Source: an uncultured Bacilli bacterium (GTDB taxonomy: Bacteria > Bacillota_I > Bacilli_A > RF39 > UBA660). Taken from it: 64,000 bases of DNA. Made by a program: the position numbers and the translations under genes. Below are positions 1 through 64,000 of this stretch, in pieces. Positions within the stretch are counted from its first letter, which is position 1, and the number at the start of each line of letters is the position of its first letter. The stretch is from assembly GCA_934131175.1 (NCBI GenBank), contig CAKOZD010000002.1, positions 66,403 to 130,402 on the forward strand. Reading direction: 5' to 3'. The notes under the pieces were generated by a model. The model was not told the DNA's origin and did not search any database. It saw only the letters and a list, made by a program, of their open reading frames with translations.

Positions 1-248
1 CAAATCAATTTGTTAGAAATGTGTCTGACTATGCTTCTATTGGTGATTCCCTTGAAGCTAAAGTAATAGGTTTTGATGATAATAATCACTATAAATTAAG
101 TTTTAAAAGTCTCCAACAAAAGAAAATTACTAAGAAAAGAGAAAAAATAGTAGAGACATCTAAAGGTTTTTCTACCTTAAATAGTATGCTAAATCAATGG
201 ATTGATGAGCAAAAAAAATTAAATTTTAAAAAAAATAAAAAAAATTAA
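1..248 (+). CDS. S1 RNA-binding domain protein, C-terminal fragment (5' end lies outside the window)
   Basis: Reading from nt 3 in-frame gives NQFVRNVSDYASIGDSLEAKVIGFDD..KLSFK, a typical S1/OB-fold C-terminal beta-strand pattern, followed by a Lys-rich tail. The ORF runs upstream past the window edge. Confidence 0.45.
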   Translation, partial: NQFVRNVSDYASIGDSLEAKVIGFDDNNHYKLSFKSLQQKKITKKREKIVETSKGFSTLNSMLNQWIDEQKKLNFKKNKKN

Positions 249-256
249 TAAATTGT

Positions 257-285
257 GTTGACAAATTGAATATAAGTTGGTAATA
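257..285 (+). promoter_or_regulatory. sigma-70-type promoter of the tRNA array: TTGACA, 17-nt spacer, TAATAT
   Basis: TTGACA at 257-262 and TAATAT at 280-285 with exact 17-nt spacing, about 24 nt upstream of the first tRNA. Confidence 0.6.
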
Positions 286-308
286 TTAATGATGTCAACT
301 GATTTGAC

Positions 309-385
309 GGGCGATTAGCTCAGTTGGTTAGAGCACCTGCCTTACAAGCAGGGGGTCACAGGTTCGAGTCCTGTATCGCCCACCA
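309..385 (+). tRNA. tRNA-Val (anticodon TAC)
   Basis: Cloverleaf with GGGCGAT/ATCGCCC acceptor, TAGCTCAGTTGGTTAGAGC D-arm, anticodon loop CTTACAA, GGTTCGAGTCC T-arm, encoded CCA. Confidence 0.85.
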
Positions 386-388
386 TTT

Positions 389-464
<76 letters not shown>

Positions 465-470
465 TTTTAT

Positions 471-555
471 GGAGAGGTAGCGAAGTGGCTAAACGCGACA
501 GACTGTAAATCTGTTCTCATCGAGTTCGATGGTTCGAATCCATCTCTCTCCACCA
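471..555 (+). tRNA. tRNA-Tyr (anticodon GTA), long variable arm
   Basis: Acceptor GGAGAGG/TCTCTCC, anticodon loop CTGTAAA, long variable arm (TTCTCATCGAGTTCGATGG) typical of bacterial tRNA-Tyr, encoded CCA. Confidence 0.85.
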
Positions 556-565
556 CTTTTGAGTT

Positions 566-640
566 TGCCTCGTAGCCAAGTGGTAAGGCATCAGACTTTG
601 ACTCTGACATGCGTTAGTTCGAATCTAACCGAGGCAGCCA
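566..640 (+). tRNA. tRNA-Gln (anticodon TTG)
   Basis: U1:A72 first base pair and G73 discriminator as in bacterial tRNA-Gln. Anticodon stem-loop TCAGA-CTTTGAC-TCTGA, T-arm GGTTCGAATC, encoded CCA. Confidence 0.8.
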
Positions 641-653
641 TTTTTATTGATAT

Positions 654-729
654 GATCTGTTAGCTCAGTTGGTAGAGCATTTGACTTTTAATCAAAGGGT
701 CATGAGTTCGAATCTCATACAGGTCACCA
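654..729 (+). tRNA. tRNA-Lys (anticodon TTT)
   Basis: Acceptor GATCTGT/ACAGGTC, anticodon loop CTTTTAA, T-arm GAGTTCGAATCTC, encoded CCA. Confidence 0.85.
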
Positions 730-734
730 TTGTT

Positions 735-823
735 GCCTGAGTGGCGGAATTGGTAGACGCACAGGACTTAAAATCCTGCGAGAATCAACCCTCGTGCCGG
801 TTCAAGTCCGGCCTTAGGCACCA
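735..823 (+). tRNA. tRNA-Leu (anticodon TAA), long variable arm
   Basis: Acceptor GCCTGAG/CTTAGGC, anticodon loop CTTAAAA, long variable arm, T-arm GGTTCAAGTCC, encoded CCA. Confidence 0.85.
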
Positions 824-861
824 TTTAAAAATTTAACTCAATATTTATTTATTGAGTTTAT

Positions 862-954
862 GGAGGAATACCCAAGCCTGGTTGAAGGGACCGGTCTTGA
901 AAACCGGAAGGTCGTGCAAGCGGCGCTAGGGTTCGAATCCCTATTCCTCCGCCA
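862..954 (+). tRNA. tRNA-Ser (anticodon TGA), long variable arm
   Basis: Acceptor GGAGGAA/TTCCTCC, anticodon stem-loop CCGGT-CTTGAAA-ACCGG, long variable arm, discriminator G, encoded CCA. Confidence 0.85.
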
Positions 955-961
955 TTTATAT

Positions 962-1038
962 CGCGGGATGGAGCAGTTAGGTAGCTCGTTGGGCTCATAA
1001 CCCGAAGGTCGGAGGTTCGAATCCTTCTCCCGCAACCA
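962..1038 (+). tRNA. initiator tRNA-fMet (anticodon CAT)
   Basis: CGCGGGA...TCCCGCA acceptor with C1xA72 mismatch and three consecutive G-C pairs in the anticodon stem (GGG-CTCATAA-CCC), both hallmarks of bacterial initiator tRNA. Encoded CCA. Confidence 0.85.
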
Positions 1039-1056
1039 ATTTATTTAATTTATTAT

Positions 1057-1133
1057 GGTTCCTTGGTGCAGCTGGTTAACACGTCTGCCTGTCACGCAGA
1101 AGATCGCGGGTTCGAGTCCCGTAGGAACCGCCA
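1057..1133 (+). tRNA. tRNA-Asp (anticodon GTC)
   Basis: Acceptor GGTTCCT/AGGAACC, anticodon loop CTGTCAC, T-arm GGTTCGAGTCC, discriminator G, encoded CCA. Confidence 0.85.
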
Positions 1134-1136
1134 TAT

Positions 1137-1212
1137 GGCTTCATAGCTCAGTCGGTAGAGCAAGGGACTGAAAATCCCTGTGTCGCTGGTTCGATTCCCG
1201 CTGGAGCCACCA
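1137..1212 (+). tRNA. tRNA-Phe (anticodon GAA)
   Basis: Acceptor GGCTTCA/TGGAGCC, anticodon loop CTGAAAA, T-arm GGTTCGATTCC, encoded CCA. Confidence 0.85.
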
Positions 1213-1265
1213 TTTTAATTAAGACAACTAAATGTTATATGTGCTGTAGCTGAACAACATGTCTT

Positions 1266-1342
1266 GCGCTCGTAGCTCAGTTGGATAGAGTGTTTGGCTA
1301 CGAACCAAAAGGTCAGGGGTTCGAATCCCTTCGGGCGCACCA
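1266..1342 (+). tRNA. tRNA-Arg (anticodon ACG)
   Basis: Acceptor GCGCTCG/CGGGCGC, anticodon loop CTACGAA, T-arm GGTTCGAATCC, encoded CCA. Confidence 0.85.
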
Positions 1343-1347
1343 GTTAT

Positions 1348-1424
1348 CGGGAAGTGGCTCAACTTGGTAGAGCACTTGGTTTGGGACCAAGGGGTTGCAG
1401 GTTCAAATCCTGTCTTCCCGACCA
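1348..1424 (+). tRNA. tRNA-Pro (anticodon TGG)
   Basis: Acceptor CGGGAAG/CTTCCCG, anticodon stem-loop CTTGG-TTTGGGA-CCAAG, T-arm GGTTCAAATCC, encoded CCA. Confidence 0.85.
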
Positions 1425-1433
1425 ATAAGAAAT

Positions 1434-1460
1434 AAACGTTGAATTATCAACGTTTTTTTG
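1434..1460 (+). terminator. rho-independent terminator closing the tRNA array
   Basis: AACGTTG-AATTAT-CAACGTT hairpin followed by TTTTTTTG. Confidence 0.6.
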
Positions 1461-1547
1461 TTTGGCCGGAGTAACAATCTTTTTCTGCATCCCCTTGCTC
1501 TCAAACGTAATTGTACCAATTAATTTAAATTACTTATCTGGTGCCCC

Positions 1548-2321
1548 TTAATTGATTCTCACATATTTTATATATAGCTTTTCTATATTTACTTCATCAA
1601 TTTCAAAACTTGTCCCATGGTCATGAATTTGACCTTTTTTTGGTCCGTCTCTATATATACCAATTTTTAGTTTAACTCTTATTGTTCCATCTTTTATTAA
1701 ATCAATAAATGTACGTTCATTCTTTAGTCTATAAAAGTCATAATTATAATACTTATAGAAGTCTATGTTGTTTCTTGCATATTTTATTGCATTTACTACT
1801 AATAAATAACTTAATTTCTTTTGTAATCTTTCATATAACTCATATATATTCCAGTACGCTATTTCTTCTTTTAAAATATTATTTTTATAATATACTGAAA
1901 TATATAATTTTTCTTTTTTTATTGTCAGTTTAAAATAATATCTATTTCCTATTAATGTTTTACTAGTATAATATATTTCATTTTGTAAAACTTTTTTGTT
2001 TCTTAATATTTTATCTGGGTATCCATATTTTTGCACAAGTCTTTTTATTTCATTTTCATTAGAATCATTATGAGGTGTTAAGTTAAAAAGAGTAGTATAT
2101 GATTTACTGCCATATTTTTTTGCTTTAATCTCAAAATGTTTATAATCTGGCAGTGATTTTCTGTCCTCTTCCTTATCTAATAATGTTTCTAGTGTTTTAC
2201 CTATTCCAGTAGGTCCTTTTCTTACACTTTTGTGCCATCCAGCACATTTGATTTTAAATAATTTTTTATTTAGTTCAATTATTTCACTTTCTATTTCTTT
2301 GTCTACATTTGTTGTGTACAT
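1548..2321 (-). CDS. solitary MutH/Sau3AI-fold (PD-(D/E)XK) endonuclease-like protein, MvaI/BcnI-like in size
   Basis: The segment AGWHKSVRKGPTGIGKTLETLLDKEEDRKSLPDYKHFEIKAKK aligns with the E. coli MutH catalytic core DKGWIGVLLEIWLG...EQDFAALGVELKT (GW, G..LE..LG, D-F/Y, E-h-K). ATG at 2321 is preceded by AAAGGAG with 7-nt spacing (the ORF track extends 3 nt to a TTG). No methyltransferase gene is adjacent. Confidence 0.5.
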   Translation of the reverse strand: MYTTNVDKEIESEIIELNKKLFKIKCAGWHKSVRKGPTGIGKTLETLLDKEEDRKSLPDYKHFEIKAKKYGSKSYTTLFNLTPHNDSNENEIKRLVQKYGYPDKILRNKKVLQNEIYYTSKTLIGNRYYFKLTIKKEKLYISVYYKNNILKEEIAYWNIYELYERLQKKLSYLLVVNAIKYARNNIDFYKYYNYDFYRLKNERTFIDLIKDGTIRVKLKIGIYRDGPKKGQIHDHGTSFEIDEVNIEKLYIKYVRIN

Positions 2322-2591
2322 CAAATTTCTCCTTTCAATATATTATTAAGAATTTTTTTAACTTTTATTGAAAAAAATAAAAATTTATAATCAACTTGTT
2401 ATGTAATTTTGTTTATACTTTGAAATTTATAGTTATATAAATTTTTTCTTCAATAACAGTTTTATTTATTCTATTGTATTTTCGATACTTCTATTTTAAA
2501 TAAATATAAAAAGAAATAATTCTGTCAGTTAGAATTATTCTTTTTTATTTAACAAATTTCTATTACTAATTTATTAGTTTTTTTATTAATT

Positions 2592-3779
2592 TTAGTTATC
2601 ATTACTTTGAACATTATAGTCATTCGTATCGTAAGAATCAGTTGAATTAATTTCATCACTTGAAACGCTATTACTATAATCATACATTTCATCGTTGTTA
2701 TTTGATGGTACATAATTATTTATAGAACTATAATTATTTTGCCTATTATTGTTATTATAATTACTTTTATTTTTTGTATTTTCTTCAATGTATTTTTCAT
2801 CATAATTATTTGTACTATAATTTATAAATTTCTTTTTATATTGATATTTTGTACCATAGCATTTAGGCAGATTTTCTGATATCGTTGATCTTTTATGAGA
2901 GTCATTAAACTGCTCATCAGTTTTATTAAAATATTTATATGAAATGCTAGTTTGATCATCCCAGGTTAAATCTATATTATAATAATCACTTTCTAATTTA
3001 ACAATATTCCAAGCATGATTTTGTCCTTCACTTTTTCCAGTTATATAGTAAGTAGTTATACCTAATTTATTCATAATATATTGAAATGCTCTTGTATAAC
3101 CAGCACATACTGTTTTTCCGGTTACTAAGGCACTATAAGCACTTTGATTTAATTTTTCATTTGAATCATAATCTGCAATATTAATTATTGTATCATGGAC
3201 ATATTTTTCTTTTTCGTAATCAGTACTATAATTATTTGCATTTTCTATTATTTTATTAGCTGAGTAATTGAATAAGTATTTTGCATTGTCTATATCATTT
3301 GCGGTTGAATTGTAATTTAAAGTTACTTGAGCAACTTTTCCGTTTAATAAATATTTATATGAATAACTTGTATCTATCCAAAATAATTCTGGACTATCAT
3401 TATAAATAGCAGTTATTGTTTCATCAAGTTCATCTTTAGTTATATCTTGTTTTGGTATAAATGTTTTTTTCATATTATCAGCATTTGCATATATTTGTCT
3501 ATATAAATCTTTTTCTTTATCAGATAGTAGGTTATAGTATGGAGAAGTTGTAGTATTTACATTATAATTTGAATAGTCGACATTAGAGTCTTTTAAAAAA
3601 GCAAGTTCACTATTTTTTATTAAATTACCTTTTGATATAAAACTTTTTAAATCACCGTACTTACTATTTATACTAGCAAGTCCTTCATTTATTAAATTTT
3701 CAATATCATAATTTTTATATTTTAAAACACCAAATATAGATATTATTATAATTAAAACTATAAGTAACTTTTTCTTCAT
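2592..3779 (-). CDS. transglutaminase-like (Cys-His-Asp) superfamily protein, membrane-anchored, with an Asn/Tyr/Ser-rich low-complexity C-terminal tail
   Basis: TGKTVCAGYTRAF...NHAWNIV...DLTWDD carries the transglutaminase-core Cys, His and Asp. Start is at MKKKLL (ATG 3779), which has a GGAAGTG SD. An N-terminal hydrophobic anchor is present. Confidence 0.6.
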   Translation of the reverse strand: MKKKLLIVLIIIISIFGVLKYKNYDIENLINEGLASINSKYGDLKSFISKGNLIKNSELAFLKDSNVDYSNYNVNTTTSPYYNLLSDKEKDLYRQIYANADNMKKTFIPKQDITKDELDETITAIYNDSPELFWIDTSYSYKYLLNGKVAQVTLNYNSTANDIDNAKYLFNYSANKIIENANNYSTDYEKEKYVHDTIINIADYDSNEKLNQSAYSALVTGKTVCAGYTRAFQYIMNKLGITTYYITGKSEGQNHAWNIVKLESDYYNIDLTWDDQTSISYKYFNKTDEQFNDSHKRSTISENLPKCYGTKYQYKKKFINYSTNNYDEKYIEENTKNKSNYNNNNRQNNYSSINNYVPSNNNDEMYDYSNSVSSDEINSTDSYDTNDYNVQSNDN

Positions 3780-3881
3780 ACTTTCACTTCCTGTATACAT
3801 ATTATATATTTTTTTTTTGAAATTTATATGTTATATTACTATTTTTTTAGAAATTTTCATATATTTCTTTAGGTGAATTTA

Positions 3882-4940
3882 ATGAAAAAACTTATTTTTA
3901 GTATCTTTATTTTTATTTTTTTATTTAATTATAATGTATTTGCTAGTACTCCAACTGTGGTTATGGAAAGTTCTAGTGGACGTATATTATATCAGAATGA
4001 TTCTAATTCTAGACATTTGATTGCTTCAATTACAAAAATTATGACTTGTATTGTTACACTTGAAAATATAGATATCAATAAAACTGTTGAAGTAGGTGAT
4101 GAAGTATTAAAAATGTATGGGACTAATATTTATATTGAAGTAGGTGAAAAGATTACTATTAAAGATTTATTATATGGATTAATGCTTAGAAGTGGAAATG
4201 ATGCAGCAATAACTCTTGCGATAAATGTTTCTGGCAATGAAGCTGATTTTGTTAGACTTATGAATGAAAAAGCAAAAGAAATAGGAATGGTAAATACAAC
4301 TTTTTCTAATCCACATGGACTTGATGAAGAAACTAAAAATTATTCTACAGCCTATGATATGTCATTGCTTGCTAAATATGCTTACAAGAATAGTACTTAT
4401 CGAAAGATTGTAAATACAAAAAAATATAGATGTAAGTCATCTCTTAAAAGTTATCTTTGGTATAATAGAGTTTCTCTTTTAAATAACTATAAATATTGTG
4501 TTGGTGGTAAAAATGGTTATACACCAAGTGCTGGTAAAACTTTAGTTTCATATGCGTCTAAAAATAATATGAGTTTAATTATAGTTTCATTAGATGATAG
4601 TGATATATATAATAGACATGAATCTTTATATGAAAAATATTTTTCTATTTATAAATTATATAAAATAGTTGATAAAAATACATTTAAATTTGATAAGAGT
4701 TTAATAACAGATGATATTTATATAAAGAATTCCTTTTATTATCCTCTAAAAGACACTGAATTAGAAAACATATCAACATTAGTAGAGCTAGATAAAGTTT
4801 ATACTAATAATGTTTGTGGAAAAGTTATTGTTAAATTGAATGATAAAGTTATAGGAAATTTAAAAATATATAAAAAAGTTACAAAAGAAAAGAAAGATAT
4901 TTCTATCTTTCAAAAGATTATTAATTATTTTAAAAGTTAG
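3882..4940 (+). CDS. D-alanyl-D-alanine carboxypeptidase (serine-type, PBP5/6 family)
   Basis: Signal peptide, SxxK (SITK), SGN (RSGND) and KTG-like (GKNGYT) motifs. ATG 3882 has an AGGTG SD 6 nt upstream. Confidence 0.75.
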   Translation: MKKLIFSIFIFIFLFNYNVFASTPTVVMESSSGRILYQNDSNSRHLIASITKIMTCIVTLENIDINKTVEVGDEVLKMYGTNIYIEVGEKITIKDLLYGLMLRSGNDAAITLAINVSGNEADFVRLMNEKAKEIGMVNTTFSNPHGLDEETKNYSTAYDMSLLAKYAYKNSTYRKIVNTKKYRCKSSLKSYLWYNRVSLLNNYKYCVGGKNGYTPSAGKTLVSYASKNNMSLIIVSLDDSDIYNRHESLYEKYFSIYKLYKIVDKNTFKFDKSLITDDIYIKNSFYYPLKDTELENISTLVELDKVYTNNVCGKVIVKLNDKVIGNLKIYKKVTKEKKDISIFQKIINYFKS

Positions 4941-4962
4941 TTATTAATGTAATTTTTTATTA

Positions 4963-5883
4963 TTATTGATTAGACAATCTAAAAAAGTTAATAGATGGTC
5001 TACAAAAAAGTCTTATATTACTTTGATTTGTTGTACCTAAACCACTTGATATATATAGCTTTGAATTATCTAAATTGTAATAGTCTTGGTCATATTTCTT
5101 AGCACCTTCTACTTTGAATATAGAATATTTTATAAATGGAAGTCTTATGTTTCCATTATTTGAGTGTCCTGCTAGGAATAAATCACTATTATATGTTCCT
5201 ATTATGTCATCTACTGTATCTGGTTCATGTAGAAGTGTAATTGTGTAAATATTAGAATTAAAAACATCTTGTTTGAAATAAGCGTATGCTTTTTCAATAT
5301 TTTGATTCTTTGAATTACTTGAGAGTCCTACTAAAAGAATAGGGTCATTGTTTTTTTGATAAATTAATTCAGACTCATTTTTTAGTATTGTAAAATCTGC
5401 TTGATTTAGAATAGTATTTGTTTTTTCATTATCTTCATCACCAATAATTGCATATTTTCCAAGACTTGCAGATAATTTTTTTAATTCTTTTATAATTTTT
5501 TCTTGTTCTTTATTTGTTAATTTATAATCTTTATCAATTAGGTCTCCAGTAAATACGATTAAGTCTGGATTTCTATCATTTGCCATTTTTACAACGTCTT
5601 TAACATTTTCATTAAACATTGTTGTTCCATAATGTAAGTCAGTTAGTTGAATTATTTTTAATCCATTAAATGAAGCAGGTATTTTTTTATCTGTAATACG
5701 GTATTCTCTAACTTTAATTTTGACTGATGAGATGTATGTTGTATATGAGAAAAAAATTGTTCCTATAACTAAGATTATTAATAATATTTTCATAACTTTT
5801 TTTACTATTTTCTTTATATTTTCTTTGTTTTGTTCTTTGAATATTTCCTGTTGTTTTTCTTCATTTAATTGTTCTCTTGTCAT
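4963..5883 (-). CDS. membrane-anchored calcineurin-like metallophosphoesterase
   Basis: Metallophosphoesterase metal-binding motifs (LTDLHYG, GDLID, GDEDNE, LLHEPD, AGHSNNG) after an N-terminal TM helix. A GGTGA SD is present. Confidence 0.7.
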   Translation of the reverse strand: MTREQLNEEKQQEIFKEQNKENIKKIVKKVMKILLIILVIGTIFFSYTTYISSVKIKVREYRITDKKIPASFNGLKIIQLTDLHYGTTMFNENVKDVVKMANDRNPDLIVFTGDLIDKDYKLTNKEQEKIIKELKKLSASLGKYAIIGDEDNEKTNTILNQADFTILKNESELIYQKNNDPILLVGLSSNSKNQNIEKAYAYFKQDVFNSNIYTITLLHEPDTVDDIIGTYNSDLFLAGHSNNGNIRLPFIKYSIFKVEGAKKYDQDYYNLDNSKLYISSGLGTTNQSNIRLFCRPSINFFRLSNQ

Positions 5884-6002
5884 ATTATCACCTTAATATA
5901 TTTTAACATATATTTATTTATATTTATGTTTTCTTTGTGAAATTTCTGTATTTTACTTTAAACTTTACTTTTTTATATGGTATTATATTAAGTGGTGATA
6001 AG

Positions 6003-7397
6003 ATGAAATATGATGTTATTATAATTGGTGCAGGACCTGCTGGGTTATTTAGTGCCTATGAGTTAATTACAAAGAATAAAAAGTTAAAGATAGCTTTGCT
6101 AGATAAGGGTAGTAGTGTTGAACATAGAGTTTGTCCTATGAATAAGAAAGGAGTTCCTTGTCAAAATTGTAATCCTTGTGCAATATTAGCTGGTTATGGT
6201 GGAGCAGGTACTTTCTCTGATGGAAAACTTAATTTTATTCCACGTCTTGGTAAAAGTGATTTAACTAAGTATATGAGTGAAAGCGATGCTTATAAATTAA
6301 TTGATGAGACGGAAGAAATATTTAATAAATTTAAGATGGATGCAGATGTTTATCCAAGTAATATGGATGAGGCAATTGAAATTAGAAAAAAGGTTGCAAT
6401 TGCTGGGTCAAAACTTTTACTTATTAAACAAAAGCATTTGGGAAGTGACCATTTACCTGAATATATTCAAGGAATATGTGATTACTTAGAAGATAAAGGA
6501 GTTACGTTAATTGAAAGAGCAAATGTTATTGATATTAAGACAGAGAGTGAATCAAAACATTTAGTAACTTATGAAAAAGGAAAAAAGAGTGAAGTAATTG
6601 AAGGTAAAAATATAATAGTTGCTCCTGGTAGAACTGGTGCTAAATGGATTCAAGAACTTGCTGATAAATATGAAATACCTTATCTTTCTCAAAGTATAGA
6701 AATTGGAGTTCGAGTTGAAGTTAGAAAAGATATAATGGAAGATATTACAAATATAATTTATGATCCTACTATATTTATAAAGACTGATACTTATGGTGAT
6801 GAAATTAGAACATTCTGTACAAATCCTGGTGGTTTTGTTGCTAAAGAAAATTATTATGGATATATTTGTGTTAATGGACATGCTCTTAAGGATATAAAGA
6901 GTAATAATACTAATTTTGCATTTATTTCTAAAGTAACATTAACTGAACCTGTTACTAATACACGTCTTTATGGAGAAAGTATTGCGCGTATTGCTAATGT
7001 ATTGGGAGATGGAAAACCTATTATTCAATCACTTAAAGATTTAAGAAATGGCAGAAGAAGTGAATGGCATAGAATTAATAAAGGTTTTATAGAACCAACT
7101 TTAAAAGATTGTGTTGCTGGTGATTTAGCACTTGTAATGCCACATAGAATTATTACTAATATTTTAGAAGGATTAGAAAAACTTGATAAAATAATTCCTG
7201 GGGTTAATAATGATGATACGCTTTTATATGGACCTGAAATTAAATTCTTTAGTAATGAAATTCAAACAGATAATAACTTTAAGTTAGAAAAAGCAAATGT
7301 TTATTTTATTGGTGATGGAGCAGGAAAGGCTGGTAATATTGTTACTGCTGCTGCTACTGGGTTAGTTGCTGCTCGTGATATTTTAGAGAGGATATAG
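6003..7397 (+). CDS. FAD-dependent oxidoreductase (uncharacterised COG2509-like family)
   Basis: N-terminal Rossmann dinucleotide motif VIIIGAGPAGLFSA. Cys cluster CPMNKKGVPCQNCNPC. C-terminal GDGAG. ATG 6003 has a GGTGATAAG SD. Confidence 0.6.
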   Translation: MKYDVIIIGAGPAGLFSAYELITKNKKLKIALLDKGSSVEHRVCPMNKKGVPCQNCNPCAILAGYGGAGTFSDGKLNFIPRLGKSDLTKYMSESDAYKLIDETEEIFNKFKMDADVYPSNMDEAIEIRKKVAIAGSKLLLIKQKHLGSDHLPEYIQGICDYLEDKGVTLIERANVIDIKTESESKHLVTYEKGKKSEVIEGKNIIVAPGRTGAKWIQELADKYEIPYLSQSIEIGVRVEVRKDIMEDITNIIYDPTIFIKTDTYGDEIRTFCTNPGGFVAKENYYGYICVNGHALKDIKSNNTNFAFISKVTLTEPVTNTRLYGESIARIANVLGDGKPIIQSLKDLRNGRRSEWHRINKGFIEPTLKDCVAGDLALVMPHRIITNILEGLEKLDKIIPGVNNDDTLLYGPEIKFFSNEIQTDNNFKLEKANVYFIGDGAGKAGNIVTAAATGLVAARDILERI

Positions 7398-7398
7398 T

Positions 7399-8100
7399 AT
7401 GAATAAAAATAAAATGTTTATGATTATTGGAATTATAATTTTACTTGTTGTGATTGTTATAGCAGCAGTTATGATTCCACAAAAAAATGAAGAAAGCAAA
7501 AAGAAGGAGGAAAAGTTAATGAATATTAATTATGACATAGAAGGTAATGAAGCAAAATTAGATGATTATGATACTGAGAATCCAGTAGTTGCTATGTATA
7601 TTGAAAATTATGGTTCTGTTGTTATGGAGTTATATCCAGATGTTGCTCCAAATACAGTTAATAATTTTATTTCTTTAGTAAAGAGTGGTTTCTATGATAA
7701 TAATACATTCCATAGATTAGTACCTGGTTTTGTATTACAAGGAGGAGATCCTGATGGTACTGGAACAGGAGGACCTGGTTATTCTATTAAAGGAGAGTTT
7801 ACTAATAATGGCTTTGAAAATAATTTAAAACATACTAAGGGAGTTATTTCAATGGCTAGAAGTAATGATAAGGATAGTGCCGGAAGTCAATTCTTTATTA
7901 TGTTAGGAACTAGTACTTATTTAGATGGAGATTATGCTGCATTTGGTAAAGTAATTGCTGGAATGGATAATGTAGAAAGAATTGAAAAAGAAGAAGTTGT
8001 TTCTAATGAAGCAACAGGACAATTAAAGAAGAATTTAACTATTAAAAAAGCAATAATTGATTTAAAAGGAAAAGAATATAAAGAAGTAGAGAAGGCTTAA
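7399..8100 (+). CDS. peptidyl-prolyl cis-trans isomerase, cyclophilin type, N-terminally membrane-anchored
   Basis: FHRLVPGFVLQGGDP...GVISMARSNDKDSAGSQFFI cyclophilin signature. N-terminal TM segment. Confidence 0.8.
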   Translation: MNKNKMFMIIGIIILLVVIVIAAVMIPQKNEESKKKEEKLMNINYDIEGNEAKLDDYDTENPVVAMYIENYGSVVMELYPDVAPNTVNNFISLVKSGFYDNNTFHRLVPGFVLQGGDPDGTGTGGPGYSIKGEFTNNGFENNLKHTKGVISMARSNDKDSAGSQFFIMLGTSTYLDGDYAAFGKVIAGMDNVERIEKEEVVSNEATGQLKKNLTIKKAIIDLKGKEYKEVEKA

Positions 8101-8185
8101 TTTTAATTAGTATTATTTCTTTTAAAACTTAATAAACAAAAAAACAAGAAAGTATATATTACTATATTACTTTCTTGTTTTATTT

Positions 8186-8728
8186 TTATAAATATTCTAA
8201 TTCTTTATCTGGTATGATTGATAGTTTAATAATTCTTTGACTTTCATCATCTAATTTTCTATATTTAACATTACATGTATCAAATATTTTTTTTGATACT
8301 ATATTTCCTGGAGTTCCATTATATTTATCAGATAAGTAAACAACTTCCTTTATTCCTGCTTGTACAATATCTTTTGCACATTCATTACATGGAAATAGGT
8401 CTACATATATTCTTGCTCCACGAAGATCTTTTCTACTTCCTAAATAATTATTTATTGCATTTGATTCAGCATGGCATACATACATGTATTTTGTGTTTAC
8501 ATCGTCTCCTTCACGACTCCACGGAAATATGTCATCACTAAAATTATTAGGTGCTCCATTATATCCGATAGATAGAATTCTATTATCTTCACTAACGATA
8601 CACGCTCCAACTTGAGTATTTGGGTCTTTACTTCTACCTGCAGCAAGTTTTGCTATTCCCATAAAGAATTCATCCCAGTTTAAATAGTCTTTTCTTTTAT
8701 TACCAAGAACTGTTTTATCATGTTCCAT
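8186..8728 (-). CDS. dCMP deaminase (ComEB-type cytidine/deoxycytidylate deaminase)
   Basis: Zinc-binding CHAESNAI and PCNECAK motifs. Strong AAAGGAGG SD. Confidence 0.75.
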   Translation of the reverse strand: MEHDKTVLGNKRKDYLNWDEFFMGIAKLAAGRSKDPNTQVGACIVSEDNRILSIGYNGAPNNFSDDIFPWSREGDDVNTKYMYVCHAESNAINNYLGSRKDLRGARIYVDLFPCNECAKDIVQAGIKEVVYLSDKYNGTPGNIVSKKIFDTCNVKYRKLDDESQRIIKLSIIPDKELEYL

Positions 8729-8899
8729 TTTTATCCTCCTTTTTTATTTATTCTAGCATTATTTATGGTGCAAATAAAGTTTATTTTTATAAAATGAGTT
8801 ACTATAATAAGTTACAAGTTTCTATAAAAATTACTTTTTAAAAAGATATTTTTACTTTTTATTACCTAATAAATAGTTAAATCAATAGTGTGTAGTCTA

Positions 8900-8928
8900 T
8901 TGACAACTTATAAAAAACGGGTTATATT
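8900..8928 (+). promoter_or_regulatory. promoter upstream of the Gly T-box leader (TTGACA, 17-nt spacer, TATATT)
   Basis: TTGACA at 8900-8905, 17-nt spacer, TATATT at 8923-8928. Confidence 0.5.
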
Positions 8929-8934
8929 AATTGC

Positions 8935-9060
8935 AATAAGTGTGATGACGGGTGTGGAAAGCCCAGAGCAGTATAGATAAGAGCTGATTCTTCTAGAATA
9001 AGTAAGGTGGAACCGCGGATATTAATTCGTCCTTACATTATTCTAGGAGTTTTTTTATTT
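8935..9060 (+). ncRNA. T-box riboswitch leader (short glycine-type) upstream of the LOG-family gene and glyQS
   Basis: Conserved T-box sequence AAGGTGGAACCGCGG at 9004-9018. Terminator helix (TTCTAGAATAAGTAAGG / CCTTACATTATTCTAG) overlaps the antiterminator and is followed by TTTTTTT. No Stem II, as in glyQS leaders. A possible GGA specifier lies within GTGGAAAG. Confidence 0.6.
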
Positions 9061-9074
9061 TAGAAGGTGATAGA

Positions 9075-9605
9075 ATGAAATTATTTATAGGATGTTCTTC
9101 ACATCCAGAGATAGATAAAAAGTACATTGAAGATGCTGATTTTATAAGTAAGGCATTGGCAGATTATGGCTATGATTTAATTATAGGCGGTATTTCAAAT
9201 GAAGGTATGTTTGGAAAAATACTAAATAACTTTAATGAGGCTCATAGAAATATAAAAATTTATACATTAAAATTATATGATGAAGATACTAGTCTATTTA
9301 ATGTAGATTGCACTTATGTAGAAAATACTTTTGAAAGAGAAGCAAGAATTTATAATGAAGCTTCTAAAGTACTTATTCTTCCTGGTGGTACCGGGAGTTT
9401 GGCTGAGTTATTCAGCATGTTAGAGGATAATCGTACAATTAAAAGTACAAAAGAGATAATTATCTATAATCAAGATGGATATTATTATGATTTGATTAAG
9501 TTTATTACAAAACTTATAAAAGAAAAGTTTAATGATCATTCTATTTTGAATTATATAAAAATATTTAATGAGAAAGAAGATTTAATAAAATATTTGGAGG
9601 TTTAA
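9075..9605 (+). CDS. LOG-family protein (TIGR00730, cytokinin riboside 5'-monophosphate phosphoribohydrolase-like)
   Basis: PGGTGSLAELF motif and Rossmann-like fold signature. SD GAAGGTGA. Its stop lies 3 nt before the glyQS start. Confidence 0.7.
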   Translation: MKLFIGCSSHPEIDKKYIEDADFISKALADYGYDLIIGGISNEGMFGKILNNFNEAHRNIKIYTLKLYDEDTSLFNVDCTYVENTFEREARIYNEASKVLILPGGTGSLAELFSMLEDNRTIKSTKEIIIYNQDGYYYDLIKFITKLIKEKFNDHSILNYIKIFNEKEDLIKYLEV

Positions 9606-9608
9606 TAT

Positions 9609-10982
9609 ATGGCAGAATTAACAATGGAAAAATTAGTAAATTATTGTAAACAATATGGATTTATATTCCAAGGAAGTGAAATATATGGAGGTCTTGCTAA
9701 TACATGGGATTATGGTCCATTAGGTTCAAGACTTAAAAATAGTATTAAGGATTCTTGGAGAAAAAGATTTATTCAAGAAAGACCTAATGCATATGAAGTA
9801 GATGCAGCAATTTTAATGCATCCAAGAGTTTGGGAAGCAAGTGGTCATGTTGGAAGTTTCTCTGATCCACTAATTGATTGTAAGAGTTGTAAAACAAGAC
9901 ATAGAGCAGATAATTTAATAGATGACTTTGATGAGAATGCTCATGCTGATGGAATGAGTCAAGAAGAAATGATGGACTATATTAGAGAACATAAAGTTCC
10001 ATGTCCAAAGTGTGGTAAGAGTGATTATACTGATATTAGACAATTTAATTTAATGTTTGAAACTCATAGAGGGGTTACTGAAGATGGTAAAAACAAAGTT
10101 TATTTAAGACCTGAAAATGCACAAGGAGAGTATGTTAACTTTTTAAATGTACAAAGAACTATGCGTGCTAAGTTACCATTTAGTATAGGACAAATTGGTA
10201 AAGCATTTAGAAATGAAATTACACCTGGAAACTTTACTTTTAGAACAATTGAATTTGAACAAATGGAATATCAAACTTTCTGTCGTGAGGGAACAGATAG
10301 TGAACTTTATGCATATTTTAAAGATTATGCTAAGAAGTATTTTATGGATTTAGGAATTAGTGAAGATAAATTAAGATTCCATGATCATGAAAAATTAGCT
10401 CATTACGCTAAAGAAGCATGTGATATTGAATATAAGTTCTCATTTGGATGGGGAGAAATTAATGGTACTCATAATAGAACTGATTATGATTTAGGAAGAC
10501 ATCAAGAGTATTCTGGTAATTCTCAAGAATATTTAGACCCAGAAACTAATGAAAAATTTATTCCATATATAATTGAATCTACTGTTGGATGTGATAGATT
10601 AACTCTTGCTATTTTAGATAATAGTTATACTGAGGAGACACTTGAGAACGGAGATACTCGTGAAGTTATGAAGTTTATTCCATATCTTGCTCCATATAAA
10701 GTATGTGTATTGCCTCTTGCTAAGAAATATCATAGTGAAAAGGCTGCAGAAATTTACAATATGTTAAGTAAAAACTTTATGACTAGTTATGATGAATCTG
10801 GTAGTATTGGTAAGAGATATAGAAGAGCAGATGCTTGTGGTACACCATGGTGTTTAACGGTTGATGATGAAACTATTAACAATGGTACAGTTACTTTAAG
10901 AGATAGAGATACTATGGAACAAATTACTTTAAAAGTTGATGAAGTAGTTGACTATGTAAATGAAAGAATTAAATTTCAATAA
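9609..10982 (+). CDS. glyQS: glycine--tRNA ligase, single-chain alpha2 type
   Basis: Class II aaRS motifs, 457 aa. N-terminal MAELTMEKLVNYCKQYGFIFQGSEIYGG..WDYGPLG is characteristic of bacterial/archaeal GlyQS. Confidence 0.85.
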   Translation: MAELTMEKLVNYCKQYGFIFQGSEIYGGLANTWDYGPLGSRLKNSIKDSWRKRFIQERPNAYEVDAAILMHPRVWEASGHVGSFSDPLIDCKSCKTRHRADNLIDDFDENAHADGMSQEEMMDYIREHKVPCPKCGKSDYTDIRQFNLMFETHRGVTEDGKNKVYLRPENAQGEYVNFLNVQRTMRAKLPFSIGQIGKAFRNEITPGNFTFRTIEFEQMEYQTFCREGTDSELYAYFKDYAKKYFMDLGISEDKLRFHDHEKLAHYAKEACDIEYKFSFGWGEINGTHNRTDYDLGRHQEYSGNSQEYLDPETNEKFIPYIIESTVGCDRLTLAILDNSYTEETLENGDTREVMKFIPYLAPYKVCVLPLAKKYHSEKAAEIYNMLSKNFMTSYDESGSIGKRYRRADACGTPWCLTVDDETINNGTVTLRDRDTMEQITLKVDEVVDYVNERIKFQ

Positions 10983-11041
10983 AAATTAGGAAAGTCGTTG
11001 ATTTTCCTTTTTTCTTTTTTTATACTATTTTTGGTGATTTT

Positions 11042-11728
11042 ATGGCAGTAATTGGAATTCCACTTAGATATAATAGGTTAGAAGACGGAAGATGTATTTT
11101 ATATTTAAGTGAAAGATTAAGAAGAACTATTCAAAAAGCAGGTGGTTTTGTTTTACCAATAGTTCAAGTACAAGATTATGATTATATGGATACTAGATAT
11201 AATGAGTTTTCTCCTTTAACTGATAAAGAAAAGGAAAATATTGAGAAGTATTTAGATATGGTAGATGGAGTAATATTTCCTGGTGGATTTAAAATAACTC
11301 CGTTTGATAAATATCTACTTGAAAGATGTATTGAAAAGGATAAAAAGGTTCTTGGAATATGTTTAGGTATGCAACTTATGAGTTGTTATAAGGAAGACTT
11401 TAAGGTTTATAAGAATGATACAGATATAAATCATTATCAAGAAGACGATAAAGGTTTTACTCATACAGTTAAAATTTTAAAGAATTCTAAACTGTATGAT
11501 ATCTTAGGTAAAGAGGAAGTACTTGTTAATAGTTTTCATAATTATCATGTAAGTGTTGATAATGATTATAGTGTTGTTGCTACTAGTAGTGATGGTTTTA
11601 TTGAAGGAATTGAACTTTCTTCTTCTACATTTAATGTAGGTATTCAGTGGCATCCTGAGATCAGTTATGATTTTGATGAAGATTCTCGTAAGATAATTGA
11701 TTATTTTATTAATATATGTAATGAATGA
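11042..11728 (+). CDS. class I glutamine amidotransferase-like peptidase C26 (gamma-glutamyl hydrolase family)
   Basis: GICLGMQLM nucleophile-Cys elbow and QWHPE His motif. Confidence 0.65.
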   Translation: MAVIGIPLRYNRLEDGRCILYLSERLRRTIQKAGGFVLPIVQVQDYDYMDTRYNEFSPLTDKEKENIEKYLDMVDGVIFPGGFKITPFDKYLLERCIEKDKKVLGICLGMQLMSCYKEDFKVYKNDTDINHYQEDDKGFTHTVKILKNSKLYDILGKEEVLVNSFHNYHVSVDNDYSVVATSSDGFIEGIELSSSTFNVGIQWHPEISYDFDEDSRKIIDYFINICNE

Positions 11729-11804
11729 TATAAAATATTATTATGACTAATGGCATTTTATAAACTATATATTTATGATATTATATATATTCGGAGGGAT
11801 ATAT

Positions 11805-12437
11805 ATGAAAAAATTACGTGTAACTTTGACTAGTTTAGGTGTTGCTGCTGGTATATTAGTTGGAGGATATACTATAGTTAATCGTTTACCTGTAAATGGT
11901 CTTTCTGTAGGAAATCCTATTACAAATGATGATATCAAAACATATTCAGTTACAGATACTACATATGATACATTAGGAGGAGAACCAACTGTTACTGAAA
12001 GATATGAAAGTATAAAAGGAATAAATAATAGAATTAAATATGATTCTTATACTCCAACTCATAAGACAACAAATAGCGATGGAAAAGATAAGTATTCTCG
12101 TCAACATACTACTTTCACTTTAGATGATTTAACAGATGATGAGATTAATGCTTATATTAGTGAATTTACTAATAATGGTGGAAATGTTTATGCTGTAAAT
12201 ACTGAAAATGAAAAAGTAGAAGAAACAGAAGAAAAAGGAAATTACTCATCTTTAGTTGTAAGTCGTGTTAACTATGATAAGTCTCAAACAATTAAACAAA
12301 GTGATGAAGATAATGCTAAAGACAGAAGATTTGCAGCCGTTTTAGGATTAGCAGCTTTTAATGGAGCTGCAGCTACTTATGTTGGTTTATCAAGACCTAA
12401 AGTTAAAGTTAAAAAGAATGATTCTGAAAATAAATAG
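11805..12437 (+). CDS. hypothetical membrane/secreted protein
   Basis: ATG at 11805 with a GGAGGGA SD. N-terminal TM helix and a C-terminal hydrophobic segment. No recognisable domain. Confidence 0.4.
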   Translation: MKKLRVTLTSLGVAAGILVGGYTIVNRLPVNGLSVGNPITNDDIKTYSVTDTTYDTLGGEPTVTERYESIKGINNRIKYDSYTPTHKTTNSDGKDKYSRQHTTFTLDDLTDDEINAYISEFTNNGGNVYAVNTENEKVEETEEKGNYSSLVVSRVNYDKSQTIKQSDEDNAKDRRFAAVLGLAAFNGAAATYVGLSRPKVKVKKNDSENK

Positions 12438-12540
12438 TATATATTAATTAAATAGGAAAATATTTTAATAAAAAACATTAAATAATGTTTATAATGCATA
12501 AATACAAATTATGAATTATAACTATAAATTTAAAAAAATG

Positions 12541-12569
12541 TTGACAAATAAGGACTAGATGCATATAAT
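12541..12569 (+). promoter_or_regulatory. consensus sigma-70 promoter of the infC-rpmI-rplT operon
   Basis: TTGACA, 17-nt spacer, TATAAT. Confidence 0.55.
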
Positions 12570-12711
12570 ATTACTAGTCGAGAAAAAAAGGAAAGAGATT
12601 TATATCCACCTGATCAGCGAATAGCGATAGGTTAAAAGCCAAATATATAATGAAGTTTACTTTATTATGTGTCTTAGCGGATATAAATTTTATATCTGCT
12701 TTTCTTATTTT
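12570..12711 (+). ncRNA. infC-rpmI-rplT leader, probably an L20-responsive attenuator (ribosomal protein leader)
   Basis: 142-nt 5' UTR ending in GCGGATATAAATTTTATATCTGC hairpin plus TTTTCTTATTTT, placed as in the Firmicutes L20-leader. Confidence 0.4.
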
Positions 12712-13257
12712 ATGGAGGTGTTAGGTATCGCAAAGAATAATGATAACATGTTGATTAATGATCAAATCAAAGCTCGTGAAGTTCTTGTTATTGGTCCAAA
12801 TGGAGAACAAGTTGGAGTTAAACCTATTCAAGATGCTCGTACTTTAGCAAGCTACGCATCACTTGATTTAGTTTTAATTAGTCCAAATGCAAATCCACCT
12901 GTTTGTAAAGTAATGGATTATAATAAGTTCCGTTATGAAAAACAAAAGAAAGCAAAGGAAGCTTTAAAGAAACAAAAGGCTAATATGTCTGAACTTAAAG
13001 AGTATCGTTTATCACCTGTTATTGATGTTGGGGATTTTGAAACTAAACTTAGAAATGCAACAAAGTATCTAGAAAAAGGGGATAGAATAAAGCTTACTAT
13101 AAGATTCAAAGGTCGCCAAATGGCACATACTGAACTTGGTAAGGAGGTTCTTGAACGTTTTGCCGACAGAGTAAAGGATTACGCAGATATAGAACAAAAA
13201 CCTAAGTTAGATGGTAGAACAATGACTATGTTATTAGTACCAAAAAAAGACAAATAA
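12712..13257 (+). CDS. infC: translation initiation factor IF-3 (exact start uncertain, possibly non-AUG)
   Basis: INDQIKAREVLVIGPNGEQVGV...LDLVLISPNANPPVCKVMDY IF-3 N- and C-domain signatures. A GGAGGTG SD at 12714-12720 sits 6 nt before an in-frame ATC (12727). The in-frame ATG at 12712 lacks an SD. ATG 12748 is another option. Confidence 0.8.
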   Translation: MEVLGIAKNNDNMLINDQIKAREVLVIGPNGEQVGVKPIQDARTLASYASLDLVLISPNANPPVCKVMDYNKFRYEKQKKAKEALKKQKANMSELKEYRLSPVIDVGDFETKLRNATKYLEKGDRIKLTIRFKGRQMAHTELGKEVLERFADRVKDYADIEQKPKLDGRTMTMLLVPKKDK

Positions 13258-13276
13258 TTAGTAGGAGGAAAAATTT

Positions 13277-13462
13277 ATGCCAAAGATTAAAACACATAAA
13301 GGAACAGCTAAAGTAGTTACAAAACGTAAAAATGATATTAAAATTGGAAAACCAGGAAGTAGACATAATACTGGAAGTAAAAATGCTAACTTTAATAGAG
13401 GATGCAGAAATGGATCTAACTTAAGCAAGGCAGATCAAAATAGATTAAAGAATATTATCTAA
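13277..13462 (+). CDS. rpmI: 50S ribosomal protein L35
   Basis: MPKIKTHKG..RHNTG, 61 aa, between infC and rplT. SD AGGAGGA. Confidence 0.75.
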   Translation: MPKIKTHKGTAKVVTKRKNDIKIGKPGSRHNTGSKNANFNRGCRNGSNLSKADQNRLKNII

Positions 13463-13489
13463 TCTATATATTAAGAAGGAGGAAGAAAC

Positions 13490-14065
13490 ATGGCAAGAGT
13501 TAAAAATGGAGCAGTTACAAAAGCTCGTCATAAAAAAGTATTAAAACAAGCTAAGGGTTACTTTGGAAGTAAACATAGATTATATAAAACAGCTAAAGAA
13601 CAATTAATGCATTCAGGACAATATGCATTTAGAGATAGAAAGCAAAAGAAAAGAGATTTCAGAAAGTTATGGATTACAAGAATCAATGCTGCTTGTAGAC
13701 AAAATGATATTTCTTACTCAAGATTTATTGAAGGATTAACAAAAGCAGGTGTTGAAATCAACCGTAAAATGTTATCTGAAATAGCAATCAATGATTCAAA
13801 AGCATTTACTGATTTAGTTAAAATTGCTAAAGATGGTAAAGCTGGTAAATTAACTCCAGCTACTGAAGTAGAAGGTGTTGAAGTTACTGTTGGAGGAGCT
13901 ACAAAGGCTGCTAAGAAAGAAACTAAAAAAGAAACTAAGAAGGAAGAAGCTGCAGTAGATTATTCTAAAATGACAGTTGCTGAATTAAAAGAAGTAGCTG
14001 CAGAAAAGAATATTAGTGTTGCAGGAATGAAGAAAGCTGAAATTATCGAAGCTTTATCTAAATAA
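13490..14065 (+). CDS. rplT: 50S ribosomal protein L20 with about 70-aa C-terminal extension (K/E/A linker plus Rho_N/SAP-like motif)
   Basis: Residues 1-118 ([19 protein letters not shown]...VKIAKDG) match canonical L20. [12 protein letters not shown] linker follows, then [31 protein letters not shown]. Confidence 0.85.
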
Positions 14066-14159
14066 AAATAAACATATTAGTGAATTTATTTATCTAGTGC
14101 CTAATTGGTGATAAGTTTTTGAAACTAATAGAAGAAAAATAACGAAGGAGAATTAAATT

Positions 14160-15071
14160 ATGACTGTTGTATCAATGAATTATTTATTAGAAGCAGGTGT
14201 TCAATTTGGACACCAAAAGAGAAGATGGAATCCAAAAATGAAGGAATATATCTTCACTACAAGAGATGATATTTATATTATCGATTTACAAAAAACTGTT
14301 AAGAAGTTAGAAGAAGCATATAATGCTATGAAAGAAATCGCTGCTAATGGTGGAAAAGTTTTATATGTTGGAACTAAGAAACAAGCTCAAGAAGCAGCTG
14401 AAGAATGTGCTACTAGAACTGGTATGTACTTTGTAAATGAAAGATGGTTAGGTGGAACATTAACTAACTTCAAGACAATCCGTTCAAGAATTAGAAGAAT
14501 GGAAGAAATTGAAAAAATGGAAACTGATGGTACTTTTGAAGCATTACCTAAAAAAGAAGTTATCCAAATCAAAAAAGAATATGAAAAATTAAATAAAAAC
14601 TTAAGAGGAATTCGTGAAATGAAGAGATTACCACAAGCTATGGTAATTGTTGATCCTCGTAAAGAAGATATTGCTATTAAGGAAGCAAGAATTTTAGGAA
14701 TCCCAGTATTTGGTATCGTAGATACTAACTGTGATCCAGATATGGTAGATTATGTTATTCCTGGTAATGATGATGCTGTTCGTTCAGTTAAGTTATTAAT
14801 CGGAGTACTTACTAATGCTATAGCTGAAGCTAATGGAAATGAAGTTATTGATTTTGTTTCAGAAGATGACAAAGCAAAAGCTGAAAAGAGAGCACAAAAA
14901 AAAGAAGCAGCTAAGACTTCAGAAGTAAAAGAAGAAAAAGCAGAAGAAAAAGTTACTGAAGATTTATCAGCATTAACTCTTTCAGAATTAAAAGATAGAG
15001 CAAAAGAAGCTGGAGTAAAAGGTTATTCTGCAATGAAAAAACAAGATTTAGTTGAAGCTTTAACTAAATAA
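14160..15071 (+). CDS. rpsB: 30S ribosomal protein S2 with about 60-aa C-terminal extension (K/E-rich linker plus Rho_N/SAP-like motif)
   Basis: [27 protein letters not shown] canonical S2 core. The tail ends [32 protein letters not shown]. Confidence 0.85.
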
Positions 15072-15085
15072 TAAAGTTTACTTTT

Positions 15086-15117
15086 AAAGGAGTGTTGCTT
15101 AATACTCCTTTTTTTGT
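15086..15117 (+). terminator. rho-independent terminator after rpsB
   Basis: AAAGGAGTG-TTGCTTAAT-ACTCCTTT hairpin followed by a T-run. Confidence 0.55.
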
Positions 15118-15188
15118 AGATTTTTCTTTGGAATTTTAAAAAAATATTATATAATATGATTAGTTGATTTAAATAAGGAGGAAAATAT

Positions 15189-16076
15189 ATGTACACTGTA
15201 AGTGATGTAAAAGAATTAAGAGAAAAAACAGGTGCTGGAATGATGGATTGTAAGAAAGCACTTGAAGCATGTGAAGGTAACATGGATAAGGCAGTTGACT
15301 GGTTAAGAGAAAAAGGAATTGCTAAGGCTGCTAAGAAAGAAAGTAGAATTGCTGCTGAAGGTTTATGTAAGATTAAAGTTGATGGTAATACAGCTGTTAT
15401 GGTTGAAGTTAACTCAGAAACTGATTTCGTTGCTAAGAATGCAGAATTTACTGGATTTGTAGATTACTTATTAGATGAAATCTTAAAGAATGATGTTAAG
15501 ACTAATGAAGATGTTTTAGCAATCAAAGATGGAGATGAAACTGTAAGTGATAAATTAGTTGCTTTAACTGCTAAAATTGGAGAAAAATTAAGTTTTAGAC
15601 GTTTTGAAAAGGTAACTAAAGCAGATGATGAAACATTTGGTACTTACATCCATTTAGGTGGTAAGATTGGTACTATTATTGTTGTAAAAGGTGCTAATGA
15701 AGAAGTTGCAAAAGATGTTGCTATGCAAGCTGCAGCAATGAGTCCAGTTGCATTAACTAGAGAAGGTGTTCCAGCTGAAATGGTTGAACATGAAAGAGAA
15801 GTAGTTACTGAACAAGTTAAGAATGAAGCTGCTGGTAAGCCAGAAAATATTATTGAAAAAATGGTTAATGGTAGAATTGATAAGTTCTATAAAGAAATCG
15901 TTTTAGAAGAACAAGCATTCATTAAGGAAAACAAGTTAACAGTTTCTAAATATGTAAGTGACAATGGTGGAGAAATCAAATCTATGGTTAGATTCGCTGT
16001 TGGAGAAGGAATTGAAAAGAGACAAGAAAACTTTGCAGATGAAGTTATGAGTCAAATTAATGATGCTGCTAAATAA
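15189..16076 (+). CDS. tsf: elongation factor Ts
   Basis: MYTVSDVKELREKTGAGMMDCKKAL... UBA-like N-terminal and dimerisation core, 295 aa. SD AAGGAGG. Confidence 0.85.
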   Translation: MYTVSDVKELREKTGAGMMDCKKALEACEGNMDKAVDWLREKGIAKAAKKESRIAAEGLCKIKVDGNTAVMVEVNSETDFVAKNAEFTGFVDYLLDEILKNDVKTNEDVLAIKDGDETVSDKLVALTAKIGEKLSFRRFEKVTKADDETFGTYIHLGGKIGTIIVVKGANEEVAKDVAMQAAAMSPVALTREGVPAEMVEHEREVVTEQVKNEAAGKPENIIEKMVNGRIDKFYKEIVLEEQAFIKENKLTVSKYVSDNGGEIKSMVRFAVGEGIEKRQENFADEVMSQINDAAK

Positions 16077-16097
16077 TATTTAGTAAGTAATTATAAT

Positions 16098-16127
16098 TAA
16101 CTAACGATTATCGTTAGTTTTTTCTTT
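16098..16127 (+). terminator. rho-independent terminator after tsf
   Basis: AACTAACGA-TTA-TCGTTAGTT hairpin plus TTTTCTTTC. Confidence 0.55.
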
Positions 16128-16144
16128 CTAATGAGGAGTAAGAG

Positions 16145-16285
16145 ATGAAAAGTGAAATTATAAAAGATGATAAAAATGATGATACTCGCATAATTTATAT
16201 AGATAGATTAGATTTAAAAAAGGTAGAAAAAGATACAATTAATATCGATAAAAAGATTGATGAAAATAAAGAAGATAAAAAGTAG
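16145..16285 (+). CDS. small ORF (46 aa, Lys/Asp-rich) with strong SD, absent from the ORF track
   Basis: GAGGAGTAAGAG precedes the ATG. Product is MKSEIIKDDKNDDTRIIYIDRLDLKKVEKDTINIDKKIDENKEDKK. Sits in the tsf-frr interval. Confidence 0.3.
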   Translation: MKSEIIKDDKNDDTRIIYIDRLDLKKVEKDTINIDKKIDENKEDKK

Positions 16286-16391
16286 TGTAAAAAAATTTGT
16301 AAAATAAAAAAATATTTTTATCTAATTTTATTTTTTCTTGAAATTTGACGTTTTTTTGGTATAATAAAGCGAGTAATAAGGGGATGATTTT

Positions 16392-17324
16392 ATGGCAAAA
16401 AAGAGTTCTAATAATGCAGTTAAAAAGCTTGATAAACAAATAAAAGATTTAGAAAGTTCAATAAAAGAAGAGAAGAGTGAAACTTTACCTGTTTTAGATA
16501 AGAAAAAAATAGAAGAAGAAATGAAGAAACCAGTTACTAAAAAAAGTAATAAAAAAGGTAAGTTTGAAAAGAAAGAAAATTCTAATAAACAAAAAAAGAA
16601 CAAAGAAAATAAAAAATCATCTAACATTAGAGAAGATATTATTGTAAACGATAAAAAGTATAAGAAGAAAATGAAGAATAATAGACCTATTAGGGATACT
16701 ATTGTAGCAGTTGATTCTAATAAGAAGAAAGTTGATAACACAAAGACCATTGATAAAGAAAAAATAAAAGAAAAATTAGAACTAGAAAAAGATGAAAAAG
16801 AAGATATTCAAGTAGAAGAAGGTCTTACAAGTGATGAGACAGTAAAATTAAAAAACATAGAAGAACAAATGAAGACTTTATATGATAGAGTAAATGATGT
16901 TGTAAATGATCTTGATTATGATGATTCTGGTGTTTTTGATATAGACCTTTTATCTGAAGAAATAGAAAAGAGTAATATAAATAATAATCAAAAGAAAAAG
17001 TATAAATTTAAAAATCTAAAGTTTAATAAAATAAATGAAAAGATTAGTGATATTGGTGGAGGAGCTATTAATAAAATAAGTGATATTAGTAGTGATGCTG
17101 TTAATAAGATAAGTTCTAAGTTAAATGTATCTAATGAAGTTTCTTTAAATAAAATAGGTGAGAAGATTACTGATGTTAGTAATGATACTTTTAATAAAAT
17201 AAATGAAAAAATAAATGAAGCAAACGATGATTCTTTAGGTAGAATTGCTTATTGGTTATTTTTGATTTTTATGGGATTATTTATATTATTTATAATATTT
17301 GTTATTTTCGTAAGCACTTTTTAG
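16392..17324 (+). CDS. Lys/Glu-rich coiled-coil protein with degenerate NKI(S/N) repeats and a C-terminal TM anchor (tail-anchored), occupying the position usually held by pyrH
   Basis: About 55% charged residues. Repeats ISDIGGGAINKISDISSDAVNKISSKLN..NKIGEKITDVSNDTFNKINEKINEA. C-terminal WLFLIFMGLFILFIIFVIFVSTF. Confidence 0.5.
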   Translation: MAKKSSNNAVKKLDKQIKDLESSIKEEKSETLPVLDKKKIEEEMKKPVTKKSNKKGKFEKKENSNKQKKNKENKKSSNIREDIIVNDKKYKKKMKNNRPIRDTIVAVDSNKKKVDNTKTIDKEKIKEKLELEKDEKEDIQVEEGLTSDETVKLKNIEEQMKTLYDRVNDVVNDLDYDDSGVFDIDLLSEEIEKSNINNNQKKKYKFKNLKFNKINEKISDIGGGAINKISDISSDAVNKISSKLNVSNEVSLNKIGEKITDVSNDTFNKINEKINEANDDSLGRIAYWLFLIFMGLFILFIIFVIFVSTF

Positions 17325-17385
17325 TGCTTTTTTCTTTATTTTATTTAGTTAATATAATATAATATTTGTAAGGAGAGATGAATTA

Positions 17386-17934
17386 ATGGATAGTGAAACT
17401 ATAATATTAGATATAACTGAAAAGATGGATAAGACTATTGAAAACTTAGAAAAAAGATTTACTACAGTTAGAGCTGGTAGAGCAAATCCTTCAAGTTTAG
17501 ATGGTGTTAGTGCAGAGTATTATGGAGTTTTAACACCACTTAAACAATTAGCAACTATTTCAGTACCTGAGGCTAGACAATTATTAATTAAGCCTTTTGA
17601 TAAACATTCTTTAGGAGCTATTGAAAAAGCAATTTTAGCATCAAATTTAGGATATAATCCAAGTAATGACGGAGAAACTATTAGAATAATTATTCCAGAA
17701 CTTACTGAAGAAAGAAGAAAAGAACTTGTAAAACAAGTAAAAGCAATTTCTGAAGATGCTAAAGTTTCAATTAGAAATATTAGACGTGATGGATTAGAAG
17801 ATGTTAAAAAAGCAGAAATGCCTGAAGATGAAGAAAAAGGTATGGAAAAAGATATCCAAGATTTAGTTAATGAATATAATAAAAAAGTAGAAGCAATTTT
17901 AAAGGAGAAAGAAGGAGAGTTACTTACTGTATAA
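17386..17934 (+). CDS. frr: ribosome recycling factor
   Basis: 182 aa. VRAGRANPSSLDGV...IRIIIPELTEERRKEL signature. Confidence 0.85.
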   Translation: MDSETIILDITEKMDKTIENLEKRFTTVRAGRANPSSLDGVSAEYYGVLTPLKQLATISVPEARQLLIKPFDKHSLGAIEKAILASNLGYNPSNDGETIRIIIPELTEERRKELVKQVKAISEDAKVSIRNIRRDGLEDVKKAEMPEDEEKGMEKDIQDLVNEYNKKVEAILKEKEGELLTV

Positions 17935-17955
17935 GTAATTCTTTTTTAGAGTATT

Positions 17956-18774
17956 ATGTTATTAGATGGTAAATTAGTTAGAAATAAATTATTAGAAAAC
18001 TTAGAAAACGAATTTAAAAATATTAAAACAACACTTGTAGTTATTCAAGTAGGGGATGACTTTGCAAGTAATAAGTATATTAAACAAAAAGAAAAGATGG
18101 CTAATCAATTAGGAGTTAATTTTAAATTAGAAAAGTTTGATAAGGCAACAACAGAAGAAGTTAATTCTGTAATTTCAAAATATAATGAAGATAAATCAGT
18201 TTCTGGAATAATTGTACAATTACCACTTCCAGATAATATTGATTATGAAAGTATAAGAAATAATATATCTCCAGTTAAAGATATAGATGGAGTTAATGAT
18301 ATTAATAGAATTAAGTTAGTTGATGGTAAGAGTGATGCTTTAATTCCATGTACTGCTTTAGGTATTATGAAGATATTTGATTTTTATAATATTTCTTTAG
18401 CAGGACGTGACGTTGTTATTATTGGTAGAAGTATACATATTGGAAAAGCACTATATAATTTACTTATTAATAGAGATGCAACTGTTACTATGTGTCACTC
18501 TAAGACTAGAGATTTAAAGAAGTATACAAAGCATGCAGATATTATTATTACTAGTGTTGGTAGGGCTAATTTTATTACTCAAGATATGGTTAGAAATAAT
18601 GTATGTTTAGTAGATGTTGGTTTTAATTATTATAATAATCAAATATGTGGAGATGTATCTCGTGAAGTAGTTAAATATAAATACTTAACACCAGTTCCTG
18701 GTGGGGTTGGTCAAATGACTGTTTATTCTATTTTTGAAAACCTATATAAGGCTTATAATTTACAGAATAAATAA
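17956..18774 (+). CDS. folD: bifunctional methylenetetrahydrofolate dehydrogenase/cyclohydrolase
   Basis: LDGK..., VVIIGRSIHIGKAL, PVPGGVGQMTV motifs. 272 aa. Confidence 0.85.
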   Translation: MLLDGKLVRNKLLENLENEFKNIKTTLVVIQVGDDFASNKYIKQKEKMANQLGVNFKLEKFDKATTEEVNSVISKYNEDKSVSGIIVQLPLPDNIDYESIRNNISPVKDIDGVNDINRIKLVDGKSDALIPCTALGIMKIFDFYNISLAGRDVVIIGRSIHIGKALYNLLINRDATVTMCHSKTRDLKKYTKHADIIITSVGRANFITQDMVRNNVCLVDVGFNYYNNQICGDVSREVVKYKYLTPVPGGVGQMTVYSIFENLYKAYNLQNK

Positions 18775-18814
18775 ATATTTACAAAAAAAATAGTATTGTG
18801 TTATAATACGTTTA

Positions 18815-19030
18815 TCGACTTTGATTAAGAAGTAGTAATATAATGATTATTTTTAGAGAGTCTGTGGTTGGTGGAAACAGATAATATAGTTATATGAATT
18901 CGTCTTAGGAGTTCTTATTAATAGTAAGCGTAATTCTTGCGTTAAGAGATTTGAGTGTGTAGTAAATAACTATGAATTAAGGTGGTACCGCGAATAGTCG
19001 TCCTTAAATTTATAGTTATTTTTTTTATTA
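18815..19030 (+). ncRNA. T-box riboswitch leader (Phe-specific candidate) upstream of pheST
   Basis: Extended -10 TGTTATAAT at 18799-18807. AGAGAG Stem I element. GAATTCG contains a TTC Phe specifier candidate. Conserved AAGGTGGTACCGCG at 18979-18992. Terminator helix plus TTTTTTTT. Confidence 0.6.
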
Positions 19031-19049
19031 GAAAAAGGAGATGTTTTAA

Positions 19050-20090
19050 ATGAAAATAGAAGAAGTTAAAGAGTTACTTTTAAATGATATGAAAAGTGTA
19101 ACAGACTTAAATAGTTTAAATGATTTAAAAGTAAAATATCTTGGTAAAAAGGGTTTAATTACTGAACTTAATCAAGAGATTAAAAATATTCCAAATGAGG
19201 ATAAGAAAGAATTTGGACAAAGGGTAAATGAAGTTAGAAGTAGTTTTACTGAGTTTTATGAAGAGAAAAAGAATGAGTTTGAAACAGCTATTTTAAATGA
19301 AAAATTAAAGAGTGAAGCAATTGACATTAGTTTACCTAGTTATAATATTGTAACAGGGGCTCCTAATATTCTTGAAAAACTTATTGAAGATGTTGAAGAA
19401 GTATTTATGTCTATGGGATATGATGTTGTAGATGGACCTGAGATAGAAGAAGATAAATATAACTTTGAGATGTTAAATATTCCTAAGGGACATCCTGCAA
19501 GAGATGCTCAAGATACATTCTATTTAAAAGGAGAAGAGATTCTTCTTCGTAGTCAAACTTCTCCTGTTCAAGTTAGAACAATGTTAAAAGGAAAAGGTGA
19601 AGTTCCTATTAGAATGATTTGTCCTGGTAAGACTTATAGAAGAGATGATGATGATGCAACTCATTCACATCAATTTATGCAAATAGAGGGATTACTTGTT
19701 GATAAAAATATTAGTTTAAGTGATTTAAAAGGTACTTTAGATATTATTTGTAAGAAGTTATTTGGTAATGATGTTGAGACTCGTTTCCATCCTAGTTATT
19801 ATCAATTTACTGAACCTTCAGTAGAGGTTGATATTAGTTGTTTCAATTGTAAGGGACACGGATGTAATATTTGTAAAAATAATGGTTGGATTACTGTTTG
19901 TGGAGCAGGTGTTGTTCATCCTAATGTTCTTAGAATGAGTGGATATGATCCTAAAGTATGGAGTGGATTTGCTTTTGGTTTTGGAGCTGAGAGACTTGCT
20001 ATGCTTAAATATAATATAAATGACTGTAGAGTTTTCTATAATACAGATTTAAGAGAGAGTAGAGTATTTGATAGAAAGGAGAGTGAATAG
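19050..20090 (+). CDS. pheS: phenylalanine--tRNA ligase alpha subunit
   Basis: Class II motifs (FRP.YYQFTEPS, GAGVVHPNVL, GFAFGFGAERLAM). 346 aa. Confidence 0.9.
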   Translation: MKIEEVKELLLNDMKSVTDLNSLNDLKVKYLGKKGLITELNQEIKNIPNEDKKEFGQRVNEVRSSFTEFYEEKKNEFETAILNEKLKSEAIDISLPSYNIVTGAPNILEKLIEDVEEVFMSMGYDVVDGPEIEEDKYNFEMLNIPKGHPARDAQDTFYLKGEEILLRSQTSPVQVRTMLKGKGEVPIRMICPGKTYRRDDDDATHSHQFMQIEGLLVDKNISLSDLKGTLDIICKKLFGNDVETRFHPSYYQFTEPSVEVDISCFNCKGHGCNICKNNGWITVCGAGVVHPNVLRMSGYDPKVWSGFAFGFGAERLAMLKYNINDCRVFYNTDLRESRVFDRKESE

Positions 20091-20091
20091 G

Positions 20092-22464
20092 ATGATTAGT
20101 TTAGAATGGGTAAAAGATTATATTGATATTAGTGATCAAGATTTAGAAGAGTTAGCTGTTAAAATTACACAATCTGGTATTAATGTTGAGAAAGTTATTA
20201 CTAATCATATTGATAATCTTGTTGTTGGAGAAGTAGTTGATTGTGTTAATCATCCTGATAGTGATCATTTACATGTATGTCAGGTTGCTGTTTCAGAAAG
20301 TGACGTATTACAAATTGTTTGTGGAGCACCTAATGTTCGCAAAGGATTAAAGGTTGTAGTTGCTCTTGTTGGCGCAGTACTTCCTGGGGATTTTGTAATA
20401 AAGAAGAGTAAGATTCGTGGAGTAGAGTCTAATGGTATGCTTTGTGCTTTATATGAGTTAGGACTTGAAGAGAAGACAGATGAGGCATATGCTCGTGGAA
20501 TTGAAGAACTTGATAGTAGTGCAAAAGTAGGAGATGATCCTATTAAGGTTTTAGGTTTAGATGACACTTTATATGAACTTGATATTCATAAACATAGAAA
20601 TAATGACTGCTACTACCATATTGGATTTGCTTATGAAATTGGGGCTATTTTAAATAGACCTGTAAAACTTCCAGAACTTAGTTTTAAAGAAGATAAGGAT
20701 AGTGTAGAAAAACATTTTAGTTTAGATGTAGAAACAGATAAATGTCCTTTCTATTTAGCAAAGATGGTTAAGAATGTTAAGATTGGTGAGAGTCCAGAAT
20801 TTATTAAGAAAAGACTTGCTGCAGCTGGAATGCGCTCAATTAATAATGTAGTAGATATTTCTAATTATGTTATGCTTGAGTTTGGTCAACCTCTTCATTT
20901 CTTTGATAAGAATAGTTTAGGTGATCATATTTTAGTAAGAGATGCAAAAGATAATGAAGAAGTGGTTACATTAGATGGAAAATTAAGAGTTCTTACTCAT
21001 AATGATATAGTTATTACAGATGGAGAAAAACCTGTTTGTATTGCTGGAGTTATGGGTGGAGAAAATACTGAAGTTGAAGATGATACAACTGATATTTTAA
21101 TTGAGGCTGCTATTTTTGATTCAGTATCTATTCGTTATACTGCTGCTAACTTAGATCTTAGAAGTGAAGCATCTATTAGATATGGAAAAGGTTTAAGTTA
21201 TGAGTATACTGAGATGGCTTTAAAACGTGCATGTCATTTACTTGAGAAGTATGCAGGTGCTACAATTCTATCTGGTTGTGTTAGACATGATGTTATTGAT
21301 AAGACTCCAAATGTTGTAGAGTTTGTTCCAGATGACGTTAATAGGCTTCTTGGTATGAATATTAGTGTAGATGATATGAAAGTTGAGCTTGGTCGTTTAG
21401 GTTTTGATTATGAGTTAGAAGGGGACAAGTTTATCGTTACTATTCCAAGTAGAAGACTTGATATTGATCCTAATGTAAATGATATTGCTGAAGAAATAGT
21501 TAGACTTTATGGTTATCAGAATTTAGTATCTACTGTTCCAACTGTTCCTGTAAGACGTGGTGAATATGTTGGAGATGTTAAATATAGAAAATTGGTTTCT
21601 AAAAGACTTAGAGCACTTGGACTTAATGAGACTAAGACTTATACTTTAGTTTCTCCTGATATGGCTAAGTTATTTAAATATCGCGGTCTAAGTAATGCGA
21701 CTCTTCCAAATCCTATGAGTTTAGATAAGAGTGTTGTAAGAACTACATTAATTCCTTCACTTTTAAATGTTTATCAATATAATAAAAAACGTAAAGTTAA
21801 AGATATAAGTTTATATGAGATTGCGAAGACATATGATAGTGAATATAATGAGACTAGTTTAATTTGTGGACTTTGCTCAGGAAATTATTTAAATAATGGT
21901 TGGACTAAACCTGTTAAGTATGATTTCTATATTGTAAAGGGAATTGTTGAGAATGTTTTAGATTATATGGGATTTAAAAATAGATATAGTTTTGAAGTTT
22001 CTGATTGTTCTGATTTACATCCTGGAATTAGTGCTAATATTTTACTTGATAGAAAAGTAATTGGTGTTATTGGTAGAGTTCATCCAAGTGTTTTAAAAGA
22101 TGAAGTTTATGTATTTGAAATATCACTTAATGCTTTAATGAGTAATGTTAAACCAATTAAATATAAGGAAGCTCCTAAGTATCCTGGTATTTCAAAAGAT
22201 ATGGCATTCATTGTTTCAAAAGATGTAACTGCAGGAGAAGTAATGGATACTATTAAAAAAGCAGGTAGTAGAATGCTTGATAGTGTAAGTGTATTTGATG
22301 TTTATACTGGTGAAAATGTAGATAGTGATAAAAAGTCAATTGCGTTTACTCTTAACTTCTTAAATCTTGAGAGAACACTTACTGAAGAAGAAGTAATGGA
22401 AGTATTTAATAATATTATTTCTAAGGTTATTGAAAAACACAATGCAGTTTTAAGAGATAAGTAA
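20092..22464 (+). CDS. pheT: phenylalanine--tRNA ligase beta subunit
   Basis: ATG at 20092 directly after the pheS stop. tRNA-binding, B3/4, B5 and FDX-ACB domain signatures. About 790 aa. Confidence 0.9.
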   Translation: MISLEWVKDYIDISDQDLEELAVKITQSGINVEKVITNHIDNLVVGEVVDCVNHPDSDHLHVCQVAVSESDVLQIVCGAPNVRKGLKVVVALVGAVLPGDFVIKKSKIRGVESNGMLCALYELGLEEKTDEAYARGIEELDSSAKVGDDPIKVLGLDDTLYELDIHKHRNNDCYYHIGFAYEIGAILNRPVKLPELSFKEDKDSVEKHFSLDVETDKCPFYLAKMVKNVKIGESPEFIKKRLAAAGMRSINNVVDISNYVMLEFGQPLHFFDKNSLGDHILVRDAKDNEEVVTLDGKLRVLTHNDIVITDGEKPVCIAGVMGGENTEVEDDTTDILIEAAIFDSVSIRYTAANLDLRSEASIRYGKGLSYEYTEMALKRACHLLEKYAGATILSGCVRHDVIDKTPNVVEFVPDDVNRLLGMNISVDDMKVELGRLGFDYELEGDKFIVTIPSRRLDIDPNVNDIAEEIVRLYGYQNLVSTVPTVPVRRGEYVGDVKYRKLVSKRLRALGLNETKTYTLVSPDMAKLFKYRGLSNATLPNPMSLDKSVVRTTLIPSLLNVYQYNKKRKVKDISLYEIAKTYDSEYNETSLICGLCSGNYLNNGWTKPVKYDFYIVKGIVENVLDYMGFKNRYSFEVSDCSDLHPGISANILLDRKVIGVIGRVHPSVLKDEVYVFEISLNALMSNVKPIKYKEAPKYPGISKDMAFIVSKDVTAGEVMDTIKKAGSRMLDSVSVFDVYTGENVDSDKKSIAFTLNFLNLERTLTEEEVMEVFNNIISKVIEKHNAVLRDK

Positions 22465-22467
22465 AAT

Positions 22468-22496
22468 TGGACAGTTTGATGCTGTCTTTTTTTTGT
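22468..22496 (+). terminator. rho-independent terminator after pheT
   Basis: GGACAG-TTTGAT-GCTGTC hairpin followed by TTTTTTTT. Confidence 0.6.
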
Positions 22497-22550
22497 TTTT
22501 AATTACTTTTTTTCTTTTTTTTGTTAATATTATAATAGAGGTGAAAAAGT

Positions 22551-23393
22551 GTGAGTAAGGAAATAAAAAAAAGAGTAAAAGACAGTGAGATTGAAGTTGC
22601 TAGGTCATCTAATAAAAAGATATTTATTATCACAATTATTGTTTTATTATTAATAATAGTTGGATTAGTTTTATTTTTATTATATGATTATAAAGTTATA
22701 TTTCCACCAAAGAATACAACTCCAGTAGTTGATAATAATAAGAAGAAAACTACAACTACTAGACATGAAGATAAGTATGTTGATGTAGATGTTGATAGTC
22801 CAAGAATTATTAATTTATATAATAGTGTCTATAGTGGAAAAATCGATTCTTATTTATTTGATTCTAAAAAAGTAGATGTTTCTTTAATGAGTGATGAATA
22901 TAAATTCCAAGTTGCATTTAATACTTATGGTAAAGATATTACTTATCTTCCAACTGCATATGTTTCTGAGGTCGATGTGAAAAATGCATATGAAAATGTA
23001 TTTGGAAAGGATACTTATAAAAGACCAGAAAAATTAAGTGATGGATGTAATGATATGGTATTTGATAATCTTAGTAAGGCATTTATTAGTGAACAAACTG
23101 GATGTGGTGAAACAACTTCATTTGGTTCTCATAGTAAAATAATTAGTGCTAAGAAAAACTCTAGTGAATTATTAATTACAGCTGCTTATGTATTTAATTA
23201 TATGGATAAGCTTTATAAAGATCCAAATGGTAATGAAGAACTTGCTGAAAATGATGGCGAATATACAACAGTTAGACATTATAATTCTTATATAGAAGAA
23301 AATAAAGATAAACTTATGCAATATACATTTAAGTTTAATTTAGCTGATGATGGTTTCTACTACTATTCAGGATTTGAAAGAACTAATGGATAA
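22551..23393 (+). CDS. signal-anchored hypothetical protein, member A of a three-gene paralog family (conserved Cys-containing C-terminal domain)
   Basis: GTG start with a GGTGA SD. N-terminal TM. C-terminal VFGKD...C...CGETTSFGSH...YTFKFN shared with the proteins at 36656 and 39987. Confidence 0.45.
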   Translation: MSKEIKKRVKDSEIEVARSSNKKIFIITIIVLLLIIVGLVLFLLYDYKVIFPPKNTTPVVDNNKKKTTTTRHEDKYVDVDVDSPRIINLYNSVYSGKIDSYLFDSKKVDVSLMSDEYKFQVAFNTYGKDITYLPTAYVSEVDVKNAYENVFGKDTYKRPEKLSDGCNDMVFDNLSKAFISEQTGCGETTSFGSHSKIISAKKNSSELLITAAYVFNYMDKLYKDPNGNEELAENDGEYTTVRHYNSYIEENKDKLMQYTFKFNLADDGFYYYSGFERTNG

Positions 23394-23474
23394 TTTAGTT
23401 CTTTTTTTCTTGTTTTATTTATTTTAATGATTTATTATTATGGTAAGGTGAGTGTGCCTAGGAAGGAGATATTA

Positions 23475-25196
23475 ATGGAAAAAGAAGAAGTTGCAATAAA
23501 TGATGAAGAAAAAAATGTTGCAGAAGAAACACAAGATGTAGATGTAAAAGATGAGAATGGTTTAGATGAAGAAGAGAAAAAAGTAGTTGAGAAAGCTAAA
23601 GAACTTGATGGTGAAGTTTCTAGAAAACAAAAGAAAAATAATAAGAAAAAAATAATTATTATAGTCATTATTATTTTGATTTTAATTATTGGAGGAGTAT
23701 TTGGTTATTTTTATTTCTTTAACGGAAAAGATAATAAAAAAGAACAAGTATCTAATGAAAAGAAAGAGTATAAGTCTGCTTATAGAATGGAAGGTAATGA
23801 TTTATCAGACTTTGACCTTTATTTCTTACAACTTGAGAATGCTAAAAAGAATGCAATTTATAGTCCTTTATCTATAAAGTATGCACTTGCAATGTTACAA
23901 GAAGGAACTAAGGGTGACAGTAAGGCTCAAATTAATGCTTTAATTGGAGATTATAAATCTAAGAAATATACTAATAGTGAACATTTATCACTTGCTAATG
24001 CTATGTTTATAAAAAGTAGTATGAAGGATGCAGTGGTTTCTGATTATACAAATAATTTATCTACTAAGTATGGAGCAGAAGTTATTTATGATAATTTTAC
24101 AACTGCTACTAATGTTAATAATTGGATTAGTAATAAGACTCTAAATTTATTAAATAATGTTTTAAAAGATACAGATGTTAATAATCTTGATTTCTTACTT
24201 GTTAATTCACTTGCTATTGATATGGATTGGAACTATAAGTTACAATGGGAACAAAGTGATAGTAAAGTAGATGAAAAACGTTATTCAGTAGACTATGCTC
24301 ATGAAAAATATGAAGACTCTGTTCCTCTAATTCAAGATAAGAGTGAGTTCAGTACAATATCATTTAATAATGGAGCAGTACAGGCAAAAGCTGCACAGAT
24401 TGGAGCATCTATTAATAATTATGATATTATTAAGGAGCTTGGTGAAGATAACATTAGAAAGTTTATTGAAGAAAAATATAGAGAGTATTTAAAAGACCCT
24501 CAATGTGGTGAAGAAAATACAGAAGAGCAAATAAAGAGTTTTGTTAATGAGTATATTAAAACTATTGGTGAAAATTATAAACAAATAGATTCATCAACTG
24601 ATTTCTTATTCTATACAAATGATGATGTTAAAGTATTTGCTAAAGATTTAAAAACTTATGATAATACTACATTACAATATGTTGGAATTATGCCTAATAA
24701 AGTTTCTTTAGAAAAATTTATTAATAAGGCTAATGCTAAGAGTATTTCTAAACTTATAAGTAGTTTGAAACCTCTTGAATTAAGTAGTTTTGAATATGGT
24801 AAAGTTTATAAGATTAAAGGATATATTCCATTCTTTAAATATGATTATGAACTAAAATTAGATAAAGATTTAAAATCTCTTGGTGTAAAAGATATATTTG
24901 ATGCATCAAAAGCAGATTTATCTGGTATGATGAAAAATAGTAGTGGAGAGTTTATTAGTAAAACTATTCATAAAGCAAATATTGATTTTTCTAATGATGG
25001 TATTAAAGCAGCTGCTGTAACTGTTGTAGGTGGAATGGGTGCTGCATCATGTCCTTCATTTGATTATGAATATGATGTACCTGTTGAAGAGATTGATTTA
25101 ACTTTTGATAAACCATTTATGTATGTAATTAGAGATAAATCAACTGGAGAAGTTTGGTTTACTGGTTCTGTTTATGAACCTCGTGATAATTATTAG
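23475..25196 (+). CDS. serpin (serine protease inhibitor) with acidic N-terminal region and a TM anchor
   Basis: YSPLSIKYALAMLQEGTKGDS..INALIG serpin N-terminal signature. Hinge/RCL GIKAAAVTVVGGMGAAS. C-terminal FDKPFMYVIRD...VWFTGSVYEP. ATG 23475 has a GGAAGGAG SD. K-rich stop-transfer and hydrophobic stretch IIIIVIIILILIIGGVFGYF. Confidence 0.7.
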   Translation: MEKEEVAINDEEKNVAEETQDVDVKDENGLDEEEKKVVEKAKELDGEVSRKQKKNNKKKIIIIVIIILILIIGGVFGYFYFFNGKDNKKEQVSNEKKEYKSAYRMEGNDLSDFDLYFLQLENAKKNAIYSPLSIKYALAMLQEGTKGDSKAQINALIGDYKSKKYTNSEHLSLANAMFIKSSMKDAVVSDYTNNLSTKYGAEVIYDNFTTATNVNNWISNKTLNLLNNVLKDTDVNNLDFLLVNSLAIDMDWNYKLQWEQSDSKVDEKRYSVDYAHEKYEDSVPLIQDKSEFSTISFNNGAVQAKAAQIGASINNYDIIKELGEDNIRKFIEEKYREYLKDPQCGEENTEEQIKSFVNEYIKTIGENYKQIDSSTDFLFYTNDDVKVFAKDLKTYDNTTLQYVGIMPNKVSLEKFINKANAKSISKLISSLKPLELSSFEYGKVYKIKGYIPFFKYDYELKLDKDLKSLGVKDIFDASKADLSGMMKNSSGEFISKTIHKANIDFSNDGIKAAAVTVVGGMGAASCPSFDYEYDVPVEEIDLTFDKPFMYVIRDKSTGEVWFTGSVYEPRDNY

Positions 25197-25198
25197 GA

Positions 25199-25228
25199 AA
25201 AGGGTAATGATATTACCTTTTTTCTTTT
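25199..25228 (+). terminator. rho-independent terminator after the serpin gene
   Basis: AAGGGTAAT-GAT-ATTACCTTT hairpin plus TTTTCTTTT. Confidence 0.55.
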
Positions 25229-25281
25229 GATGTTTCCTTTATTTTTCTTTTATTTTATAGTAAAATGATAGTGGTGGTTAT

Positions 25282-25920
25282 ATGCAACTTAGTTATAATG
25301 ATAAAGAATATGATATAGTTATTGAAAAGAAAAAGGGTAATAAAAATACTTATATTAGAGTAAAGAAAGATTTAAAAATACATGTTACTACTAATTATTT
25401 TGTTTCAATGTTTTCTATTAAAAAACTTATTCGTGAAAACTATGATAGAATTTGTAGAATGATTGATTTTCAAGAAACTAAAGCTAAAAATAATAATGGT
25501 TTTTATTATCTTGGTAAACAATATGTAGTTATTTATATTGATGGAGATGATATTTCTTTTTCAGGTGATAAAGTATATATTGGTAATTCTTTTGATATTG
25601 ATAAGTGGTATAAGATGCAGGCTAAGACTTTGTTTTTAGAAAGACTTGATTATAATTATAATAATTTTACTAGAAAGATTCCTTATCCGAAGTTAAGAAT
25701 TAGAAAGATGACTAGTAGGTGGGGAGTATGTAATGTACTTACTCATATTATTACTTTAAATTTAGAACTTATAAAAAGAGATACAAAGTATTTAGATTAT
25801 GTTATTATTCATGAACTTAGTCATTTAATACATGGAGATCATTCAGATGGATTTTGGAAATTAGTAGAAGATAATATGCCTGATTATAGAAAATATAGAG
25901 AAGAAATGAAGGAGTTTTAA
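25282..25920 (+). CDS. YgjP-like (DUF45) zinc metallohydrolase
   Basis: C-terminal HELSHLIHGDHSDGFWKLVE (HExxH..H.S..FW) typical of the YgjP/DUF45 family. Confidence 0.6.
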   Translation: MQLSYNDKEYDIVIEKKKGNKNTYIRVKKDLKIHVTTNYFVSMFSIKKLIRENYDRICRMIDFQETKAKNNNGFYYLGKQYVVIYIDGDDISFSGDKVYIGNSFDIDKWYKMQAKTLFLERLDYNYNNFTRKIPYPKLRIRKMTSRWGVCNVLTHIITLNLELIKRDTKYLDYVIIHELSHLIHGDHSDGFWKLVEDNMPDYRKYREEMKEF

Positions 25921-26654
25921 TGGTTATTACGAGTTTAGATAATGAAAAAGTTAAAGGATTGGTTAAGTTACAAAAAAGAAAGTATCGTGATCTTACTAAT
26001 ACTTTTATAGTAGAAGGAATGCATTTAGTACTTGAGGCATATAAGGCAAATATTGCGACTGAATTAATTGTTTTAGAAGATGAAGTTATTCCAATTAAAC
26101 TTCCATATACATATGTAAGTCTTGAAGTTATGAAGAAGATTAGTACAATGGATACACCTCCTACGATAATGGCTGTATGTAAGAAGAATACTAATAATGA
26201 AATTATGGGTAGTAGAATACTTTTACTTGATGAGGTACAGGACCCAGGAAATTTAGGAACTATAATACGTAGTGCGGTTGCTTTTAATATAGATACTATA
26301 ATACTTTCTGAGAATACAGTTGATTTATATAATCCTAAAGTTTTACGAGCAACTCAGGGTATGTTTGCTCATATAAATATAATTAGTATGAATGCGGATG
26401 TAGCAATAAATTATTTAAAGAGTAAAAATATAGTTGTATATGGTACAAATGTTGAATATGGAATTGATGTTAGAAATCTTGATTCTTCTTCTAAGAAGGC
26501 ATTCTGTCTTATAATGGGAAATGAAGGAAATGGTGTTAGACAAAGTATTCAAAAAATGTGTGATAAGAATCTATATATAAATATGAATAGTCAAGTTGAG
26601 AGTTTAAATGTTGCGATTGCTTGTAGTATTTTATTATATGAATTGGGGAGATAA
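25920..26654 (+). CDS. TrmH/SpoU-family RNA 2'-O-methyltransferase
   Basis: SPOUT motifs LLLDEVQDPGNLGTIIRSA, LIMGNEGNGV and ESLNVAIA. Start overlaps the upstream stop. Confidence 0.7.
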   Translation: MVITSLDNEKVKGLVKLQKRKYRDLTNTFIVEGMHLVLEAYKANIATELIVLEDEVIPIKLPYTYVSLEVMKKISTMDTPPTIMAVCKKNTNNEIMGSRILLLDEVQDPGNLGTIIRSAVAFNIDTIILSENTVDLYNPKVLRATQGMFAHINIISMNADVAINYLKSKNIVVYGTNVEYGIDVRNLDSSSKKAFCLIMGNEGNGVRQSIQKMCDKNLYINMNSQVESLNVAIACSILLYELGR

Positions 26655-26656
26655 GT

Positions 26657-27139
26657 ATGAATAAAGTATATATTGGTAAGATTGTAAATACCCATGGAAT
26701 AAAGGGAGAGATTAGATTACTTAGTGATTTTCCTTTTAAAGATAAAGTTTTTGTAGTTGGAAATAGTATTTTAATTGATGATATTGAATATAAAATTAAT
26801 AGTTATAGAAGACATAAGATGTTTGATATGATTACTTTAGAAGGCTATAATAATATTAATGATGTTTTATTTCTTATGAAAAAGAAAGTATATTTTGATA
26901 AAGATAAATTAATTTTATCAGATGATGAAATACTTGATGAAGATTTAGTCAAATTTAAGGTAATAGATGATGATGGAAATATTGGTAAAATAAATGAGAT
27001 TTTTATGGCTAGTAGTACCAATAAAATACTTAGAGTAGAATTTTCTCATGAAGTTTTAATTCCATATAATTCTCCTATTATAAAAAGTATTGATAAAAAT
27101 AAAAAAGAAATACATGTAAGTCTAATTGGAGGTATGTAG
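26657..27139 (+). CDS. rimM: 16S rRNA processing protein RimM
   Basis: YIGKIVNTHGIKGEIRL N-terminal signature plus PRC barrel. 160 aa. Confidence 0.8.
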   Translation: MNKVYIGKIVNTHGIKGEIRLLSDFPFKDKVFVVGNSILIDDIEYKINSYRRHKMFDMITLEGYNNINDVLFLMKKKVYFDKDKLILSDDEILDEDLVKFKVIDDDGNIGKINEIFMASSTNKILRVEFSHEVLIPYNSPIIKSIDKNKKEIHVSLIGGM

Positions 27140-27811
27140 ATGTTAAAGATTGATATATTAACTCTTTTTCCTAATATGTTTGATGGTGTATTTCAGGAAT
27201 CAATTTTAAAAAGAGCGATTGATGAAGGCAAAATAGAGATTAATTTAATTAATTTTAGAGATTTTACTAATGATTCTCATAATAAAGTAGATGATACTCC
27301 ATATGGTGGAGGAGCTGGGATGGTACTTATGGCTCAACCTATATTTGACTGTGTCAAAAGTATTAGAAGAGAAAACTCTAAAATTATATTACTTACTCCA
27401 GATGGTATTCCTTATAAACAAAAGATGGCATATGATTTATGTAGTGAAGAACATTTAATTTTAATATGTGGTCATTATGAGGGATTTGATGAGAGAATTC
27501 GTAGTATTTGTGATATGGAAATTAGTATAGGAGATTATGTTCTTACTGGTGGAGAAGTTCCTGCTATGGTTTTGGTAGATTCGGTAGCAAGACTTATTCC
27601 AGGGGTAATTAATGAAAGAAGTCACTTGGACGATTCTTTTAGTGAGTCATATTTACTTGATTATCCAACTTATACAAAACCACGTGTTTTTGAAGGAATG
27701 AAAGTACCTGAAGTTTTAGTTTCAGGAGATCACAAAAGAATTGCTGAATATAGATTAGAAGAGAGTATTAAAAAAACAAAGTTAAGAAGACCAGATTTAT
27801 TAGAAAAGTAG
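27140..27811 (+). CDS. trmD: tRNA (guanine37-N1)-methyltransferase
   Basis: MLKIDILTLFPNMF..., DDTPYGGGAGMV, LLICGHYEG.DERI SPOUT motifs. Confidence 0.85.
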   Translation: MLKIDILTLFPNMFDGVFQESILKRAIDEGKIEINLINFRDFTNDSHNKVDDTPYGGGAGMVLMAQPIFDCVKSIRRENSKIILLTPDGIPYKQKMAYDLCSEEHLILICGHYEGFDERIRSICDMEISIGDYVLTGGEVPAMVLVDSVARLIPGVINERSHLDDSFSESYLLDYPTYTKPRVFEGMKVPEVLVSGDHKRIAEYRLEESIKKTKLRRPDLLEK

Positions 27812-27821
27812 TGGTGATATT

Positions 27822-28280
27822 ATGTATAAAGTATATGATGATTATGATAATAAGGGTAAGGTTCTTGATAAAACTGAATTTATGGATATTAATGGTTTTT
27901 TGATGGGCGGAAAGAAAAAGATTTTTTCTGTTGCTGGAAGTGAAATAAGAGAGATTAAAGTAGTTAGTAAAAATCTTGCTAATCCGATAGTCTCATCTAA
28001 AGTAATGCATAAATATAGTCAATTAGTTAATTATTTAACAGAAGTTTTGATTGAAGATGATGGAGATGATTCTGATGGAAGTTATCGTGAGGCACTAAAT
28101 CAAATAGAAAAATTCAGATTAATGGTAAAAAATGAATATCGTAATTTTTTAACTAGAAAAGAGTTAGAACACATGTCTAAACAATTAGTTATTTTGCAAA
28201 AAGAATTAAACAATCGTATACTAGAGATACATAATAGTTATATGGAAATGCTTAATAAGGAAAATGGTAGAGGTAGATAG
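27822..28280 (+). CDS. hypothetical protein
   Basis: 152 aa, no recognisable motif. Follows trmD, as the ylqD-like genes do in some Firmicutes. Confidence 0.35.
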   Translation: MYKVYDDYDNKGKVLDKTEFMDINGFLMGGKKKIFSVAGSEIREIKVVSKNLANPIVSSKVMHKYSQLVNYLTEVLIEDDGDDSDGSYREALNQIEKFRLMVKNEYRNFLTRKELEHMSKQLVILQKELNNRILEIHNSYMEMLNKENGRGR

Positions 28281-28364
28281 CCTCTTTTTTTCTATAAATT
28301 TAAATATTATTTTAATAAAGTATAAATTAATGATATAATTTGATTAGAATATGGAGGTGTTCTT

Positions 28365-28928
28365 GTGAAATATAGTTCTAAAAGTAAATTTAGAAAAATT
28401 ATTAGTGTTTCATTTTTATTTGTACTTGTCCTTGCTCTTTCGATATCATTTATATCTTTCGATAACCCAACAGTTTTAGAGACTTCTATTAATAGAACGA
28501 ATATTTTTGATGTACATATTGATAATGTAAGTGCTAAAAGTAAGGGGAGTGCTACTTATACTTTACCTGTAGTTGATAATATGTCACTTGAAAAATTTAA
28601 TGTAGTTATTAATAAACCAGGTGATGCAGTTACTTTTTATTTTACTGTAACTAATAAAGGAGATATTGCTGCAATATTAAAGAATATTAATAAAAGTAAA
28701 TTTATCTGTTCTGGTAATAATAGTATTGATAATAAGAATGTTTGTGAAAAGTTAACTTATAAATTAAGATATGCTAATTCTAACAATATTAAAGAAAAAG
28801 ATGTATTACAAGTAGGAGAAGTTGCTAATGTAGAATTAGAAATTAAGTATCCTACCAAATCATCTAATATTACATCATCTGTAATGGTTTCTAATTTAGA
28901 TTTTTCTTTAGAATATTATCGAAAATAA
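28365..28928 (+). CDS. signal-anchored hypothetical secreted protein
   Basis: GTG start with a GGAGGTG SD. N-terminal TM. Beta-rich extracytoplasmic domain. Followed by a terminator. Confidence 0.4.
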   Translation: MKYSSKSKFRKIISVSFLFVLVLALSISFISFDNPTVLETSINRTNIFDVHIDNVSAKSKGSATYTLPVVDNMSLEKFNVVINKPGDAVTFYFTVTNKGDIAAILKNINKSKFICSGNNSIDNKNVCEKLTYKLRYANSNNIKEKDVLQVGEVANVELEIKYPTKSSNITSSVMVSNLDFSLEYYRK

Positions 28929-28952
28929 AAGTTTAATTGAACTTTTTTTTTT
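28926..28952 (+). terminator. rho-independent terminator
   Basis: AAAGTT-TAATTG-AACTTT hairpin plus TTTTTTTTT. Confidence 0.5.
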
Positions 28953-29024
28953 AATAAAGATATGCTATACTTGTTTATATAATATGATAGGGTGTTTGGA
29001 ATAGTGTAGGTGGTGAATTACTTT

Positions 29025-30260
29025 ATGAGTAATAATAAATTTAATTTTGTAGATGATGTAGATAGTATTAAAGATAATTCTCATGTTAGTGATGAGAAAG
29101 AAAAAGATGAAAAATCAAATATAGAAAAAATTGATAATAAAGAAATAAAGAATGATTGTAAAACATTAAAAGTAAAAGAGAAAAGTGTTGTAGAAGAACC
29201 TAAAAAAGAAAATAGTAATGATAATAATTCAATAAAGGTAGAAAAAAGGGTTTATTTTAGTTTTGAGATGCGTGTTGCTCTTATGCTTCTATTTATTATT
29301 ATTTTATTTGGTTCAACTTGTTTTTTGATGGTAAAAGCATTTAATTTAGATAAAAAAGATAAAATTACATATAGTGAAGTTGGTAATATAAAGTATGATG
29401 TATGCTTGAATGACAATGATTATTATTCAAAAACTTGTTTACCAGAAGGACGTCAATATCTTTCTTCTATTGTAAAGAATATTCCTACTAATTTTTCTTA
29501 TAATGTTAATTTTTCAGAAGATATAAAATATAATATTAAGTATTATATAGTTGCGAAAATAAAAATATTTGATATTAATGATAATAGTAAAGTTTTATAT
29601 GAAGATGAGGAATTACTAGTACCTAGTAAAAGTTTAAATGGAAATAGTAGTAAAATATCAATAAATGAAAATACTTCTATTGATTATTCTTCATATGAAA
29701 ATTATGTAAATAGTTATAAAGAAAATTATTCTGTAGAGGCTAATGCTTCTCTTAATGTTTCATTATATGTAGATGATTCTAGTGAAAGTAGAGTCGTTTC
29801 TTCTATGAATATTCCAATTGGTGAGAAAACATTTAGTATTAATTCAGATAATGTTAATGTAAAGAATAATGAAGTTATAATTAACGATGATACATGGAAT
29901 AATATTAATAGTATATATGCATTCTTAGGAGCGTTTTTAAGTTTAATTTGTTTAATATTTATTGTTAAATTGACTAGATTTGTAAGTAAGTCTATTACTA
30001 AGAAGAATAAGTATCAAACTGAACTTTTAAATATTTTAAGAGATTATGATAGAGAAATAGTAATTGCTAGAAATGGATATGAGAGTAATCTTGTTAAAAA
30101 TATTGTAAAAGTTGAGAGTTTTAAAGAACTTCTTGATGCGAAAGAAAATTTAGGAAAACCAATAATCTATTCTAAAGTTAATTCTGTTAAGAGTGAATTT
30201 ATTGTAGAAGATGAATGTACGTTATATAAATTTATTATGAAAGAAGCTGACTATTCTTAA
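29025..30260 (+). CDS. hypothetical bitopic membrane protein (large N-terminal domain, central TM, C-terminal cytoplasmic domain)
   Basis: ATG 29025 with a GGTGGTGA SD. TM helices around residues 95-115 and 300-320. No recognisable catalytic motif. Confidence 0.4.
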   Translation: MSNNKFNFVDDVDSIKDNSHVSDEKEKDEKSNIEKIDNKEIKNDCKTLKVKEKSVVEEPKKENSNDNNSIKVEKRVYFSFEMRVALMLLFIIILFGSTCFLMVKAFNLDKKDKITYSEVGNIKYDVCLNDNDYYSKTCLPEGRQYLSSIVKNIPTNFSYNVNFSEDIKYNIKYYIVAKIKIFDINDNSKVLYEDEELLVPSKSLNGNSSKISINENTSIDYSSYENYVNSYKENYSVEANASLNVSLYVDDSSESRVVSSMNIPIGEKTFSINSDNVNVKNNEVIINDDTWNNINSIYAFLGAFLSLICLIFIVKLTRFVSKSITKKNKYQTELLNILRDYDREIVIARNGYESNLVKNIVKVESFKELLDAKENLGKPIIYSKVNSVKSEFIVEDECTLYKFIMKEADYS

Positions 30261-30406
30261 TATTAAGATAATAGAAAATGAAAAGTAGTAATTCAAATAA
30301 TATTTATATTATGATTATTCTTTTGTTATTGCTAGTGATTACTGTTTGTACTCACTGATGTTATAAAGTAAAAGATTTATTTCTTTTACTTTTTTTATGT
30401 TTTTTG

Positions 30407-30435
30407 TTTACAAATTTCACTATGTTTGCTACAAT
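30407..30435 (+). promoter_or_regulatory. promoter of rplS-lepB (TTTACA, 17-nt spacer, TACAAT)
   Basis: Good hexamers with exact 17-nt spacing, about 75 nt upstream of rplS. The upstream gene's terminator (AAGTAAAAG..CTTTTACTT plus a T-run) lies about 10 nt before it. Confidence 0.5.
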
Positions 30436-30511
30436 ATAAGTCGTTAGTGGAATGATCCGCTTATCTATTGATTATGATCATTTGGAAATATTTATAGAGA
30501 GGAGACTTAGT

Positions 30512-30856
30512 ATGAACGTTATTGACAAAATTAATGAAAAACAAATTAGAAATGATGTTCCTGAATTCCGTGTAGGAGATACAGTAAGAGTTGACGTTAA
30601 GATTATCGAAGGTAAGAGAGAACGTATCCAAGCTTTCGAAGGTGTTGTAGTTGCTCGTCGTGGTGGAAGTGTATCTGAAACTTTTACAGTTCGTAAGATG
30701 TCAAGTGGAGTTGGTGTTGAAAGAACATTCCCAATCCATTCACCAAAAGTTGCAGCTATTACAGTTATTCGTAAAGGTAAAGTTAGACGTGCTAAACTTA
30801 ACTTCCTTAAAGGAATGGTTGGTTCTTATCGTATTAAAGAAAGAGGACAAAAATAA
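30512..30856 (+). CDS. rplS: 50S ribosomal protein L19
   Basis: [11 protein letters not shown]...FRVGDTVRV...[13 protein letters not shown] 30512 follows a GAGAGGAGA SD. The ORF-track start at 30452 over-extends. Confidence 0.85.
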
Positions 30857-30860
30857 ATTA

Positions 30861-30892
30861 ATAGGGCTTAGGCCTTATTTTTTTTGTGGTAT
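30861..30892 (+). terminator. weak attenuator-like hairpin after rplS
   Basis: AATAGGGC-TTA-GGCCTTATT hairpin followed by TTTTTTTG. lepB follows, so readthrough is probable. Confidence 0.4.
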
Positions 30893-30933
30893 ATTTTTGG
30901 TTGTTATAATATAATATATTTGTGGTGATTTAA

Positions 30934-31443
30934 ATGGATAAAAAGGAAGTTAATAATAAATTAGATATAAAAGAAGTTATTATGTATATATTAATTATTA
31001 TTGTCATTTTACTAATAAAGAAATTTGTTATATCTCCAATTAGAGTAAATGGAGCAAGTATGAATGATACATTAAATAATGGAGATATAATGATTATGAA
31101 TATTATTGGATACAAGTTTCAAGATATTAAAAGATTTGATATTGTAATTGTAGATGAGGGTAGTGAATTAATAATAAAAAGAGTTATTGGACTACCTGGT
31201 GAAACAGTAGAATATCGTGATAATAAATTATATATTAATGGTAAAAAAATGAATGATAAGTATGGAAGTAATAAAACGGATGATTTTAGTTATAAAGTTC
31301 CTAAGGGCGAGTACTTTGTTTTAGGAGATAATCGTGGTAATTCAATGGATAGTAGAGTATTTGGAAGTTTTTCTAAGAGTAAGATTTTAGGTAAGACAAA
31401 ATTAACTGTTTTTCCATTTAGTAGATTTGGTAATAAGGAGTAG
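30934..31443 (+). CDS. lepB: signal peptidase I
   Basis: RVNGASM (Ser nucleophile), KRVIGLPGE (Lys), GDNRGNSMDSR boxes. N-terminal TM. Confidence 0.8.
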   Translation: MDKKEVNNKLDIKEVIMYILIIIVILLIKKFVISPIRVNGASMNDTLNNGDIMIMNIIGYKFQDIKRFDIVIVDEGSELIIKRVIGLPGETVEYRDNKLYINGKKMNDKYGSNKTDDFSYKVPKGEYFVLGDNRGNSMDSRVFGSFSKSKILGKTKLTVFPFSRFGNKE

Positions 31444-31449
31444 TAGTTT

Positions 31450-32097
31450 ATGCTTGATGAGTTAAAGCCTTTGTATGATAAGTTACAATTAAAGTATGGA
31501 GATAAAAATTTAGATTCAATATATAATGGAGGATATACTAATAATCCGGATATTTGTTTTGTGTTTATGAATCCGACTGGTAGAAATATTGCATCTTCAA
31601 AAGAATGGCATGGTTTAAAATCACCTTGGATTGGTACTAAAAACATATGGAATTTATTTTATAAAATCGGACTTTTAGATGAAGATATTTATAATGAAAT
31701 AAGACAAAGAACTGGTCCATCATGGACAGAAGAGTTTGCCTCTTATGTATACGATAATGTTATTAAACATAAATATTTTATAACAAATCTTGGTAAATGT
31801 ACGCAAAAAGATGCAAGAGCTTTACCAGATAGTATTTATAAAGAGTATTTAGATTTATTTTATAAAGAGTTGGAAATAGTAAATCCTAAGGTTGTTATTC
31901 TTTTTGGAAATCAGGTTTCTTCTATTGTTTTAAATGAAAAAATCAGTGTATCAAATTGCAGAAAGACTAGTTTTTCTAAAATGATTAATAATAAAATGTA
32001 TAAGTTTTATCCAGTGTATTATCCTATTGGAAATGGAATATTTAATATTGATAAAGCGATAGAAGATATTAAATGGATAATTGATACTGAATTGTAG
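31450..32097 (+). CDS. uracil-DNA glycosylase superfamily protein with atypical motif A
   Basis: Aligns to family-4 UDG: YFITNLGKCTQKDARALPD resembles (V)YITNIVKCRPP..R.P, VVILFGNQVSS resembles the (I)I(V)PLG motif, and C-terminal YPVYYPIGNG resembles FPMFHP. The GEGPG box is replaced by FMNPTGRN (MUG-like Asn). Confidence 0.55.
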   Translation: MLDELKPLYDKLQLKYGDKNLDSIYNGGYTNNPDICFVFMNPTGRNIASSKEWHGLKSPWIGTKNIWNLFYKIGLLDEDIYNEIRQRTGPSWTEEFASYVYDNVIKHKYFITNLGKCTQKDARALPDSIYKEYLDLFYKELEIVNPKVVILFGNQVSSIVLNEKISVSNCRKTSFSKMINNKMYKFYPVYYPIGNGIFNIDKAIEDIKWIIDTEL

Positions 32098-32106
32098 TGG
32101 TGAATT

Positions 32107-33033
32107 ATGTTAGAAAAGATTATTGAAAGTTGTTACTATGTTACAAATAATTCAAAAGATGTATTTATTAATTATGATGTTTTAGATAATTTTATTTTAA
32201 ATATTGATTGTAATAATTTAAAAAATTGGTTAAGTTATAACCCGTTTAATATTTTAGATTTGGGAATAGAAAAAATAGTTAATTTTTTATTGCTTTTTGA
32301 GTCAATTGATTATTCTTTTTGGGGAAGTCCAAAATGGAGTGTTAAGACTCAAGATATGGTAATTGATGGAAGTGAGGCTCTACTTTATAAATTATTAGAA
32401 TATGTACGAAATACTAATAATTATGATTTTAGTAAAGTAACGTTTAAAGAATTTAGAGATATTTTGAGTGGCAGTATAGAGATACCTCTTTTAGAAGAAA
32501 GATACAAAACTTTAGTTAATATTTCTAATATTGTTAATGATAAAATGAATGGTAATTTTTATGAGTATATTAAAGAGTATACTCGTGATATAGATTTATT
32601 TAATCTGATTATAGATAATTTTTCTTCTTTTACTGATGAGAGAGAATATAACGGAAAAAAGATATATTTTTATAAACTAGCTCAGTTATTAACATCTGAT
32701 ATTTTACATATGAGGATGTTACTTGAAAATGTTTGGATAGATGTTTCTAATCTTGTTGGATGTGCTGACTATAAAATACCACAAACTATGAGAGCGATAG
32801 GTATTTTAGAGTATAGTAAGAATTTAGATAAAATAATAGATTCTAAATTAGAAATTGAACAATCTTCTAGTTATGAAGTAGAAATAAGAGCGAGTATGCT
32901 TGTTGTTATTGACTACATCTCTAAAAAGATTAATGCGGATAGAATAGATATAAATGATTTTTTCTTTATTTATAAAAAAATAGTTAAGGATATTGCAAAA
33001 CCATATCATTTATGTAGAAATGTTAATTATTAA
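32107..33033 (+). CDS. hypothetical protein co-transcribed with the UDG-like gene
   Basis: 308 aa, 10-nt gap from the upstream gene. No motif I can verify. Confidence 0.3.
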   Translation: MLEKIIESCYYVTNNSKDVFINYDVLDNFILNIDCNNLKNWLSYNPFNILDLGIEKIVNFLLLFESIDYSFWGSPKWSVKTQDMVIDGSEALLYKLLEYVRNTNNYDFSKVTFKEFRDILSGSIEIPLLEERYKTLVNISNIVNDKMNGNFYEYIKEYTRDIDLFNLIIDNFSSFTDEREYNGKKIYFYKLAQLLTSDILHMRMLLENVWIDVSNLVGCADYKIPQTMRAIGILEYSKNLDKIIDSKLEIEQSSSYEVEIRASMLVVIDYISKKINADRIDINDFFFIYKKIVKDIAKPYHLCRNVNY

Positions 33034-33078
33034 TTAGTAGAATAATGTGTTATAATAACTCGATAAGTTGGTGATTTT

Positions 33079-33789
33079 ATGTATAGATGTAGAAATGGAG
33101 AAGTAGTAGATACTCCTATGATTGATGAAGTTTTAAGTGAAGGATTTAATTATAGTGATTTTATTATAGAAAGTAAAAAAATAGATAGTCTTGATGAGTA
33201 TGACATTGAATCTCTTGCTAAATACGTTTTAGATATGTCAAAGAGAGAATTAACAGAAGAAGAAAAACTTTATCAAAAATATGAGAGAGAAATTAGAAAA
33301 GTTCAGATGGAGTATGATGAGACTAAAGATTCAAATTGCAATTCTAAAATGATAAAAATTGCTGAAAAATATAATACTTTACTTAGTGATATAAAAAATA
33401 GAGATAGATTATTAGAAAGATTATTAAGCGTATTAAATGTTGTTATTGATAAAAAAACTACAGAATTATTAAGAAAAGAAGAACTCTTGAAGAAAAAGGA
33501 AGAAGAAAAAATAATAGAAGAACAGATGAAGGCATTTTTAGATGCAAAAAGAAAAGAAGAGGGAGAACAAAGATTAAATGATTTTATATCTGGAAAAATA
33601 GGTTTAGGTCAACTTCACTTGTATGATTTTTTGTATTTAAGAGATACTAATGTTTATAAAGTTAATAGAAATAAGTTTATAAAATTACAAAGATATGTTT
33701 GCAGTAAGTTAGAGATGACGGATGATGAAGATGATATCTATAAATCAATTTCTGAATTACCTAAGCAGAAGAAAGGAAAGAGACACTAA
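33079..33789 (+). CDS. hypothetical coiled-coil protein
   Basis: Charged/coiled-coil central region (EELLKKKEEEKIIEEQMKAFLDAKRKEEGE). Confidence 0.35.
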   Translation: MYRCRNGEVVDTPMIDEVLSEGFNYSDFIIESKKIDSLDEYDIESLAKYVLDMSKRELTEEEKLYQKYEREIRKVQMEYDETKDSNCNSKMIKIAEKYNTLLSDIKNRDRLLERLLSVLNVVIDKKTTELLRKEELLKKKEEEKIIEEQMKAFLDAKRKEEGEQRLNDFISGKIGLGQLHLYDFLYLRDTNVYKVNRNKFIKLQRYVCSKLEMTDDEDDIYKSISELPKQKKGKRH

Positions 33790-34316
33790 TGATAATTGAA
33801 ACAGAAAGATTTACTTTAAAATTACTTGAGAAAGAAAATGCGTTTAAAGTATTTAATATTCTTAATAATCCTAAAGTAATAGAAAACTTGAATATGAATA
33901 TACATACAAGTGTTGATGATAGTATAAAGTTAATAGATGAATATTATGAGGGATTTAGTAAATTAGAAAAATATCCCTTTGAAATACTAGATAAAAAGAC
34001 TAATGATTTTTTAGGTGTATTTTTAATTAAATTAGACTTATTTGATGAAGATTGTTTTGAATTTACTGTGTATATAGACGAAAAATATTGGGGTATGGGA
34101 ATATATAGTGAAGTACTACCATATATGATTAAATTTAGTTTTGAAAATATAAAGACAGGTAATTTTAGAGGCTTTGTAATGGATAAGAATAATATTAGTA
34201 AACATGTTTTAGAAAAATGTGGATTTAGTTTAGAAAAGATATTTGATGTCGATGGACTTGATGGAAAAATTTATAGTTATTTAATAAAAAAAGATGATTA
34301 TTTCAAAGAAAAATAA
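33789..34316 (+). CDS. GNAT-family N-acetyltransferase (RimJ/RimL-like)
   Basis: ERFTLKLLEKENAFKVFNILNNPKVIE N-terminus typical of RimL-type GNATs. Acetyl-CoA P-loop-like WGMGIYSE. Confidence 0.55.
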   Translation: MIIETERFTLKLLEKENAFKVFNILNNPKVIENLNMNIHTSVDDSIKLIDEYYEGFSKLEKYPFEILDKKTNDFLGVFLIKLDLFDEDCFEFTVYIDEKYWGMGIYSEVLPYMIKFSFENIKTGNFRGFVMDKNNISKHVLEKCGFSLEKIFDVDGLDGKIYSYLIKKDDYFKEK

Positions 34317-34379
34317 TCTAGTGATTAGTAATTTACTAAGGGTAAAGTAAGATAATTTAATTCATAAAGGGGTGATAAT

Positions 34380-34718
34380 ATGCATTATATGAAGTTACAT
34401 AATGATCCATTTAATTTAATTAAGAGTGGTACAAAGACTATTGAATTGAGACTAAATGATTTAAAAAGACAAAAGATTAAAGTAGGAGACTTAATAGAAT
34501 TTACAAATAGAGTTACTGATGAAAAGATGGTAGTTAGAGTAGTTGACTTGATTAAATTTAATAGCTTTTCAGACTTATATAAGAATTTTTCAAAGATTTC
34601 TATGGGATATAGAGAAGATGAAGATGCTAATCCGAGTGATATGGAACTATATTATTCTCTTGAAGAACAAGAAAAGTATGGTGTACTTGCGATTAAGATA
34701 GAGAAAATTGATAAATAA
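34380..34718 (+). CDS. ASCH-domain (PUA-like) protein
   Basis: FNLIKSGTKTIELRLND..KVGDLIEF matches the ASCH beta-barrel signature. 112 aa. Confidence 0.55.
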   Translation: MHYMKLHNDPFNLIKSGTKTIELRLNDLKRQKIKVGDLIEFTNRVTDEKMVVRVVDLIKFNSFSDLYKNFSKISMGYREDEDANPSDMELYYSLEEQEKYGVLAIKIEKIDK

Positions 34719-34764
34719 AATTATTCGTTTTTTAACGAATTTTTATGTGTAAGGAGGAGTTTTT

Positions 34765-36633
34765 ATGAAATATCAAATAATAAATGGTGCGATTACATTT
34801 GGAAATAATACAATACTTGAAGAAATTAATTTCACAATTAATAAGAATGATAGAATCGCAATTGTTGGACGTAATGGTAGTGGAAAAACTTCTCTTTTAA
34901 AGTCACTTGTAGATAATGATATGCTTGAATCTGGTCTTGGACTTGATGACTTAAAAATTGTAAAAATTGGAAAACCTTCTATTGGTTACCAGGAACAGCA
35001 TGCTTTTTCTAACTTAGATGTCACTTTACTTGATGAGATATTAAAAGTGTATAAAGATATTACTAATCTTGAAAGTAAAATAAAAAAATTAGAAGAAAAG
35101 ATGATTAGTAATGCAACAAGTGAAATTATTTTGGAATATACTGATTGTATAGAAAGATATAAATTAATAGGTGGTTATTCCTATAAAAAAGAATATGAAG
35201 TTGCTTTAAATAAATTTGGATTTAGTAGTGAAGATAAGATGAAAAAGTTATCTGAATTTTCTGGTGGACAAAGAACAAAAATATCTTTTTTAAAATTACT
35301 TCTTAGTAAACCAGATATATTATTACTTGATGAGCCAACAAATCATTTAGATATTGTAACTGTTGAATGGCTTGAGGAGTATTTGAGTAATTATCCAAAG
35401 GCTTTAGTAGTAATTTCACATGATAGAATGTTTTTAGATAAAATTGTAAATAAAGTCTATGAGATTGAATATGCAACTCTTACTTTATATAAAGGTAATT
35501 ATTCATCATATGAATTACAGAAAAAATTGAATTATGAGAAGCAACTTGCAGATTATGAGTTTCAACAAAAAGAAATAAAAAGATTACAAGATATAGCTGA
35601 TAGATTTAGATATAAACCTAGTAAAGCATCTATGGCAATGTCAAAGTTAAAGAAAATTGAACAAATGACAATTATTGATAAACCAGAACATGCAGATACT
35701 AGAAATTGGAAATTTTTATTAAAAGTTGATGACTATAGTAGTAATAATGTTTTGAGTGTAAAAGATTTAGTAATTGGTTACCAAAATATACCATTATCAA
35801 AAGTATCATTTAATTTATATAAAGGACAGAAACTTGCAATTATAGGAGAAAATGGTAAAGGAAAATCTACACTTATAAAAACATTAATGGGACTTATTCC
35901 TAAAATAAGTGGTAAATTTACTTATGGATATAATGTTAATAAAGAATATTTTGATCAACAAATGGAATTTTTAAATGATGAGAATACTGTGTTTGATGAA
36001 TATTTACAAGCTTTCCCAACAGAAGATCCACAACAGGTTAGAAATATACTAGGTACATTTATGTTTAGTGGAGAAGATGTTTTTAAAAAGATAAAAGTTT
36101 TATCTGGAGGAGAAAAGGTCCGATTACAACTTTGTAAGATACTTAGAAAAAGTCCAAACTTATTAATATTAGATGAGCCAACAAATCATTTAGATATTTT
36201 TAGTAAAGAAAAGTTAGAGTCATTATTAACTGAATATAATGGTACTGTTTTGTTTGTTTCTCATGATAGATATTTTATAAATAAGGTTGCAGATTCATTA
36301 CTTATTTTTGAAAATGATGAAGTTATCTATTTTGATGGAAAATATGATGAGTATGTAAATCAAAAGAAGAATGTTGTTATTAATAATGAAAAAGTAAAAG
36401 ATAAAAAGACAAGTAAAAAAGAGTCAAAGCCTAAAAGCAATTTTGCAATCATGAAAAAGATAGAAAGAGATATTGAAAAACGCGAAAGTAAGAGAAAAGA
36501 GTTAGAAAAAAAACTTTTTGATAAAGAAATTTATACTAATATTACAAAGGTAAATGAAATCAACGATATGATAGAAAATCTTACTAAAGAAATTGACAAT
36601 TTATATGAAGAATGGGAAAATATAAGTGAGTAA
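34765..36633 (+). CDS. ABC-F family ATPase (tandem ABC domains, no TMD)
   Basis: Two Walker A (GRNGSGKTS, GENGKGKST), two signature motifs (LSEFSGGQ, LSGGEKVR), inter-domain linker and C-terminal coiled coil. 622 aa. Confidence 0.8.
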   Translation: MKYQIINGAITFGNNTILEEINFTINKNDRIAIVGRNGSGKTSLLKSLVDNDMLESGLGLDDLKIVKIGKPSIGYQEQHAFSNLDVTLLDEILKVYKDITNLESKIKKLEEKMISNATSEIILEYTDCIERYKLIGGYSYKKEYEVALNKFGFSSEDKMKKLSEFSGGQRTKISFLKLLLSKPDILLLDEPTNHLDIVTVEWLEEYLSNYPKALVVISHDRMFLDKIVNKVYEIEYATLTLYKGNYSSYELQKKLNYEKQLADYEFQQKEIKRLQDIADRFRYKPSKASMAMSKLKKIEQMTIIDKPEHADTRNWKFLLKVDDYSSNNVLSVKDLVIGYQNIPLSKVSFNLYKGQKLAIIGENGKGKSTLIKTLMGLIPKISGKFTYGYNVNKEYFDQQMEFLNDENTVFDEYLQAFPTEDPQQVRNILGTFMFSGEDVFKKIKVLSGGEKVRLQLCKILRKSPNLLILDEPTNHLDIFSKEKLESLLTEYNGTVLFVSHDRYFINKVADSLLIFENDEVIYFDGKYDEYVNQKKNVVINNEKVKDKKTSKKESKPKSNFAIMKKIERDIEKRESKRKELEKKLFDKEIYTNITKVNEINDMIENLTKEIDNLYEEWENISE

Positions 36634-36655
36634 GATAGTTATAGGTGATTAGTTT

Positions 36656-37546
36656 ATGAATAAAAAGAGAGTTGGAATTTGTGTTTGTTTAGTATTAATT
36701 ATTTGTGTATTAGGATTTTTATTTTATAATAATTTGTTAAGTAATAAAAGTAGTGTTTCTAGTAATGATATTTTGAGTAAAAATAAGAATAATAAAAAGA
36801 CTAGTAAAGATAATGTTTCTAATAAAAAAGATGATTTAGAAAAAATAGATAGTAATTCTAAAACTAATGAATCTAATAAAGAATCTACTAGTAAAGATTC
36901 GTTTAATATAAATTATGAAATGAGTAAATTAGATGATGAAGAAGTTTTAAGACTTTATAAATTATTTTCTGTTTCAAATTGTTTTACTAGTGTTGATTCT
37001 TTAAATAACAGTAATGTTGTGAAATTAAGAATTGCTTTTAATAGTTTAGATGATGATTCTTTTAATGATATTAGTTGTAGTAAGCTTTCTTTAAATAGTC
37101 TTGATTCTAATGATATTTCTTATTGTGGTAATATGAATAGTGATATGAGTAGTACATATAGTGTAGATATGGAATCGTTTAAGAAATATGAAAAAGAAAA
37201 TACTACTAAGTCTGTTTCAGAAAACATTATTACTAAGAGAATGCATGAATTATTTGGAAGTGACTTTAATGTTATTCATGAGTCATTTGGAACAGGCTAT
37301 ACTGCAAATCCTGAATGTTCTTATATGAAATATGACTCTTCAAACAAGTTATATGCTCAATTTAGATGTCAAGGTGGAGGAACTTGTGGAGGAGGAGAGA
37401 TTATTAATGGTTATAGTAAGACAGATGATGCGATAACAATTAATACTCAAATTGAAAAAAATAATTTACCTGTAAACATTACATATAAGTTTAAAAAAGA
37501 TAAAGTAAATGGAAAATATGTATTTGATAGGGTATATGAGAATTAA
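36656..37546 (+). CDS. signal-anchored hypothetical protein, paralog-family member B
   Basis: N-terminal TM. C-terminal LFGSDF...C...CQGGGTCGGGEIINGY...YKFKKDK aligns with members A and C. Confidence 0.45.
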   Translation: MNKKRVGICVCLVLIICVLGFLFYNNLLSNKSSVSSNDILSKNKNNKKTSKDNVSNKKDDLEKIDSNSKTNESNKESTSKDSFNINYEMSKLDDEEVLRLYKLFSVSNCFTSVDSLNNSNVVKLRIAFNSLDDDSFNDISCSKLSLNSLDSNDISYCGNMNSDMSSTYSVDMESFKKYEKENTTKSVSENIITKRMHELFGSDFNVIHESFGTGYTANPECSYMKYDSSNKLYAQFRCQGGGTCGGGEIINGYSKTDDAITINTQIEKNNLPVNITYKFKKDKVNGKYVFDRVYEN

Positions 37547-37571
37547 AAAAGAACAATAATAAATTGTTCTT

Positions 37572-38342
37572 TTAAGATCTTCTATTAAATTTTTTATTAA
37601 TATATTTTTGTTTAACGTGTTTTTTATTTGTTGTAGTTTTTTCTACTAGAGACTCTTGTGTATTTGTACTAAATCTTATTTCTTGATCATCTAAATAATT
37701 ATTTACATATATTATAAGATCTTCTAATATACTAAATTTATTATCAGTACTTAAATTTTCATAACGTTCATAACTATCTTTTAATACTTCTTTCATAGTA
37801 TTTTCTATATCTTCTTCACTTCCAAAAAAATATACTTCTCTTGGTAGAAAAAATTCATTTAATAAATCATAAGAATATGTAAAATCTTCAATAGTATTCA
37901 TTTTTTCTTCTATTGGTAATTGATCATATTCTTCTATAAATAAATCAGTATCAGAATCAGTTAGTTTTTCTGGAAAAAATAACATTTTATTTAAATTTGT
38001 ACGAGTACCAAATGGAAAATATGAACCTAAATGATAATTAAAGCATCTAATTTTTTCTCTAAAAGAATCTTTTTTCTCATAATCGTAACTTTCATATTCA
38101 CGGATTTGTTCTAATAAATCATTTTTTAATTCATCCAATTCATTCTTATTTAAATAAGTAACATTATTAATTGCTTCGTGTAAGTTTATTTTAAAGTTAA
38201 AGTAGTTTTCAAATGTATCATTTAAATTTCTTAATACTTTTTTATTTTTTTTAATTTGTAGTGTTTCTAAAAATTTATCATATATTTTTAATTGATTAAA
38301 AAATGATAGACCTAGATAATTTTCTTTAATATTATTTCTCAT
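37572..38342 (-). CDS. hypothetical acidic protein
   Basis: 256 aa. No recognisable motif. Terminator-less convergent arrangement with the gene at 36656. Confidence 0.35.
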   Translation of the reverse strand: MRNNIKENYLGLSFFNQLKIYDKFLETLQIKKNKKVLRNLNDTFENYFNFKINLHEAINNVTYLNKNELDELKNDLLEQIREYESYDYEKKDSFREKIRCFNYHLGSYFPFGTRTNLNKMLFFPEKLTDSDTDLFIEEYDQLPIEEKMNTIEDFTYSYDLLNEFFLPREVYFFGSEEDIENTMKEVLKDSYERYENLSTDNKFSILEDLIIYVNNYLDDQEIRFSTNTQESLVEKTTTNKKHVKQKYINKKFNRRS

Positions 38343-38495
38343 AGTAATACCTCCAAAGTTTTTCTTACTATTCTAATTGTTTTTTATGTTTGTGTCAAAC
38401 TAGTTAAATTTTATTTTTTATATAAGTTAGTGATTATTTACTTTGATAATTTATAAATGTATAATATAGTTATTAATTTATTTAGGAGTTTTATT

Positions 38496-39137
38496 ATGAT
38501 TAAGAATTATATATTTGATGTAGATAGGACGCTTGTTAATAGTTATTTACCTGAACTTGAAACTTTAAAGGAAGCATTACTTATTTCAACAGGTAAGAAT
38601 TATAGTGATGAAGTTATGAAAAAACTTACAATATTAACAACAGATGAATTTTTTAAGAGTTTAGGAATTGATGTTAATTCCTCACTTATGAGTGAAATAA
38701 ATCATAATTGGGGAGTTTTATTAGATAAGAGAAAAATAGAATTTTTTGATGGTGTTAAAGAATTATTATATTATTTAAAAAATGAAGGATATTTTCTAGG
38801 TATTGCGACATCTAGAGATATGGAGGAATTACATGAGTTAAGTGATGTTATTGAGTGTTTAGATTTATTTGATTATGTTGTAACGTCAGATATGGTTAAG
38901 TATCCTAAACCTAATCCAGAATCAATTAATATGATTATTGATAAATATAATCTTAATAGAGATGAGACTATTTATATTGGAGATAGTAAAAGCGATTTAG
39001 AATCTGCAAGGAGTGCGAACGTTTCTTTTGGATTTGCTAATTGGGAAAATAAAAATGAGATAGAAGATTATGACTATTTATTTTTAGAACCTAATGATAT
39101 TTATGATTTAGAGAAAAAACATATAATAAAAAAGTAA
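38496..39137 (+). CDS. HAD-superfamily hydrolase
   Basis: Motif I FDVDRTLV (DxD.T), motif II ATSR, motif IV GDSKSD. ATG 38496 with an AGGAG SD. Confidence 0.65.
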   Translation: MIKNYIFDVDRTLVNSYLPELETLKEALLISTGKNYSDEVMKKLTILTTDEFFKSLGIDVNSSLMSEINHNWGVLLDKRKIEFFDGVKELLYYLKNEGYFLGIATSRDMEELHELSDVIECLDLFDYVVTSDMVKYPKPNPESINMIIDKYNLNRDETIYIGDSKSDLESARSANVSFGFANWENKNEIEDYDYLFLEPNDIYDLEKKHIIKK

Positions 39138-39156
39138 TATGATTAGAGGAGTTTAG

Positions 39157-39510
39157 ATGTTATTTAAAGTAGGAATGTTATGTAAACATTTTAAGGGAAA
39201 AGATTTACTTGAGAAAAATATTTATAGAATAGAAAAAATTGGTGTTGATGGGAAAGATATTGATTCTAGTAAAATAATTTATACTGGTGATAAAGATTTA
39301 TTACTTTCAAAAAACTTAGTAATTTATAGTAATATATTTCAAGAAGATACATTGTTTGCTAGAGAATATGATGATTTAGTAAGTGAACTTTCAGATGATA
39401 AAAAAGAATTATATAATCAAATTTTTAGAGTAGAACCACTTAATGATGATGAAATAAAAACTATTAAATGTCATGAATTTATAGAGGAAAAATTAAGGAG
39501 TAGGAGTTAA
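39157..39510 (+). CDS. small hypothetical protein, possibly DUF1653-like
   Basis: GMLCKHFKGK...IYRI pattern resembles the DUF1653 core (G.YRHYKG..Y). Low certainty. Confidence 0.3.
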   Translation: MLFKVGMLCKHFKGKDLLEKNIYRIEKIGVDGKDIDSSKIIYTGDKDLLLSKNLVIYSNIFQEDTLFAREYDDLVSELSDDKKELYNQIFRVEPLNDDEIKTIKCHEFIEEKLRSRS

Positions 39511-39514
39511 ATAT

Positions 39515-39928
39515 ATGAAAAGATTAATGGATAGTAATATTTATGATACTTTATCTACAATAATAATTGTAGGAAGTTGTTTAAAGAATATGCAACCTGA
39601 AGGATTTGAGAAGTTAAAGAAAATTTCTAATAATATATATGAATTATGTTTAGAAGAGACTCATGTTAATATGGCAATTACCAAAGTAGGTGGAATGTTA
39701 AGAACAGGTAAGGTTTCTGAATTAATTTTTGCAAGTGTTGATAAGTCTCCTCATTGTATACAACTTCATTATATTCAAGATGAGTTGAGAAAGTTAATGG
39801 ATTTATCTAATGTTTCAATTAAAAATTATGTTGTTTCTAATAATGAATTAGTTGAAGTATCAGAAGATGTTATTTCTTTATCTAAAAATTTAACAAAGTT
39901 AAATACACTTATTAGTAAAAGTGAATAA
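39515..39928 (+). CDS. hypothetical protein
   Basis: 137 aa, 4-nt gap to the upstream gene. Confidence 0.3.
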   Translation: MKRLMDSNIYDTLSTIIIVGSCLKNMQPEGFEKLKKISNNIYELCLEETHVNMAITKVGGMLRTGKVSELIFASVDKSPHCIQLHYIQDELRKLMDLSNVSIKNYVVSNNELVEVSEDVISLSKNLTKLNTLISKSE

Positions 39929-39986
39929 GATTTATTTTTTAATTTTAATATTTATGATATATTATTAATAGTAGAGGAGTGTATTT

Positions 39987-40844
39987 ATGGAAAAAAAGAA
40001 TAAGATTGGGTTAGTAACTAATATTATTTTACTATTAATTATTGTAGGTTTAGTTGGATTTATTATATATGATAAGGCTATTCTTTCTAAAGAAGTGGAT
40101 AATGATAAAGTTAATAATAATAAGCAAGAAGAATTAATTAGTGCTGATTTAAAGAAAAGTATAAGTAAAAAAATAGATTACTTAACTTATAAAGTGTCAA
40201 CTAATGGAGATGATTATTATTCACAAAATGCATATAATTTCAATTATGATTTATTAAATAGTTCTACTATGTCAAATGATAAAAAACTTTTGTTTATAAT
40301 TTCTAATCGATATGAAAGACATACTGGTCTTACTATTGGAGTAGATGAGATGGAATTACCTGATGATAATTGGAAAGATTGGGCAAAAAATAGTCAGTAT
40401 TATGAACAAAATCAAATAACACTAAGTGATGTTGAGAAAGAATATCGTAGTCTATTTGGATATGATGATATTGATTTTACTAGTGTTAAATCAAGTGCTT
40501 GTCCATCTATTACTTTTGATAAAAAGAATCAAGTATATTACTTAGATAATGCATGCGGTGGTACGACAGGTGGAGAAATTGCATCATATAAAACAAATTA
40601 TGTTACTGATGGAGATAAGTTATATGTTGATGTTTATTATGGTATAACTTTAAATAAAGATAATAATAAATTTGATTTGTGTTATAGTTTAAATAATGAT
40701 AGTTCTTGTAAAGAAGTTGATGCAATTAGTAGTCAAGTTATTACTAAATCTAATTATAAAGAATTTGAAGGATATAAATTTACTTTTAAATTAAATAAAG
40801 ACAATGAATATAATTTTATTAAAGTAGATAGTATTAAAAAGTGA
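39987..40844 (+). CDS. signal-anchored hypothetical protein, paralog-family member C
   Basis: N-terminal TM. C-terminal LFGYDD...C...NACGGTTGGEIASY...FTFKLNKD aligns with members A and B. Confidence 0.45.
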   Translation: MEKKNKIGLVTNIILLLIIVGLVGFIIYDKAILSKEVDNDKVNNNKQEELISADLKKSISKKIDYLTYKVSTNGDDYYSQNAYNFNYDLLNSSTMSNDKKLLFIISNRYERHTGLTIGVDEMELPDDNWKDWAKNSQYYEQNQITLSDVEKEYRSLFGYDDIDFTSVKSSACPSITFDKKNQVYYLDNACGGTTGGEIASYKTNYVTDGDKLYVDVYYGITLNKDNNKFDLCYSLNNDSSCKEVDAISSQVITKSNYKEFEGYKFTFKLNKDNEYNFIKVDSIKK

Positions 40845-40917
40845 AAAGCTGATTTTCACTTTTTATTTATTTTTTAGATATTTTAGTGTATAATATGACT
40901 TGTTTAGGAGGTTGTTT

Positions 40918-41481
40918 ATGGAATTAAGAGAATTAATTGAAAATTATAAGCCATATAATGAGCAAGAAAAGTGTGATAAAGAATTAATATTAGAATATAT
41001 GGATACATTTGATGATGTCCTTACAAGAGATAATAAAATGTGCCATTTTACAGCATCTAATTGGATAGTAAATAAAGAAAGAACAAAAGTATTAATGATA
41101 TATCATAATATATATGATTCATGGGCTTGGACTGGTGGACATGCTGATGGAGATAGTGATTTACTTCATGTTGCACTTAAAGAAGCAAATGAAGAGACAA
41201 GTTTAAAAAATTTGAAAGTACTAAATGATGGAATATTTGGAATGCAGATAGTTACTGTAGATAGTCATATTAAAAGAGGAAAATTTGTATCATCTCATGT
41301 ACATTTAGATTGTTGTTTCTTATTAGAAGCAGATGAAAATGAAGAATTAAAAATAAAGGAAGATGAAAATAGTGGTGTTTGTTGGGTTGATATTAATGAA
41401 GTAGAAAACTTAACAAAAGAAGAAAAAATGAAACCAATTTATAGAAAATTAAATAAAAAATTAAGAGAATTAAATATTTAA
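40918..41481 (+). CDS. NUDIX hydrolase
   Basis: Nudix box GGHADGDSDLLHVALKEANEETSL (G.5E.7REuxEExGu). ATG 40918 with a TAGGAGG SD. Confidence 0.7.
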   Translation: MELRELIENYKPYNEQEKCDKELILEYMDTFDDVLTRDNKMCHFTASNWIVNKERTKVLMIYHNIYDSWAWTGGHADGDSDLLHVALKEANEETSLKNLKVLNDGIFGMQIVTVDSHIKRGKFVSSHVHLDCCFLLEADENEELKIKEDENSGVCWVDINEVENLTKEEKMKPIYRKLNKKLRELNI

Positions 41482-41563
41482 TTTATGAAGTACTTTTGTA
41501 CTTCTTTTTTTGACAATTGTTTAAAAATAAAATATAATATTTTAACTAAAAAGGGTGAATATT

Positions 41564-42286
41564 ATGATAGCTATTAAAGGTGTTAATGATGATGAGATAA
41601 TGAGAAGGTTTATAGAGTTTAAGAAAAGATACTTAGATGCTTACAGAGAGTTTGATAGAAATTTAGCAGATTATATTGAAGATAATTTTTTTACGTTTGT
41701 TTATTCTCCAGCAGCACCTGATGTTTTAATGCAGGTATATGAATTATGTGGAATAGAATCACAGGATGGAACTTTTTATAATGCTCATTTAGATAGATTA
41801 AAAGATATTTATGGACTTGATAAGAATATTGTAGAAGTAGCATCAGGTGTAATACCTAGTTTTGCAAAAAAGATTTATAAAGAACAAATGAGGCTAGGTA
41901 AAGGAACAATTACTATATATGAACCAGATTTATTATTTGAAAAAGAAGAGTCTTGTCCTAAGATGGTAATCAATAGAAAGAATTTTAATTCCACTTGTAA
42001 TATTAAAGATAGTGATTTGATTGCAGGATTATTTCCATGTGAGGCTACAGAACCTATTATTGAAGAAGCATGTAAATATGATAAAGATTTCTATGTTGCG
42101 ATGTGTGGTTGTGTACATTTTAGAAATGCTAATATTCCTTATAGTGAAAGTAATAGTAGATTATACCAAAGTTATGTAATAGATTTAGCAGATAGACTTG
42201 TTAGTAGCAATAAAGAATTAGTAGTAGATATGCTTGATGACAAATATATGGTTCCATATCCAATAATTTATACAAAGAAAAAATAA
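41564..42286 (+). CDS. hypothetical Cys-containing protein
   Basis: ATG 41564 with an AAGGGTGA SD. CEATEP...CKYD...CGCVHF cysteine cluster. No known family assigned. Confidence 0.35.
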   Translation: MIAIKGVNDDEIMRRFIEFKKRYLDAYREFDRNLADYIEDNFFTFVYSPAAPDVLMQVYELCGIESQDGTFYNAHLDRLKDIYGLDKNIVEVASGVIPSFAKKIYKEQMRLGKGTITIYEPDLLFEKEESCPKMVINRKNFNSTCNIKDSDLIAGLFPCEATEPIIEEACKYDKDFYVAMCGCVHFRNANIPYSESNSRLYQSYVIDLADRLVSSNKELVVDMLDDKYMVPYPIIYTKKK

Positions 42287-42295
42287 TATACTTTG

Positions 42296-42322
42296 ACATG
42301 TTTTAATAGAAAAACATGTTTT
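42296..42322. terminator. perfect 9-bp inverted repeat (ACATGTTTT-N5/N9-AAAACATGT), terminator-like
   Basis: GACATGTTTTAATAGAAAAACATGTTTTTAATTG. The hairpin plus T-run sits between the gene at 41564 and the response regulator. Confidence 0.4.
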
Positions 42323-42503
42323 TAATTGTTTAAAAAGTTATACTTTAGTATTTAGTGTATTTTTAGAAAGGGATAATTTATAAGAGAGGATAGATTATAC
42401 TCTTTTTCTTACAAAATTGTAATATACTTAGGAACATAAATTTATTTAAATAGTGTTATAATATAAGCAATTAAAAGTAATTAGAAATATTATGGTGAGT
42501 AAG

Positions 42504-43166
42504 ATGAAGAAAATATTAATTGTAGAAGATGAAGAAGTAATTAGAAATGAACTTAAAACATTACTAGAAAACTCAGGGTATCAAGTTTTTGTACTTGATA
42601 AGTTTAATGATACTAAGAATGATATTATGAATATTAAGTGTGATTTAATTTTACTTGATATTAATCTACCTAATATAAATGGAGAAGTAATATTAAAAGA
42701 AGTTAGAAAAGAGTCTAATATTCCTATTATTATGGTTACTAGTAGAGCACTTGAAGTAGATGAGGTTTTATCTATGTCATATGGAGCAGATGATTATATT
42801 ATTAAGCCATATAATCCAACTATATTATTACTTAGAATACAAAATGTATTTAAGAGAATGGAAAATAATAGAGATGATTTATTTTATGATGATATTGTTG
42901 TGAATGCAAAGAAAGGTTATTTAGAAAGAGATGGTAAAGTATTAGAACTTACAAAGAATGAGATGATTATATTTACTTATCTTTTAAGTAATAGAGGAAG
43001 AATTGTTACTCGTGATGATTTAATGACTGATTTATGGAATAATAATGAATATATAAATGATAATGCTTTAACAGTAAATATAAGTAGATTAAGAAATAAA
43101 TTACAAGACTTTGGACTTTCAAGTAGAATCGAAACGAAAAAAGGATTAGGGTATAAATTATTATGA
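42504..43166 (+). CDS. OmpR-family response regulator (BceR-like)
   Basis: Receiver motifs (MKKILIVEDEE, LILLDINLP phospho-Asp, IIMVTSR) and winged-helix C-terminus. ATG 42504 follows GGTGAG. ATG 42492 is an alternative. Confidence 0.8.
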   Translation: MKKILIVEDEEVIRNELKTLLENSGYQVFVLDKFNDTKNDIMNIKCDLILLDINLPNINGEVILKEVRKESNIPIIMVTSRALEVDEVLSMSYGADDYIIKPYNPTILLLRIQNVFKRMENNRDDLFYDDIVVNAKKGYLERDGKVLELTKNEMIIFTYLLSNRGRIVTRDDLMTDLWNNNEYINDNALTVNISRLRNKLQDFGLSSRIETKKGLGYKLL

Positions 43167-44182
43167 GTTTTAAAAAATATTTATTAGATAAAAGTTTACA
43201 AATATTAATTACTTTTTCTGGATTTATAATTATTATATTATTATTAAATGCTTTTAAAGTAGAAATAGATTTAAAGATTGCGATTATTGTTATATTTTTT
43301 ATAGTGATAGTTTTAAATACAATTTTTGATTATTATAAGAGAAATAGTTTTTATAAAAAGATATTAAATATACTTAGTAATTTAGATAAGAAGTATTTGG
43401 TACTTGAGATGATTAATAAACCTAATTTTTATGAAGGAGAATTATTTTATCAAATACTTTATGATATTAATAAGTCTATGTGTGAGAATGTTAAAGAGTA
43501 TAGTTTAAGTATTGATGACTTTAAAGAGTTTGTAGAGATGTGGATACATGAAGTAAAAATTCCTATTTCTAGTTTAATACTTCTTAATCATAATCATTCT
43601 AATGAGATTGATAAAAAGTATGTAGAACAAATTAGAAGACTTGATAATTATGTTGATCAAATATTATATTATGTACGTAGTGAGAATGCTGAGAAAGATT
43701 ATATTATAAAAGAGAAGAGTCTAAGTGAGATTGTTAAAAATGTAGCATTAAAGAATAAAGATGATTTATTAGAAAATGATGTAAGACTTGATGTTTCTAT
43801 TCATGATGAGTTAGTTTTAACGGATGCGAAATGGTTAGAGTTTATTTTGAATCAGATTATTAATAATAGTATTAAATATAAAAGAGATGGTGTTGATTCA
43901 TTTATAAAGATTGAAGCAGAAAAAAAAGATGACAAGGTATTTTTAAGTATTACTGATAATGGTATTGGTATTCCTGATAGCGATATTTCTAGAGTATTTG
44001 AGAAGTCTTTTACTGGTATTAATGGAAGAGTTAGAGCAAAATCTACTGGTATGGGACTTTATATTGTTGATAATTTATGTAAAAAGTTGGGCCATAAAAT
44101 AATGATTGAGTCATGTGTTTCTTCTTATACTAAAATTACCATTGTATTTTCTTTAGGTGGTTTTTATAAGATTAATGATTAG
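43163..44182 (+). CDS. intramembrane-sensing histidine kinase (BceS-like)
   Basis: Two N-terminal TM helices with a minimal loop. H-box region. HATPase_c (ITDNGIGIP, GTGMGLYIV). Overlaps the RR stop by 4 nt. Confidence 0.75.
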   Translation: MSFKKYLLDKSLQILITFSGFIIIILLLNAFKVEIDLKIAIIVIFFIVIVLNTIFDYYKRNSFYKKILNILSNLDKKYLVLEMINKPNFYEGELFYQILYDINKSMCENVKEYSLSIDDFKEFVEMWIHEVKIPISSLILLNHNHSNEIDKKYVEQIRRLDNYVDQILYYVRSENAEKDYIIKEKSLSEIVKNVALKNKDDLLENDVRLDVSIHDELVLTDAKWLEFILNQIINNSIKYKRDGVDSFIKIEAEKKDDKVFLSITDNGIGIPDSDISRVFEKSFTGINGRVRAKSTGMGLYIVDNLCKKLGHKIMIESCVSSYTKITIVFSLGGFYKIND

Positions 44183-44295
44183 TTTTCAATTATCAATTAT
44201 TTTAAAGTTACGAAATTGTAATGATTTGTAATATTAGAAGTGGGATTAATATTTTTTCTTATACTACAATGTATAAAGAAAGGAGATATTATATT

Positions 44296-45063
44296 ATGAG
44301 TGAAATTTTAAAAATTGATAAGATTGAGAAATATTATGGTAATAAGTCTAGTCTTACAAAAGCAATTGATAATTTATCATTTAATGTGGAAGAGGGAGAG
44401 TTTGTTGCGATAATGGGAGCAAGTGGCTCTGGAAAGACTACTCTTTTAAATTGTATTTCAACAATTGATAAAGTTACGTCTGGGCATATTTATGTTGCGG
44501 GTAATGACATTACAAAATTAAGAGGAAATAGTCTAAATAAGTTTAGAAGGGAAGAGTTAGGTTTTATATTTCAAGATTTTAATTTACTTGATACTTTGAC
44601 AGCTTATGAAAATATTGCTCTTGCTTTGTCTATTCAAAATGTTAAAGAAGAAGAGATATCTGATAGGATTAAAAGAGTTGCGAAGGAGTTAGATATTAAT
44701 AGTGTTTTAGAAAAATATCCATATCAAATGAGCGGAGGTCAAAAGCAAAGAGTTGCGAGTGCTAGAGCAATTATTACTAATCCAAAATTAATACTTGCAG
44801 ATGAGCCAACTGGAGCACTTGACTCTAAGTCTTCTAAAATGTTACTTGAAAAATTTAATTATTTAAATAAAGAGAATAAAGCAACTATTCTTATGGTTAC
44901 ACATGATGCTTTTACAGCAAGTTATTCATCTAGAGTTATCTTTATAAAAGATGGAAAGATTTTTAATGAGATTAGAAGAGGCAATGATTCAAGACGAGAA
45001 TTCTTTGATAAGATAATTGATGTTGTGACAATGCTTGGTGGTGATTTAAGTGATGCTCTTTAA
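44296..45063 (+). CDS. ABC transporter ATP-binding protein (BceA/MacB-type)
   Basis: Walker A GASGSGKTT, signature MSGGQKQR, Walker B LILADEPTGALD. ATG 44296 with an AGGAG SD. Confidence 0.8.
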   Translation: MSEILKIDKIEKYYGNKSSLTKAIDNLSFNVEEGEFVAIMGASGSGKTTLLNCISTIDKVTSGHIYVAGNDITKLRGNSLNKFRREELGFIFQDFNLLDTLTAYENIALALSIQNVKEEEISDRIKRVAKELDINSVLEKYPYQMSGGQKQRVASARAIITNPKLILADEPTGALDSKSSKMLLEKFNYLNKENKATILMVTHDAFTASYSSRVIFIKDGKIFNEIRRGNDSRREFFDKIIDVVTMLGGDLSDAL

Positions 45064-47089
45064 GTTATCATTAAAGAACATAAGAAAAAGTATAAAAGAT
45101 TATGCAATTTACTTTTTTACTTTAATTCTTGGTGTTGCGATATTTTATGTATTTAATGCGATTGATGATCAAACTGTCATGTTGAATGTTTCAAAGTCAA
45201 CAGCTGACATAATAAAACTTTTAACAAATATACTTTCTGGAGTTAGTGTATTTGTATCATTTATATTAGCTTTTTTAATTATTTATGCGAGTAGATTTTT
45301 AATAAAAAGAAGAAATAAAGAATTTGGAATATACTTAACACTTGGAATGAGTAAGAGAAAAATATCTTTAATATTATTTTTTGAAACATTAATTATTGGT
45401 ATTTTTTCACTTGTTGTTGGTATTGGAGTTGGAACTTTATTATCACAATTCATGAGTGTAATAGTTGCGAATATGTTTGAAGCAAAATTAACTAAATTTA
45501 CTTTTATATTTTCTAGTGGAGCTTGTGTAAAAACTCTTTTATATTTTGGTATTATGTATTTTGTTGTAATGATTTTTAATACAATAAATATTAGTAAATG
45601 CAAATTAATTGATTTGATACATTCAAGTAAAAAGTCAGAAAAAATAAAACTTAAGAATCCAGTTATTTGTACAATTATTTTTATTTTATCTTGTATTATG
45701 TTAGGTTATGCATATTATTTAGTTGTTGGAGATACTTCAACTTTAAGTGATAAGAAGTTATATACTTCTATTGCCTTTGGAGGAGTATCTACATTCTTTA
45801 TATTCTGGTCATTATCTGGACTACTTTTAAAGATTTTTATGAGTATGAAAAAAGTATATTATAAGAAATTGAATAGTTTTACGTTAAGACAATTTTCTAG
45901 TAAAATAAATACAACTGTTTTTTCAACAACAATTATTTGTTTGATGCTTTTTATAACTATTTGTGTTTTATCAAGTGCATTATCAATGAAAAATTCTTTG
46001 AATAAGAATCTAACTACTTTTTCCCCAAGAGACGTTGAGTTTACTCAAATTGTTCATGATTCTAATGATTTAGAGTTAAGTGATATTCAAAGAGAGAATG
46101 CTAAGTTAAGTTTAGATGAAATACTTAATAAAAAAGGATTTGATTTAAGAAAAGAATTAAAAAATATAACTTATTTTTCACTTTATTATGATGAGGGTAT
46201 TACTCTAAAAACATCTTTAGGTTCATATTATGATAAAGTAAAAAAGTCATATCCTTATTTAAAGTATGATACGCCTATTATTTTAATGAAAAATAGTGAT
46301 TATAATAAGGTTGCGGAGAGCCTAAATTTAGAGAAAGTTAATTTATTAGATAATCAATATGTTGTAGTGGGCAACTATAAAGAAATGATTAATATAAAGA
46401 ATGAAGCTTTGAAGAAAAATGTTAAGGTTACTATTAATAATAAAGATTATTTTCCTAAATATAAAAAAGCAATATATGGTTTTTATGAGATGGGTGTTCA
46501 AGAAAGTGAAGTAGGATTTATGGTTTTACCAGATGATGCTTTAAAGGATAATGTTGCAAGTTTTAATAGAGTGATTGCTGATTATAATGGTGAGGCTAGT
46601 AAGGTAGAAGAATGTCTTGACTCTATAATGAAAAGTGATAAATTTTATTCAGATTATTTTGTAGCATATAATACTAAAGATGATTTACGTGAAGCAAGTG
46701 TTGGCTTAGGTGCTTTAGTTACATTTTTAGGATTATATCTTGGAATTATCTTTTTAATATCATGTGCTGCAATACTCGCTTTAAAAGAGTTATCTGAATC
46801 CAGTGATAATGCTTTAAAGTTTAATATGTTAAGAAGGCTTGGTGTTGATGAGAAGATGATTAATAAAACTTTATTTACTCAAATTGGTATATTTTTTATG
46901 TTTCCATTGATGCTTGCTATTATACATTCTATATTTGGTATTATGTTTTGTAATATTCTTTTAAAGAGTATGGGTATTAGTTTTAATTTAATGGCTGTTA
47001 TTTTAACTGCAATTTTAATAGTTATTATTTATGGAGGATATTTCTTAGTAACTTATTTTTGTAGTAAAAATATTATTAAAGAGAAGTAA
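45053..47089 (+). CDS. ABC transporter permease, FtsX-like with large extracellular domain (BceB-type)
   Basis: About 10 TM segments with a roughly 230-aa extracellular loop. Overlaps the ATPase gene. The RR-HK-ABC arrangement is diagnostic of Bce-like peptide-antibiotic sensing/detox modules. Confidence 0.75.
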   Translation: MLFKLSLKNIRKSIKDYAIYFFTLILGVAIFYVFNAIDDQTVMLNVSKSTADIIKLLTNILSGVSVFVSFILAFLIIYASRFLIKRRNKEFGIYLTLGMSKRKISLILFFETLIIGIFSLVVGIGVGTLLSQFMSVIVANMFEAKLTKFTFIFSSGACVKTLLYFGIMYFVVMIFNTINISKCKLIDLIHSSKKSEKIKLKNPVICTIIFILSCIMLGYAYYLVVGDTSTLSDKKLYTSIAFGGVSTFFIFWSLSGLLLKIFMSMKKVYYKKLNSFTLRQFSSKINTTVFSTTIICLMLFITICVLSSALSMKNSLNKNLTTFSPRDVEFTQIVHDSNDLELSDIQRENAKLSLDEILNKKGFDLRKELKNITYFSLYYDEGITLKTSLGSYYDKVKKSYPYLKYDTPIILMKNSDYNKVAESLNLEKVNLLDNQYVVVGNYKEMINIKNEALKKNVKVTINNKDYFPKYKKAIYGFYEMGVQESEVGFMVLPDDALKDNVASFNRVIADYNGEASKVEECLDSIMKSDKFYSDYFVAYNTKDDLREASVGLGALVTFLGLYLGIIFLISCAAILALKELSESSDNALKFNMLRRLGVDEKMINKTLFTQIGIFFMFPLMLAIIHSIFGIMFCNILLKSMGISFNLMAVILTAILIVIIYGGYFLVTYFCSKNIIKEK

Positions 47090-47101
47090 GACTTTATGTT
47101 T

Positions 47102-47133
47102 AAGGATTAGTTTAAGACTAGTCCTTTAATTTT
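47102..47133 (+). terminator. terminator-like hairpin after the permease gene
   Basis: AAGGATTAG-TTTAAGA-CTAGTCCTT (one mismatch) followed by TAATTTT. Confidence 0.4.
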
Positions 47134-47156
47134 ATAATTTATGAGGAAGTGATTTT

Positions 47157-47612
47157 ATGAAAAGAATAGTAATTATTATTAGTATAGTTTTTATTTCATT
47201 AATTGTTTGTGGTTGTTCTAAAAAGGAAGTAATTAATGAGTTTGATAATACTATTAAAATGATTAGTGATAATATATTAACTAAGGATGAAAGATTAGTT
47301 GGAGATAGAGTTTTTGGAGTAGACCACTATGTTGGAACTTATAAGGCGAATTATAAAGATTTTAGTAGTGAAGAAATATTATTTGGAGGAACTACTATTG
47401 AGAGAAAAAAAGGTGGTGTTATTCACGTTAAACTAACTATTAAAGGAGATAGTGGAAGTATTAAAGTTATTGCTAGATTAAAAGGAGAAGATAAAGTTTT
47501 AGGAGATAAGAATGGTATATATGAAGTTGATTTAAATGTATTAGATGGAAGTAATTTTATTATAGTTAAAGGAGATAAATTTAGTGGTATTTTACAATTA
47601 GAAATAGAGTAG
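47157..47612 (+). CDS. lipoprotein (hypothetical)
   Basis: Lipobox LIVCGC at residues 15-20. 151 aa. Confidence 0.45.
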   Translation: MKRIVIIISIVFISLIVCGCSKKEVINEFDNTIKMISDNILTKDERLVGDRVFGVDHYVGTYKANYKDFSSEEILFGGTTIERKKGGVIHVKLTIKGDSGSIKVIARLKGEDKVLGDKNGIYEVDLNVLDGSNFIIVKGDKFSGILQLEIE

Positions 47613-47692
47613 GTAATTGTTTAATAAATTTATAAATTATTGATTATTTATGTATGATATAATATTTATATGTTTATTGGATGGTGTTTATT

Positions 47693-48259
47693 ATGAGGGA
47701 TTGGACTTCTTATCAAGAAAAAAGTCTAAATGGTGAAGTTTGTCGTTTATTAAAATATTTTGTGAATCATTATACTGGTTATAAAACAATTGTTGATTTA
47801 GGCTGTGGTGCAGGTAATGAAGTTGTCTATATGTTGAAGAAGGGTTTTTTCGTTACCGCGATAGATAGACAATTAAATAGAAATTATATTTTAGATAGAA
47901 TTGATAATTCTTTAGTTAATAAAGTTTCTTTTATAGAACACGATTTTGTAGGACTTAATATTCCTAAGTGTGATGTTTTAATGTCTTTTTTTAGTATTCC
48001 TTTTTGTAAGATAGAATATTTTGATACTTTATGGAATAATATATATAATTCTATAAATGATAATGGATATTTTGTTGGTCAATTATTTGGCGAGAGAGAT
48101 GATTTAAGATTAGTTGGTGATATTAATGTTTTTTCTAAAGATGAAGCGCTTAAATATTTAAATAGATATGAATTTTTATATTTTAAGGAGTTTGATTTTG
48201 TTAGAGAGACTGATAATAAAAAATGGCATTTTTTTAATTTTATTGTGAGAAAAAAGTAA
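47693..48259 (+). CDS. small class I SAM-dependent methyltransferase (TehB-like)
   Basis: VDLGCGAGNE motif I and acidic VTAID motif II. No DNA-MTase DPPY/NPPY motif. Confidence 0.6.
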   Translation: MRDWTSYQEKSLNGEVCRLLKYFVNHYTGYKTIVDLGCGAGNEVVYMLKKGFFVTAIDRQLNRNYILDRIDNSLVNKVSFIEHDFVGLNIPKCDVLMSFFSIPFCKIEYFDTLWNNIYNSINDNGYFVGQLFGERDDLRLVGDINVFSKDEALKYLNRYEFLYFKEFDFVRETDNKKWHFFNFIVRKK

Positions 48260-48291
48260 CGTATAAATAATTATTGATTTGAGGTGTATTT

Positions 48292-49071
48292 ATGGATAAT
48301 AGAAAATTGTTAGAAAGTATTAAGAAAATAGTTTATGAATGTGGGAAGATTATTGTTAGTGCAGATAGTGATTCTTTAGATATAGAATTAAAAGAGGGTA
48401 ATAATAATGTTGTAACTAATTATGATAAGTTAGTTCAAAATACTTTGAAGGAAAAGTTAACTGCATTAATTCCTGGTTCAGTATTTTTTGGAGAAGAAAA
48501 TAATGAGTATGTAGATGATGTTTCTACTTTAGAAAATGTCTTTATTGTAGATCCAATTGATGGTACAACTAATTTTTCTAGAGGATTTAAGACAAGTTCA
48601 ATTTCTGTTGCATTAGTTAAAAATAATCAACCTGTTATTGGAGTTTGTTATAATCCTTATACTGATGAGATGTATAGTGCGATTAAGGGTGCTGGAGCAT
48701 ATTTAAATGATAAAAAAATATATGTATCTAATGAATGTTTAAAGAATGGTATTTTGTTATCTGGATGTTCTCCATATTATGATGATTTAAGAAGAAAATC
48801 AATTGAGATTCATTCTAAGTTTTGTTCAGTTGCGAGTGATTATAGAAGATTTGGTAGTGCAGTATTAGAAATATGCAGTATCGCAAGTGGTAAGGCAGAA
48901 GTTTATTTTGAACTTAAATTAATGCCTTGGGATTATGCAGCTGCTTCATTAATATTAGAAGAAGCAGGTGGTAAGATAAGTACAATTAATGGAGATGCAC
49001 TACAATATAATAATCCAACTTCAGTACTTGCGAGTAATGGTGTAGAAGATTATTTAGAATATATAAATTAA
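48292..49071 (+). CDS. inositol monophosphatase family protein
   Basis: FGEE, IVDPIDGTTNF and WDYAAASLILEEAGG motifs. Confidence 0.75.
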   Translation: MDNRKLLESIKKIVYECGKIIVSADSDSLDIELKEGNNNVVTNYDKLVQNTLKEKLTALIPGSVFFGEENNEYVDDVSTLENVFIVDPIDGTTNFSRGFKTSSISVALVKNNQPVIGVCYNPYTDEMYSAIKGAGAYLNDKKIYVSNECLKNGILLSGCSPYYDDLRRKSIEIHSKFCSVASDYRRFGSAVLEICSIASGKAEVYFELKLMPWDYAAASLILEEAGGKISTINGDALQYNNPTSVLASNGVEDYLEYIN

Positions 49072-49092
49072 TATTTTAGTAATGGTGGTATT

Positions 49093-49581
49093 ATGAAAGA
49101 AAAATATATTATAATAATAATTGTTGTATTACTTACTTTATTAAGTTTTATTGGTAAAAACATATTTATAAATTATGTTAATTATGACTGGGATGCAGTG
49201 AAGGATAATAAATATGTAAAAATTAATAAAAGTAATTTAGAAGTTTTTAAAAAGTATGATGACTATATGCAATATTATTCTGATTTTAAAGATAATAATT
49301 CAAAAAGAAAATATTATTTTAAGAATACTTTTTCTAAAAATAATATATATGTTTTGAAATATAATACAAAGTTATGTGGCGAAAAAATACTAAAAACAAA
49401 ATTAAAAACAAAAGGAAATACTGCTAATATTTATTTAGATATAGATGGAGGTTGTGGTTTTTGTTCTCCTGATGATATTTATAAAACATTTAAAATTAAT
49501 AAAAAAATTAAAAAAGTTAACGTCTATTCTAAGATTGTAAGAAAGCCTTTTTGCCTAGAGTATGACCAAGTACAAAAATAG
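49093..49581 (+). CDS. signal-anchored hypothetical protein with four Cys (CGEK..DGGCGFC..PFC)
   Basis: N-terminal TM. 162 aa. Lys/Tyr-rich. Convergent with the radical SAM gene. Confidence 0.35.
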   Translation: MKEKYIIIIIVVLLTLLSFIGKNIFINYVNYDWDAVKDNKYVKINKSNLEVFKKYDDYMQYYSDFKDNNSKRKYYFKNTFSKNNIYVLKYNTKLCGEKILKTKLKTKGNTANIYLDIDGGCGFCSPDDIYKTFKINKKIKKVNVYSKIVRKPFCLEYDQVQK

Positions 49582-49601
49582 AAATCTAAATTACAAATAT
49601 A

Positions 49602-49630
49602 AAAACTCATATCAAATTGATATGAGTTTT
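49602..49630. terminator. bidirectional terminator between convergent genes
   Basis: AAAACTCATATC-AAATT-GATATGAGTTTT perfect 12-bp stem flanked by A/T runs on both strands. Confidence 0.55.
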
Positions 49631-50477
49631 ATCTTCTTAATAACCTTTTTATAAACATTTTTTTAGTTTTGGGTTTATCTGTATTTTCACGACTTTCATT
49701 AATTTTATTTTCTACTTCTGTATTTATTAGGTCTATTAAATCAGTTTGTTTTATATGACCTAGGTTATTTATATCCATATCTATATATTCGCCATCTCCG
49801 TTTGTTGTTAGAAAACCTGTTGCTGTTAAATAGAAAGCGTTATATACATTTATAGTGTTATTACTTATAAGAAATTTTATTGGATCTACTTCATATGTGT
49901 ATGGCTTACCAGTTTTGGCAAGTCCTGTCTTTAAAATGTCTTCATCGTTAGAGTCTTTCCAATCTAGAAATATATCTTTACATGCATTTTGGTATGCTGA
50001 TATTTGTTCCTCTGTTAGAGGTTTATGATATTTATTTCTTGATATGGCAATTAATGAAAAGTTAGTCATATAAGGAATTTCTGATTCCATAGAATATTCT
50101 TTAGCAAATTGTATCATTTGTTCAATTTCATCTTTTAACTCTTCTTTTTTGTATAAATTAAACTTTGTAAAAGCATCTATAATTTTAGGTGATAAAATAT
50201 GACCATTAGTTACCATTTCAATTGAGTTAACAGGAATTTTATCATTAATGATTTTATCAATTATATAAACAATCATATCTTCATTTAAAGTAGGTTCTCC
50301 TCCACTAAATACAATAGCATTTACTGTGACATTTTCCTTATTAATCATATTTAATATAAGGTCAACATCTTCTTTTGAAATATTTACTTTTTGACTTGGA
50401 CCACGCATACAGAAATCTTTACATATTAAATTGCAATTACGTGTTACTTCAATAGCAATTCTTTTAATATTTATATT
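49629..50477 (-). CDS. radical SAM protein with non-canonical CX3CX3C cluster motif
   Basis: Reverse-complement translation of 50390-50477 gives MNINIKRIAIEVTRNCNLICKDFCMRGPS. The Cys spacing is C-x3-C-x3-C. The AIVFSGGEPTLN glycine-rich SAM motif follows. 282 aa from ATG 50477 (the track extends to 50486). No SPASM-like C-terminal Cys cluster. Confidence 0.6.
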   Translation of the reverse strand, partial: NINIKRIAIEVTRNCNLICKDFCMRGPSQKVNISKEDVDLILNMINKENVTVNAIVFSGGEPTLNEDMIVYIIDKIINDKIPVNSIEMVTNGHILSPKIIDAFTKFNLYKKEELKDEIEQMIQFAKEYSMESEIPYMTNFSLIAISRNKYHKPLTEEQISAYQNACKDIFLDWKDSNDEDILKTGLAKTGKPYTYEVDPIKFLISNNTINVYNAFYLTATGFLTTNGDGEYIDMDINNLGHIKQTDLIDLINTEVENKINESRENTDKPKTKKMFIKRLLRR

Positions 50478-50637
50478 CATAAGCACTCCTTTTTTTGATT
50501 ATTATAATAAAATATTTTTTTGTGTCAATAAAAATACTACTTTTAGTTATTTTATTTTCTTTCTAAATCAGACTAATTATCTTTTTTAATATATCTTTTT
50601 TTTGATATTTTTTGTATAATTTATAGTAGGTGATAAT

Positions 50638-52692
50638 ATGAAAATAAATAATAAAGGTTTTTCATTAGTTGAATTACTGGCTGTTGTTGCAATTCTTGCT
50701 GTTTTAGCAACTGTTGGTATTTCTGCATATTCAAAGTATGTGGAAGATTCTAAGAGAACAATGTATGCAAAAATGGCAAAAGATTATATAAATGAGGCTA
50801 GAGTTCAAATTTCTAGTAAGGAAATCAAAAAGATTTCTAATCCAACGTATTCATATTATATTTCTATTGAGAAACTTTCAGATAATGATCCATTAGAACC
50901 ATCTCCGTTTGGTAAGTGGAATGAAGCTTATGTTATTTTTGTTCCTGGAAAAAACGGACAAGACAGATATTATTTTGCTAGTATCGATGAAGTTGGTTGG
51001 ATGATTGATGGAGTAGAAGAGTCTAAAATTACTAAAAATAGTGTTAAGCATGTTACTGATAAAGATTCATTAGATAAGAAATTTAAAGGTGATGGTACTG
51101 AAAAGATAATTACTATTAATGGAGATGGTACTAGAGGTGAGTCTAAAGAAACTATTGCTTGGACAATTTCTGAAACTAAGAAATGTTTTAGTTTTACTAA
51201 TTTAAGTAATGGTACTATAAGACTTAATTATTATAATCTTGCATGCGGTAAAGATGTTACTATACCAACACAAGTTGGTGGTAAAAAAGTAACTGAAATT
51301 TATACATCTACATTTGATAGTATGGGTATTACTAGTGTTAATTTACCTAGTACTTTAACTAGTATTGGGTCTCGTGCATTTATTAGTAATAATCTTACTT
51401 CTGTTAATATACCGAGTGGTTGTAAAAATATTGGGTCTGAGGCATTTTATAGTAATAAAATAAGTAGTGTTAAAATACCTAGTACTGTTTCAACAATTGG
51501 ACAAAGAGCTTTCTATAATAATAAAATAAGTGGTTATATATATAAGATTGTTCCAAATAAAGATGCAACTATTGGTTCATGTGCGTTCTGTAAAAATAAT
51601 GTATATGGTGCTGGATTTACATTTAGTGGTCAAGCAGTAAAGGGTTATATTGGAGATTTTTCTGAATTTGCTGATAAGAGGTTTATAATTCCTACAGAAA
51701 CTCCAGATGGAAAACCAGTAACTGAAATTAGTGGTTCAGCATTTTATGGATTACCTTTAGGTGGTTATACAGTTGTTATTCCAAGTACTGTTACAAAAAT
51801 TGGGGGTTCGGCGTTTAGTTTTTCAGGAATTAGTGCAGTAAACTTACCAAAAGGTTTAAAAACGATAGAGGGTTCAGCATTTTATTCATGTAGTTTAACA
51901 TCACTTGATATTCCTGATACTGTAACATCAATTGGTGGACTTGCTTTTAATAGAAATAGTGTTAGTGCATCAAGTAAAGATTTATGGATATATAGAAGAA
52001 CGGCTAGTGGAATAGATTATTCAACAATTATTGGATATTCAGGAGCAAATAGAACTAATTTAGTTATTCCAACAACTGCGGGTCCTAAAAAGACAACTCT
52101 TACAACTATTGGAGATAATGCTTTTAGATATTTGGACTTAAGAGGAAGTTTGGTAATACCAAGTACTGTTTCATCATATGGTTCACTTGCATTTAATCTT
52201 AATTATTTATCAAGTATTGATCAAGGATATGATACAAAAGGAAATAAAGTTGTATCTACTGATGGTATTATATATAAACGTACAGGAAGTGGAAAAGTAG
52301 ATACCTCATATGTATACTCTTTTGCAAATAATAATAATGCTCATCCTGTTATACCAAGCGGTGTTAAAACTATAGGACCATATGCATTTTATTATTCTAG
52401 AATTCAAAGCATAAGTTTACCAGAGGGACTTACTACTATTGGAAATAATGCTTTTGAACTTGCAGATTTACGTGGTACTGTTACAATTCCAAGTACAGTA
52501 ACATCTATTGGAAGTAATGCATTTTATAAAGCAAAGACATGGACATCATTTAATTATTATATGACGAAGATAGTAAACAAAACTAATCGTTCATTTGATT
52601 GGAAAAGTATAACTGGAGGTCCAAGTACTGCAAATTTTGTAACTGGTACTGTAGAAAATTGGTATGGAGATATTGAAGTAGTTAGGGGATAG
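50638..52692 (+). CDS. type IV prepilin-like protein fused to a BspA-type leucine-rich-repeat (LRR_5) domain (modular pilin/adhesin candidate)
   Basis: Class III signal MKINNKG|FSLVELLAVVAILAVLATVGI (Gly-1, Phe+1, Glu+5). Pilin-like head shared with the gene at 53046. Then at least 12 repeats of about 23-25 aa of the type (V)T.IG..AF....LTSV.IPSTVT.IG..AF. Confidence 0.6.
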   Translation: MKINNKGFSLVELLAVVAILAVLATVGISAYSKYVEDSKRTMYAKMAKDYINEARVQISSKEIKKISNPTYSYYISIEKLSDNDPLEPSPFGKWNEAYVIFVPGKNGQDRYYFASIDEVGWMIDGVEESKITKNSVKHVTDKDSLDKKFKGDGTEKIITINGDGTRGESKETIAWTISETKKCFSFTNLSNGTIRLNYYNLACGKDVTIPTQVGGKKVTEIYTSTFDSMGITSVNLPSTLTSIGSRAFISNNLTSVNIPSGCKNIGSEAFYSNKISSVKIPSTVSTIGQRAFYNNKISGYIYKIVPNKDATIGSCAFCKNNVYGAGFTFSGQAVKGYIGDFSEFADKRFIIPTETPDGKPVTEISGSAFYGLPLGGYTVVIPSTVTKIGGSAFSFSGISAVNLPKGLKTIEGSAFYSCSLTSLDIPDTVTSIGGLAFNRNSVSASSKDLWIYRRTASGIDYSTIIGYSGANRTNLVIPTTAGPKKTTLTTIGDNAFRYLDLRGSLVIPSTVSSYGSLAFNLNYLSSIDQGYDTKGNKVVSTDGIIYKRTGSGKVDTSYVYSFANNNNAHPVIPSGVKTIGPYAFYYSRIQSISLPEGLTTIGNNAFELADLRGTVTIPSTVTSIGSNAFYKAKTWTSFNYYMTKIVNKTNRSFDWKSITGGPSTANFVTGTVENWYGDIEVVRG

Positions 52693-52695
52693 AAT

Positions 52696-53022
52696 ATGAA
52701 AAATAAAAAAATTATTGTTATTGTAGTTTTTATAATTTCACTTATATTAATAGGAACAGGAATATTTCTTAGTTTAAAAGGAGACTATAATACTAAGAAT
52801 GAAAATAATGAAATAGATAATGGTGAAGTAATAGGAGATTATAATATTAATTATTATAATAGTGTAGATGAGGCAATTAACTATATTAAAGCTATAAGAA
52901 ATACAGAAAATGTTAATATTGTTAATGAAGACGAAAATAACTATTATATAGAAGTTAGTGTTGATAATAGTACTTTTAATTATGTTTATTCTAAAGTAGA
53001 TAATACTTTAACAGATGAATAA
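52696..53022 (+). CDS. small signal-anchored protein (possible non-canonical minor pseudopilin)
   Basis: 108 aa. N-terminal TM IIVIVVFIISLILIGTGIFL. Sits 3 nt after the upstream stop, between two prepilin genes. Confidence 0.35.
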   Translation: MKNKKIIVIVVFIISLILIGTGIFLSLKGDYNTKNENNEIDNGEVIGDYNINYYNSVDEAINYIKAIRNTENVNIVNEDENNYYIEVSVDNSTFNYVYSKVDNTLTDE

Positions 53023-53045
53023 TAGTATATTTAGGATGTGATAAT

Positions 53046-53648
53046 ATGTTTAGATTAAATAATAAAGGTTTTTCATTGATTGAACTTTTGGCAGCAATGG
53101 TTATTCTAATTATTTTGTTTTCATCAATTATGGTTAGTACAGGAGCAATAATTAGAAATTCTAATAAAAATGCATTTATTATTAATGCTAAGGCTTATGC
53201 TAATGCATTAAGAGAAAATAGTTATCAAGATGATTTAAGCATTGATGAAGAAGATAGCGTTTTCTTTATTGACCCTAAATATTTAGATATGGATAGTACT
53301 AATTATGAAAGTCCTTTTGGAGAGTATGTAGTTAATTATTTAGTTGTAACATACGATGGTGATAAATTTCACTACTTTTATGTAGCATATGATGATGAAG
53401 GTTGGGGGATTAGGTTAGGAAAAGAACTTACTAATTTAAAAAAGTCTGATGTTGAATTCTTAGATGATGATTTTAATGAAGAAATTTTTGAATATAAAAA
53501 ATTTAATAATTCAAATAAAAATTGTTCTAAACTTAAAAGTTATTTAATAAACGTAAATAATTCATCTGATCCGTTTAGTGATAAAACAAAAGCTGTATTT
53601 GTTGATAAAGAAGGAGAATTTACTACTGTTGATTTAAGTGGTTGCTAA
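53046..53648 (+). CDS. type IV prepilin-like protein (minor pilin/pseudopilin candidate)
   Basis: MFRLNNKG|FSLIELLAAMVILIILF class III signal peptide. The head domain is paralogous to the N-terminal 150 aa of the LRR fusion (ESPFGEYVVNYLVV..YFYVAYDDEGWGI vs PSPFGKWNEAYVIF..YYFASIDEVGWMI). Confidence 0.6.
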   Translation: MFRLNNKGFSLIELLAAMVILIILFSSIMVSTGAIIRNSNKNAFIINAKAYANALRENSYQDDLSIDEEDSVFFIDPKYLDMDSTNYESPFGEYVVNYLVVTYDGDKFHYFYVAYDDEGWGIRLGKELTNLKKSDVEFLDDDFNEEIFEYKKFNNSNKNCSKLKSYLINVNNSSDPFSDKTKAVFVDKEGEFTTVDLSGC

Positions 53649-53649
53649 G

Positions 53650-53680
53650 TAGATAGACTTTTCTATCTATTTTGTTTTCT
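53650..53680 (+). terminator. terminator-like hairpin after the pilin gene
   Basis: AGATAG-ACTTTT-CTATCT hairpin plus ATTTTGTTTTC. Confidence 0.45.
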
Positions 53681-53751
53681 TTAATAAAAAAATGTTAAAA
53701 AACTTATAATAAAAGTGATATAATTTTATTATGATAGAGGAGGATTTTTAT

Positions 53752-54900
53752 ATGGATTTAAATTATGACTCTAACCAATATGAAATAGGTGAAGGTGTTA
53801 TGTCTTCTATTAAAAGTTCAATAGATACTAGTAATTCATCAATAAAAAGTGATTTTGATAAAGTTATTAGTGTTGCGAATGATTATAAAATTAATTTGTC
53901 AAATACTATAAAACTTGATGATTTACAAAGTGATTTTTCTTCACTAAGTACTTATTTAGATGATGTTTCTAAAAGTGCACTTTTAGCTAAATCTGCAATT
54001 GATACTTATTCTAAAAGTGACGGTACAGAAGAAGACAGGCAAATATTGTTATCTGTTCTTGGAGCAAGTATAAGTACTTCTCAACCTAATGCTTTTGTTA
54101 GAACTGTTTATACTGGTTTAATGGGTGGAGCAATGTTTGGAGAAGGTTTTCTTAGTTTTTTTGAAGATGTTGGAGATTGTGCCATTGTTTTAGGTAGTGG
54201 AGTGGTTGGATTATTTGATAAAAAGAAAGCTCAAGAAATGAGAGATTTTGCATCTAAAAATTTATCTAAGGATTTATTTGAAAATAATTCTACATTTGAA
54301 AAAATCAATAAATATAGTTATTTTGATAAAAATAGTGTTTATGCTGATGTATTTAAATTAGGTGGAAAGGCTGCTGCTGCAGTAACTGTTGGTAGTGTTG
54401 CATCTAAGACTGTTAGTAGTTTTACAAAAGCAAAATCTACTGCTGTTGCATCTAATATTAGTACATTTGGAAGTGATACAAGAGAAAATTTGAGTAGAGG
54501 AATGGGATTAAAGAGTTCTTTAATGTTTGCTGGAGCAAGTCTTGCTACGACACATGCAGTTAATAAGTATCTGTCACCTGCCCTTGCATCTAAAGTAGGA
54601 GAAACAGTTGCTGGTACAAAGGTTGGAAATGTTATTAGAGGTGCTGATACAGTAGCATCTAGTGTTTTTGGAAGTAATGTTGATAATGTAAAAAGTGTTG
54701 CTCAAACTGCGGTTGATTACTCTATTAAAGAGACAAAATCAAAAACAGATAATTTAGTATCTGGTGATGGAAATGAAAAAACTACAAATGACGCGGTTGC
54801 TCAAGATGCTGCAAATCTAGGAATAGATACTGCTAAAACAACAGGTGAGCAAGTAATTGAAAAATCTATAGAAAAGGCTGTAGTTGATGCAGTGTTATAA
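53752..54900 (+). CDS. Gly/Ala/Ser/Val-rich hypothetical protein resembling the post-LXG linker region of T7SS polymorphic toxins (no toxin domain recognised)
   Basis: ATG 53752 with a GGAGG SD. SIKSDFDKV and TGLMGGAMFGEGFLSFFEDVGDCAIVLGSGVVGLFD, then GGKAAAAVTVGSVASKTVSSFTKAKSTAVAS. The composition mirrors the B. subtilis YeeF segments FIKSDFQKL...GFKGVAVGLYDSGKDAVVGLWD...VGTVVTSIVGTKGVGAVSKTGAAAKVTTKVKTAASK, as I recall that sequence. Confidence 0.35.
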   Translation: MDLNYDSNQYEIGEGVMSSIKSSIDTSNSSIKSDFDKVISVANDYKINLSNTIKLDDLQSDFSSLSTYLDDVSKSALLAKSAIDTYSKSDGTEEDRQILLSVLGASISTSQPNAFVRTVYTGLMGGAMFGEGFLSFFEDVGDCAIVLGSGVVGLFDKKKAQEMRDFASKNLSKDLFENNSTFEKINKYSYFDKNSVYADVFKLGGKAAAAVTVGSVASKTVSSFTKAKSTAVASNISTFGSDTRENLSRGMGLKSSLMFAGASLATTHAVNKYLSPALASKVGETVAGTKVGNVIRGADTVASSVFGSNVDNVKSVAQTAVDYSIKETKSKTDNLVSGDGNEKTTNDAVAQDAANLGIDTAKTTGEQVIEKSIEKAVVDAVL

Positions 54901-54915
54901 GAGGAGGTTAATATT

Positions 54916-55203
54916 ATGAATAATTTTTTACCAGTAGGAAGTGTAGTTTTATTAAAAAATGGTAAGAAACCAATATCGATTATTGGTTATAAGATGTCTT
55001 CTTTAGATAATAAATATTTAATGAAAGGTCATGAAACTACATCTAATAAAGTTTATGATTATTGTGCAGTACTATATCCAGAAGGGTTAATTAGTAGTGA
55101 CAACTTTATTTTGTTTGATAAAGAAAATATTGAAACTGTTATTTTCAAAGGGTATGAAAGTGATGATTGCAAGGAATTATTTGATTTTTTAAGTAAAGAA
55201 TAG
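54916..55203 (+). CDS. DUF4176-like small protein
   Basis: 95 aa. MNNFLPVGSVVLLKNGKKPISIIGYK fits the N-terminal L/PLGSVV.LK.G...LMIIGR pattern I associate with DUF4176, a family I recall being linked to Firmicutes T7SS/LXG loci. From memory, not verified. Confidence 0.4.
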   Translation: MNNFLPVGSVVLLKNGKKPISIIGYKMSSLDNKYLMKGHETTSNKVYDYCAVLYPEGLISSDNFILFDKENIETVIFKGYESDDCKELFDFLSKE

Positions 55204-55211
55204 GTGATAAT

Positions 55212-55847
55212 ATGGGATTTGTTAATATGAAAGAGTATTCTGAAAATAATTTACCTAAAGCAGGTAGTGCATCAGAATATGTTGTTTGTGAAAGTATTAG
55301 TAATTATCATCCTTTTGATATAAGTGGAGCATTTGATGCAATAGAGAGTGCTTGTAGTGAAGTTATTAGTAGTTCTAATGATTACTGTAATGATTTGAAA
55401 GATAAGATAACTTCTTTAGGAGACGAGTGGGGGCAAAAGTTTATCTCAATAAATGAAAAAGATATTGGTATAGTAGTTCCAGAGCAGTTTCAAGATGATT
55501 ATGATAATATTACAAGTCATATACAAGAACAAGTTGATAGATGTAAAACACTAGCATCAGATGTTAGTAATAGATTAGATGAAGTAAAATTATATGTGCA
55601 AAAGTTAGAAGAAAATTTGAAAACTTTTAATGATTTACGTAATAAAAAAAGTTCACTTGAAAGTAGTATTTCAAATTGTGAACGAAGTATAAGTGCTGAG
55701 TATTCTAAAGAACAAGTAAATAGTTCAGTTATTTCTAATTTGCAAGTTAAAAAGAATGGTTATGAAACAGAACTTGCAGGTGTTAATTCGAAAATATCTC
55801 AGTATAATATGATTAATGAACCAGATGGACAATGGATAGTTGCATAA
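55212..55847 (+). CDS. hypothetical coiled-coil protein with a W-x-G segment (SLGDEWGQKF)
   Basis: 211 aa. Predicted helical/coiled-coil C-terminal half. SD AGGTGA. Confidence 0.35.
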   Translation: MGFVNMKEYSENNLPKAGSASEYVVCESISNYHPFDISGAFDAIESACSEVISSSNDYCNDLKDKITSLGDEWGQKFISINEKDIGIVVPEQFQDDYDNITSHIQEQVDRCKTLASDVSNRLDEVKLYVQKLEENLKTFNDLRNKKSSLESSISNCERSISAEYSKEQVNSSVISNLQVKKNGYETELAGVNSKISQYNMINEPDGQWIVA

Positions 55848-55857
55848 ACTATCTTTT

Positions 55858-56565
55858 TTAATTACAAGAAATTCCATCAATACAAATATTTATTGTATAA
55901 ATACTGTTACCTCTATATTCATTATTTTTAAAATCATCATTGTCATCATATGTAAATACGCTAAATTGTATTTTAGAATCTATGTCAAAACAAGAATAAC
56001 TCATTTGCATTTTAAAAGCAGTAAATAAAGTGTTATCATTCATTTGATTGCTTTCTATATGAGAATAAAAACTTTTTCCTTGATTGGCATAGTCGTCATA
56101 TAAGTAATTCATTAGATATTCCCACTTATCAAAAGTGTTATCTGGACCATAAATATTATATGAAATATTTTCTCCATTTTTTAATTTAAATTTAATATTA
56201 AATCCTATTTTTAAATTATTATTGATATTTTTAAAATTAGTCCATTCATTATAAAAAGAAGTTGCAAAAGTATTATTTAGAGTAATTTCTTCTTTGTTAC
56301 TTGGAAATATTTGAAAAGTATCAATAAGTCCTTCTACTTCTAATTTTGTATTAATTGTATGTAGTTTTATTAATTTATTTCCAGATAGTTTATAAATACC
56401 AATTGGTGTGGTATTTAAATCTTTATAAGAGTCTTTTTCTGCTTTTACATTTTCTTCTTTAATTATTTCTTTTTGTGTTTTTGGTTCTTGTTCGTTTTTA
56501 TTTTCTTTTACACATCCTGTACAAATAGTTAATATAATTAATAGTATATATAGTGTTTTTTTCAT
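55858..56565 (-). CDS. lipoprotein (hypothetical)
   Basis: Lipobox ICTGC at residues 13-17. 235 aa. Beta-rich. Confidence 0.45.
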   Translation of the reverse strand: MKKTLYILLIILTICTGCVKENKNEQEPKTQKEIIKEENVKAEKDSYKDLNTTPIGIYKLSGNKLIKLHTINTKLEVEGLIDTFQIFPSNKEEITLNNTFATSFYNEWTNFKNINNNLKIGFNIKFKLKNGENISYNIYGPDNTFDKWEYLMNYLYDDYANQGKSFYSHIESNQMNDNTLFTAFKMQMSYSCFDIDSKIQFSVFTYDDNDDFKNNEYRGNSIYTINICIDGISCN

Positions 56566-56701
56566 AATATCAATCCTTTATTTAATTATATCAAATGATT
56601 AGTGCTTTATATTTTAAATTTTTATTAAAAAGTTATTGCTTTAATATTTTTGTTGTTTTAGAATATGGATTAATATTTAATTTGATTAGGGGAGATATAA
56701 A

Positions 56702-57241
56702 ATGAAAGAAAAAGTACAAGACGAAGTACAAGAAGAACAAGAAAATAAGTATGAGGAAATGCTTAGAAAAATTGATGAGTTAAGATATTTATATTATGCA
56801 AATGAGCATGATAAAGATGTTTGTGCTGCTATTGAGAAATGTATAAAAGATATGAAATTAGGTGAATTAGAATATCCTATTATTGATAAGAAAGAAGGAG
56901 AAGAAACATATAAATATGTTATGCTTGATGATGATTATGAATTTCCTACAATTGTTGAGACAACTTTAGAAGATTATCATGATGTTTCAGAAATGTTATA
57001 TATTGCTTATACTGCTCATGGTGATGATCAAATGTTTTTTATTGAGTTTGCAATAGAGCCGGAAGATTTATTTAAATTACTTTTATTACAAGCAAATATG
57101 GGGATTATCTCAATAAGTAAAACACCTTATACTGGTATGAATAATGTTCGTTACTGGGTTAGAAAACCTTATAGAAATTCATTTGGTGCATTTATTGATG
57201 GAAAGAAAAGTAAAAATTCAATGCAATATCAGAAAAAGTAA
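56702..57241 (+). CDS. hypothetical acidic cytoplasmic protein (immunity-protein-like)
   Basis: 179 aa. Acidic N-terminus. No motif recognised. Confidence 0.3.
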   Translation: MKEKVQDEVQEEQENKYEEMLRKIDELRYLYYANEHDKDVCAAIEKCIKDMKLGELEYPIIDKKEGEETYKYVMLDDDYEFPTIVETTLEDYHDVSEMLYIAYTAHGDDQMFFIEFAIEPEDLFKLLLLQANMGIISISKTPYTGMNNVRYWVRKPYRNSFGAFIDGKKSKNSMQYQKK

Positions 57242-57293
57242 TTGTTTTCTAGTTTGTTGAAGTTTATTTTATAATATTTCTATGGTGAAAGAT

Positions 57294-57719
57294 ATGGAAA
57301 AAAGGATTTATACACAAAAGTTTGAAGTAAATAAATTTAGTATTTCTATTTTTATGCTTATTTGTTTAATTATTTGTATATTTTTATTGATGTTAGGATT
57401 TTATAGTGTTTTTTCTTTATATTTAATATTGGCAATAGCTGTTATCTGTTTTATTGCTTTGTATTTGTTATTATATGTTTTATTATTTATAAAAAATAAT
57501 AAATTAATAATATATGACAATCATATAGAAGTAGTTGTTTTTGAATTTTTTCATGTAAAAAAATATAATTTAAAAATAGAAGATGTGCAAGAAGTAAATA
57601 TAGAGCATAATGTTGGTTGGGAAATATATATTGAATTGAAAAATAATGAAATTATAAGATTTAGTAGTTTATGTTTACCTTTAGGTAAGGGTCATATTAT
57701 GAGGCAAAAAAGTTATTGA
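57294..57719 (+). CDS. small membrane protein (two TM helices plus a beta-rich cytoplasmic domain)
   Basis: ATG 57294 with a GGTGAAAG SD. Two adjacent TM helices. Confidence 0.35.
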   Translation: MEKRIYTQKFEVNKFSISIFMLICLIICIFLLMLGFYSVFSLYLILAIAVICFIALYLLLYVLLFIKNNKLIIYDNHIEVVVFEFFHVKKYNLKIEDVQEVNIEHNVGWEIYIELKNNEIIRFSSLCLPLGKGHIMRQKSY

Positions 57720-57891
57720 ATGCTTTAAAAAAAGTTAACTTATAAGAATATTTAAGTTTTCTTTAATATTTTAATTATTAATTCATATTGATTGAGTAGG
57801 TTTATTTAAAACCTATTTTTTGTTATAATTTATTATAAAAATATGTATTATTTTAATTTTAAATTTTTGTTGCAATGGAGGTTTTGTAAAA

Positions 57892-58404
57892 ATGAATATT
57901 GAAATAAGAAAAGCTACAGCAAATGATGCTAGCAAAGTCATTGATTTTTGTAAGAAAGTTGGATCAGAAACAGATAATTTATCATATGGGTCTGAGGGAA
58001 TTGGTAGTAATATAGATAGAATTGCTAAATATTTAGATAATGTTTATAATTCTAATACTTCAGTTTTTCTCATTGCAATCATAGATAATGAAGTTGTTGG
58101 TTATGCCGAGTTTATGGGAATGTTTAGAAAAAGATTATCACATCTTGGAGAAATTGGAATAGCAGTTATAAAAGAATATCAAAATAAAAAAATTGGTTCA
58201 AATCTTATGAAACAATTAATTTATTATGTAAAAAATGATATTAATGCTGAAATAATTGAATTAAAGGTAAGAGTTGATAACGAAAAGGCAATTAATATGT
58301 ATAAAAAATTTGGTTTTAAAAAGATTGGATATTATGAGAAATATTTAAAAGTTGATGATAAGTATTTTGATTGTGATATTATGACATTATGTTTAAAAAG
58401 ATAG
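57892..58404 (+). CDS. GNAT-family N-acetyltransferase
   Basis: GNAT motif A region (IAVIKEYQNKKIGSNLMKQL) and motif B. 170 aa. Confidence 0.6.
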   Translation: MNIEIRKATANDASKVIDFCKKVGSETDNLSYGSEGIGSNIDRIAKYLDNVYNSNTSVFLIAIIDNEVVGYAEFMGMFRKRLSHLGEIGIAVIKEYQNKKIGSNLMKQLIYYVKNDINAEIIELKVRVDNEKAINMYKKFGFKKIGYYEKYLKVDDKYFDCDIMTLCLKR

Positions 58405-58443
58405 TTAAATTTTTAATAGTATTTATATTCTAAGGAGACGAAA

Positions 58444-58941
58444 ATGAAATATTTAATAAGGAAAAGTAGTAGAGAAGATTGTAAAGATATTGCTCATTTA
58501 ATTACTATTATTTGGAATGAAACTTATAGAGGTATAGTTAGTGATAATTTTTTAAATAAATTATACGAAAATGAAGATGAAAGAAGTAATAATTTATATG
58601 AAGAATTTAATGATAGTCATATGTTAGTTCTAGTTATTAATGGTAGAATAGTTGGATTTGTAAATGTTGGAGAGTCTTCTGATGAAAATTATGATAAATG
58701 TGGTGAGCTATATGCTTTATATGTACTTAGTAAATATCATGGCCAAGGTTATGGGAAGAAACTATTTTTAGCAGGTGTAGATGAATTAAAAAATATGGGA
58801 TATAGCAAAATGTTAATAGGATGTCTTGATGGTAATTTGAGTAATAGTTTTTATAAACATATGGGTGGAATATATGTTAAGACTCGTCTTTTTGAAAAAT
58901 TGCAGTTACCTGAAAATGTATATTATTTTGAAAATATCTAA
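58444..58941 (+). CDS. GNAT-family N-acetyltransferase
   Basis: LYVLSKYHGQGYGKKLFLAG motif A (Q/R-x-x-G-x-G/A). 165 aa. Confidence 0.6.
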   Translation: MKYLIRKSSREDCKDIAHLITIIWNETYRGIVSDNFLNKLYENEDERSNNLYEEFNDSHMLVLVINGRIVGFVNVGESSDENYDKCGELYALYVLSKYHGQGYGKKLFLAGVDELKNMGYSKMLIGCLDGNLSNSFYKHMGGIYVKTRLFEKLQLPENVYYFENI

Positions 58942-59084
58942 ACTTATAATTGCATTGCTAAAAAGTTTAATAATAGATAGAATTTTTTAGTGTTATGTAG
59001 ATAGATTAAATATTTTTAACTCTATCTTTTTATTTTTGATAAAATATGATAATATATTAAAGCAAGAAAAAGGGGGAATATGCT

Positions 59085-60281
59085 ATGCCATTAGATAGAA
59101 ATTGGAAACGCAAGAGACAAGTTGAACTTCAAAAGAAATTTATATGTACCGCTTTAGCACTTATTGTAACAAGTGAATCATATCTTCCTTTTATTGAGAA
59201 AAAAATTATAAGTAAAGATAGTTATGCTACTTATATGACTAATAAATTAAAAAATCAGATAAAACATTCTTCTAAATTAAATGATGATGAGAAAGATATT
59301 TTATTAAATGATGAACTATTACATGACGTATGTTTATCTTATTATGATACTTATATGGAAATAGAAATTCCAAAACGTTTTAAGAATTTGGATATAAAAA
59401 CTTTTTCAGATAGTGATTTAGAAAATGAATACTTAGAAAATAGTACAGGTTATTATACACTTGGAAGTCCTGGTACTTTACATGTTAGAGACTATGAAGA
59501 AGATAAGTCTAATCCGTATGAGTTTTTAAAAGTTATTTCTCATGAATATGCTCATTTATTACAAAGCCCTTCAAAATATGTTTATATAAAAGAAAGTGCT
59601 GCAGAGATAATGAGTAGTGAGTATTACAATATTGATATTAGTGGTTATAATAATGAATGCATAGTTTTAAAAATTCTTATGGAAATAATAGGTTCAGAAC
59701 CAATTTGGGAAGCAACTATTATTGGTAATGATTCTAAATTAGAAAAAAACATTAAAGAATTATTAACAGAGGAAGATGCTAATAAATTATTAGATTTATT
59801 TAAGAAGACTCCATCTGAATTTAAGGATGGTGAGGAAGAGGCTGCTAATAGTGAGATATATAAATATTTAAGACAAATGTATTACAATAAGAATAATAGT
59901 GAGATGTTTGCAGATCAATTGATATGTAGTATTTATCTAGGACAAGATAAGAATCGTCTATATTTTGATACTGATAGAAGAACTGATCCCGATAAATATG
60001 AAATATATACAATTTCATTGGAAGATGCGCTTAGTGAAGGAATAATTGAAGAACACTATTATGAAGTATATTCAGATGAGGATACTAATGAGAAATATAA
60101 GATAAGTATTAGTGAAGATGAAGTGTATGATAAAATACTTGATGGTAAGATAGTTGTATATGATGCGGATTCTTTAGTTGATGGTATTAATGTTGTTTTC
60201 GCATCAAAGCAAAGTGTAATTCTTGAGGAAGATACTAGTAAAACTTCAAAAGAACAAGAAAAAAGATTAATTAAAAATTAG
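59085..60281 (+). CDS. membrane-anchored hypothetical protein with an HExxH zinc-metallopeptidase motif
   Basis: VISHEYAHLLQ at about residue 160. N-terminal TM (FICTALALIVT). Confidence 0.4.
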   Translation: MPLDRNWKRKRQVELQKKFICTALALIVTSESYLPFIEKKIISKDSYATYMTNKLKNQIKHSSKLNDDEKDILLNDELLHDVCLSYYDTYMEIEIPKRFKNLDIKTFSDSDLENEYLENSTGYYTLGSPGTLHVRDYEEDKSNPYEFLKVISHEYAHLLQSPSKYVYIKESAAEIMSSEYYNIDISGYNNECIVLKILMEIIGSEPIWEATIIGNDSKLEKNIKELLTEEDANKLLDLFKKTPSEFKDGEEEAANSEIYKYLRQMYYNKNNSEMFADQLICSIYLGQDKNRLYFDTDRRTDPDKYEIYTISLEDALSEGIIEEHYYEVYSDEDTNEKYKISISEDEVYDKILDGKIVVYDADSLVDGINVVFASKQSVILEEDTSKTSKEQEKRLIKN

Positions 60282-60398
60282 AAAATATTTCATTAAACTT
60301 TATTGTATATGTATTGTAAGTTTTGGACTATCTAAAGTTATTTAATTTATGATATAATAAATGCGATTATTTTCTTATAAATTTAGAGGAGTGATAAT

Positions 60399-61280
60399 AT
60401 GGCTAAAACTGATAATGTAAAAGGTTATAATGATAATAAAAAGATTAACTGGTATCCAGGTCATATGGCAAAAACTAAGAGAGAGATAAGTGAAAAATTA
60501 AATTTAATAGATATAGTATATGAAGTTATTGATGCTAGAATGCCTTTATCTTCTAAGATAGTTGATATTGAAGAATTAATTAAAGATAAGCCTCGTGTTT
60601 TAGTTGTTACTAAGTATGATTTATGTGATAAAGAAGAAACAGATAAAATATTAGATTCTTATAAAAATAATGGTTATAATGTTTTACCTGTTGATTTAAT
60701 GAATGGAAATGTTAACTCTTTAATTAGTCTTACTAACAGTTTAATGAAACCAATTAATGATGCTAGAATTAGTAAAGGAATGAAGCCAAGAGCTGCACGA
60801 GCATTAATTGTAGGTGTTCCTAATGTTGGCAAAAGTACTTTAATAAATAGATTAGTTGGTAAAAAGTCAGCTGGTGTTGGTAATACTCCAGGATTTACTA
60901 AAAGTCTTAGTTGGATTAGAGTTAATAAAGATATAGAGTTACTTGATTCTCCAGGTATTTTATGGCCTAAAATGGCAGATCAAGAAGGGGCTCATATATT
61001 AGCAGCTTTATCTTCAATAAAAGAAGACATCCTAAATAATGATGACATTGCATGCTTTATATTGAAAAAATTATATGAACTATATCCAGAAAAGTTGAAT
61101 GAAAGATATGGAATAACTGAACTTGATGAAGATTTTATTGAAGCCTATGATATGATTGCGGCAAAAAGAGGTGCACTATCAAGAGGTGGGGTAGCTGACT
61201 ATGAAAAAGTTTCTAATATTATAATTAGAGATTTAAAAAATGGCTATTTTGGACCTATAACTTTTGATAGATTAAAATGA
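60399..61280 (+). CDS. rbgA: ribosome biogenesis GTPase A (YlqF/RbgA)
   Basis: Circularly permuted GTPase: G4 VTKYDL precedes G1 GVPNVGKSTLINRL. WYPGHMAK N-terminus. Confidence 0.8.
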   Translation: MAKTDNVKGYNDNKKINWYPGHMAKTKREISEKLNLIDIVYEVIDARMPLSSKIVDIEELIKDKPRVLVVTKYDLCDKEETDKILDSYKNNGYNVLPVDLMNGNVNSLISLTNSLMKPINDARISKGMKPRAARALIVGVPNVGKSTLINRLVGKKSAGVGNTPGFTKSLSWIRVNKDIELLDSPGILWPKMADQEGAHILAALSSIKEDILNNDDIACFILKKLYELYPEKLNERYGITELDEDFIEAYDMIAAKRGALSRGGVADYEKVSNIIIRDLKNGYFGPITFDRLK

Positions 61281-62065
61281 TTAGTGTTTATGAGTGTCTT
61301 ACGGATGATACAAAAATTTATCTTACAAAAGATTACAATTATCGTAGAAGTTTTTTTAAAAGAAAAGATAATGAATTATATATAAAAGAATTTAATCATG
61401 CTGAGTTTATTGGGGAACAATTATGTTTAATAAAAAATATTAAATGTGCTCATTACTTTTTAGTAGGACTTGGTTTATTTAATCTTAATTATTCTGAAAA
61501 GTATGGTAATATATCTGATAAGAATTATCAAATTAAGTTGGCATCATATAACTTTAAAGAAGATGATAAAAAATATTTTATTTTAAATGGATGTAATATA
61601 ACTTCTGAAAATAGTAAATTAGATGAAGTACTTAATCTTGCTGTTGATGATTCAAATAGAGAAGAATTAATAAATGAAATAATCAATATGTTTTCTTTAG
61701 ATATTTTTATGGGGCAACAAGATAGGTTTTATAATAATATAATGTTTGAAATAAGAAAAGATGGAAGTGTTCATTTAGCACCTTTGTATGATTTTGAGGT
61801 ATCTTTGAAAAATTCTTATTTAGACCCTAAATATGTTTATAAGAATGATTTAATTTCATTTAAGTCTGTTAGTGACTTAAAAAAGTTTATTTCTATGTAT
61901 CCAAATTTTAAAGATGAGTTAGAAAGTTACTTGGATATTAATTTAGTAAGAAATGCTAAATATGCATACGAATTAAGAGATTTAAATTTACCTAGAGATA
62001 TTTTAAATTATTTAGATGAGTTTCAAACTGATAGAAAAAAACTTATTAAAAAAATTATTAATTAA
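61277..62065 (+). CDS. hypothetical protein with PI3/4-kinase-like or HipA-like catalytic-loop remnant
   Basis: FMGQQDRFYNNIMF aligns with the PI3K catalytic loop GIGDRHxDNIM, with His replaced by Phe. It is followed by HLAPLYDFEVS, an HIDFG-like segment. Inserted between rbgA and rnhB. Confidence 0.35.
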   Translation: MISVYECLTDDTKIYLTKDYNYRRSFFKRKDNELYIKEFNHAEFIGEQLCLIKNIKCAHYFLVGLGLFNLNYSEKYGNISDKNYQIKLASYNFKEDDKKYFILNGCNITSENSKLDEVLNLAVDDSNREELINEIINMFSLDIFMGQQDRFYNNIMFEIRKDGSVHLAPLYDFEVSLKNSYLDPKYVYKNDLISFKSVSDLKKFISMYPNFKDELESYLDINLVRNAKYAYELRDLNLPRDILNYLDEFQTDRKKLIKKIIN

Positions 62066-62124
62066 GAGAGTAAAATAAATTATTTTATTCTTTTTTTGTG
62101 TTATACTCTTAGGTGGTGAAGGAT

Positions 62125-63129
62125 ATGAAAAAAAAAGATATTTTAGAAAGATTAGAGAATTTTTCTTTAGATAAAGATAAATATATTATTGTTGGAGGTG
62201 CTTCTCTTGTTTTAAATGGAGTAAAAAGAGATTGTTCTAATATTGATATATGTTGTAGTGTTGATACTTTTAATTCTATTAAAGATAATTTTTTATTAGA
62301 AAAGAGTATTTTTAATACTGATATAAAAATAGATAATGATATTATTGTTGGATGTGATTTTTTTGATTTAGATAAGGTTGTTTTAGTTGATGGATATAAG
62401 GTTGCTAATTTAGAGGCTACTCTTTTATTAAGAATTAAAGAAAATAGAGAAGAAGATAAGAAACTTATTAAGAAAATTCAATTAATAATAGATTCATCTG
62501 ATAATTATAAATATGAAAGAGAACTTATAGAAAAAGGGGTTAACTTTATTGCAGGAGTTGATGAAGTTGGTCGTGGTCCTTTGATTGGACCTGTTGTTAC
62601 TGCCTGTGTTGTTCTTCCTCATGAATTTAGTTTAGATGGACTTACTGATAGTAAAAAACTTAATGAAAAGAAAAGAGATTACTTTTATGAAGAGATAAAA
62701 AAACAAGCTCTTGGTATTGGAATTGGGATGTGTTCTGCTGAAGAGATTGATAAATATAATATATATGAGGCTACTAAGATAGCAATGAAAAGAGCAATTG
62801 AAGATTGTTCTAAGAAGTGTAAGATAGAACATATTTTGATAGATGCGATGAAGCTTGATTTGGATATTCCTACAACTTCAATAATAAAAGGTGATTTAAA
62901 AAGTATTACAATAAGTGCTGCTAGTGTTATTGCTAAAGTTACAAGAGATGAGATGTTATATGAATTAGATAAAAAGTATCCAATGTATGGTTTTAGAGAA
63001 AATGTTGGGTATCCTACAAAGAAGCATATGGAAGCAATAGAGGAGTATGGAATACTTAAAGAACATAGAAAGTCATTTGGACCAGTAAAAGATTATATTT
63101 TACGTCATGGTGATAAAACAATTGATTAA
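62125..63129 (+). CDS. rnhB: ribonuclease HII with an about 135-aa N-terminal extension (nucleotidyltransferase-fold-like)
   Basis: C-terminal 200 aa carry [15 protein letters not shown]...LTDSKKL...AASVIAK RNase HII motifs. The N-terminal [24 protein letters not shown] resembles the hG[GS]...D.D minimal NTase motif. Confidence 0.7.
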
Positions 63130-63239
63130 TTTTTAATATTTTTGTAAATAAATGAAATATTTTAATATAATATAAGTGTAAGAGTTGACAAAAAAATAAT
63201 TTATATTGTATAAGTTAATAAGTAACTGGAGGGATAATA

Positions 63240-64000
63240 TGGCAAAGAATTTAGTTATAGTGGAAAGTCCTAGTAAAAGTAAGACAATTGAAAAATATTT
63301 AGGTAGTGACTATAAAGTTGTATCTTCTAAAGGACATATTCGTGATTTAGCAACTTCAGGACAATATGGTCTTGGTGTTGATATTGAAAATGGATTTAAG
63401 CCTAGTTATGTTGCTATTAAAGGAAAAGGTAATGTAATTAAAGAGTTAAAAAAAGATGTAAAATCATCAGATATGGTTTATTTAGCAAGCGACCCTGATC
63501 GTGAGGGAGAAGCTATTGCTTGGCATTTGAAAGATGCTTTAGGAATAAAAGATGATAATTATAAGAGAGTTTTATTTAATGAGATTACTCATGATAAAGT
63601 ACTTGATGCGATAAATCATCCTACTGTAATTGATGAGAATTTAGTTAAGAGTCAAGAAACTCGTAGAATACTAGATAGAATTATAGGATTTAGACTTTCA
63701 AAATTATTACAAAGTAAGATTGGGGCTAAAAGTGCTGGTCGTGTACAAAGTGTTGCGTTAAAATTAATTGTTGATAGAGAACGTGAAATAGAGGCATTTA
63801 AACCGGAAGAGTATTGGACAATTACAGCAATTTTTAAAGATTATGAGGCAGAACTTTTTAAATATAAAAAAGATGATATAGAGCTTCATAGTGAGAGTGA
63901 GGCTAATGCTGTTTTAGATAAATTGTCTGATAAATATGTTGTTGAGTCAATTGAAAAGAAAGCAAAGGCTCGTAAGAGTAAGGCTCCATTTATTACATCG
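63240..64000 (+). CDS. topA: DNA topoisomerase I, N-terminal part (3' end lies outside the window)
   Basis: MAKNLVIVESPSKSKTIEKYLG (TOPRIM), DPDREGEAIAWHL, and the topo IA core onward. Confidence 0.8.

Follow-up and report, generated by a model that had tools for sequence, protein, structure and literature searches.

The window, meaning the whole 64-kb stretch of DNA that was analysed, carries a solitary gene encoding a nuclease of the MvaI/BcnI family of restriction endonucleases. Judged from its sequence and from those of its relatives, this gene is maintained as a catalytically competent enzyme and not as a reader of CCWGG. The preferred interpretation is tentative and falls a little short of an even chance: a catalytically competent, methylase-free and self-sparing offshoot of the MvaI type, probably involved in defence of the Type IV / IIM kind against modified or otherwise foreign DNA. 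A restriction endonuclease that lacks its methylase would be expected to kill its host. A large, selected and catalytically intact clade devoid of methylase therefore informs how restriction enzymes get repurposed. Its hosts are uncultured gut Bacilli, which are abundant and very poorly known.

Gene, fold and conserved residues

Features of the nuclease locus in the window. (+) and (-), strand; (.), no strand assigned.
Feature	Position	Strand	Remarks
Array of 12 tRNA genes	309..1424	(+)	Val-Thr-Tyr-Gln-Lys-Leu-Ser-Met-Asp-Phe-Arg-Pro; same order in relatives with or without the nuclease gene
tRNA-Pro(UGG)	1348..1424	(+)	Closes the array; faces the nuclease gene tail-to-tail, with 123 nt up to the nuclease stop codon
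Hairpin terminator	1434..1455	(.)	9 bp, T-rich tails on both strands; common to the tRNA array and the convergent nuclease gene
Degenerate pseudo-tRNA-Pro	1463..1521	(-)	In nuclease orientation, inverted relative to tRNA-Pro; best core ~1485-1507, corresponding to tRNA positions 31-53
Solitary MvaI/BcnI-family nuclease gene	1548..2321	(-)	257 aa; stop codon 1548-1550; catalytic residues E45, D59, E64, K66
Nuclease RBS (AGGAG) and TAATAATAT -10-like element 5' of the RBS	2322..2345	(-)	Assigned by consensus match and reading
Transglutaminase-like gene	2592..3800	(-)	402 aa; lineage-specific insertion between the nuclease and Peptidase_S11 genes; outside the conserved unit

The minus-strand ORF covers 1548..2324 and opens with a TTG (258 aa). 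The ATG at 2321, with AGGAG located 7 nt 5', is the likely start and gives 257 aa. The initial annotation had described a catalytic core motif, recovered here as GWHKSVRKGPTGIGKTLETLLDKEEDRKSLPDYKHFEIK, and an MvaI/BcnI-like size; both stand, and the family is confirmed by a full-profile Pfam match. PF15515 (MvaI_BcnI) is the sole Pfam match at E<=1 (E=1.9e-35; 123.4 bits for a cut-off of 25), and its alignment to the window protein spans profile positions 2-227 of 227. R.MvaI (2oa9) is the only solved relative found by sequence search (E=3.8e-37). The window protein is about 33% identical to R.MvaI and about 25% identical to R.BcnI; a profile of the solitary clade defined below matches MvaI at 1.1e-65 and BcnI at 1.1e-19. 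The AF2/AlphaFold model of the protein has a pLDDT of 91 and a pTM of 0.85. When it was submitted to Foldseek, the MvaI-DNA complex 2oaa was matched with E=1.8e-24 (TM 0.80-0.84, rmsd 2.5 A), and the TM with BcnI was 0.65-0.73. Neither NCBIfam nor PHROGs gave a match. The PADLOC matches are three REase_II models (best 1.4e-37) and one MTase_II model, with zero Type IV models. On sequence and model, the window protein is an intact, full-length, two-lobed nuclease of the MvaI/BcnI family.

The label of MutH/Sau3AI fold that was given initially is right at the level of the PD-(D/E)XK superfamily and too loose below it: only MvaI_BcnI is found in Pfam, and the TM is far lower with MutH (2aor; E=0.059, TM 0.34) than with MvaI. 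Membership of the MutH family (PF02976) was rejected on this low TM and on zero MutH Pfam match at E<=1.

The catalytic residues of MvaI are E36, D50, E55 and K57; its base contacts involve R25, N28, T29, T68, T102, D207, R209, H223, D224, H225 and R230 (PMC1874612). MvaI residues were mapped by alignment, the numbering of the PDB chain being that of the paper (PMC1874612) + 3. The four catalytic residues listed in the table align, in the same order, with those of MvaI. The window protein also retains the equivalents of R25, T29, T68 and Y213 and the H-D-H loop (H223-D224-H225). Five positions are replaced (in MvaI numbering): N28P, T102E, D207K, R209K and R230E. In MvaI, these positions read the G+1 and G+2 base pairs (the GG half) and the central base. 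The MvaI base-contact set that would make a CCWGG isoschizomer is thus incomplete in the window protein.

The same pattern is found throughout the solitary clade. The D/E/K residues, whose conservation in homologues had been singled out initially as a decisive point, are invariant: the catalytic E-D-E-K and K159 are found in 81/81 non-redundant sequences of the clade, among copies that are 30-96% identical. In these 81 sequences, the equivalents of D207, R230, H100, N28, R25 and T102 lie in the 70th-90th percentile of column entropy, and only the D-H of the H-D-H loop is fairly conserved. The dN/dS of 0.13-0.29 for 21 pairs (the window gene and six relatives) shows purifying selection, under which the fold and the catalytic tetrad are preserved; full-length nuclease ORFs are found at about 90 loci.

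One locus (L022) harbours two tandem nuclease copies (9276-9998 and 10004-10738), the upstream one being devoid of the catalytic residues (Y-RSK for ENDEK).

Locus, inheritance and dispensability

The AT-rich spacer reported at 2325-2591 is indeed present upstream of the nuclease gene. It includes an AT-rich hairpin followed by a T-run at ~2514-2550, found by reading (the terminator scan made no call) and taken to be the putative terminator of the upstream gene. The TAATAATAT -10-like element recurs at orthologous nuclease loci, which implies that the gene has a short leader and its own predicted sigma-A-like promoter. Because of this element and of the putative upstream terminator, the nuclease gene looks monocistronic. 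Regulation by the SOS response was rejected: a LexA (Cheo) box was found in 0/84 nuclease upstream regions. The protein encoded upstream at 2592-3800 has a transglutaminase core, an N-terminal hydrophobic stretch and an Asn/Ser/Asp-rich tail; this insertion is found only in the lineage of the window.

In the protein database, 121 relatives were found at E<=0.001. One scan of species-representative genomes found at least 170 genomes, mostly of uncultured low-GC gut Bacilli, encoding a relative; the best 80 of these 170 loci were included in the neighbourhood set. Nearly all of these best 80 loci come from gut MAGs labelled as uncultured Bacilli, Erysipelotrichaceae, Tenericutes or Bacillales. 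The contig of one 96%-identical orthologue (L012, CAVEJT010000032.1) shares the tRNA array and the S1/NifU/YutH genes but bears the label 'Bacteroidaceae bacterium', almost certainly owing to mislabelling of the bin. A phage origin was rejected, as no match was found in 50,697 phage records and a single one in IMG/VR. The latter (L179, 127-891) is a solitary-type copy at a prophage edge, beside an Amidase_2/CW_7 endolysin gene and siphovirus tail genes; this copy may represent either flanking host DNA or a phage moron.

The commonest neighbours in 92 loci encode Metallophos, Peptidase_S11, PPIase, an FAD-dependent protein, an S1-domain protein, NifU and YutH. At least one such housekeeping marker, or one from the tRNA array, is shared by 55/92 loci, including some whose nuclease is only about 32-36% identical. 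The more similar two nucleases are, the more similar are their neighbours (Spearman 0.55 with Metallophos and with PeptS11, 0.76 with the FAD protein). Clear transfer outliers are lacking, and the nuclease diverges about twice as fast as Metallophos or PeptS11. These data argue for a largely vertical inheritance. The initial annotation had pointed to tRNA arrays as sites of island insertion. No island was found here: the nuclease is a single monocistronic gene in housekeeping synteny, no integrase gene is present at the locus, and searches for a direct repeat of the tRNA 3' end gave only weak repeats at chance level.

Two sub-lineages have distinctive neighbours. In one (L042, L045, L046, L053, L056, L060, L062, L066 and L070), the nuclease gene and an ExoIII-like AP-endonuclease gene (named from its N-terminal sequence only) are arranged head-to-head. 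In another (L010, L016, L018 and L027), a UDG-family gene is located three genes upstream of the nuclease gene.

Dispensability was examined in metagenomes by a scan seeded with the neighbouring Peptidase_S11 and not with the nuclease. Where the orthologous PeptS11-Metallophos block had sufficient sequence upstream, the nuclease gene was present only in the L097/L098 lineage. It is absent from L099, L102, L103 and L105, where tRNA-Pro ends the same array (with all 12 tRNAs in unchanged order on complete contigs, for instance in L102) and is followed on its 3' side by FemAB-, MurJ- and FemAB-like genes (named by reading of N-terminal sequences). L100, L101, L106 and L112 also lack it. A universal core gene was therefore rejected, since the same block occurs without the nuclease. 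Two metagenome contigs (L097, 7570-8360; L098, 880-1680) are 99% identical, but L097 lacks 14 bp between short AAAAGAAAA repeats and its nuclease ORF is thereby split, which reflects either a naturally inactivated allele or a misassembly. The sister lineages without the gene and this frameshift indicate that the gene is dispensable and was repeatedly lost.

These features bear on a first alternative, namely a domesticated housekeeping nickase that has lost its sequence specificity and acts on a DNA structure, a lesion or a mismatch in repair or recombination. MutH, which nicks as a monomer, is likewise a repair offshoot of a superfamily that includes restriction enzymes. Inheritance with a housekeeping block, a sigma-A-like promoter with a short leader, and base-reading residues that are relaxed while the catalytic ones are invariant would all suit such an enzyme. 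The vicinity of repair genes would suit it too (ExoIII-like gene adjacent in 9 loci; UDG-family gene within three genes in about 5 loci; each set from one sub-lineage), but these neighbours are lineage-specific and reflect only one or two events. The gene is moreover dispensable, being absent from sister lineages that have the same block and frameshifted once, and none of the 84 upstream regions has a LexA box. This alternative is considered unlikely.

Methylase linkage and tRNA-Pro linkage

Methylases were sought by their motifs ([DNS]PP[YFWH] or PCQ..S) in ORFs >=80 aa and >=100 aa. As positive controls, the same expression finds the cognate methylases of four canonical members of the family. 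In the 64-kb window, no ORF >=80 aa has a methylase motif, the sole PCQ match being the FAD-dependent neighbour gene; the lack of a methyltransferase partner noted initially thus extends to the whole window. Among relatives, where an adjacent methylase would have spoken against a solitary nuclease, the motif screen found one within 10 kb at 1/92 nuclease loci. In this exception (L059), a PF01555 methylase gene is located 14 bp from a nuclease gene of canonical type, with all MvaI read-out residues. In the neighbourhoods of relatives checked with Pfam, no Pfam methylase was found beside the nuclease gene.

The read-out residues of MvaI are also all intact in five other nucleases (P0109, P0114, P0115, P0117 and P0118). 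A large methylase with two motifs adjoins the nuclease in three of them (P0114, P0115 and P0117), in a mobile context in two cases (TrwC/TraG, resolvase, HTH controller). Two of three inspected plasmid-borne homologues show a divergent methylase gene, a small upstream ORF (annotated as an HTH regulator in one) and the endonuclease gene; the third has an unannotated 451-aa ORF where the methylase would sit. The methylases of L092 (5739-7955), L093 (5773-7953) and L095 (4584-6605) have 670-740 aa and two motif-IV boxes (DPPY, SPPY); they look like fused double methylases, possibly with one activity for each strand of the asymmetric CCWGG. The family is thus split between members that are methylase-linked and mobile, with an intact CCWGG read-out, and members that are solitary and chromosomal, with a changed read-out. 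In an NJ tree rooted on BcnI and drawn without support values, the methylase-linked members are basal and all solitary copies form one clade, which tentatively suggests a single origin of the latter.

CCWGG is not avoided in the host DNA (30 sites observed in the window for 30 expected under a maximal-order Markov model). GATC is strongly under-represented (51 observed for 165 expected in the window, z = -8.9), more so than any other word. Its observed/expected ratio is 0.4-0.5 in all locus groups (L001-L091), and CATG and CACTG/CAGTG are also depleted. The GATC depletion suggests a long exposure to GATC-specific restriction. Deduction of a recognition site from avoided words was rejected: CCWGG is at expectation, and GATC depletion is equal across the groups defined by their read-out signature.

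A second alternative is that the nuclease works as a standard Type II restriction enzyme and that the gene of its cognate methylase lies in another part of the genome. The nuclease gene is in keeping with this, being intact, under selection and complete in its catalytic residues, and distant methylases were predicted for 57/272 solitary RE genes by Ershova et al. 2012 (PMC3488263). On the other hand, 91/92 loci have no methylase within 10 kb while every canonical relative examined has an adjacent one, and the read-out residues differ so widely among vertically related copies that the methylase would need many specificity changes in step with them. This second alternative is accordingly held to be doubtful. 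Of the three options offered in the initial annotation, a methylase located elsewhere thus fits worse than a methyl-directed or a domesticated enzyme.

The position of the nuclease gene beside a tRNA array, also noted initially, is a feature of the clade as well as of the window. Among the 70 non-redundant loci with >=400 bp 3' of the nuclease stop codon, 57 have a convergent tRNA-Pro gene as the next feature within 400 bp, usually 40-175 bp away. The linked tRNA-Pro closes an array of 2-12 tRNAs. The linkage is maintained despite different upstream neighbours, which are PeptS11, ProRS, ExoIII-like or PedC-like genes according to the sub-lineage.

In 37/63 loci, the nuclease strand carries a pseudo-tRNA-Pro (z>4 relative to shuffles) that lies past the stop codon and before the terminator. 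Besides the window, these include loci among L001, L010-L018, L022-L040 and L060-L083. Positions 33-52 are the best preserved, and the copy is nearly full length in some loci. It matches local variants of tRNA-Pro at 32/35 positions in at least 9 lineages, a count somewhat inflated by the local alignment, which favours matches. Five tRNA-Pro ends without nuclease, a small control, have no pseudo-tRNA-Pro (z about 0). In L005, the pseudo-tRNA-Pro is lost and the nuclease intact; its sister L014 retains the copy. Neither ARAGORN nor Rfam calls the pseudo-tRNA-Pro as a tRNA. A read-through transcript of the inverted pair is predicted to fold into a long hairpin (-73.5 kcal/mol, z = -6.1). The pseudo-tRNA-Pro may result from gene conversion, the two inverted repeats being close to each other; it may also be left over from the arrival of the gene, or have a function.

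It is rather unlikely that the nuclease and the inverted pseudo-tRNA-Pro constitute one functional module, in which the copy would be kept matching because it is needed (control in cis via dsRNA or an insulator, decoy, or mark for tRNA-Pro-directed homing). Such a module would provide a methylase-free way to keep a restriction-type nuclease harmless to its host.

A related alternative, a tRNA-Pro-linked cassette, would be either a homing-type selfish gene or a nuclease controlled by the inverted copy (read-through dsRNA, insulator or decoy). T4 SegB is reportedly a precedent for homing in a tRNA cluster. The close convergent tRNA-Pro despite differing upstream neighbours, the frequency of the pseudo-tRNA-Pro and its absence from the five nuclease-less ends, its local variants, the hairpin of the inverted pair if read through, and the patchy presence of the gene, with empty alleles and one decaying copy, are consistent with a cassette. 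However, nuclease identity tracks neighbour identity without transfer outliers, an intact resident tRNA-Pro would itself carry any target located within the tRNA, and L005 has lost the pseudo-tRNA while its nuclease is intact. Gene conversion between close inverted repeats could moreover give the co-variation without any function, and the local alignment used favours matches. A cassette is thus regarded as very doubtful. Lastly, a functionless relic of a decayed restriction-modification system, to which the loss of the methylase and the decay of the read-out residues could point, is highly improbable in view of the dN/dS, of the catalytic tetrad that is invariant across such divergent copies and of the number of loci with full-length ORFs.

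Proposed role and comparison with known systems

The preferred interpretation remains a self-sparing defence nuclease. As CCWGG is unavoided and no methylase is linked, the enzyme presumably cannot cut unmodified CCWGG and must spare its host. Together with an apparently ordinary promoter, the lack of a linked methylase and the many CCWGG sites imply that its target would be something absent from normal host DNA. Defence agrees with a gene that stands alone, is dispensable and evolves fast, and with the variation of the residues that contact DNA. MvaI itself provides a precedent, as it has a 5mC-dependent nicking activity (PMC3001055). The tracking of neighbour identity (Spearman 0.55-0.76) without clear transfer outliers argues against defence. 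Defence genes are usually patchier and more mobile than the solitary nuclease. A role in defence also leaves the strict tRNA-Pro linkage and the co-varying pseudo-tRNA-Pro unexplained.

The following scenario is proposed. The gene would derive from an MvaI-type (CCWGG) restriction-modification system whose methylase and controller genes were lost in an ancestor of the low-GC gut Bacilli clade. The nuclease gene would then have been fixed tail-to-tail with tRNA-Pro and transmitted mostly by vertical descent, with repeated losses. By analogy with the family, the enzyme would clamp duplex DNA between its catalytic and recognition lobes and cut one strand per binding event in a Mg2+-dependent manner. 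It would act as a single-gene defence nuclease of the Type IV / IIM kind, sparing normal host DNA.

Should the enzyme prove to be modification-directed, we know of no earlier example in the MvaI/BcnI family, and it might then supply new reagents that nick as monomers or are specific for modified DNA. Changes of specificity could be studied in this clade as in a natural series, since its read-out residues vary while the scaffold is constant. The tie to tRNA-Pro and the co-evolving pseudo-copy could point to a new mechanism of control or mobility.

Among known systems, MutH (GATC nickase of mismatch repair) and its restriction relatives, such as Sau3AI, share only the PD-(D/E)XK superfamily with the window protein, and the window locus shows nothing pointing to a Dam or hemimethylated-site logic. 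R.BcnI (CC/SGG; 2odh, 2odi) belongs to the same family and has the same fold. It is more distant than MvaI and retains the Asp and Arg equivalent to D207 and R230, both of which are lacking in the window protein. R.MvaI (CC/WGG; 2oa9, 2oaa) has the same two-lobed fold and catalytic E-D-E-K, and its monomeric mechanism, one strand at a time, is expected of the window enzyme too. What sets the window gene apart from that of R.MvaI is its place on the chromosome, within housekeeping synteny and in linkage with tRNA-Pro, and the lack of both methylase and controller genes. The MvaI/BcnI family is absent from the survey of solitary REase genes (Ershova et al. 2012, PMC3488263), and in the literature searched, neither a paper on solitary genes of this family nor a Type IIM or Type IV enzyme belonging to it was found. 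With these solitary REase genes and with Type IIM and Type IV enzymes, the window gene has in common a nuclease unlinked to a methylase, a single-gene organisation and an accessory distribution.

What the first reader, a model, noticed from the sequence alone, without database searches (positions are those of the whole stretch)
13490..15071. Ribosomal proteins L20 and S2 both carry matching C-terminal Rho_N/SAP-like extensions
L20 ends ...[32 protein letters not shown]2 ends ...[32 protein letters not shown]. The two about 31-aa tails align with each other and with the N-terminal helix-hairpin of transcription termination factor Rho (LTELKNTPVSELITLGENMGLENLARMRKQDIIFAILK). Each is joined by a Lys/Glu-rich linker. 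A shared nucleic-acid-binding appendage on a small-subunit and a large-subunit protein is unusual and may reflect lineage-specific ribosome decoration.
Basis: seen in the sequence. Interest (0 to 1): 0.55.

Follow-up and report, generated by a model that had tools for sequence, protein, structure and literature searches.

The report
SAP-domain tails on ribosomal proteins L20 and S2
Two ribosomal proteins of an uncultured gut bacterium, one from each subunit, end in the same small DNA/RNA-binding-type domain on a floppy tether; the feature is real and conserved, is copied between the two adjacent genes, recurs in another phylum, and was not found described in the papers searched.

Summary
rplT (13490..14065, 191 aa) and rpsB (14160..15071, 303 aa) are intact ORFs. 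Each has a canonical core, a roughly 40-aa Lys/Glu-rich linker and a 35-36-aa C-terminal module. The modules pass Pfam's Rho_N/SAP cut-offs, match the Ku70 SAP and Rho N-termini in the PDB, and model as helix-loop-helix.

They are not artefacts. Near-identical proteins occur on hundreds of independent contigs, and the architecture is conserved across uncultured gut Bacilli MAGs. The tails are conserved and gap-free, while the linkers vary in length and sequence.

New findings:
- In several genomes the two tails are 93-98% identical in DNA over the tail alone, which indicates recurrent gene conversion between the adjacent genes.
- A 61-66% identical tail ends bL21 in cultured Flavobacteriaceae, and one bS1.
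- Of 80 metagenome loci nearest the tail profile, 69 encode bL20, bL21 or uS2.

Function is inferred, not shown. The most likely reading is an interchangeable, flexibly tethered nucleic-acid-binding module on the ribosome surface. No solved ribosome structure and no paper searched covers it.

Verdict: a real, moderately interesting new variant of ribosomal-protein extension. A covarying RNA leader upstream of rpsB was also found.

The parts
13490..14065 (+). rplT, ribosomal protein bL20 with a C-terminal extension (191 aa plus stop)
   Evidence: ORF. Pfam Ribosomal_L20 E=7.5e-48. A Shine-Dalgarno sequence AAGGAGG lies upstream.
13490..13840 (+). bL20 canonical core (aa 1-117)
   Evidence: Aligns to solved bL20 chains over residues 1-118 only. 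AlphaFold pLDDT is mostly 77-93.
13841..13957 (+). bL20 linker (aa 118-156): a semi-conserved DGKAGK..ATEV.G.EVT segment followed by a variable K/E-rich tether
   Evidence: pLDDT is below 50 for residues 118-155. Column identity among 50 orthologs is 0.21-0.47, with indels.
13958..14062 (+). bL20 SAP/Rho_N tail (aa 157-191), subtype A, with a loop one residue shorter
   Evidence: Pfam SAP 28.8 bits and Rho_N 27.7 bits. Helices at 163-172 and 182-190. Conserved without gaps.
14066..14159 (+). rplT-rpsB intergenic region holding a conserved structured RNA (stems within 14075..14130) and the rpsB Shine-Dalgarno; candidate rpsB leader. It is context for the finding, not part of the tails.
   Evidence: Conserved in about 37 related loci. 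99.3% of cells are paired and 11 of 17 pairs show compensatory changes, against low shuffled and slid controls. No Rfam match at E<=1. No terminator-like site between rplT and rpsB.
14160..15071 (+). rpsB, ribosomal protein uS2 with a C-terminal extension (303 aa plus stop)
   Evidence: ORF. Pfam Ribosomal_S2 E=4.1e-100. A terminator-like hairpin lies at 15086..15111.
14160..14840 (+). uS2 canonical core (aa 1-227)
   Evidence: Pfam covers residues 9-223. Aligns to solved uS2 chains.
14841..14960 (+). uS2 K/E-rich acidic linker (aa 228-267)
   Evidence: 10 K/R and 13 D/E, pI 4.97. Ortholog column identity is 0.35-0.62 (0.35-0.49 beyond residue 240), with indels. The 27 full-length uS2 orthologs from the related genome loci vary in length from 303 to 353 aa.
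14961..15068 (+). uS2 SAP/Rho_N tail (aa 268-303), subtype B (..[10 protein letters not shown]..)
   Evidence: Pfam Rho_N 38.0 bits. AlphaFold model of the tail has mean pLDDT 79.7 with helices at 20-30 and 40-48. Best Foldseek matches are the Rho N-terminal domain and the FAN1 SAP.
12541..12713 (+). Consensus sigma-70 promoter (12541..12569) followed by an L20-leader-like element with an attenuator hairpin (12587..12713; hairpin 12676..12700) upstream of infC-rpmI-rplT. It is context for the finding.
   Evidence: The promoter matches 12 of 12 consensus positions and the region has a terminator-like hairpin. Rfam L20_leader scores 32.5 bits, E=0.0013, below the gathering score of 58.7.

Best explanation
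SHOWN. bL20 and uS2 of this organism each consist of a canonical ribosomal core, an intrinsically disordered Lys/Glu-rich tether of about 40 aa, and a C-terminal 35-36-aa helix-extended-helix domain of the SAP/Rho_N family.
- The architecture is genuine and under purifying selection.
- It is conserved across a clade of small-genome, AT-rich, uncultured gut Bacilli.
- The two tail-coding segments lie about 1 kb apart in adjacent genes, and gene conversion confined to the tail has repeatedly homogenised them.
- The same tail subtype ends bL21 in Flavobacteriaceae and at least one bS1.

INFERRED. The tails are interchangeable modules that bind nucleic acid with low sequence specificity. They are 'fly-cast' on flexible tethers from two solvent-exposed sites: the uS2/bS1 site next to the mRNA exit on the 30S, and the bL20/bL21 site on the body of the 50S. 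This would raise the ribosome's local affinity for RNA (mRNA or nascent transcripts, possibly rRNA) or for AT-rich DNA of the nucleoid. On this reading the tails do not dock as fixed structural elements.
For: Domain identity:
- Pfam matches above the cut-offs.
- PDB sequence matches to Ku70 SAP (E=1.5e-4), M. tuberculosis Rho (2.8e-4) and Tho1 SAP.
- AlphaFold gives a helix-loop-helix at pLDDT about 80-90.
- The best structural matches are the E. coli Rho N-terminal domain (1a8v, rmsd 0.9 A over 36 aa, probability 0.95) and the FAN1 SAP.

Flexible tether:
- Linker pLDDT is below 50.
- Linkers vary in length and sequence (L20 171-207 aa, S2 303-353 aa), while the tails are gap-free and conserved.

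Real and selected:
- Near-identical proteins occur on hundreds of contigs.
- The tail is present in 73 of 80 bL20 loci, and in all 37 adjacent complete uS2 genes.
- Median dN/dS in the tails is 0.26-0.52.

Interchangeability:
- Within-genome identity between the L20 and S2 tails is bimodal, at 0.42-0.53 or 0.75-1.0.
- Sharp-edged tracts of about 108 nt are 98% (L036), 96% (L010) and 93% (L016) identical in DNA, while the linkers and 3' flanks are unrelated.
- In L003 the S2 tail's nearest relatives are L20 tails.
- A module that works on either subunit argues against a site-specific docking contact.

Recurrence on the ribosome:
- bL21 carries the tail in cultured Flavobacteriaceae. It is 61-66% identical to the window tails, which is more than they are to each other.
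- One bS1 carries the tail.
- 69 of the 80 nearest metagenomic loci encode bL20, bL21 or uS2.

Nucleic-acid binding of the family:
- The isolated 40-aa C-terminal Rho-N motif of Arabidopsis RHON1 binds 16S/23S rRNA fragments and mRNAs in gel shifts (PMC3458557).
- From my own knowledge, SAP domains of Ku70, SAF-A and Tho1 bind DNA or RNA.

Analogy:
- Relatives whose bL20 lacks the SAP domain instead carry a long basic AKKT-rich tail.
Against: - No binding, localisation or structural data exist for these proteins.
- The tails have a net charge of about 0 to +1, and the S2 linker is acidic. Strong electrostatic nucleic-acid binding is therefore not obvious.
- In Rho the N-terminal helical subdomain is not the main RNA-contacting element (my own knowledge).
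- The occurrence on two pairs of neighbouring proteins (uS2/bS1 and bL20/bL21; the neighbour relations are from my own knowledge, and S2-S1 is echoed by PDB 4toi) could mean that position matters. That would fit a specific partner or docking site.
- The full proteome of this organism could not be scanned.
Confidence: 0.5

Rival explanations
1. The SAP domains are fixed structural additions. Each docks at a specific nearby rRNA or ribosomal-protein surface, as resolved ribosomal-protein extensions do in other bacteria, and stabilises the ribosome of a reduced, AT-rich genome.
For: - Lineage-specific extensions that fold onto the ribosome are known: bS6, uL22 and uL29 in M. pneumoniae (PMC9534751) and the bS6 helix in Bacteroidetes (PMC7797042).
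- The RHON1 Rho-N domain binds rRNA fragments.
- The tails occur on neighbouring protein pairs, which suggests that position matters.
Against: - The tethers are long (about 20-100 aa), variable in length and predicted disordered. That is unnecessary for docking next to the anchor.
- The tails have been exchanged between a 30S and a 50S protein several times. Different docking sites would be expected to drive divergence, not tolerate homogenisation.
Confidence: 0.2
2. The tails are protein-protein interaction modules. They recruit a shared partner to the ribosome (an RNase, a helicase, RNA polymerase or Nus factors) or mediate ribosome-ribosome contacts in polysomes or hibernating dimers.
For: - The same module ends a NusB-NUDIX protein and occurs N-terminally in Rho, both part of the transcription machinery.
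- The RHON1 Rho-N protein works in a complex with RNase E.
- Identical modules on both subunits would suit a bivalent partner.
Against: - No candidate partner was identified.
- The family's documented activity is nucleic-acid binding.
- The window neighbourhood holds no co-conserved unknown gene carrying the motif.
Confidence: 0.13
3. The tails serve the extraribosomal, autoregulatory role of these proteins. Free bL20 and uS2 repress their own operons by binding mRNA leaders, and the added RNA-binding module strengthens that binding.
For: - An L20-leader-like attenuator precedes infC.
- A strongly covarying structured RNA lies immediately upstream of rpsB.
- From my own knowledge, bL20, uS2 and bS1 are classical autoregulators, and an L21 leader is described in Firmicutes.
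Against: - The leaders differ in sequence and structure, while the tails are interchangeable.
- Canonical bL20 and uS2 autoregulate without such tails.
- The Flavobacteriaceae bL21 tail is nearly the same module in an unrelated regulatory context.
Confidence: 0.1
4. The extensions are artefacts: frameshifts, read-through of a true stop codon, or misassembly.
For: - Some database entries carrying the tail are clearly chimeric or fragmentary. Examples are P0001, P0145 and P0146.
- In one locus (L030) the L20 tail is out of frame.
Against: - Both are single uninterrupted ORFs.
- Near-identical proteins are seen on hundreds of independent contigs.
- The architecture is conserved in more than 70 species-level genomes.
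- The tails show domain-level conservation and pass Pfam cut-offs.
Confidence: 0.01

Closest known systems
N-terminal helical subdomain of transcription termination factor Rho (Pfam Rho_N, PF07498)
   Same: - Same sequence family, with scores above the gathering threshold.
- Same predicted fold, 0.9 A rmsd to 1a8v over 36 residues.
- Same conserved M-K/R-K motif at the start of the last helix.
   Different: - The module is at the extreme C-terminus of ribosomal proteins, behind a disordered tether.
- No Rho OB-fold RNA-binding domain and no ATPase domain follow it.
- It is a domain relative, not a Rho factor.
C-terminal SAP domain of Ku70 (also Tho1, SAF-A, FAN1 SAP)
   Same: - It is the best PDB sequence match: 1jjr at 1.1e-13 for a chain with two tandem copies (about 5e-5 per copy), and full-length Ku70 at 1.5e-4.
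- As in Ku70, a roughly 35-aa SAP domain ends the protein and hangs on a flexible linker from a large nucleic-acid-binding machine.
   Different: - The core is a bacterial ribosomal protein, not a DNA-end-binding ring.
- The ligand here is unknown.
RHON1 of Arabidopsis chloroplasts (C-terminal Rho-N motif)
   Same: - It has a C-terminal Rho-N domain preceded by a charged low-complexity stretch.
- The isolated 40-aa motif binds 16S and 23S rRNA fragments and mRNAs (PMC3458557).
- It is the only experimentally tested C-terminal Rho_N module found here.
   Different: - RHON1 is an RNase E cofactor, not a ribosomal protein.
- It is a eukaryotic, plastid-targeted protein.
bL21 with a C-terminal Rho_N tail in Flavobacteriaceae (Leeuwenhoekiella, Mesonia, Salegentibacter, Christiangramia, Psychroflexus and others)
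   Same: - Same architecture: core, K/E/A-rich linker, and a tail at the extreme C-terminus.
- The tail is 61-66% identical to the window tails.
- From my own knowledge, bL21 is the direct neighbour of bL20 on the 50S.
   Different: - It is in a different phylum and on a different ribosomal protein.
- These proteins are annotated only as '50S ribosomal protein L21'.
- No study of the tail was found.
- The solved F. johnsoniae bL21 (7JIL, 147 aa) has an extension but no SAP match.
Lineage-specific ribosomal-protein extensions (for example M. pneumoniae, 11 of 52 proteins; Xue et al. 2022, PMC9534751)
   Same: - These are C-terminal additions of more than 20 aa to ribosomal proteins in a genome-reduced Bacilli/Mollicutes-like lineage.
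- They are largely disordered and their function is 'largely elusive'.
- M. pneumoniae uS2 is also extended, at 294 aa.
   Different: - Here the extension ends in a recognisable folded domain of a nucleic-acid-binding family.
- It is shared by proteins of both subunits.
- It evolves in concert by gene conversion.

Membership tests
SAP / Rho_N / HeH helix-extended-helix domain superfamily | Sequence match to the family profile above the curated threshold | tested here: met
   L20 tail: SAP 28.8 bits (cut-off 23.9) and Rho_N 27.7 bits (cut-off 24.9). S2 tail: Rho_N 38.0 bits (cut-off 24.9). All.
SAP / Rho_N / HeH helix-extended-helix domain superfamily | Two helices separated by an extended loop, with a conserved Gly and basic residues at the start of helix 2 | tested here: met
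   This rests on predicted structure only. Helices lie at residues 20-30 and 40-48 of the tail model, pLDDT about 90. Foldseek gives 0.8-1.0 A rmsd over 36 aa to the Rho N-terminal domain and the FAN1 SAP. The M-K-K motif is invariant.
SAP / Rho_N / HeH helix-extended-helix domain superfamily | Binds DNA and/or RNA | not testable with these tools
   Only precedent is available: the RHON1 Rho-N motif binds rRNA fragments and mRNAs.
Transcription termination factor Rho | Rho_N is followed by the OB-fold Rho RNA-binding domain (PF07497) | tested here: not met
   No such Pfam match at E<=1 in either protein. The tail is the last element before the stop codon.
Transcription termination factor Rho | RecA-type hexameric ATPase domain | tested here: not met
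   No ATPase domain was found. The proteins are 191 and 303 aa, with L20 and S2 cores.
Ribosomal protein bL20 | Full-length match to Ribosomal_L20 and to bL20 chains of solved ribosomes | tested here: met
   PF00453 at E=7.5e-48 covers profile positions 1-107 of 107. The best PDB hit is S. aureus bL20 at E=9.5e-51. The gene order infC-rpmI-rplT is as expected.
Ribosomal protein uS2 | Full-length match to Ribosomal_S2 and to uS2 chains of solved ribosomes; followed by tsf | tested here: met
   PF00318 at E=4.1e-100. The best PDB hit is B. subtilis uS2 at E=2.1e-101. tsf lies downstream at 15189..16076.
Lineage-specific ribosomal-protein extensions (sense of Xue et al. 2022) | More than 20 residues beyond the C-terminus of the E. 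coli ortholog | tested here: met
   There are about 74 extra residues in bL20 and about 70 in uS2, relative to the regions that align to solved chains.
Lineage-specific ribosomal-protein extensions (sense of Xue et al. 2022) | Physically present on the mature ribosome | not testable with these tools
   No structure or proteomics is available for this uncultured lineage. No solved bL20 or uS2 chain aligns to the tail residues.

The most novel reading that the evidence does not exclude
A single SAP/Rho_N module subtype is a cross-phylum, ribosome-dedicated appendage. It has been recruited repeatedly to two surface hot spots: uS2/bS1 beside the mRNA exit, and bL20/bL21 on the 50S body. It spreads between ribosomal-protein genes by gene conversion and possibly by horizontal transfer. 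It gives these ribosomes a tethered nucleic-acid-capturing function, for example holding mRNA, nascent transcripts or AT-rich nucleoid DNA at the translating ribosome. This function would be absent from model ribosomes.
Probability: 0.3. Interest if true: 0.7.

Novelty: new variant of a known kind. Interest (0 to 1): 0.52.

Why it matters
Ribosomal-protein extensions are widespread, but most are disordered and their function is unknown. Here the extension ends in a recognisable folded domain of a DNA/RNA-binding family.
- The domain is present on both subunits.
- It is kept similar or identical by gene conversion.
- It recurs on neighbouring ribosomal proteins in an unrelated phylum that has cultured members.

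This gives a concrete and testable case of ribosome specialisation. Cultured Flavobacteriaceae with bL21-SAP allow tail deletion, binding assays and cryo-EM. If the tails capture mRNA or DNA, they would be a new way in which bacteria connect ribosomes to transcripts or to the nucleoid.

The work also yields two practical by-products. One is a clean natural example of domain-restricted gene conversion between two essential genes. The other is a candidate rpsB leader RNA.

Tried and rejected
- Frameshift or misassembly artefact. Rejected because of uninterrupted ORFs, hundreds of independent contigs and conservation across species.
- 'Other proteins in the proteome end in this motif'. Only the 64-kb window could be scanned, and only L20 and S2 carry it there. 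In the roughly 12-kb neighbourhoods of 80 related genomes only L20 and S2 ORFs hit. A whole genome of this lineage could not be fetched.
- The exhaustive profile search (3721 hits at E<=0.001) was less informative than hoped. The top 150 are dominated by multi-copy Rho_N repeat proteins and by short, fragmentary or chimeric gene calls. These cannot be taken as real fusions. Examples are P0145 (S2 N-terminus joined to the L20 tail), P0146, P0199 and P0227.
- P0001, a 293-aa 'L20', is an assembly duplication.
- The dN/dS estimate for the tails (0.26-0.52) is only weakly informative in this AT-rich, partly saturated data set. The argument relies instead on the contrast between core, linker and tail conservation.
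- Five literature searches found no description of SAP/Rho_N tails on bacterial ribosomal proteins. The library covers open-access papers only, so absence is not proof.
- The NCBI taxonomy look-up did not place the lineage. The 'RF39/RFN20-like' label is my own recollection and was not tested.
- The solved F. johnsoniae ribosome was considered as a source of density for a bL21 tail. Its bL21 has an extension but no SAP match, and the paper does not discuss it.
Full report
**1. Observation**

The window encodes infC, rpmI, rplT, rpsB and tsf on the + strand. rplT (13490..14065) gives a 191-aa protein and rpsB (14160..15071) a 303-aa protein.

Pfam finds complete L20 (residues 3-109) and S2 (residues 9-223) domains. 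At the extreme C-termini it finds the following:
- L20: SAP at 28.8 bits and Rho_N at 27.7 bits.
- S2: Rho_N at 38.0 bits.
- All three exceed the curated cut-offs of 23.9 and 24.9 bits.

The two tails share 15 of 35 residues. A profile built from them hits nothing else among 362 ORFs of the window.

The segments between core and tail are Lys/Glu-rich. L20 residues 118-156 have 8 K/R and 7 D/E. S2 residues 228-267 have 10 K/R and 13 D/E.

Solved bacterial bL20 chains are 112-129 aa and align only to residues 1-118. No solved uS2 chain reaches residues 268-303.

**2. Not an artefact**

- Both genes are uninterrupted ORFs with good Shine-Dalgarno sequences.
- Protein clusters 95-100% identical to the window proteins, all with the tail, are recorded on many independent contigs. 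Examples are 468, 160 and 78 contigs for S2, and 159 contigs for an L20 cluster at 98% identity.
- A scan of one genome per species returned 80 loci from uncultured MAGs, mostly labelled Bacilli, with some labelled Tenericutes, Erysipelotrichaceae, Clostridia or 'Clostridium sp. CAG:433'.
- 73 of the 80 L20 ORFs carry the tail.
- rpsB follows rplT directly in 38 of the 80 loci. All 37 complete ones carry the tail; the other is cut by the contig end.
- That scan used tail-containing patterns, so the proportions are biased upward.

**3. Anatomy and selection**

Across orthologs the pairwise column identity is as follows:

| Region | Column identity | Indels |
|---|---|---|
| Cores | mostly 0.7-0.99 | none |
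| Linkers | 0.2-0.6 | frequent |
| Tails | about 0.45-0.70 | essentially none |

- Lengths of the orthologs from the related genome loci vary from 171 to 207 aa for L20 and from 303 to 353 aa for full-length S2.
- Median dN/dS within the tails is 0.26-0.52. This is a weak measure in such AT-rich sequence.
- AlphaFold2 on full-length L20 gives a confident core, pLDDT below 50 for residues 118-155, and two helices in the tail.
- The S2 tail modelled alone has mean pLDDT 79.7, and about 90 over the helix-loop-helix.
- Foldseek's best matches are the E. coli Rho N-terminal domain (1a8v; rmsd 0.9 A over 36 residues, 28% identity, probability 0.95) and the FAN1 SAP domain. E-values are poor, as expected for a 36-residue domain.
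- By sequence the tail profile matches Ku70's SAP domain (E=1.5e-4), M. tuberculosis Rho (2.8e-4) and Tho1 SAP. It matches no ribosomal chain.

The tails are therefore folded SAP/Rho_N helix-extended-helix domains on disordered tethers.

**4. Concerted evolution (new)**

Two tail subtypes exist. Subtype A (..[13 protein letters not shown]..) has a loop one residue shorter. Subtype B reads ..GVKGYSTMKKAELV...

In the window, L20 has subtype A and S2 has subtype B. They are 42% identical in protein and 63% in DNA. Across 34 genomes with both tails, within-genome identity is bimodal, at 0.42-0.53 or 0.75-1.0.

- In L036, L010 and L016 the two tails are 98%, 96% and 93% identical in DNA over about 108 nt.
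- The identity starts abruptly at the first codon of the domain and ends at the stop codon.
- The linkers and 3' flanks are unrelated.
- In L003, a close relative of the window organism, the S2 tail is subtype A. Its nearest neighbours are L20 tails.

This is the signature of repeated gene conversion, confined to the domain, between the 3' ends of two adjacent genes. It also shows that the module works equally well on a 30S and on a 50S protein.

Some relatives have lost the SAP domain from L20 and carry a long basic AKKT-rich tail instead, while their S2 keeps the SAP. In L030 the L20 tail is out of frame.

**5. Recurrence elsewhere (new)**

An exhaustive profile search found 3721 proteins at E<=0.001. 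The top 150 include many multi-copy Rho_N proteins and fragmentary or chimeric gene calls.

One fragment led to bL21. A search with it showed bL21 proteins of 148-172 aa (canonical length about 103) that carry Pfam L21 plus Rho_N. They occur in many cultured Flavobacteriaceae, including Leeuwenhoekiella, Mesonia, Salegentibacter, Christiangramia, Zunongwangia, Psychroflexus and Salinimicrobium. All are annotated simply as L21.

- The architecture is the same: core, K/E/A-rich linker, and a tail at the extreme C-terminus.
- The tail is 23/35 and 22/36 identical to the window's L20 and S2 tails. That is more than the two window tails are to each other.

A metagenome scan with the tail profile returned 80 loci:

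| Carrier | Loci |
|---|---|
| bL20 | 27 |
| bL21 | 25 |
| uS2 | 17 |
| Genuine Rho (N-terminal module) | 4 |
| bS1 with four S1 domains plus the tail | 1 |
| NusB-NUDIX-SAP | 1 |
| HMG-box protein | 1 |
| Others (two 42-aa stand-alone proteins, L148 and L151; L149; L159) | 4 |

Tailed uS2 also occurs without an adjacent rplT, and tailed bL20 also occurs without rpsB downstream.

From established structural knowledge, bS1 docks on uS2 (compare the S2-S1 chimera 4toi) and bL21 is the neighbour of bL20. The module therefore recurs at two surface sites of the ribosome.

**6. Mechanism**

Shown: the domain family, the tether, conservation, interchangeability, and the association with ribosomal proteins.

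Inferred: the tails bind nucleic acid. The only direct precedent for a C-terminal Rho_N motif is Arabidopsis RHON1. Its isolated 40-aa motif binds 16S and 23S rRNA fragments and mRNAs (PMC3458557). SAP domains in general bind DNA or RNA (my own knowledge).

Long, variable, disordered tethers and exchange between subunits favour a mobile, low-specificity capture module over a fixed structural contact. Likely ligands are listed here in decreasing order of my preference:
- mRNA or nascent transcripts; uS2 and bS1 flank the mRNA exit.
- rRNA.
- AT-rich nucleoid DNA; the window is 22-37% G+C.

The rivals are a docked structural element, a protein-recruitment module, or a booster of the autoregulatory mRNA binding of free L20 and S2. 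None is excluded. The near-neutral charge of the tails and the acidic S2 linker counsel caution.

**7. Comparison with the known**

The tails belong to the SAP/Rho_N domain family, since the sequence and fold criteria are met. They are not Rho, because they have no OB-fold and no ATPase domain.

The closest architectural analogue is Ku70's linker-tethered C-terminal SAP. The closest functional precedent is RHON1. The closest biological context is the catalogue of lineage-specific ribosomal-protein extensions. M. pneumoniae has them in 11 of 52 proteins, mostly disordered and with function 'largely elusive' (PMC9534751).

No paper in the searchable library describes SAP/Rho_N tails on bL20, uS2, bL21 or bS1. 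No solved bL20 or uS2 chain contains one, and the tail profile matches no ribosomal chain in the PDB. The fusions are visible in precomputed Pfam annotations, so the architecture is in databases but apparently unremarked.

**8. Context noticed**

- A perfect sigma-70 consensus promoter lies at 12541..12569.
- It is followed by an L20-leader-like attenuator (Rfam 32.5 bits, below the gathering score; hairpin 12676..12700).
- There is no terminator between rplT and rpsB.
- A terminator-like hairpin lies after rpsB at 15086..15111.
- Together these suggest a single infC-rpmI-rplT-rpsB transcript.
- The rplT-rpsB spacer holds a conserved three-stem RNA (14075..14130). 99.3% of cells are paired and 11 of 17 pairs covary, far above the shuffled and slid controls. 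It has no Rfam match. It is a candidate rpsB leader.

**9. Verdict**

It is a new variant of a known kind: a ribosomal-protein extension that ends in a folded SAP/Rho_N domain. It is shared by both subunits, homogenised by gene conversion, and recurrent across phyla. Its function is unproven. Interest is moderate at 0.52. It would be higher if nucleic-acid capture at the ribosome were demonstrated.

Noticed in passing
window 14066..14159 (stems within 14075..14130): A conserved structured RNA lies in the rplT-rpsB spacer, just upstream of the rpsB Shine-Dalgarno. It has three nested stems. 99.3% of cells are paired and 11 of 17 pairs show compensatory changes across 26 genomes, with low shuffled and slid controls. 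It has no Rfam match at E<=1. It is a candidate uS2 autoregulatory leader.
   Followed up: yes
window 12541..12713: A perfect TTGACA-17-TATAAT promoter is followed by an L20-leader-like element (RF00558, 32.5 bits, below the gathering score of 58.7) with a terminator-like hairpin at 12676..12700. The listed infC ORF start at 12667 therefore probably lies upstream of the true start. There is no terminator between rplT and rpsB.
   Followed up: partly
P0395-P0509 (Flavobacteriaceae); loci L094, L101, L107, L113 and others: bL21 of many cultured Flavobacteriaceae is 148-172 aa and ends in the same linker plus Rho_N tail. That tail is 61-66% identical to the window tails. The proteins are annotated only as L21. 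The solved F. johnsoniae bL21 (7JIL_R, 147 aa) is extended but lacks the SAP match.
   Followed up: partly
L141 (metagenome Ga0209308_10035489) and L092 (Ga0115568_10017986): A bS1 with four S1 domains ends in the same tail. So does a NusB-NUDIX fusion protein.
   Followed up: partly
L046, L048, L058, L068, L076, L077; L030: Some relatives have a bL20 extension that lacks the SAP domain and is a long basic AKKT/KKE-rich low-complexity tail. Where rpsB is adjacent (L046, L048, L068), it keeps the SAP. In L030 the L20 tail is still encoded, but out of frame or after a stop codon.
   Followed up: partly
P0001, P0145, P0146, P0199, P0227 (database proteins): Several database proteins that carry the tail are duplicated or chimeric gene calls. 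Examples are the S2 N-terminus joined to the L20 linker and tail, and a protein with a PheT-like N-terminus (my reading of the sequence, not tested) joined to L20 residues 125 onward. They probably come from assembly errors at the repeated tail sequence and should not be read as new fusions.
   Followed up: partly
window 16392..17324: A 310-aa Lys/Asn/Glu-rich ORF with a hydrophobic C-terminal segment lies between tsf and frr. In many bacteria pyrH lies at that position. It was not characterised.
   Followed up: no
window 309..1424 and 18812..19008: There is a cluster of 12 tRNA genes at the start of the window, and a T-box leader (118.9 bits) upstream of the ORF at 19050..20090.
   Followed up: no

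What the first reader, a model, noticed from the sequence alone, without database searches (positions are those of the whole stretch)
49629..57719. Composite candidate locus: rSAM gene, pilins, LXG-linker-like protein, DUF4176-like protein and immunity-like small proteins, without secretion machinery
Within about 8 kb there are a radical SAM enzyme, two prepilins and a Gly/Ala/Ser/Val-rich 389-aa protein. That protein's motifs and composition resemble the region just after the LXG domain in type VIIb polymorphic toxins. Next come a DUF4176-like 95-aa protein, a coiled-coil W-x-G-containing protein, and then a lipoprotein, an acidic protein and a two-TM protein that look like orphan immunity/accessory genes. 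No EssC/EsaA/YukBCD T7SS genes and no pilus ATPase are present. This looks like a surface or interbacterial-interaction island whose parts do not match a described system as a unit.
Basis: inference. Interest (0 to 1): 0.7.

Follow-up and report, generated by a model that had tools for sequence, protein, structure and literature searches.

The report
Conserved DUF4176 chaperone three-gene cassette
The 8-kb "island" is several unrelated neighbouring gene modules; the real unit is a three-gene operon found across a group of uncultured gut bacteria, which pairs a known type VII secretion chaperone with two uncharacterised helical proteins and is swapped between strains as a block.

Summary
The "W-x-G" is really W-G, and gene 1 starts at 53752. 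The 8-kb region is not one system.

- Comparison with more than 25 related loci shows that only three genes travel together: gene 1 (53752-54900, 382 aa), a small DUF4176 protein (54916-55203) and gene 3 (55212-55847, 211 aa).
- These three genes have their own promoter-like site and ribosome-binding site, and a hairpin separates them from the pilin genes.
- The rSAM gene and the acidic/two-TM genes sit on strain-variable indels. The pilins are confined to close relatives.
- Gene 1 has no Pfam, NCBIfam or PDB relative and is not an LXG protein. It is homologous (hhalign 99.9%) to the N-terminal part of about 100 longer proteins that often lie beside DUF4176 genes, once 5 kb from a bona fide essC.
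- In a same-species strain the whole trio is replaced by a diverged allele: dS 0.58-0.87 against 0.03-0.17 in the flanks.

The best reading is a non-LXG, T7SS-type cargo with its chaperone and a co-evolving helical partner. Whether this genome has a T7SS could not be tested.

The parts
53650..53669 (+). AT-rich hairpin (TAGATAGA-CTTT-TCTATCTA) followed by a T-run, directly after the stop codon of the 200-aa prepilin. It is a terminator-like boundary between the pilin operon and the trio.
   Evidence: Read from the sequence. Unique in the window, with 0.02 matches expected by chance. The consensus terminator scan missed it because the stem has too few G-C pairs.
53695..53724 (+). Promoter-like site with an extended -10 element (TTAAAA, 18 nt, TG-n-TATAAT) upstream of gene 1.
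   Evidence: 10 of 12 matches, TG before the -10. This is a consensus match only. The upstream intergenic DNA is also diverged in the L010 allele (68% identity), so it belongs to the exchanged cassette.
53752..54900 (+). Gene 1, 382 aa. It has an N-terminal helix-turn-helix (residues 7-87) ending in an invariant Tyr86. A conserved central Gly-rich domain (about residues 115-215) carries the motifs T121, G125, E131-G-F, F137-E, G141 and S189-Y-F-D-K-x-S195. The C-terminal half is rich in Gly, Ala, Ser and Val and is predicted helical with low confidence. There is no signal peptide and no classical TM segment. It is the presumed client of the DUF4176 chaperone.
   Evidence: No Pfam, NCBIfam or PDB hit. 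Family of 73 clusters at 90% identity. Alignment A1. AF2 pLDDT 45, with only the hairpin at moderate confidence. Hydropathy and [GAS]xxxG motifs at 122-153. hhalign against long-form relatives gives 99.9%, E=4.9e-31. GGAGG site before the ATG at 53752.
54916..55203 (+). Gene 2, 95 aa: a small DUF4176 protein of the Ltc/Lcp-type T7SSb toxin chaperone family.
   Evidence: PF13780 E=1.2e-22, 80.2 bits against a cutoff of 25. PDB 9DCS (the TelD-associated small DUF4176 protein) E=1e-5 over residues 1-83. dN/dS 0.08 between alleles. Lies 15 nt after gene 1, with its own GGAGG site.
55212..55847 (+). Gene 3, 211 aa, acidic (net charge -15). It is an elongated three-helix bundle (H38-73, H91-164, H171-196) with small beta elements at both termini. 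Invariant residues are F3, Y9, P15, Y23, C26, [YF]32-x-P34-x-D36, L69, W73-G74, Y128 and P204-x-G206-x-W208. It is a co-evolving partner of gene 1.

Best explanation
The functional unit is a three-gene operon (53752-55847), not the 8-kb region.

Proposed mechanism:
- Gene 1 encodes a cytoplasmically made helical protein with no signal peptide. Its N-terminal helix-turn-helix acts as a T7SS-type export domain. Its conserved Gly-rich central domain and Gly/Ala/Ser-rich helices are membrane-active or aggregation-prone.
- Gene 2, the small DUF4176 protein, binds and shields those amphipathic or hydrophobic helices in the producer's cytoplasm and keeps gene 1's product stable. This is what was shown for DUF4176 with TelD, TelA, TelB and TelE.
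- Gene 3 is an elongated three-helix partner that co-evolves with gene 1. It most likely stacks on gene 1's N-terminal hairpin as a Lap- or PPE-like targeting or co-secretion partner. Its invariant W-G turn, together with gene 1's invariant Tyr86, would give a bipartite signal.
- Export would use a type VII system encoded elsewhere in the genome.

What is shown:
- the DUF4176 identity;
- strict co-occurrence and gene order of the trio;
- homology of gene 1 to longer proteins that sit beside DUF4176 genes, in one case 5 kb from essC;
- exchange of the whole cassette between strains.

What is inferred:
- the physical interactions between the three proteins;
- export through a T7SS;
- membrane activity of gene 1.
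For: 1. DUF4176 identity: PF13780 at 80 bits and PDB 9DCS at E=1e-5. 9DCS is the small DUF4176 protein required for stability and export of the membrane-depolarising toxin TelD. The authors propose that small DUF4176 proteins bind membrane-inserting helices (PMC12478183).
2. Co-occurrence: the order gene 1, DUF4176, gene 3 is kept from 98% down to 29% identity, among different housekeeping neighbours each time.
3. Operon signals: internal gaps of 15 and 8 nt, Shine-Dalgarno sites, a promoter-like site, and a hairpin after the pilin gene.
4. Link to T7SS:
   - The gene 1 profile matches about 100 longer proteins (hhalign 99.9%).
   - In three of the four long-form contexts sampled these are followed by a DUF4176 gene and preceded by small helical ORFs, some with weak sub-threshold WXG100 matches.
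   - One lies 5 kb from an EssC that passes the curated cutoff (TIGR03928, 933 bits against 778).
   - In four short-form lineages the trio is followed by WXG100 genes, and in L004-6 also by peptidoglycan hydrolases. The L004 WXG100 protein passes the TIGR03930 cutoff.
5. Gene 1 anatomy: no signal peptide and no TM segment. Four overlapping [GAS]xxxG motifs fall in the most conserved stretch, 122-153. AF2 confidence is low beyond the hairpin, as reported for chaperone-dependent regions (PMC12478183). Tyr86 at the end of helix 2 is invariant in 87 of 88 members and is conserved in the long forms.
6. Evolution: in L010 the flanks are 94-100% identical but the trio is 68-78% identical. dS is 0.58-0.87 in all three trio genes against 0.03-0.17 in the flanks. 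dN/dS is 0.37 for gene 1, 0.47 for gene 3 and 0.08 for DUF4176. Genes 1 and 3 therefore co-diverge, while the chaperone is constrained.
Against: - No essC, esxA or other T7SS core gene lies in the 64-kb window or within 10 kb of any of the 25 or more short-form loci. Only one of four long-form contexts has essC nearby.
- Gene 1 has no LXG or WXG100 signature.
- The acidic residue expected at +4 of the export-arm Tyr is present in only 19 of 88 members.
- Gene 3's [YF]xPxD motif lies before helix 1, not at the end of helix 2 as in Lap1.
- No immunity-like membrane protein is conserved next to the trio. A self-toxic pore-former would normally need one.
- The trio persists without DUF4176 in one lineage (L018/L022).
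- Fold searches for gene 3 were uninformative.
- No interaction between the three proteins was modelled.
Confidence: 0.55

Rival explanations
1. Toxin-immunity reading of the same trio. Gene 1 is a membrane-depolarising toxin, DUF4176 is its chaperone, and gene 3 is a soluble cytoplasmic neutraliser (immunity protein) that sequesters the toxin's glycine-rich helices before export. This would be analogous to ExiAB for EsxX or TipE for TelE, rather than to a targeting factor.
For: - Genes 1 and 3 co-diverge (63% and 60% identity) while the chaperone stays at 85%. This is typical of toxin-immunity pairs.
- Gene 3 follows gene 1 even where DUF4176 is missing (L018/L022).
- Gene 3 is acidic and soluble.
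- Soluble cytoplasmic neutralisers of glycine-zipper T7SS toxins are documented (PMC12744356).
- This reading would explain why no membrane immunity gene is conserved.
Against: - Gene 3 is an all-helical elongated bundle. It does not have the SHS2/GyrI-like DUF5085 fold of ExiB and TipE, and it gives no DUF5085 hit.
- Protection against toxin delivered from outside by sister cells would still need a membrane protein, and none is conserved.
- The elongated helical shape and the invariant W-G turn fit T7SS helical partners better.
Confidence: 0.2
2. T7SS-independent module. The trio is a cell-envelope or membrane-associated housekeeping system of this reduced-genome lineage. DUF4176 would serve as a general chaperone for an amphipathic protein that acts on the producer's own membrane, for example in membrane remodelling, division or wall synthesis. 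No secretion would be involved.
For: - The trio is never linked to T7SS core genes in the short-form clade.
- It appears to be inherited vertically among housekeeping genes, often next to envelope genes: MurJ/Polysacc_synt, FemAB and PBP5 for short forms, and FtsW and MreC for long forms.
- There is no immunity gene.
- Long forms have a C-terminal membrane anchor.
Against: - Every experimentally studied DUF4176 protein is T7SSb-specific (PMC12478183, PMC12482557).
- WXG100 and hydrolase effector arrays abut the trio in four lineages.
- Cassette-level allelic replacement and decay of all three genes in one strain are unusual for a housekeeping function.
- dN/dS of 0.37-0.47 is high for core envelope proteins.
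Confidence: 0.18
3. The rSAM gene, pilins, 382-aa protein, DUF4176, 211-aa protein, lipoprotein, acidic protein and two-TM protein together form one surface or interbacterial-interaction island.
For: The genes are physically adjacent in the window and in the 98% relatives. Both the LRR pilin and the trio are plausibly surface-related or interaction-related.
Against: - Sister strains lack 47,134-50,574 (which includes the rSAM gene) and 56,626-59,023 (acidic, two-TM and two GNAT genes) but keep the pilins and the trio.
- Relatives at 63% identity or lower keep the trio with entirely different neighbours.
- A hairpin and a promoter-like site separate the pilin genes from the trio.
- The rSAM gene and the lipoprotein gene are on the opposite strand.
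- The lipoprotein and acidic protein do not co-vary with the trio allele.
Confidence: 0.04
4. A remnant of a phage or other mobile element, with structural or defence genes.
For: DUF4176 matches a PHROG of unknown function (phrog_14657, E=8e-16). The cassette is exchanged between strains.
Against: - Genes 1 and 3 have no PHROG or PADLOC assignment other than coiled-coil noise.
- No integrase, repeats or tRNA lie at the borders.
- The position among housekeeping genes is stable across a whole clade.
Confidence: 0.03

Closest known systems
Small DUF4176 chaperone with a membrane-depolarising T7SSb toxin (MQE10_09270/TelD in Streptococcus intermedius; SACOL2601/TspA in S. aureus; LcpE/TelE in S. 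gallolyticus)
   Same: - A 70-130-aa DUF4176 protein is encoded beside a helical, Gly-rich protein that has no signal peptide.
- The chaperone is conserved while the client is variable.
- The client is predicted with low confidence on its own.
   Different: - The client here has no LXG domain, and no Lap1/Lap2 (DUF3130/DUF3958) genes lie upstream.
- No DUF443, DUF5079/5080 or DUF5085 immunity gene is present.
- The DUF4176 gene lies between the client and a novel 211-aa partner.
- The locus is unlinked to ess genes and sits as a single copy among housekeeping genes across a whole clade.
LXG polymorphic toxin operons (lap1-lap2-[ltc]-LXG toxin-immunity)
   Same: - A helical N-terminal region is followed by a chaperone-dependent middle region.
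- There is a helical partner protein.
- Alleles vary within a species.
   Different: - No PF04740 hit.
- The Leu of the helix 1-2 turn is invariant but the Gly is not.
- There is no variable C-terminal toxin domain. The C-terminal part is homologous across the family.
- No immunity gene array is present.
PE/PPE/EspG of mycobacterial T7SSa
   Same: The logic has three parts: a helix-turn-helix protein with a conserved Tyr at the end of helix 2, a roughly 200-aa helical partner with a conserved Trp-Gly turn, and a dedicated cytoplasmic chaperone.
   Different: - No sequence or profile similarity.
- The acidic residue at +4 is not conserved.
- The chaperone has a different fold family (DUF4176, not EspG).
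- The organisms are Bacillota.
Long-form relatives of gene 1 (about 100 uncharacterised 600-1000-aa proteins, e.g. P0104, P0106, P0117)
   Same: They are homologous over about 230 residues, including the helix-2 Tyr and the GEGFxxFEDxGD / S-x-F-x-x-x-S core. They are usually followed by a DUF4176 gene.
   Different: - Long forms add an N-terminal 'WLTGR' motif, a Pro/Thr-rich linker, a hydrophobic helix about 70 residues from the C-terminus and an acidic tail.
- They are preceded by three small helical ORFs.
- They lack any homologue of gene 3.

Membership tests
DUF4176 (PF13780), small Ltc/Lcp-type T7SSb chaperones | Profile match above the curated cutoff | tested here: met
   80.2 bits against a cutoff of 25, E=1.2e-22, covering profile positions 1-70 of 74.
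DUF4176 (PF13780), small Ltc/Lcp-type T7SSb chaperones | Length of 70-130 aa and sequence similarity to a solved small DUF4176 protein | tested here: met
   95 aa. PDB 9DCS (the TelD-associated protein) matches at E=1e-5 over residues 1-83. The size classes are defined in PMC12478183.
DUF4176 (PF13780), small Ltc/Lcp-type T7SSb chaperones | Encoded among T7SS genes (LXG toxin, Lap or DUF443 immunity genes) | tested here: not met
   The neighbours are two uncharacterised families. No LXG, Lap or DUF443 hit at E<=1. Indirect link only: homologues of gene 1 lie beside DUF4176 genes, and one is 5 kb from essC.
DUF4176 (PF13780), small Ltc/Lcp-type T7SSb chaperones | Required for the stability and export of its client protein | not testable with these tools
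   Needs genetics or biochemistry.
LXG polymorphic toxin (PF04740) | N-terminal LXG domain detectable by profile | tested here: not met
   No Pfam or NCBIfam hit for gene 1 at E<=1. None for 10 long-form relatives at E<=0.01. No PDB LXG chain matched the family profile at E<=10.
LXG polymorphic toxin (PF04740) | Conserved Leu-x-Gly in the helix 1-2 turn | tested here: not met
   L49 is invariant, but position +2 is N, E, D, S or T in most members and Gly in only one sequence.
LXG polymorphic toxin (PF04740) | Variable C-terminal toxin domain with a cognate downstream immunity gene | tested here: not met
   The C-terminal half aligns across the whole family. No conserved immunity-like gene lies downstream.
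WXG100 (PF06013), considered for the 211-aa protein | About 100 aa, a helix-turn-helix fold, a W-x-G turn and a profile match | tested here: not met
   211 aa with three helices. The motif is W73-G74, not W-x-G. No PF06013 hit was listed at E<=1. A local WXG HMM gave E=0.62.
Lap1 (DUF3130) / Lap2 (DUF3958) targeting factors, considered for the 211-aa protein | Profile match, and an FxxxD motif near the end of helix 2 of a roughly 100-150-aa hairpin | tested here: inconclusive
   No profile hit. An invariant [YF]32-x-P-x-D36 exists, but it precedes helix 1. The motif position in Lap1 is taken from 10.1101/2022.07.06.499029.
DUF5085 (ExiAB/TipE) cytoplasmic immunity, considered for the 211-aa protein | DUF5085 profile match and an SHS2/GyrI-like fold | tested here: not met
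   No hit. The model is all-helical. The family fold is described in PMC12744356.
T7SSb locus | essC and esxA (with essA, essB, esaA, esaB) in the same locus | tested here: not met
   No ORF over 800 aa, no WXG100-like ORF, and the 20 mid-sized ORFs scanned are housekeeping or unassigned. No EssC homologue was found in any short-form locus.
T7SSb locus | essC/tsxC present somewhere in the same genome | not testable with these tools
   Only 64 kb of this genome is available. Non-canonical T7SS variants also exist in Bacillota (PMC11217815).
Type IV pilin / pseudopilin (the two prepilin genes) | Class III signal peptide with G|FxxxE and N_methyl motifs | tested here: met
   PF07963 at 27.8 and 27.7 bits (cutoff 21.2), plus TIGR02532. 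The sequences read KG|FSLVE and KG|FSLIE.
Type IV pilin / pseudopilin (the two prepilin genes) | Assembly ATPase, platform protein and prepilin peptidase in the same locus | tested here: not met
   None was found among the window ORFs scanned. Smaller ORFs were not all scanned.
Radical SAM (PF04055) | Profile match and a CX3CX2C cluster motif | tested here: inconclusive
   39.1 bits against a cutoff of 29.5, N-terminal half only. The sequence reads C18-x3-C22-x3-C26, not CX3CX2C. All NCBIfam equivalog scores are far below their cutoffs.

The most novel reading that the evidence does not exclude
Gene 1 and its roughly 100 long-form relatives define an unrecognised class of DUF4176-chaperoned proteins that are neither LXG nor WXG100. 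They are kept as single-copy, vertically inherited genes without immunity partners. Under this reading they are not antibacterial toxins but T7SS-exported (or T7SS-independent) envelope or host-interaction factors. The long forms would be displayed on the surface by a C-terminal tail anchor and a Pro/Thr-rich wall-spanning linker. The short form would be released together with a lineage-specific partner, gene 3. The cassette would be kept polymorphic within species by exchange of whole alleles.
Probability: 0.25. Interest if true: 0.7.

Novelty: new variant of a known kind. Interest (0 to 1): 0.45.

Why it matters
DUF4176 chaperones were characterised only in 2025, and only with LXG toxins of streptococci and staphylococci. 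The authors noted that small DUF4176 proteins rarely sit next to LXG genes and that their clients are unclear (PMC12478183).

This cassette offers a concrete, conserved candidate client family that has no LXG domain, no Pfam model and no solved relative. It also comes with a second novel partner protein, in uncultured reduced-genome gut Bacillota.

If export is confirmed, the known repertoire of T7SS cargo and targeting logic would widen. It would also give a handle on what T7SS does in gut commensals that cannot yet be cultured.

The sharp replacement of the whole cassette within one species suggests that selection acts on it in the gut.

Most of the 8-kb region is unrelated strain-variable DNA.

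Tried and rejected
- **Gene 1 structure.** The AF2 model (17-sequence alignment) had pLDDT 45, so no fold search was run on it.
- **Profile searches against PDB sequences.** A1, A2 and A4 found either nothing or coiled-coil noise.
- **Shared domain between genes 1 and 3.** This was suggested by P0166 matching both profiles. hhalign gave a probability of 1.6%. P0166 and P0252 are fusions of the gene 1 N-terminus with the gene 3 C-terminus.
- **Gene 3 against long-form downstream proteins.** No homology to the 168-, 220- or 173-aa proteins.
- **EssC near a short-form trio.** Searched 42 loci with the L028 EssC and found none. The ORFs flanking the trio in L021 are metabolic.
- **Phage or defence origin.** PHROGs and PADLOC gave nothing specific.
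- **Canonical YxxxD/E export arm in gene 1.** The Tyr is invariant, but the acidic +4 residue is present in only 19 of 88 members.
- **Divergence hot-spot in the ~90% allele class.** Identity is a uniform 89-92% across trio and flanks. The hot-spot is specific to the L010 allele.
- **Boundary hairpin as a repeated element.** It occurs once in the window.

Full report
**1. What is in the sequence**

The window has about 25% GC. It is chromosomal, with a 12-tRNA array at 309-1424 and ribosomal, tRNA-synthetase and other housekeeping genes. All ten ORFs named in the finding exist. Profile searches gave the following results.
- The rSAM protein matches PF04055 at 39.1 bits (cutoff 29.5), over its N-terminal half only.
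- Two proteins carry prepilin N-methylation motifs with canonical KG|FSL[VI]E sites. The 684-aa one also has BspA-type LRR_5 repeats (E=2.8e-59).
- The 95-aa protein is DUF4176 (PF13780, 80.2 bits, cutoff 25).
- The 389-aa and 211-aa proteins, the lipoprotein, the acidic protein and the two-TM protein have no significant family.
- The DUF4176 protein matches PDB 9DCS at E=1e-5.

Two details need correcting.
- Gene 1 begins at 53752 (382 aa), because all homologues start there and a GGAGG site precedes that ATG.
- The 211-aa protein has no W-x-G. It has an invariant E-W-G.

No window ORF exceeds 800 aa. A local HMM built from genuine WXG100 proteins of related loci finds none in the window. The 20 mid-sized ORFs scanned are housekeeping or unassigned.

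**2. The 8-kb region is a mosaic; the unit is a three-gene cassette**

Homologues of gene 1 form a small family: 73 clusters at 90% identity, none with a Pfam domain.

I fetched their genomic contexts at 98, 63, 48, 39, 37 and 29% identity. I added 11 loci from species-representative genomes and 13 from metagenomes. In every locus with enough DNA, gene 1 is followed by a DUF4176 gene and then by a homologue of the 211-aa protein, in that order. The one exception is the L018/L022 lineage, where gene 3 follows gene 1 directly.

The flanks differ between lineages and are housekeeping genes. They include MurJ/Polysacc_synt, FemAB, SSB, NifU, a nucleoside phosphorylase and SAM synthetase.

All hosts are uncultured gut or rumen MAGs labelled Mollicutes, Bacilli, Erysipelotrichaceae or Bacillales.

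A presence/absence matrix and blastn comparisons give the following picture.
- The pilin operon accompanies the trio only in relatives with at least 88% identity.
- Window segment 47,134-50,574 (lipoprotein, methyltransferase, IMPase, 162-aa protein and rSAM) is missing from sister strains L030-L033. There the ABC permease gene abuts the pilin operon.
- Segment 56,626-59,023 (acidic protein, two-TM protein and two GNAT genes) is missing from L007, which carries the same 98% trio allele, and from L032/L033.

Within the window, a hairpin plus T-run (53650-53669) follows the second pilin gene. Next come an extended -10 promoter-like site (53695-53724) and a strong ribosome-binding site. The trio genes are 15 and 8 nt apart. 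The rSAM gene and the lipoprotein gene are on the other strand.

**3. The cassette is exchanged as a block**

In L010 the lipoprotein, acidic protein and 398-aa protein are 96-98% identical to the window's copies, so this is the same species. Yet gene 1 is 63% identical, DUF4176 85% and gene 3 60%.

| Measure (window vs L010) | Gene 1 | DUF4176 | Gene 3 | Flanks |
|---|---|---|---|---|
| Protein identity | 63% | 85% | 60% | 96-98% |
| DNA identity in 200-nt windows | 68-86% | about 85% | 68-82% | 94-100% |
| dS | 0.65 | 0.87 | 0.58 | 0.03-0.17 |
| dN/dS | 0.37 | 0.08 | 0.47 | 0.06-0.42 |

DNA identity jumps to 94-100% exactly at the 3' end of gene 3, at about 55,800.

The high dS in all three genes means the whole cassette came from a diverged source, rather than simply evolving fast in place. 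Genes 1 and 3 co-diverge, while the chaperone is strongly constrained.

The putative immunity genes do not co-vary with the cassette. This argues against them being cognate to it.

In one assembly (L014 = L033, about 5x coverage), gene 1 and DUF4176 carry four frameshifting deletions and gene 3 has a premature stop. The 3.7 kb of flanking coding sequence there is intact. This suggests the cassette is dispensable.

**4. What the three proteins are**

*DUF4176.* PDB 9DCS is MQE10_09270, a small DUF4176 protein shown to be required for the stability and export of the membrane-depolarising LXG toxin TelD. Large DUF4176 proteins (LtcA, LtcB) fold a disordered amphipathic helix of TelA and TelB. The authors note that small DUF4176 genes rarely neighbour LXG genes, and they propose that these proteins bind membrane-inserting helices (PMC12478183). 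Similar roles are reported for TspA (PMC11322744), TelE (10.64898/2026.03.12.711312) and S. suis toxins (PMC12482557).

*Gene 1.*
- It has no signal peptide and no classical TM segment.
- The AF2 model is all-helical with pLDDT 45. Only the N-terminal helix-turn-helix (H7-44, H56-87) reaches moderate confidence.
- The most conserved stretch is residues 115-215. It contains T121, G125, E131-G-F, F137-E, G141 and S189-Y-F-D-K-x-S195, with four overlapping [GAS]xxxG motifs at 122-153.
- Tyr86 at the end of helix 2 is invariant in 87 of 88 members. An acidic residue at +4 occurs in only 19 of 88, and at +3 in another 37. The site therefore resembles the T7SS export arm but is not canonical.

An exhaustive profile search of 1.84 billion representatives found 194 hits. 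About 26 belong to the core family. Roughly 100 are longer proteins of 600-1000 aa that match at their N-terminus. hhalign between the two groups gives 99.9% probability and E=4.9e-31 over 231 columns, including the helix-2 Tyr.

The long forms have no Pfam domain. They share an N-terminal WLTGR motif, a Pro/Thr-rich linker (48 of 102), a hydrophobic helix about 70 residues from the C-terminus (64 of 102) and an acidic tail. They are a conserved tail-anchored family, not polymorphic toxins.

In three of the four long-form contexts sampled, the long form is followed by a DUF4176 gene and preceded by three small helical ORFs. One of these ORFs gives a weak sub-threshold WXG100 match. One context lies 5 kb from an EssC that passes the equivalog cutoff (TIGR03928, 933 bits against 778).

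*Gene 3.*
- It forms a well-defined family with invariant F3, Y9, P15, Y23, C26, [YF]32-x-P34-x-D36, L69, W73-G74, Y128 and P204-x-G206-x-W208.
- AF2 gives a confident elongated three-helix bundle with pLDDT 85 and pTM 0.68.
- It is not homologous to gene 1 or to the proteins downstream of the long forms.
- Its profile touches WXG100-like proteins only weakly (E=3e-4 in a small local database).

**5. Link to type VII secretion in the short-form clade**

In four lineages (L004-6/L024, L017, L021 and L036), the trio is followed by WXG100 genes. One of them, in L004, passes the TIGR03930 cutoff. In L004-6 the trio is also followed by an array of peptidoglycan hydrolases (NlpC/P60, glucosaminidase, lysozyme), each paired with a small WXG100-like protein. 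Those genomes therefore very probably have a T7SS.

No EssC lies within 10 kb of any short-form trio. I could not search whole genomes. Bacillota also carry non-canonical T7SS variants (T7SSc and T7SSe-j), so the absence of Ess/Yuk genes nearby is weak evidence of absence (PMC11217815).

**6. Most likely mechanism**

My confidence in this reading as a whole is 0.55.
- Gene 1 is a T7SS-type cargo without an LXG domain.
- DUF4176 stabilises its Gly-rich amphipathic region in the cytoplasm.
- Gene 3 is a co-evolving helical partner, most likely stacking on gene 1's N-terminal hairpin. This would resemble Lap proteins on LXG domains or PPE on PE.
- Export uses a T7SS encoded elsewhere in the genome.
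- Outside the cell, the Gly-rich domain acts on a membrane or on the envelope.

Shown: the family identities, the co-occurrence, the operon signals, the homology to DUF4176-linked and essC-linked proteins, and the allele exchange. Inferred: binding, export and activity.

Rival readings, with my confidence in each:
- Gene 3 is a soluble cytoplasmic neutraliser, analogous to ExiAB (PMC12744356). It does not have that fold (0.2).
- The module is T7SS-independent and envelope-associated (0.18).
- A phage or mobile-element remnant (0.03).

**7. Novelty and score**

The chaperone family is known. The client family, the partner family and the cassette architecture are not described in Pfam, NCBIfam, the PDB or the T7SS and DUF4176 papers I read. 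I rate it a new variant of a known kind, with interest 0.45.

It is a useful lead for T7SS biology in uncultured gut Bacillota, and it offers a concrete candidate client for small DUF4176 proteins.

Noticed in passing
window 49629-50486 (-), within the variable segment 47134-50574: The radical-SAM protein has Cys spacing C18-x3-C22-x3-C26 rather than the canonical CX3CX2C. Only its N-terminal half matches the family, and there is no SPASM domain. It sits on a 3.4-kb segment (lipoprotein, methyltransferase, IMPase, 162-aa protein, rSAM) that is absent from sister strains L030-L033. The methyltransferase alone is also absent from L007.
   Followed up: partly
window 50638-52692; L030, L032: The prepilin-LRR protein (class III signal peptide plus BspA-type LRR_5 repeats) varies in repeat content between strains. 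In L030 and L032, window stretches of about 51017-51210, 51369-51464 and 51748-52517 have no aligned counterpart in blastn. A 908-aa prepilin-type protein also lies 7 kb from the trio in the distant relative L011. Pilin-anchored LRR adhesins may be common in this clade.
   Followed up: partly
window 56626-59023: A 2.4-kb indel carries the acidic protein, the two-TM protein and two GNAT acetyltransferases. It is absent from L007, L032 and L033. In L010 the acidic gene is kept (96% identity), but the rest is replaced by an unrelated 145-aa protein with an N-terminal hydrophobic leader.
   Followed up: partly
L014 10049-12091 (same assembly as L033 5843-7885): In MAG UMGS532 the whole trio looks decayed. 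Gene 1 and DUF4176 carry four 1-2-nt frameshifting deletions, and gene 3 has a premature stop. The adjacent pilin and lipoprotein genes are intact. Coverage is only about 5x, so sequencing error is not excluded.
   Followed up: partly
P0166, P0252 (contigs of 632-2706 bp); L018 633-2483; L022 9992-11842: One lineage lacks the DUF4176 gene between genes 1 and 3. In the same lineage, 153-154-aa proteins fuse the first 65 or so residues of gene 1 to the last 88 or so residues of gene 3, joined at a shared 'YLDKL' stretch. They are either a deletion variant or an assembly chimera.
   Followed up: partly
L004 12219-16891 (also L005, L006, L024; partly L017, L036): Directly downstream of the trio lies an array of canonical WXG100 proteins and three peptidoglycan hydrolases (NlpC/P60, glucosaminidase, phage-type lysozyme). 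Each hydrolase is preceded by a small WXG100-like protein. This looks like a set of T7SS cell-wall-degrading effectors that lack Pfam LXG hits.
   Followed up: partly
P0104-P0225; L025, L026, L028, L043: A family of about 100 uncharacterised proteins of 600-1000 aa has a conserved N-terminal 'WLTGR' motif, the gene 1 core domain, a Pro/Thr-rich linker, a C-terminal hydrophobic helix and an acidic tail, but no signal peptide. In spore-forming Clostridia-like genomes they sit in a module of three small helical ORFs, the long form, DUF4176, and proteins of about 165 aa and about 220-250 aa. In L028 a bona fide essC lies 5 kb upstream. The syntenic L043 has PrsW and a glycosyltransferase at that position instead.
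   Followed up: partly
L001/L004 3340-5815; L028 15029-17560; L043 15310-17838: Both the short-form and the long-form modules lie within a few kb of leuS in several genomes, and an HD-domain gene accompanies the long-form modules and short-form L021. This hints that the two module types occupy orthologous chromosomal positions.
   Followed up: no
window 23427-25196: A 589-aa protein has a C-terminal serpin domain (PF00079, E=4.9e-43) and a long N-terminal extension. It is a bacterial serpin in a low-GC gut bacterium from a clade of uncultured MAGs.
   Followed up: no
window 25282-30260: A run of six small co-directional ORFs (152-244 aa) is followed by a 416-aa DUF5305 protein (E=7e-16). The cluster was not characterised.
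   Followed up: no
window 309-1424: A tight array of 12 tRNA genes (Val, Thr, Tyr, Gln, Lys, Leu, Ser, Met, Asp, Phe, Arg, Pro) lies at the start of the window.
   Followed up: no
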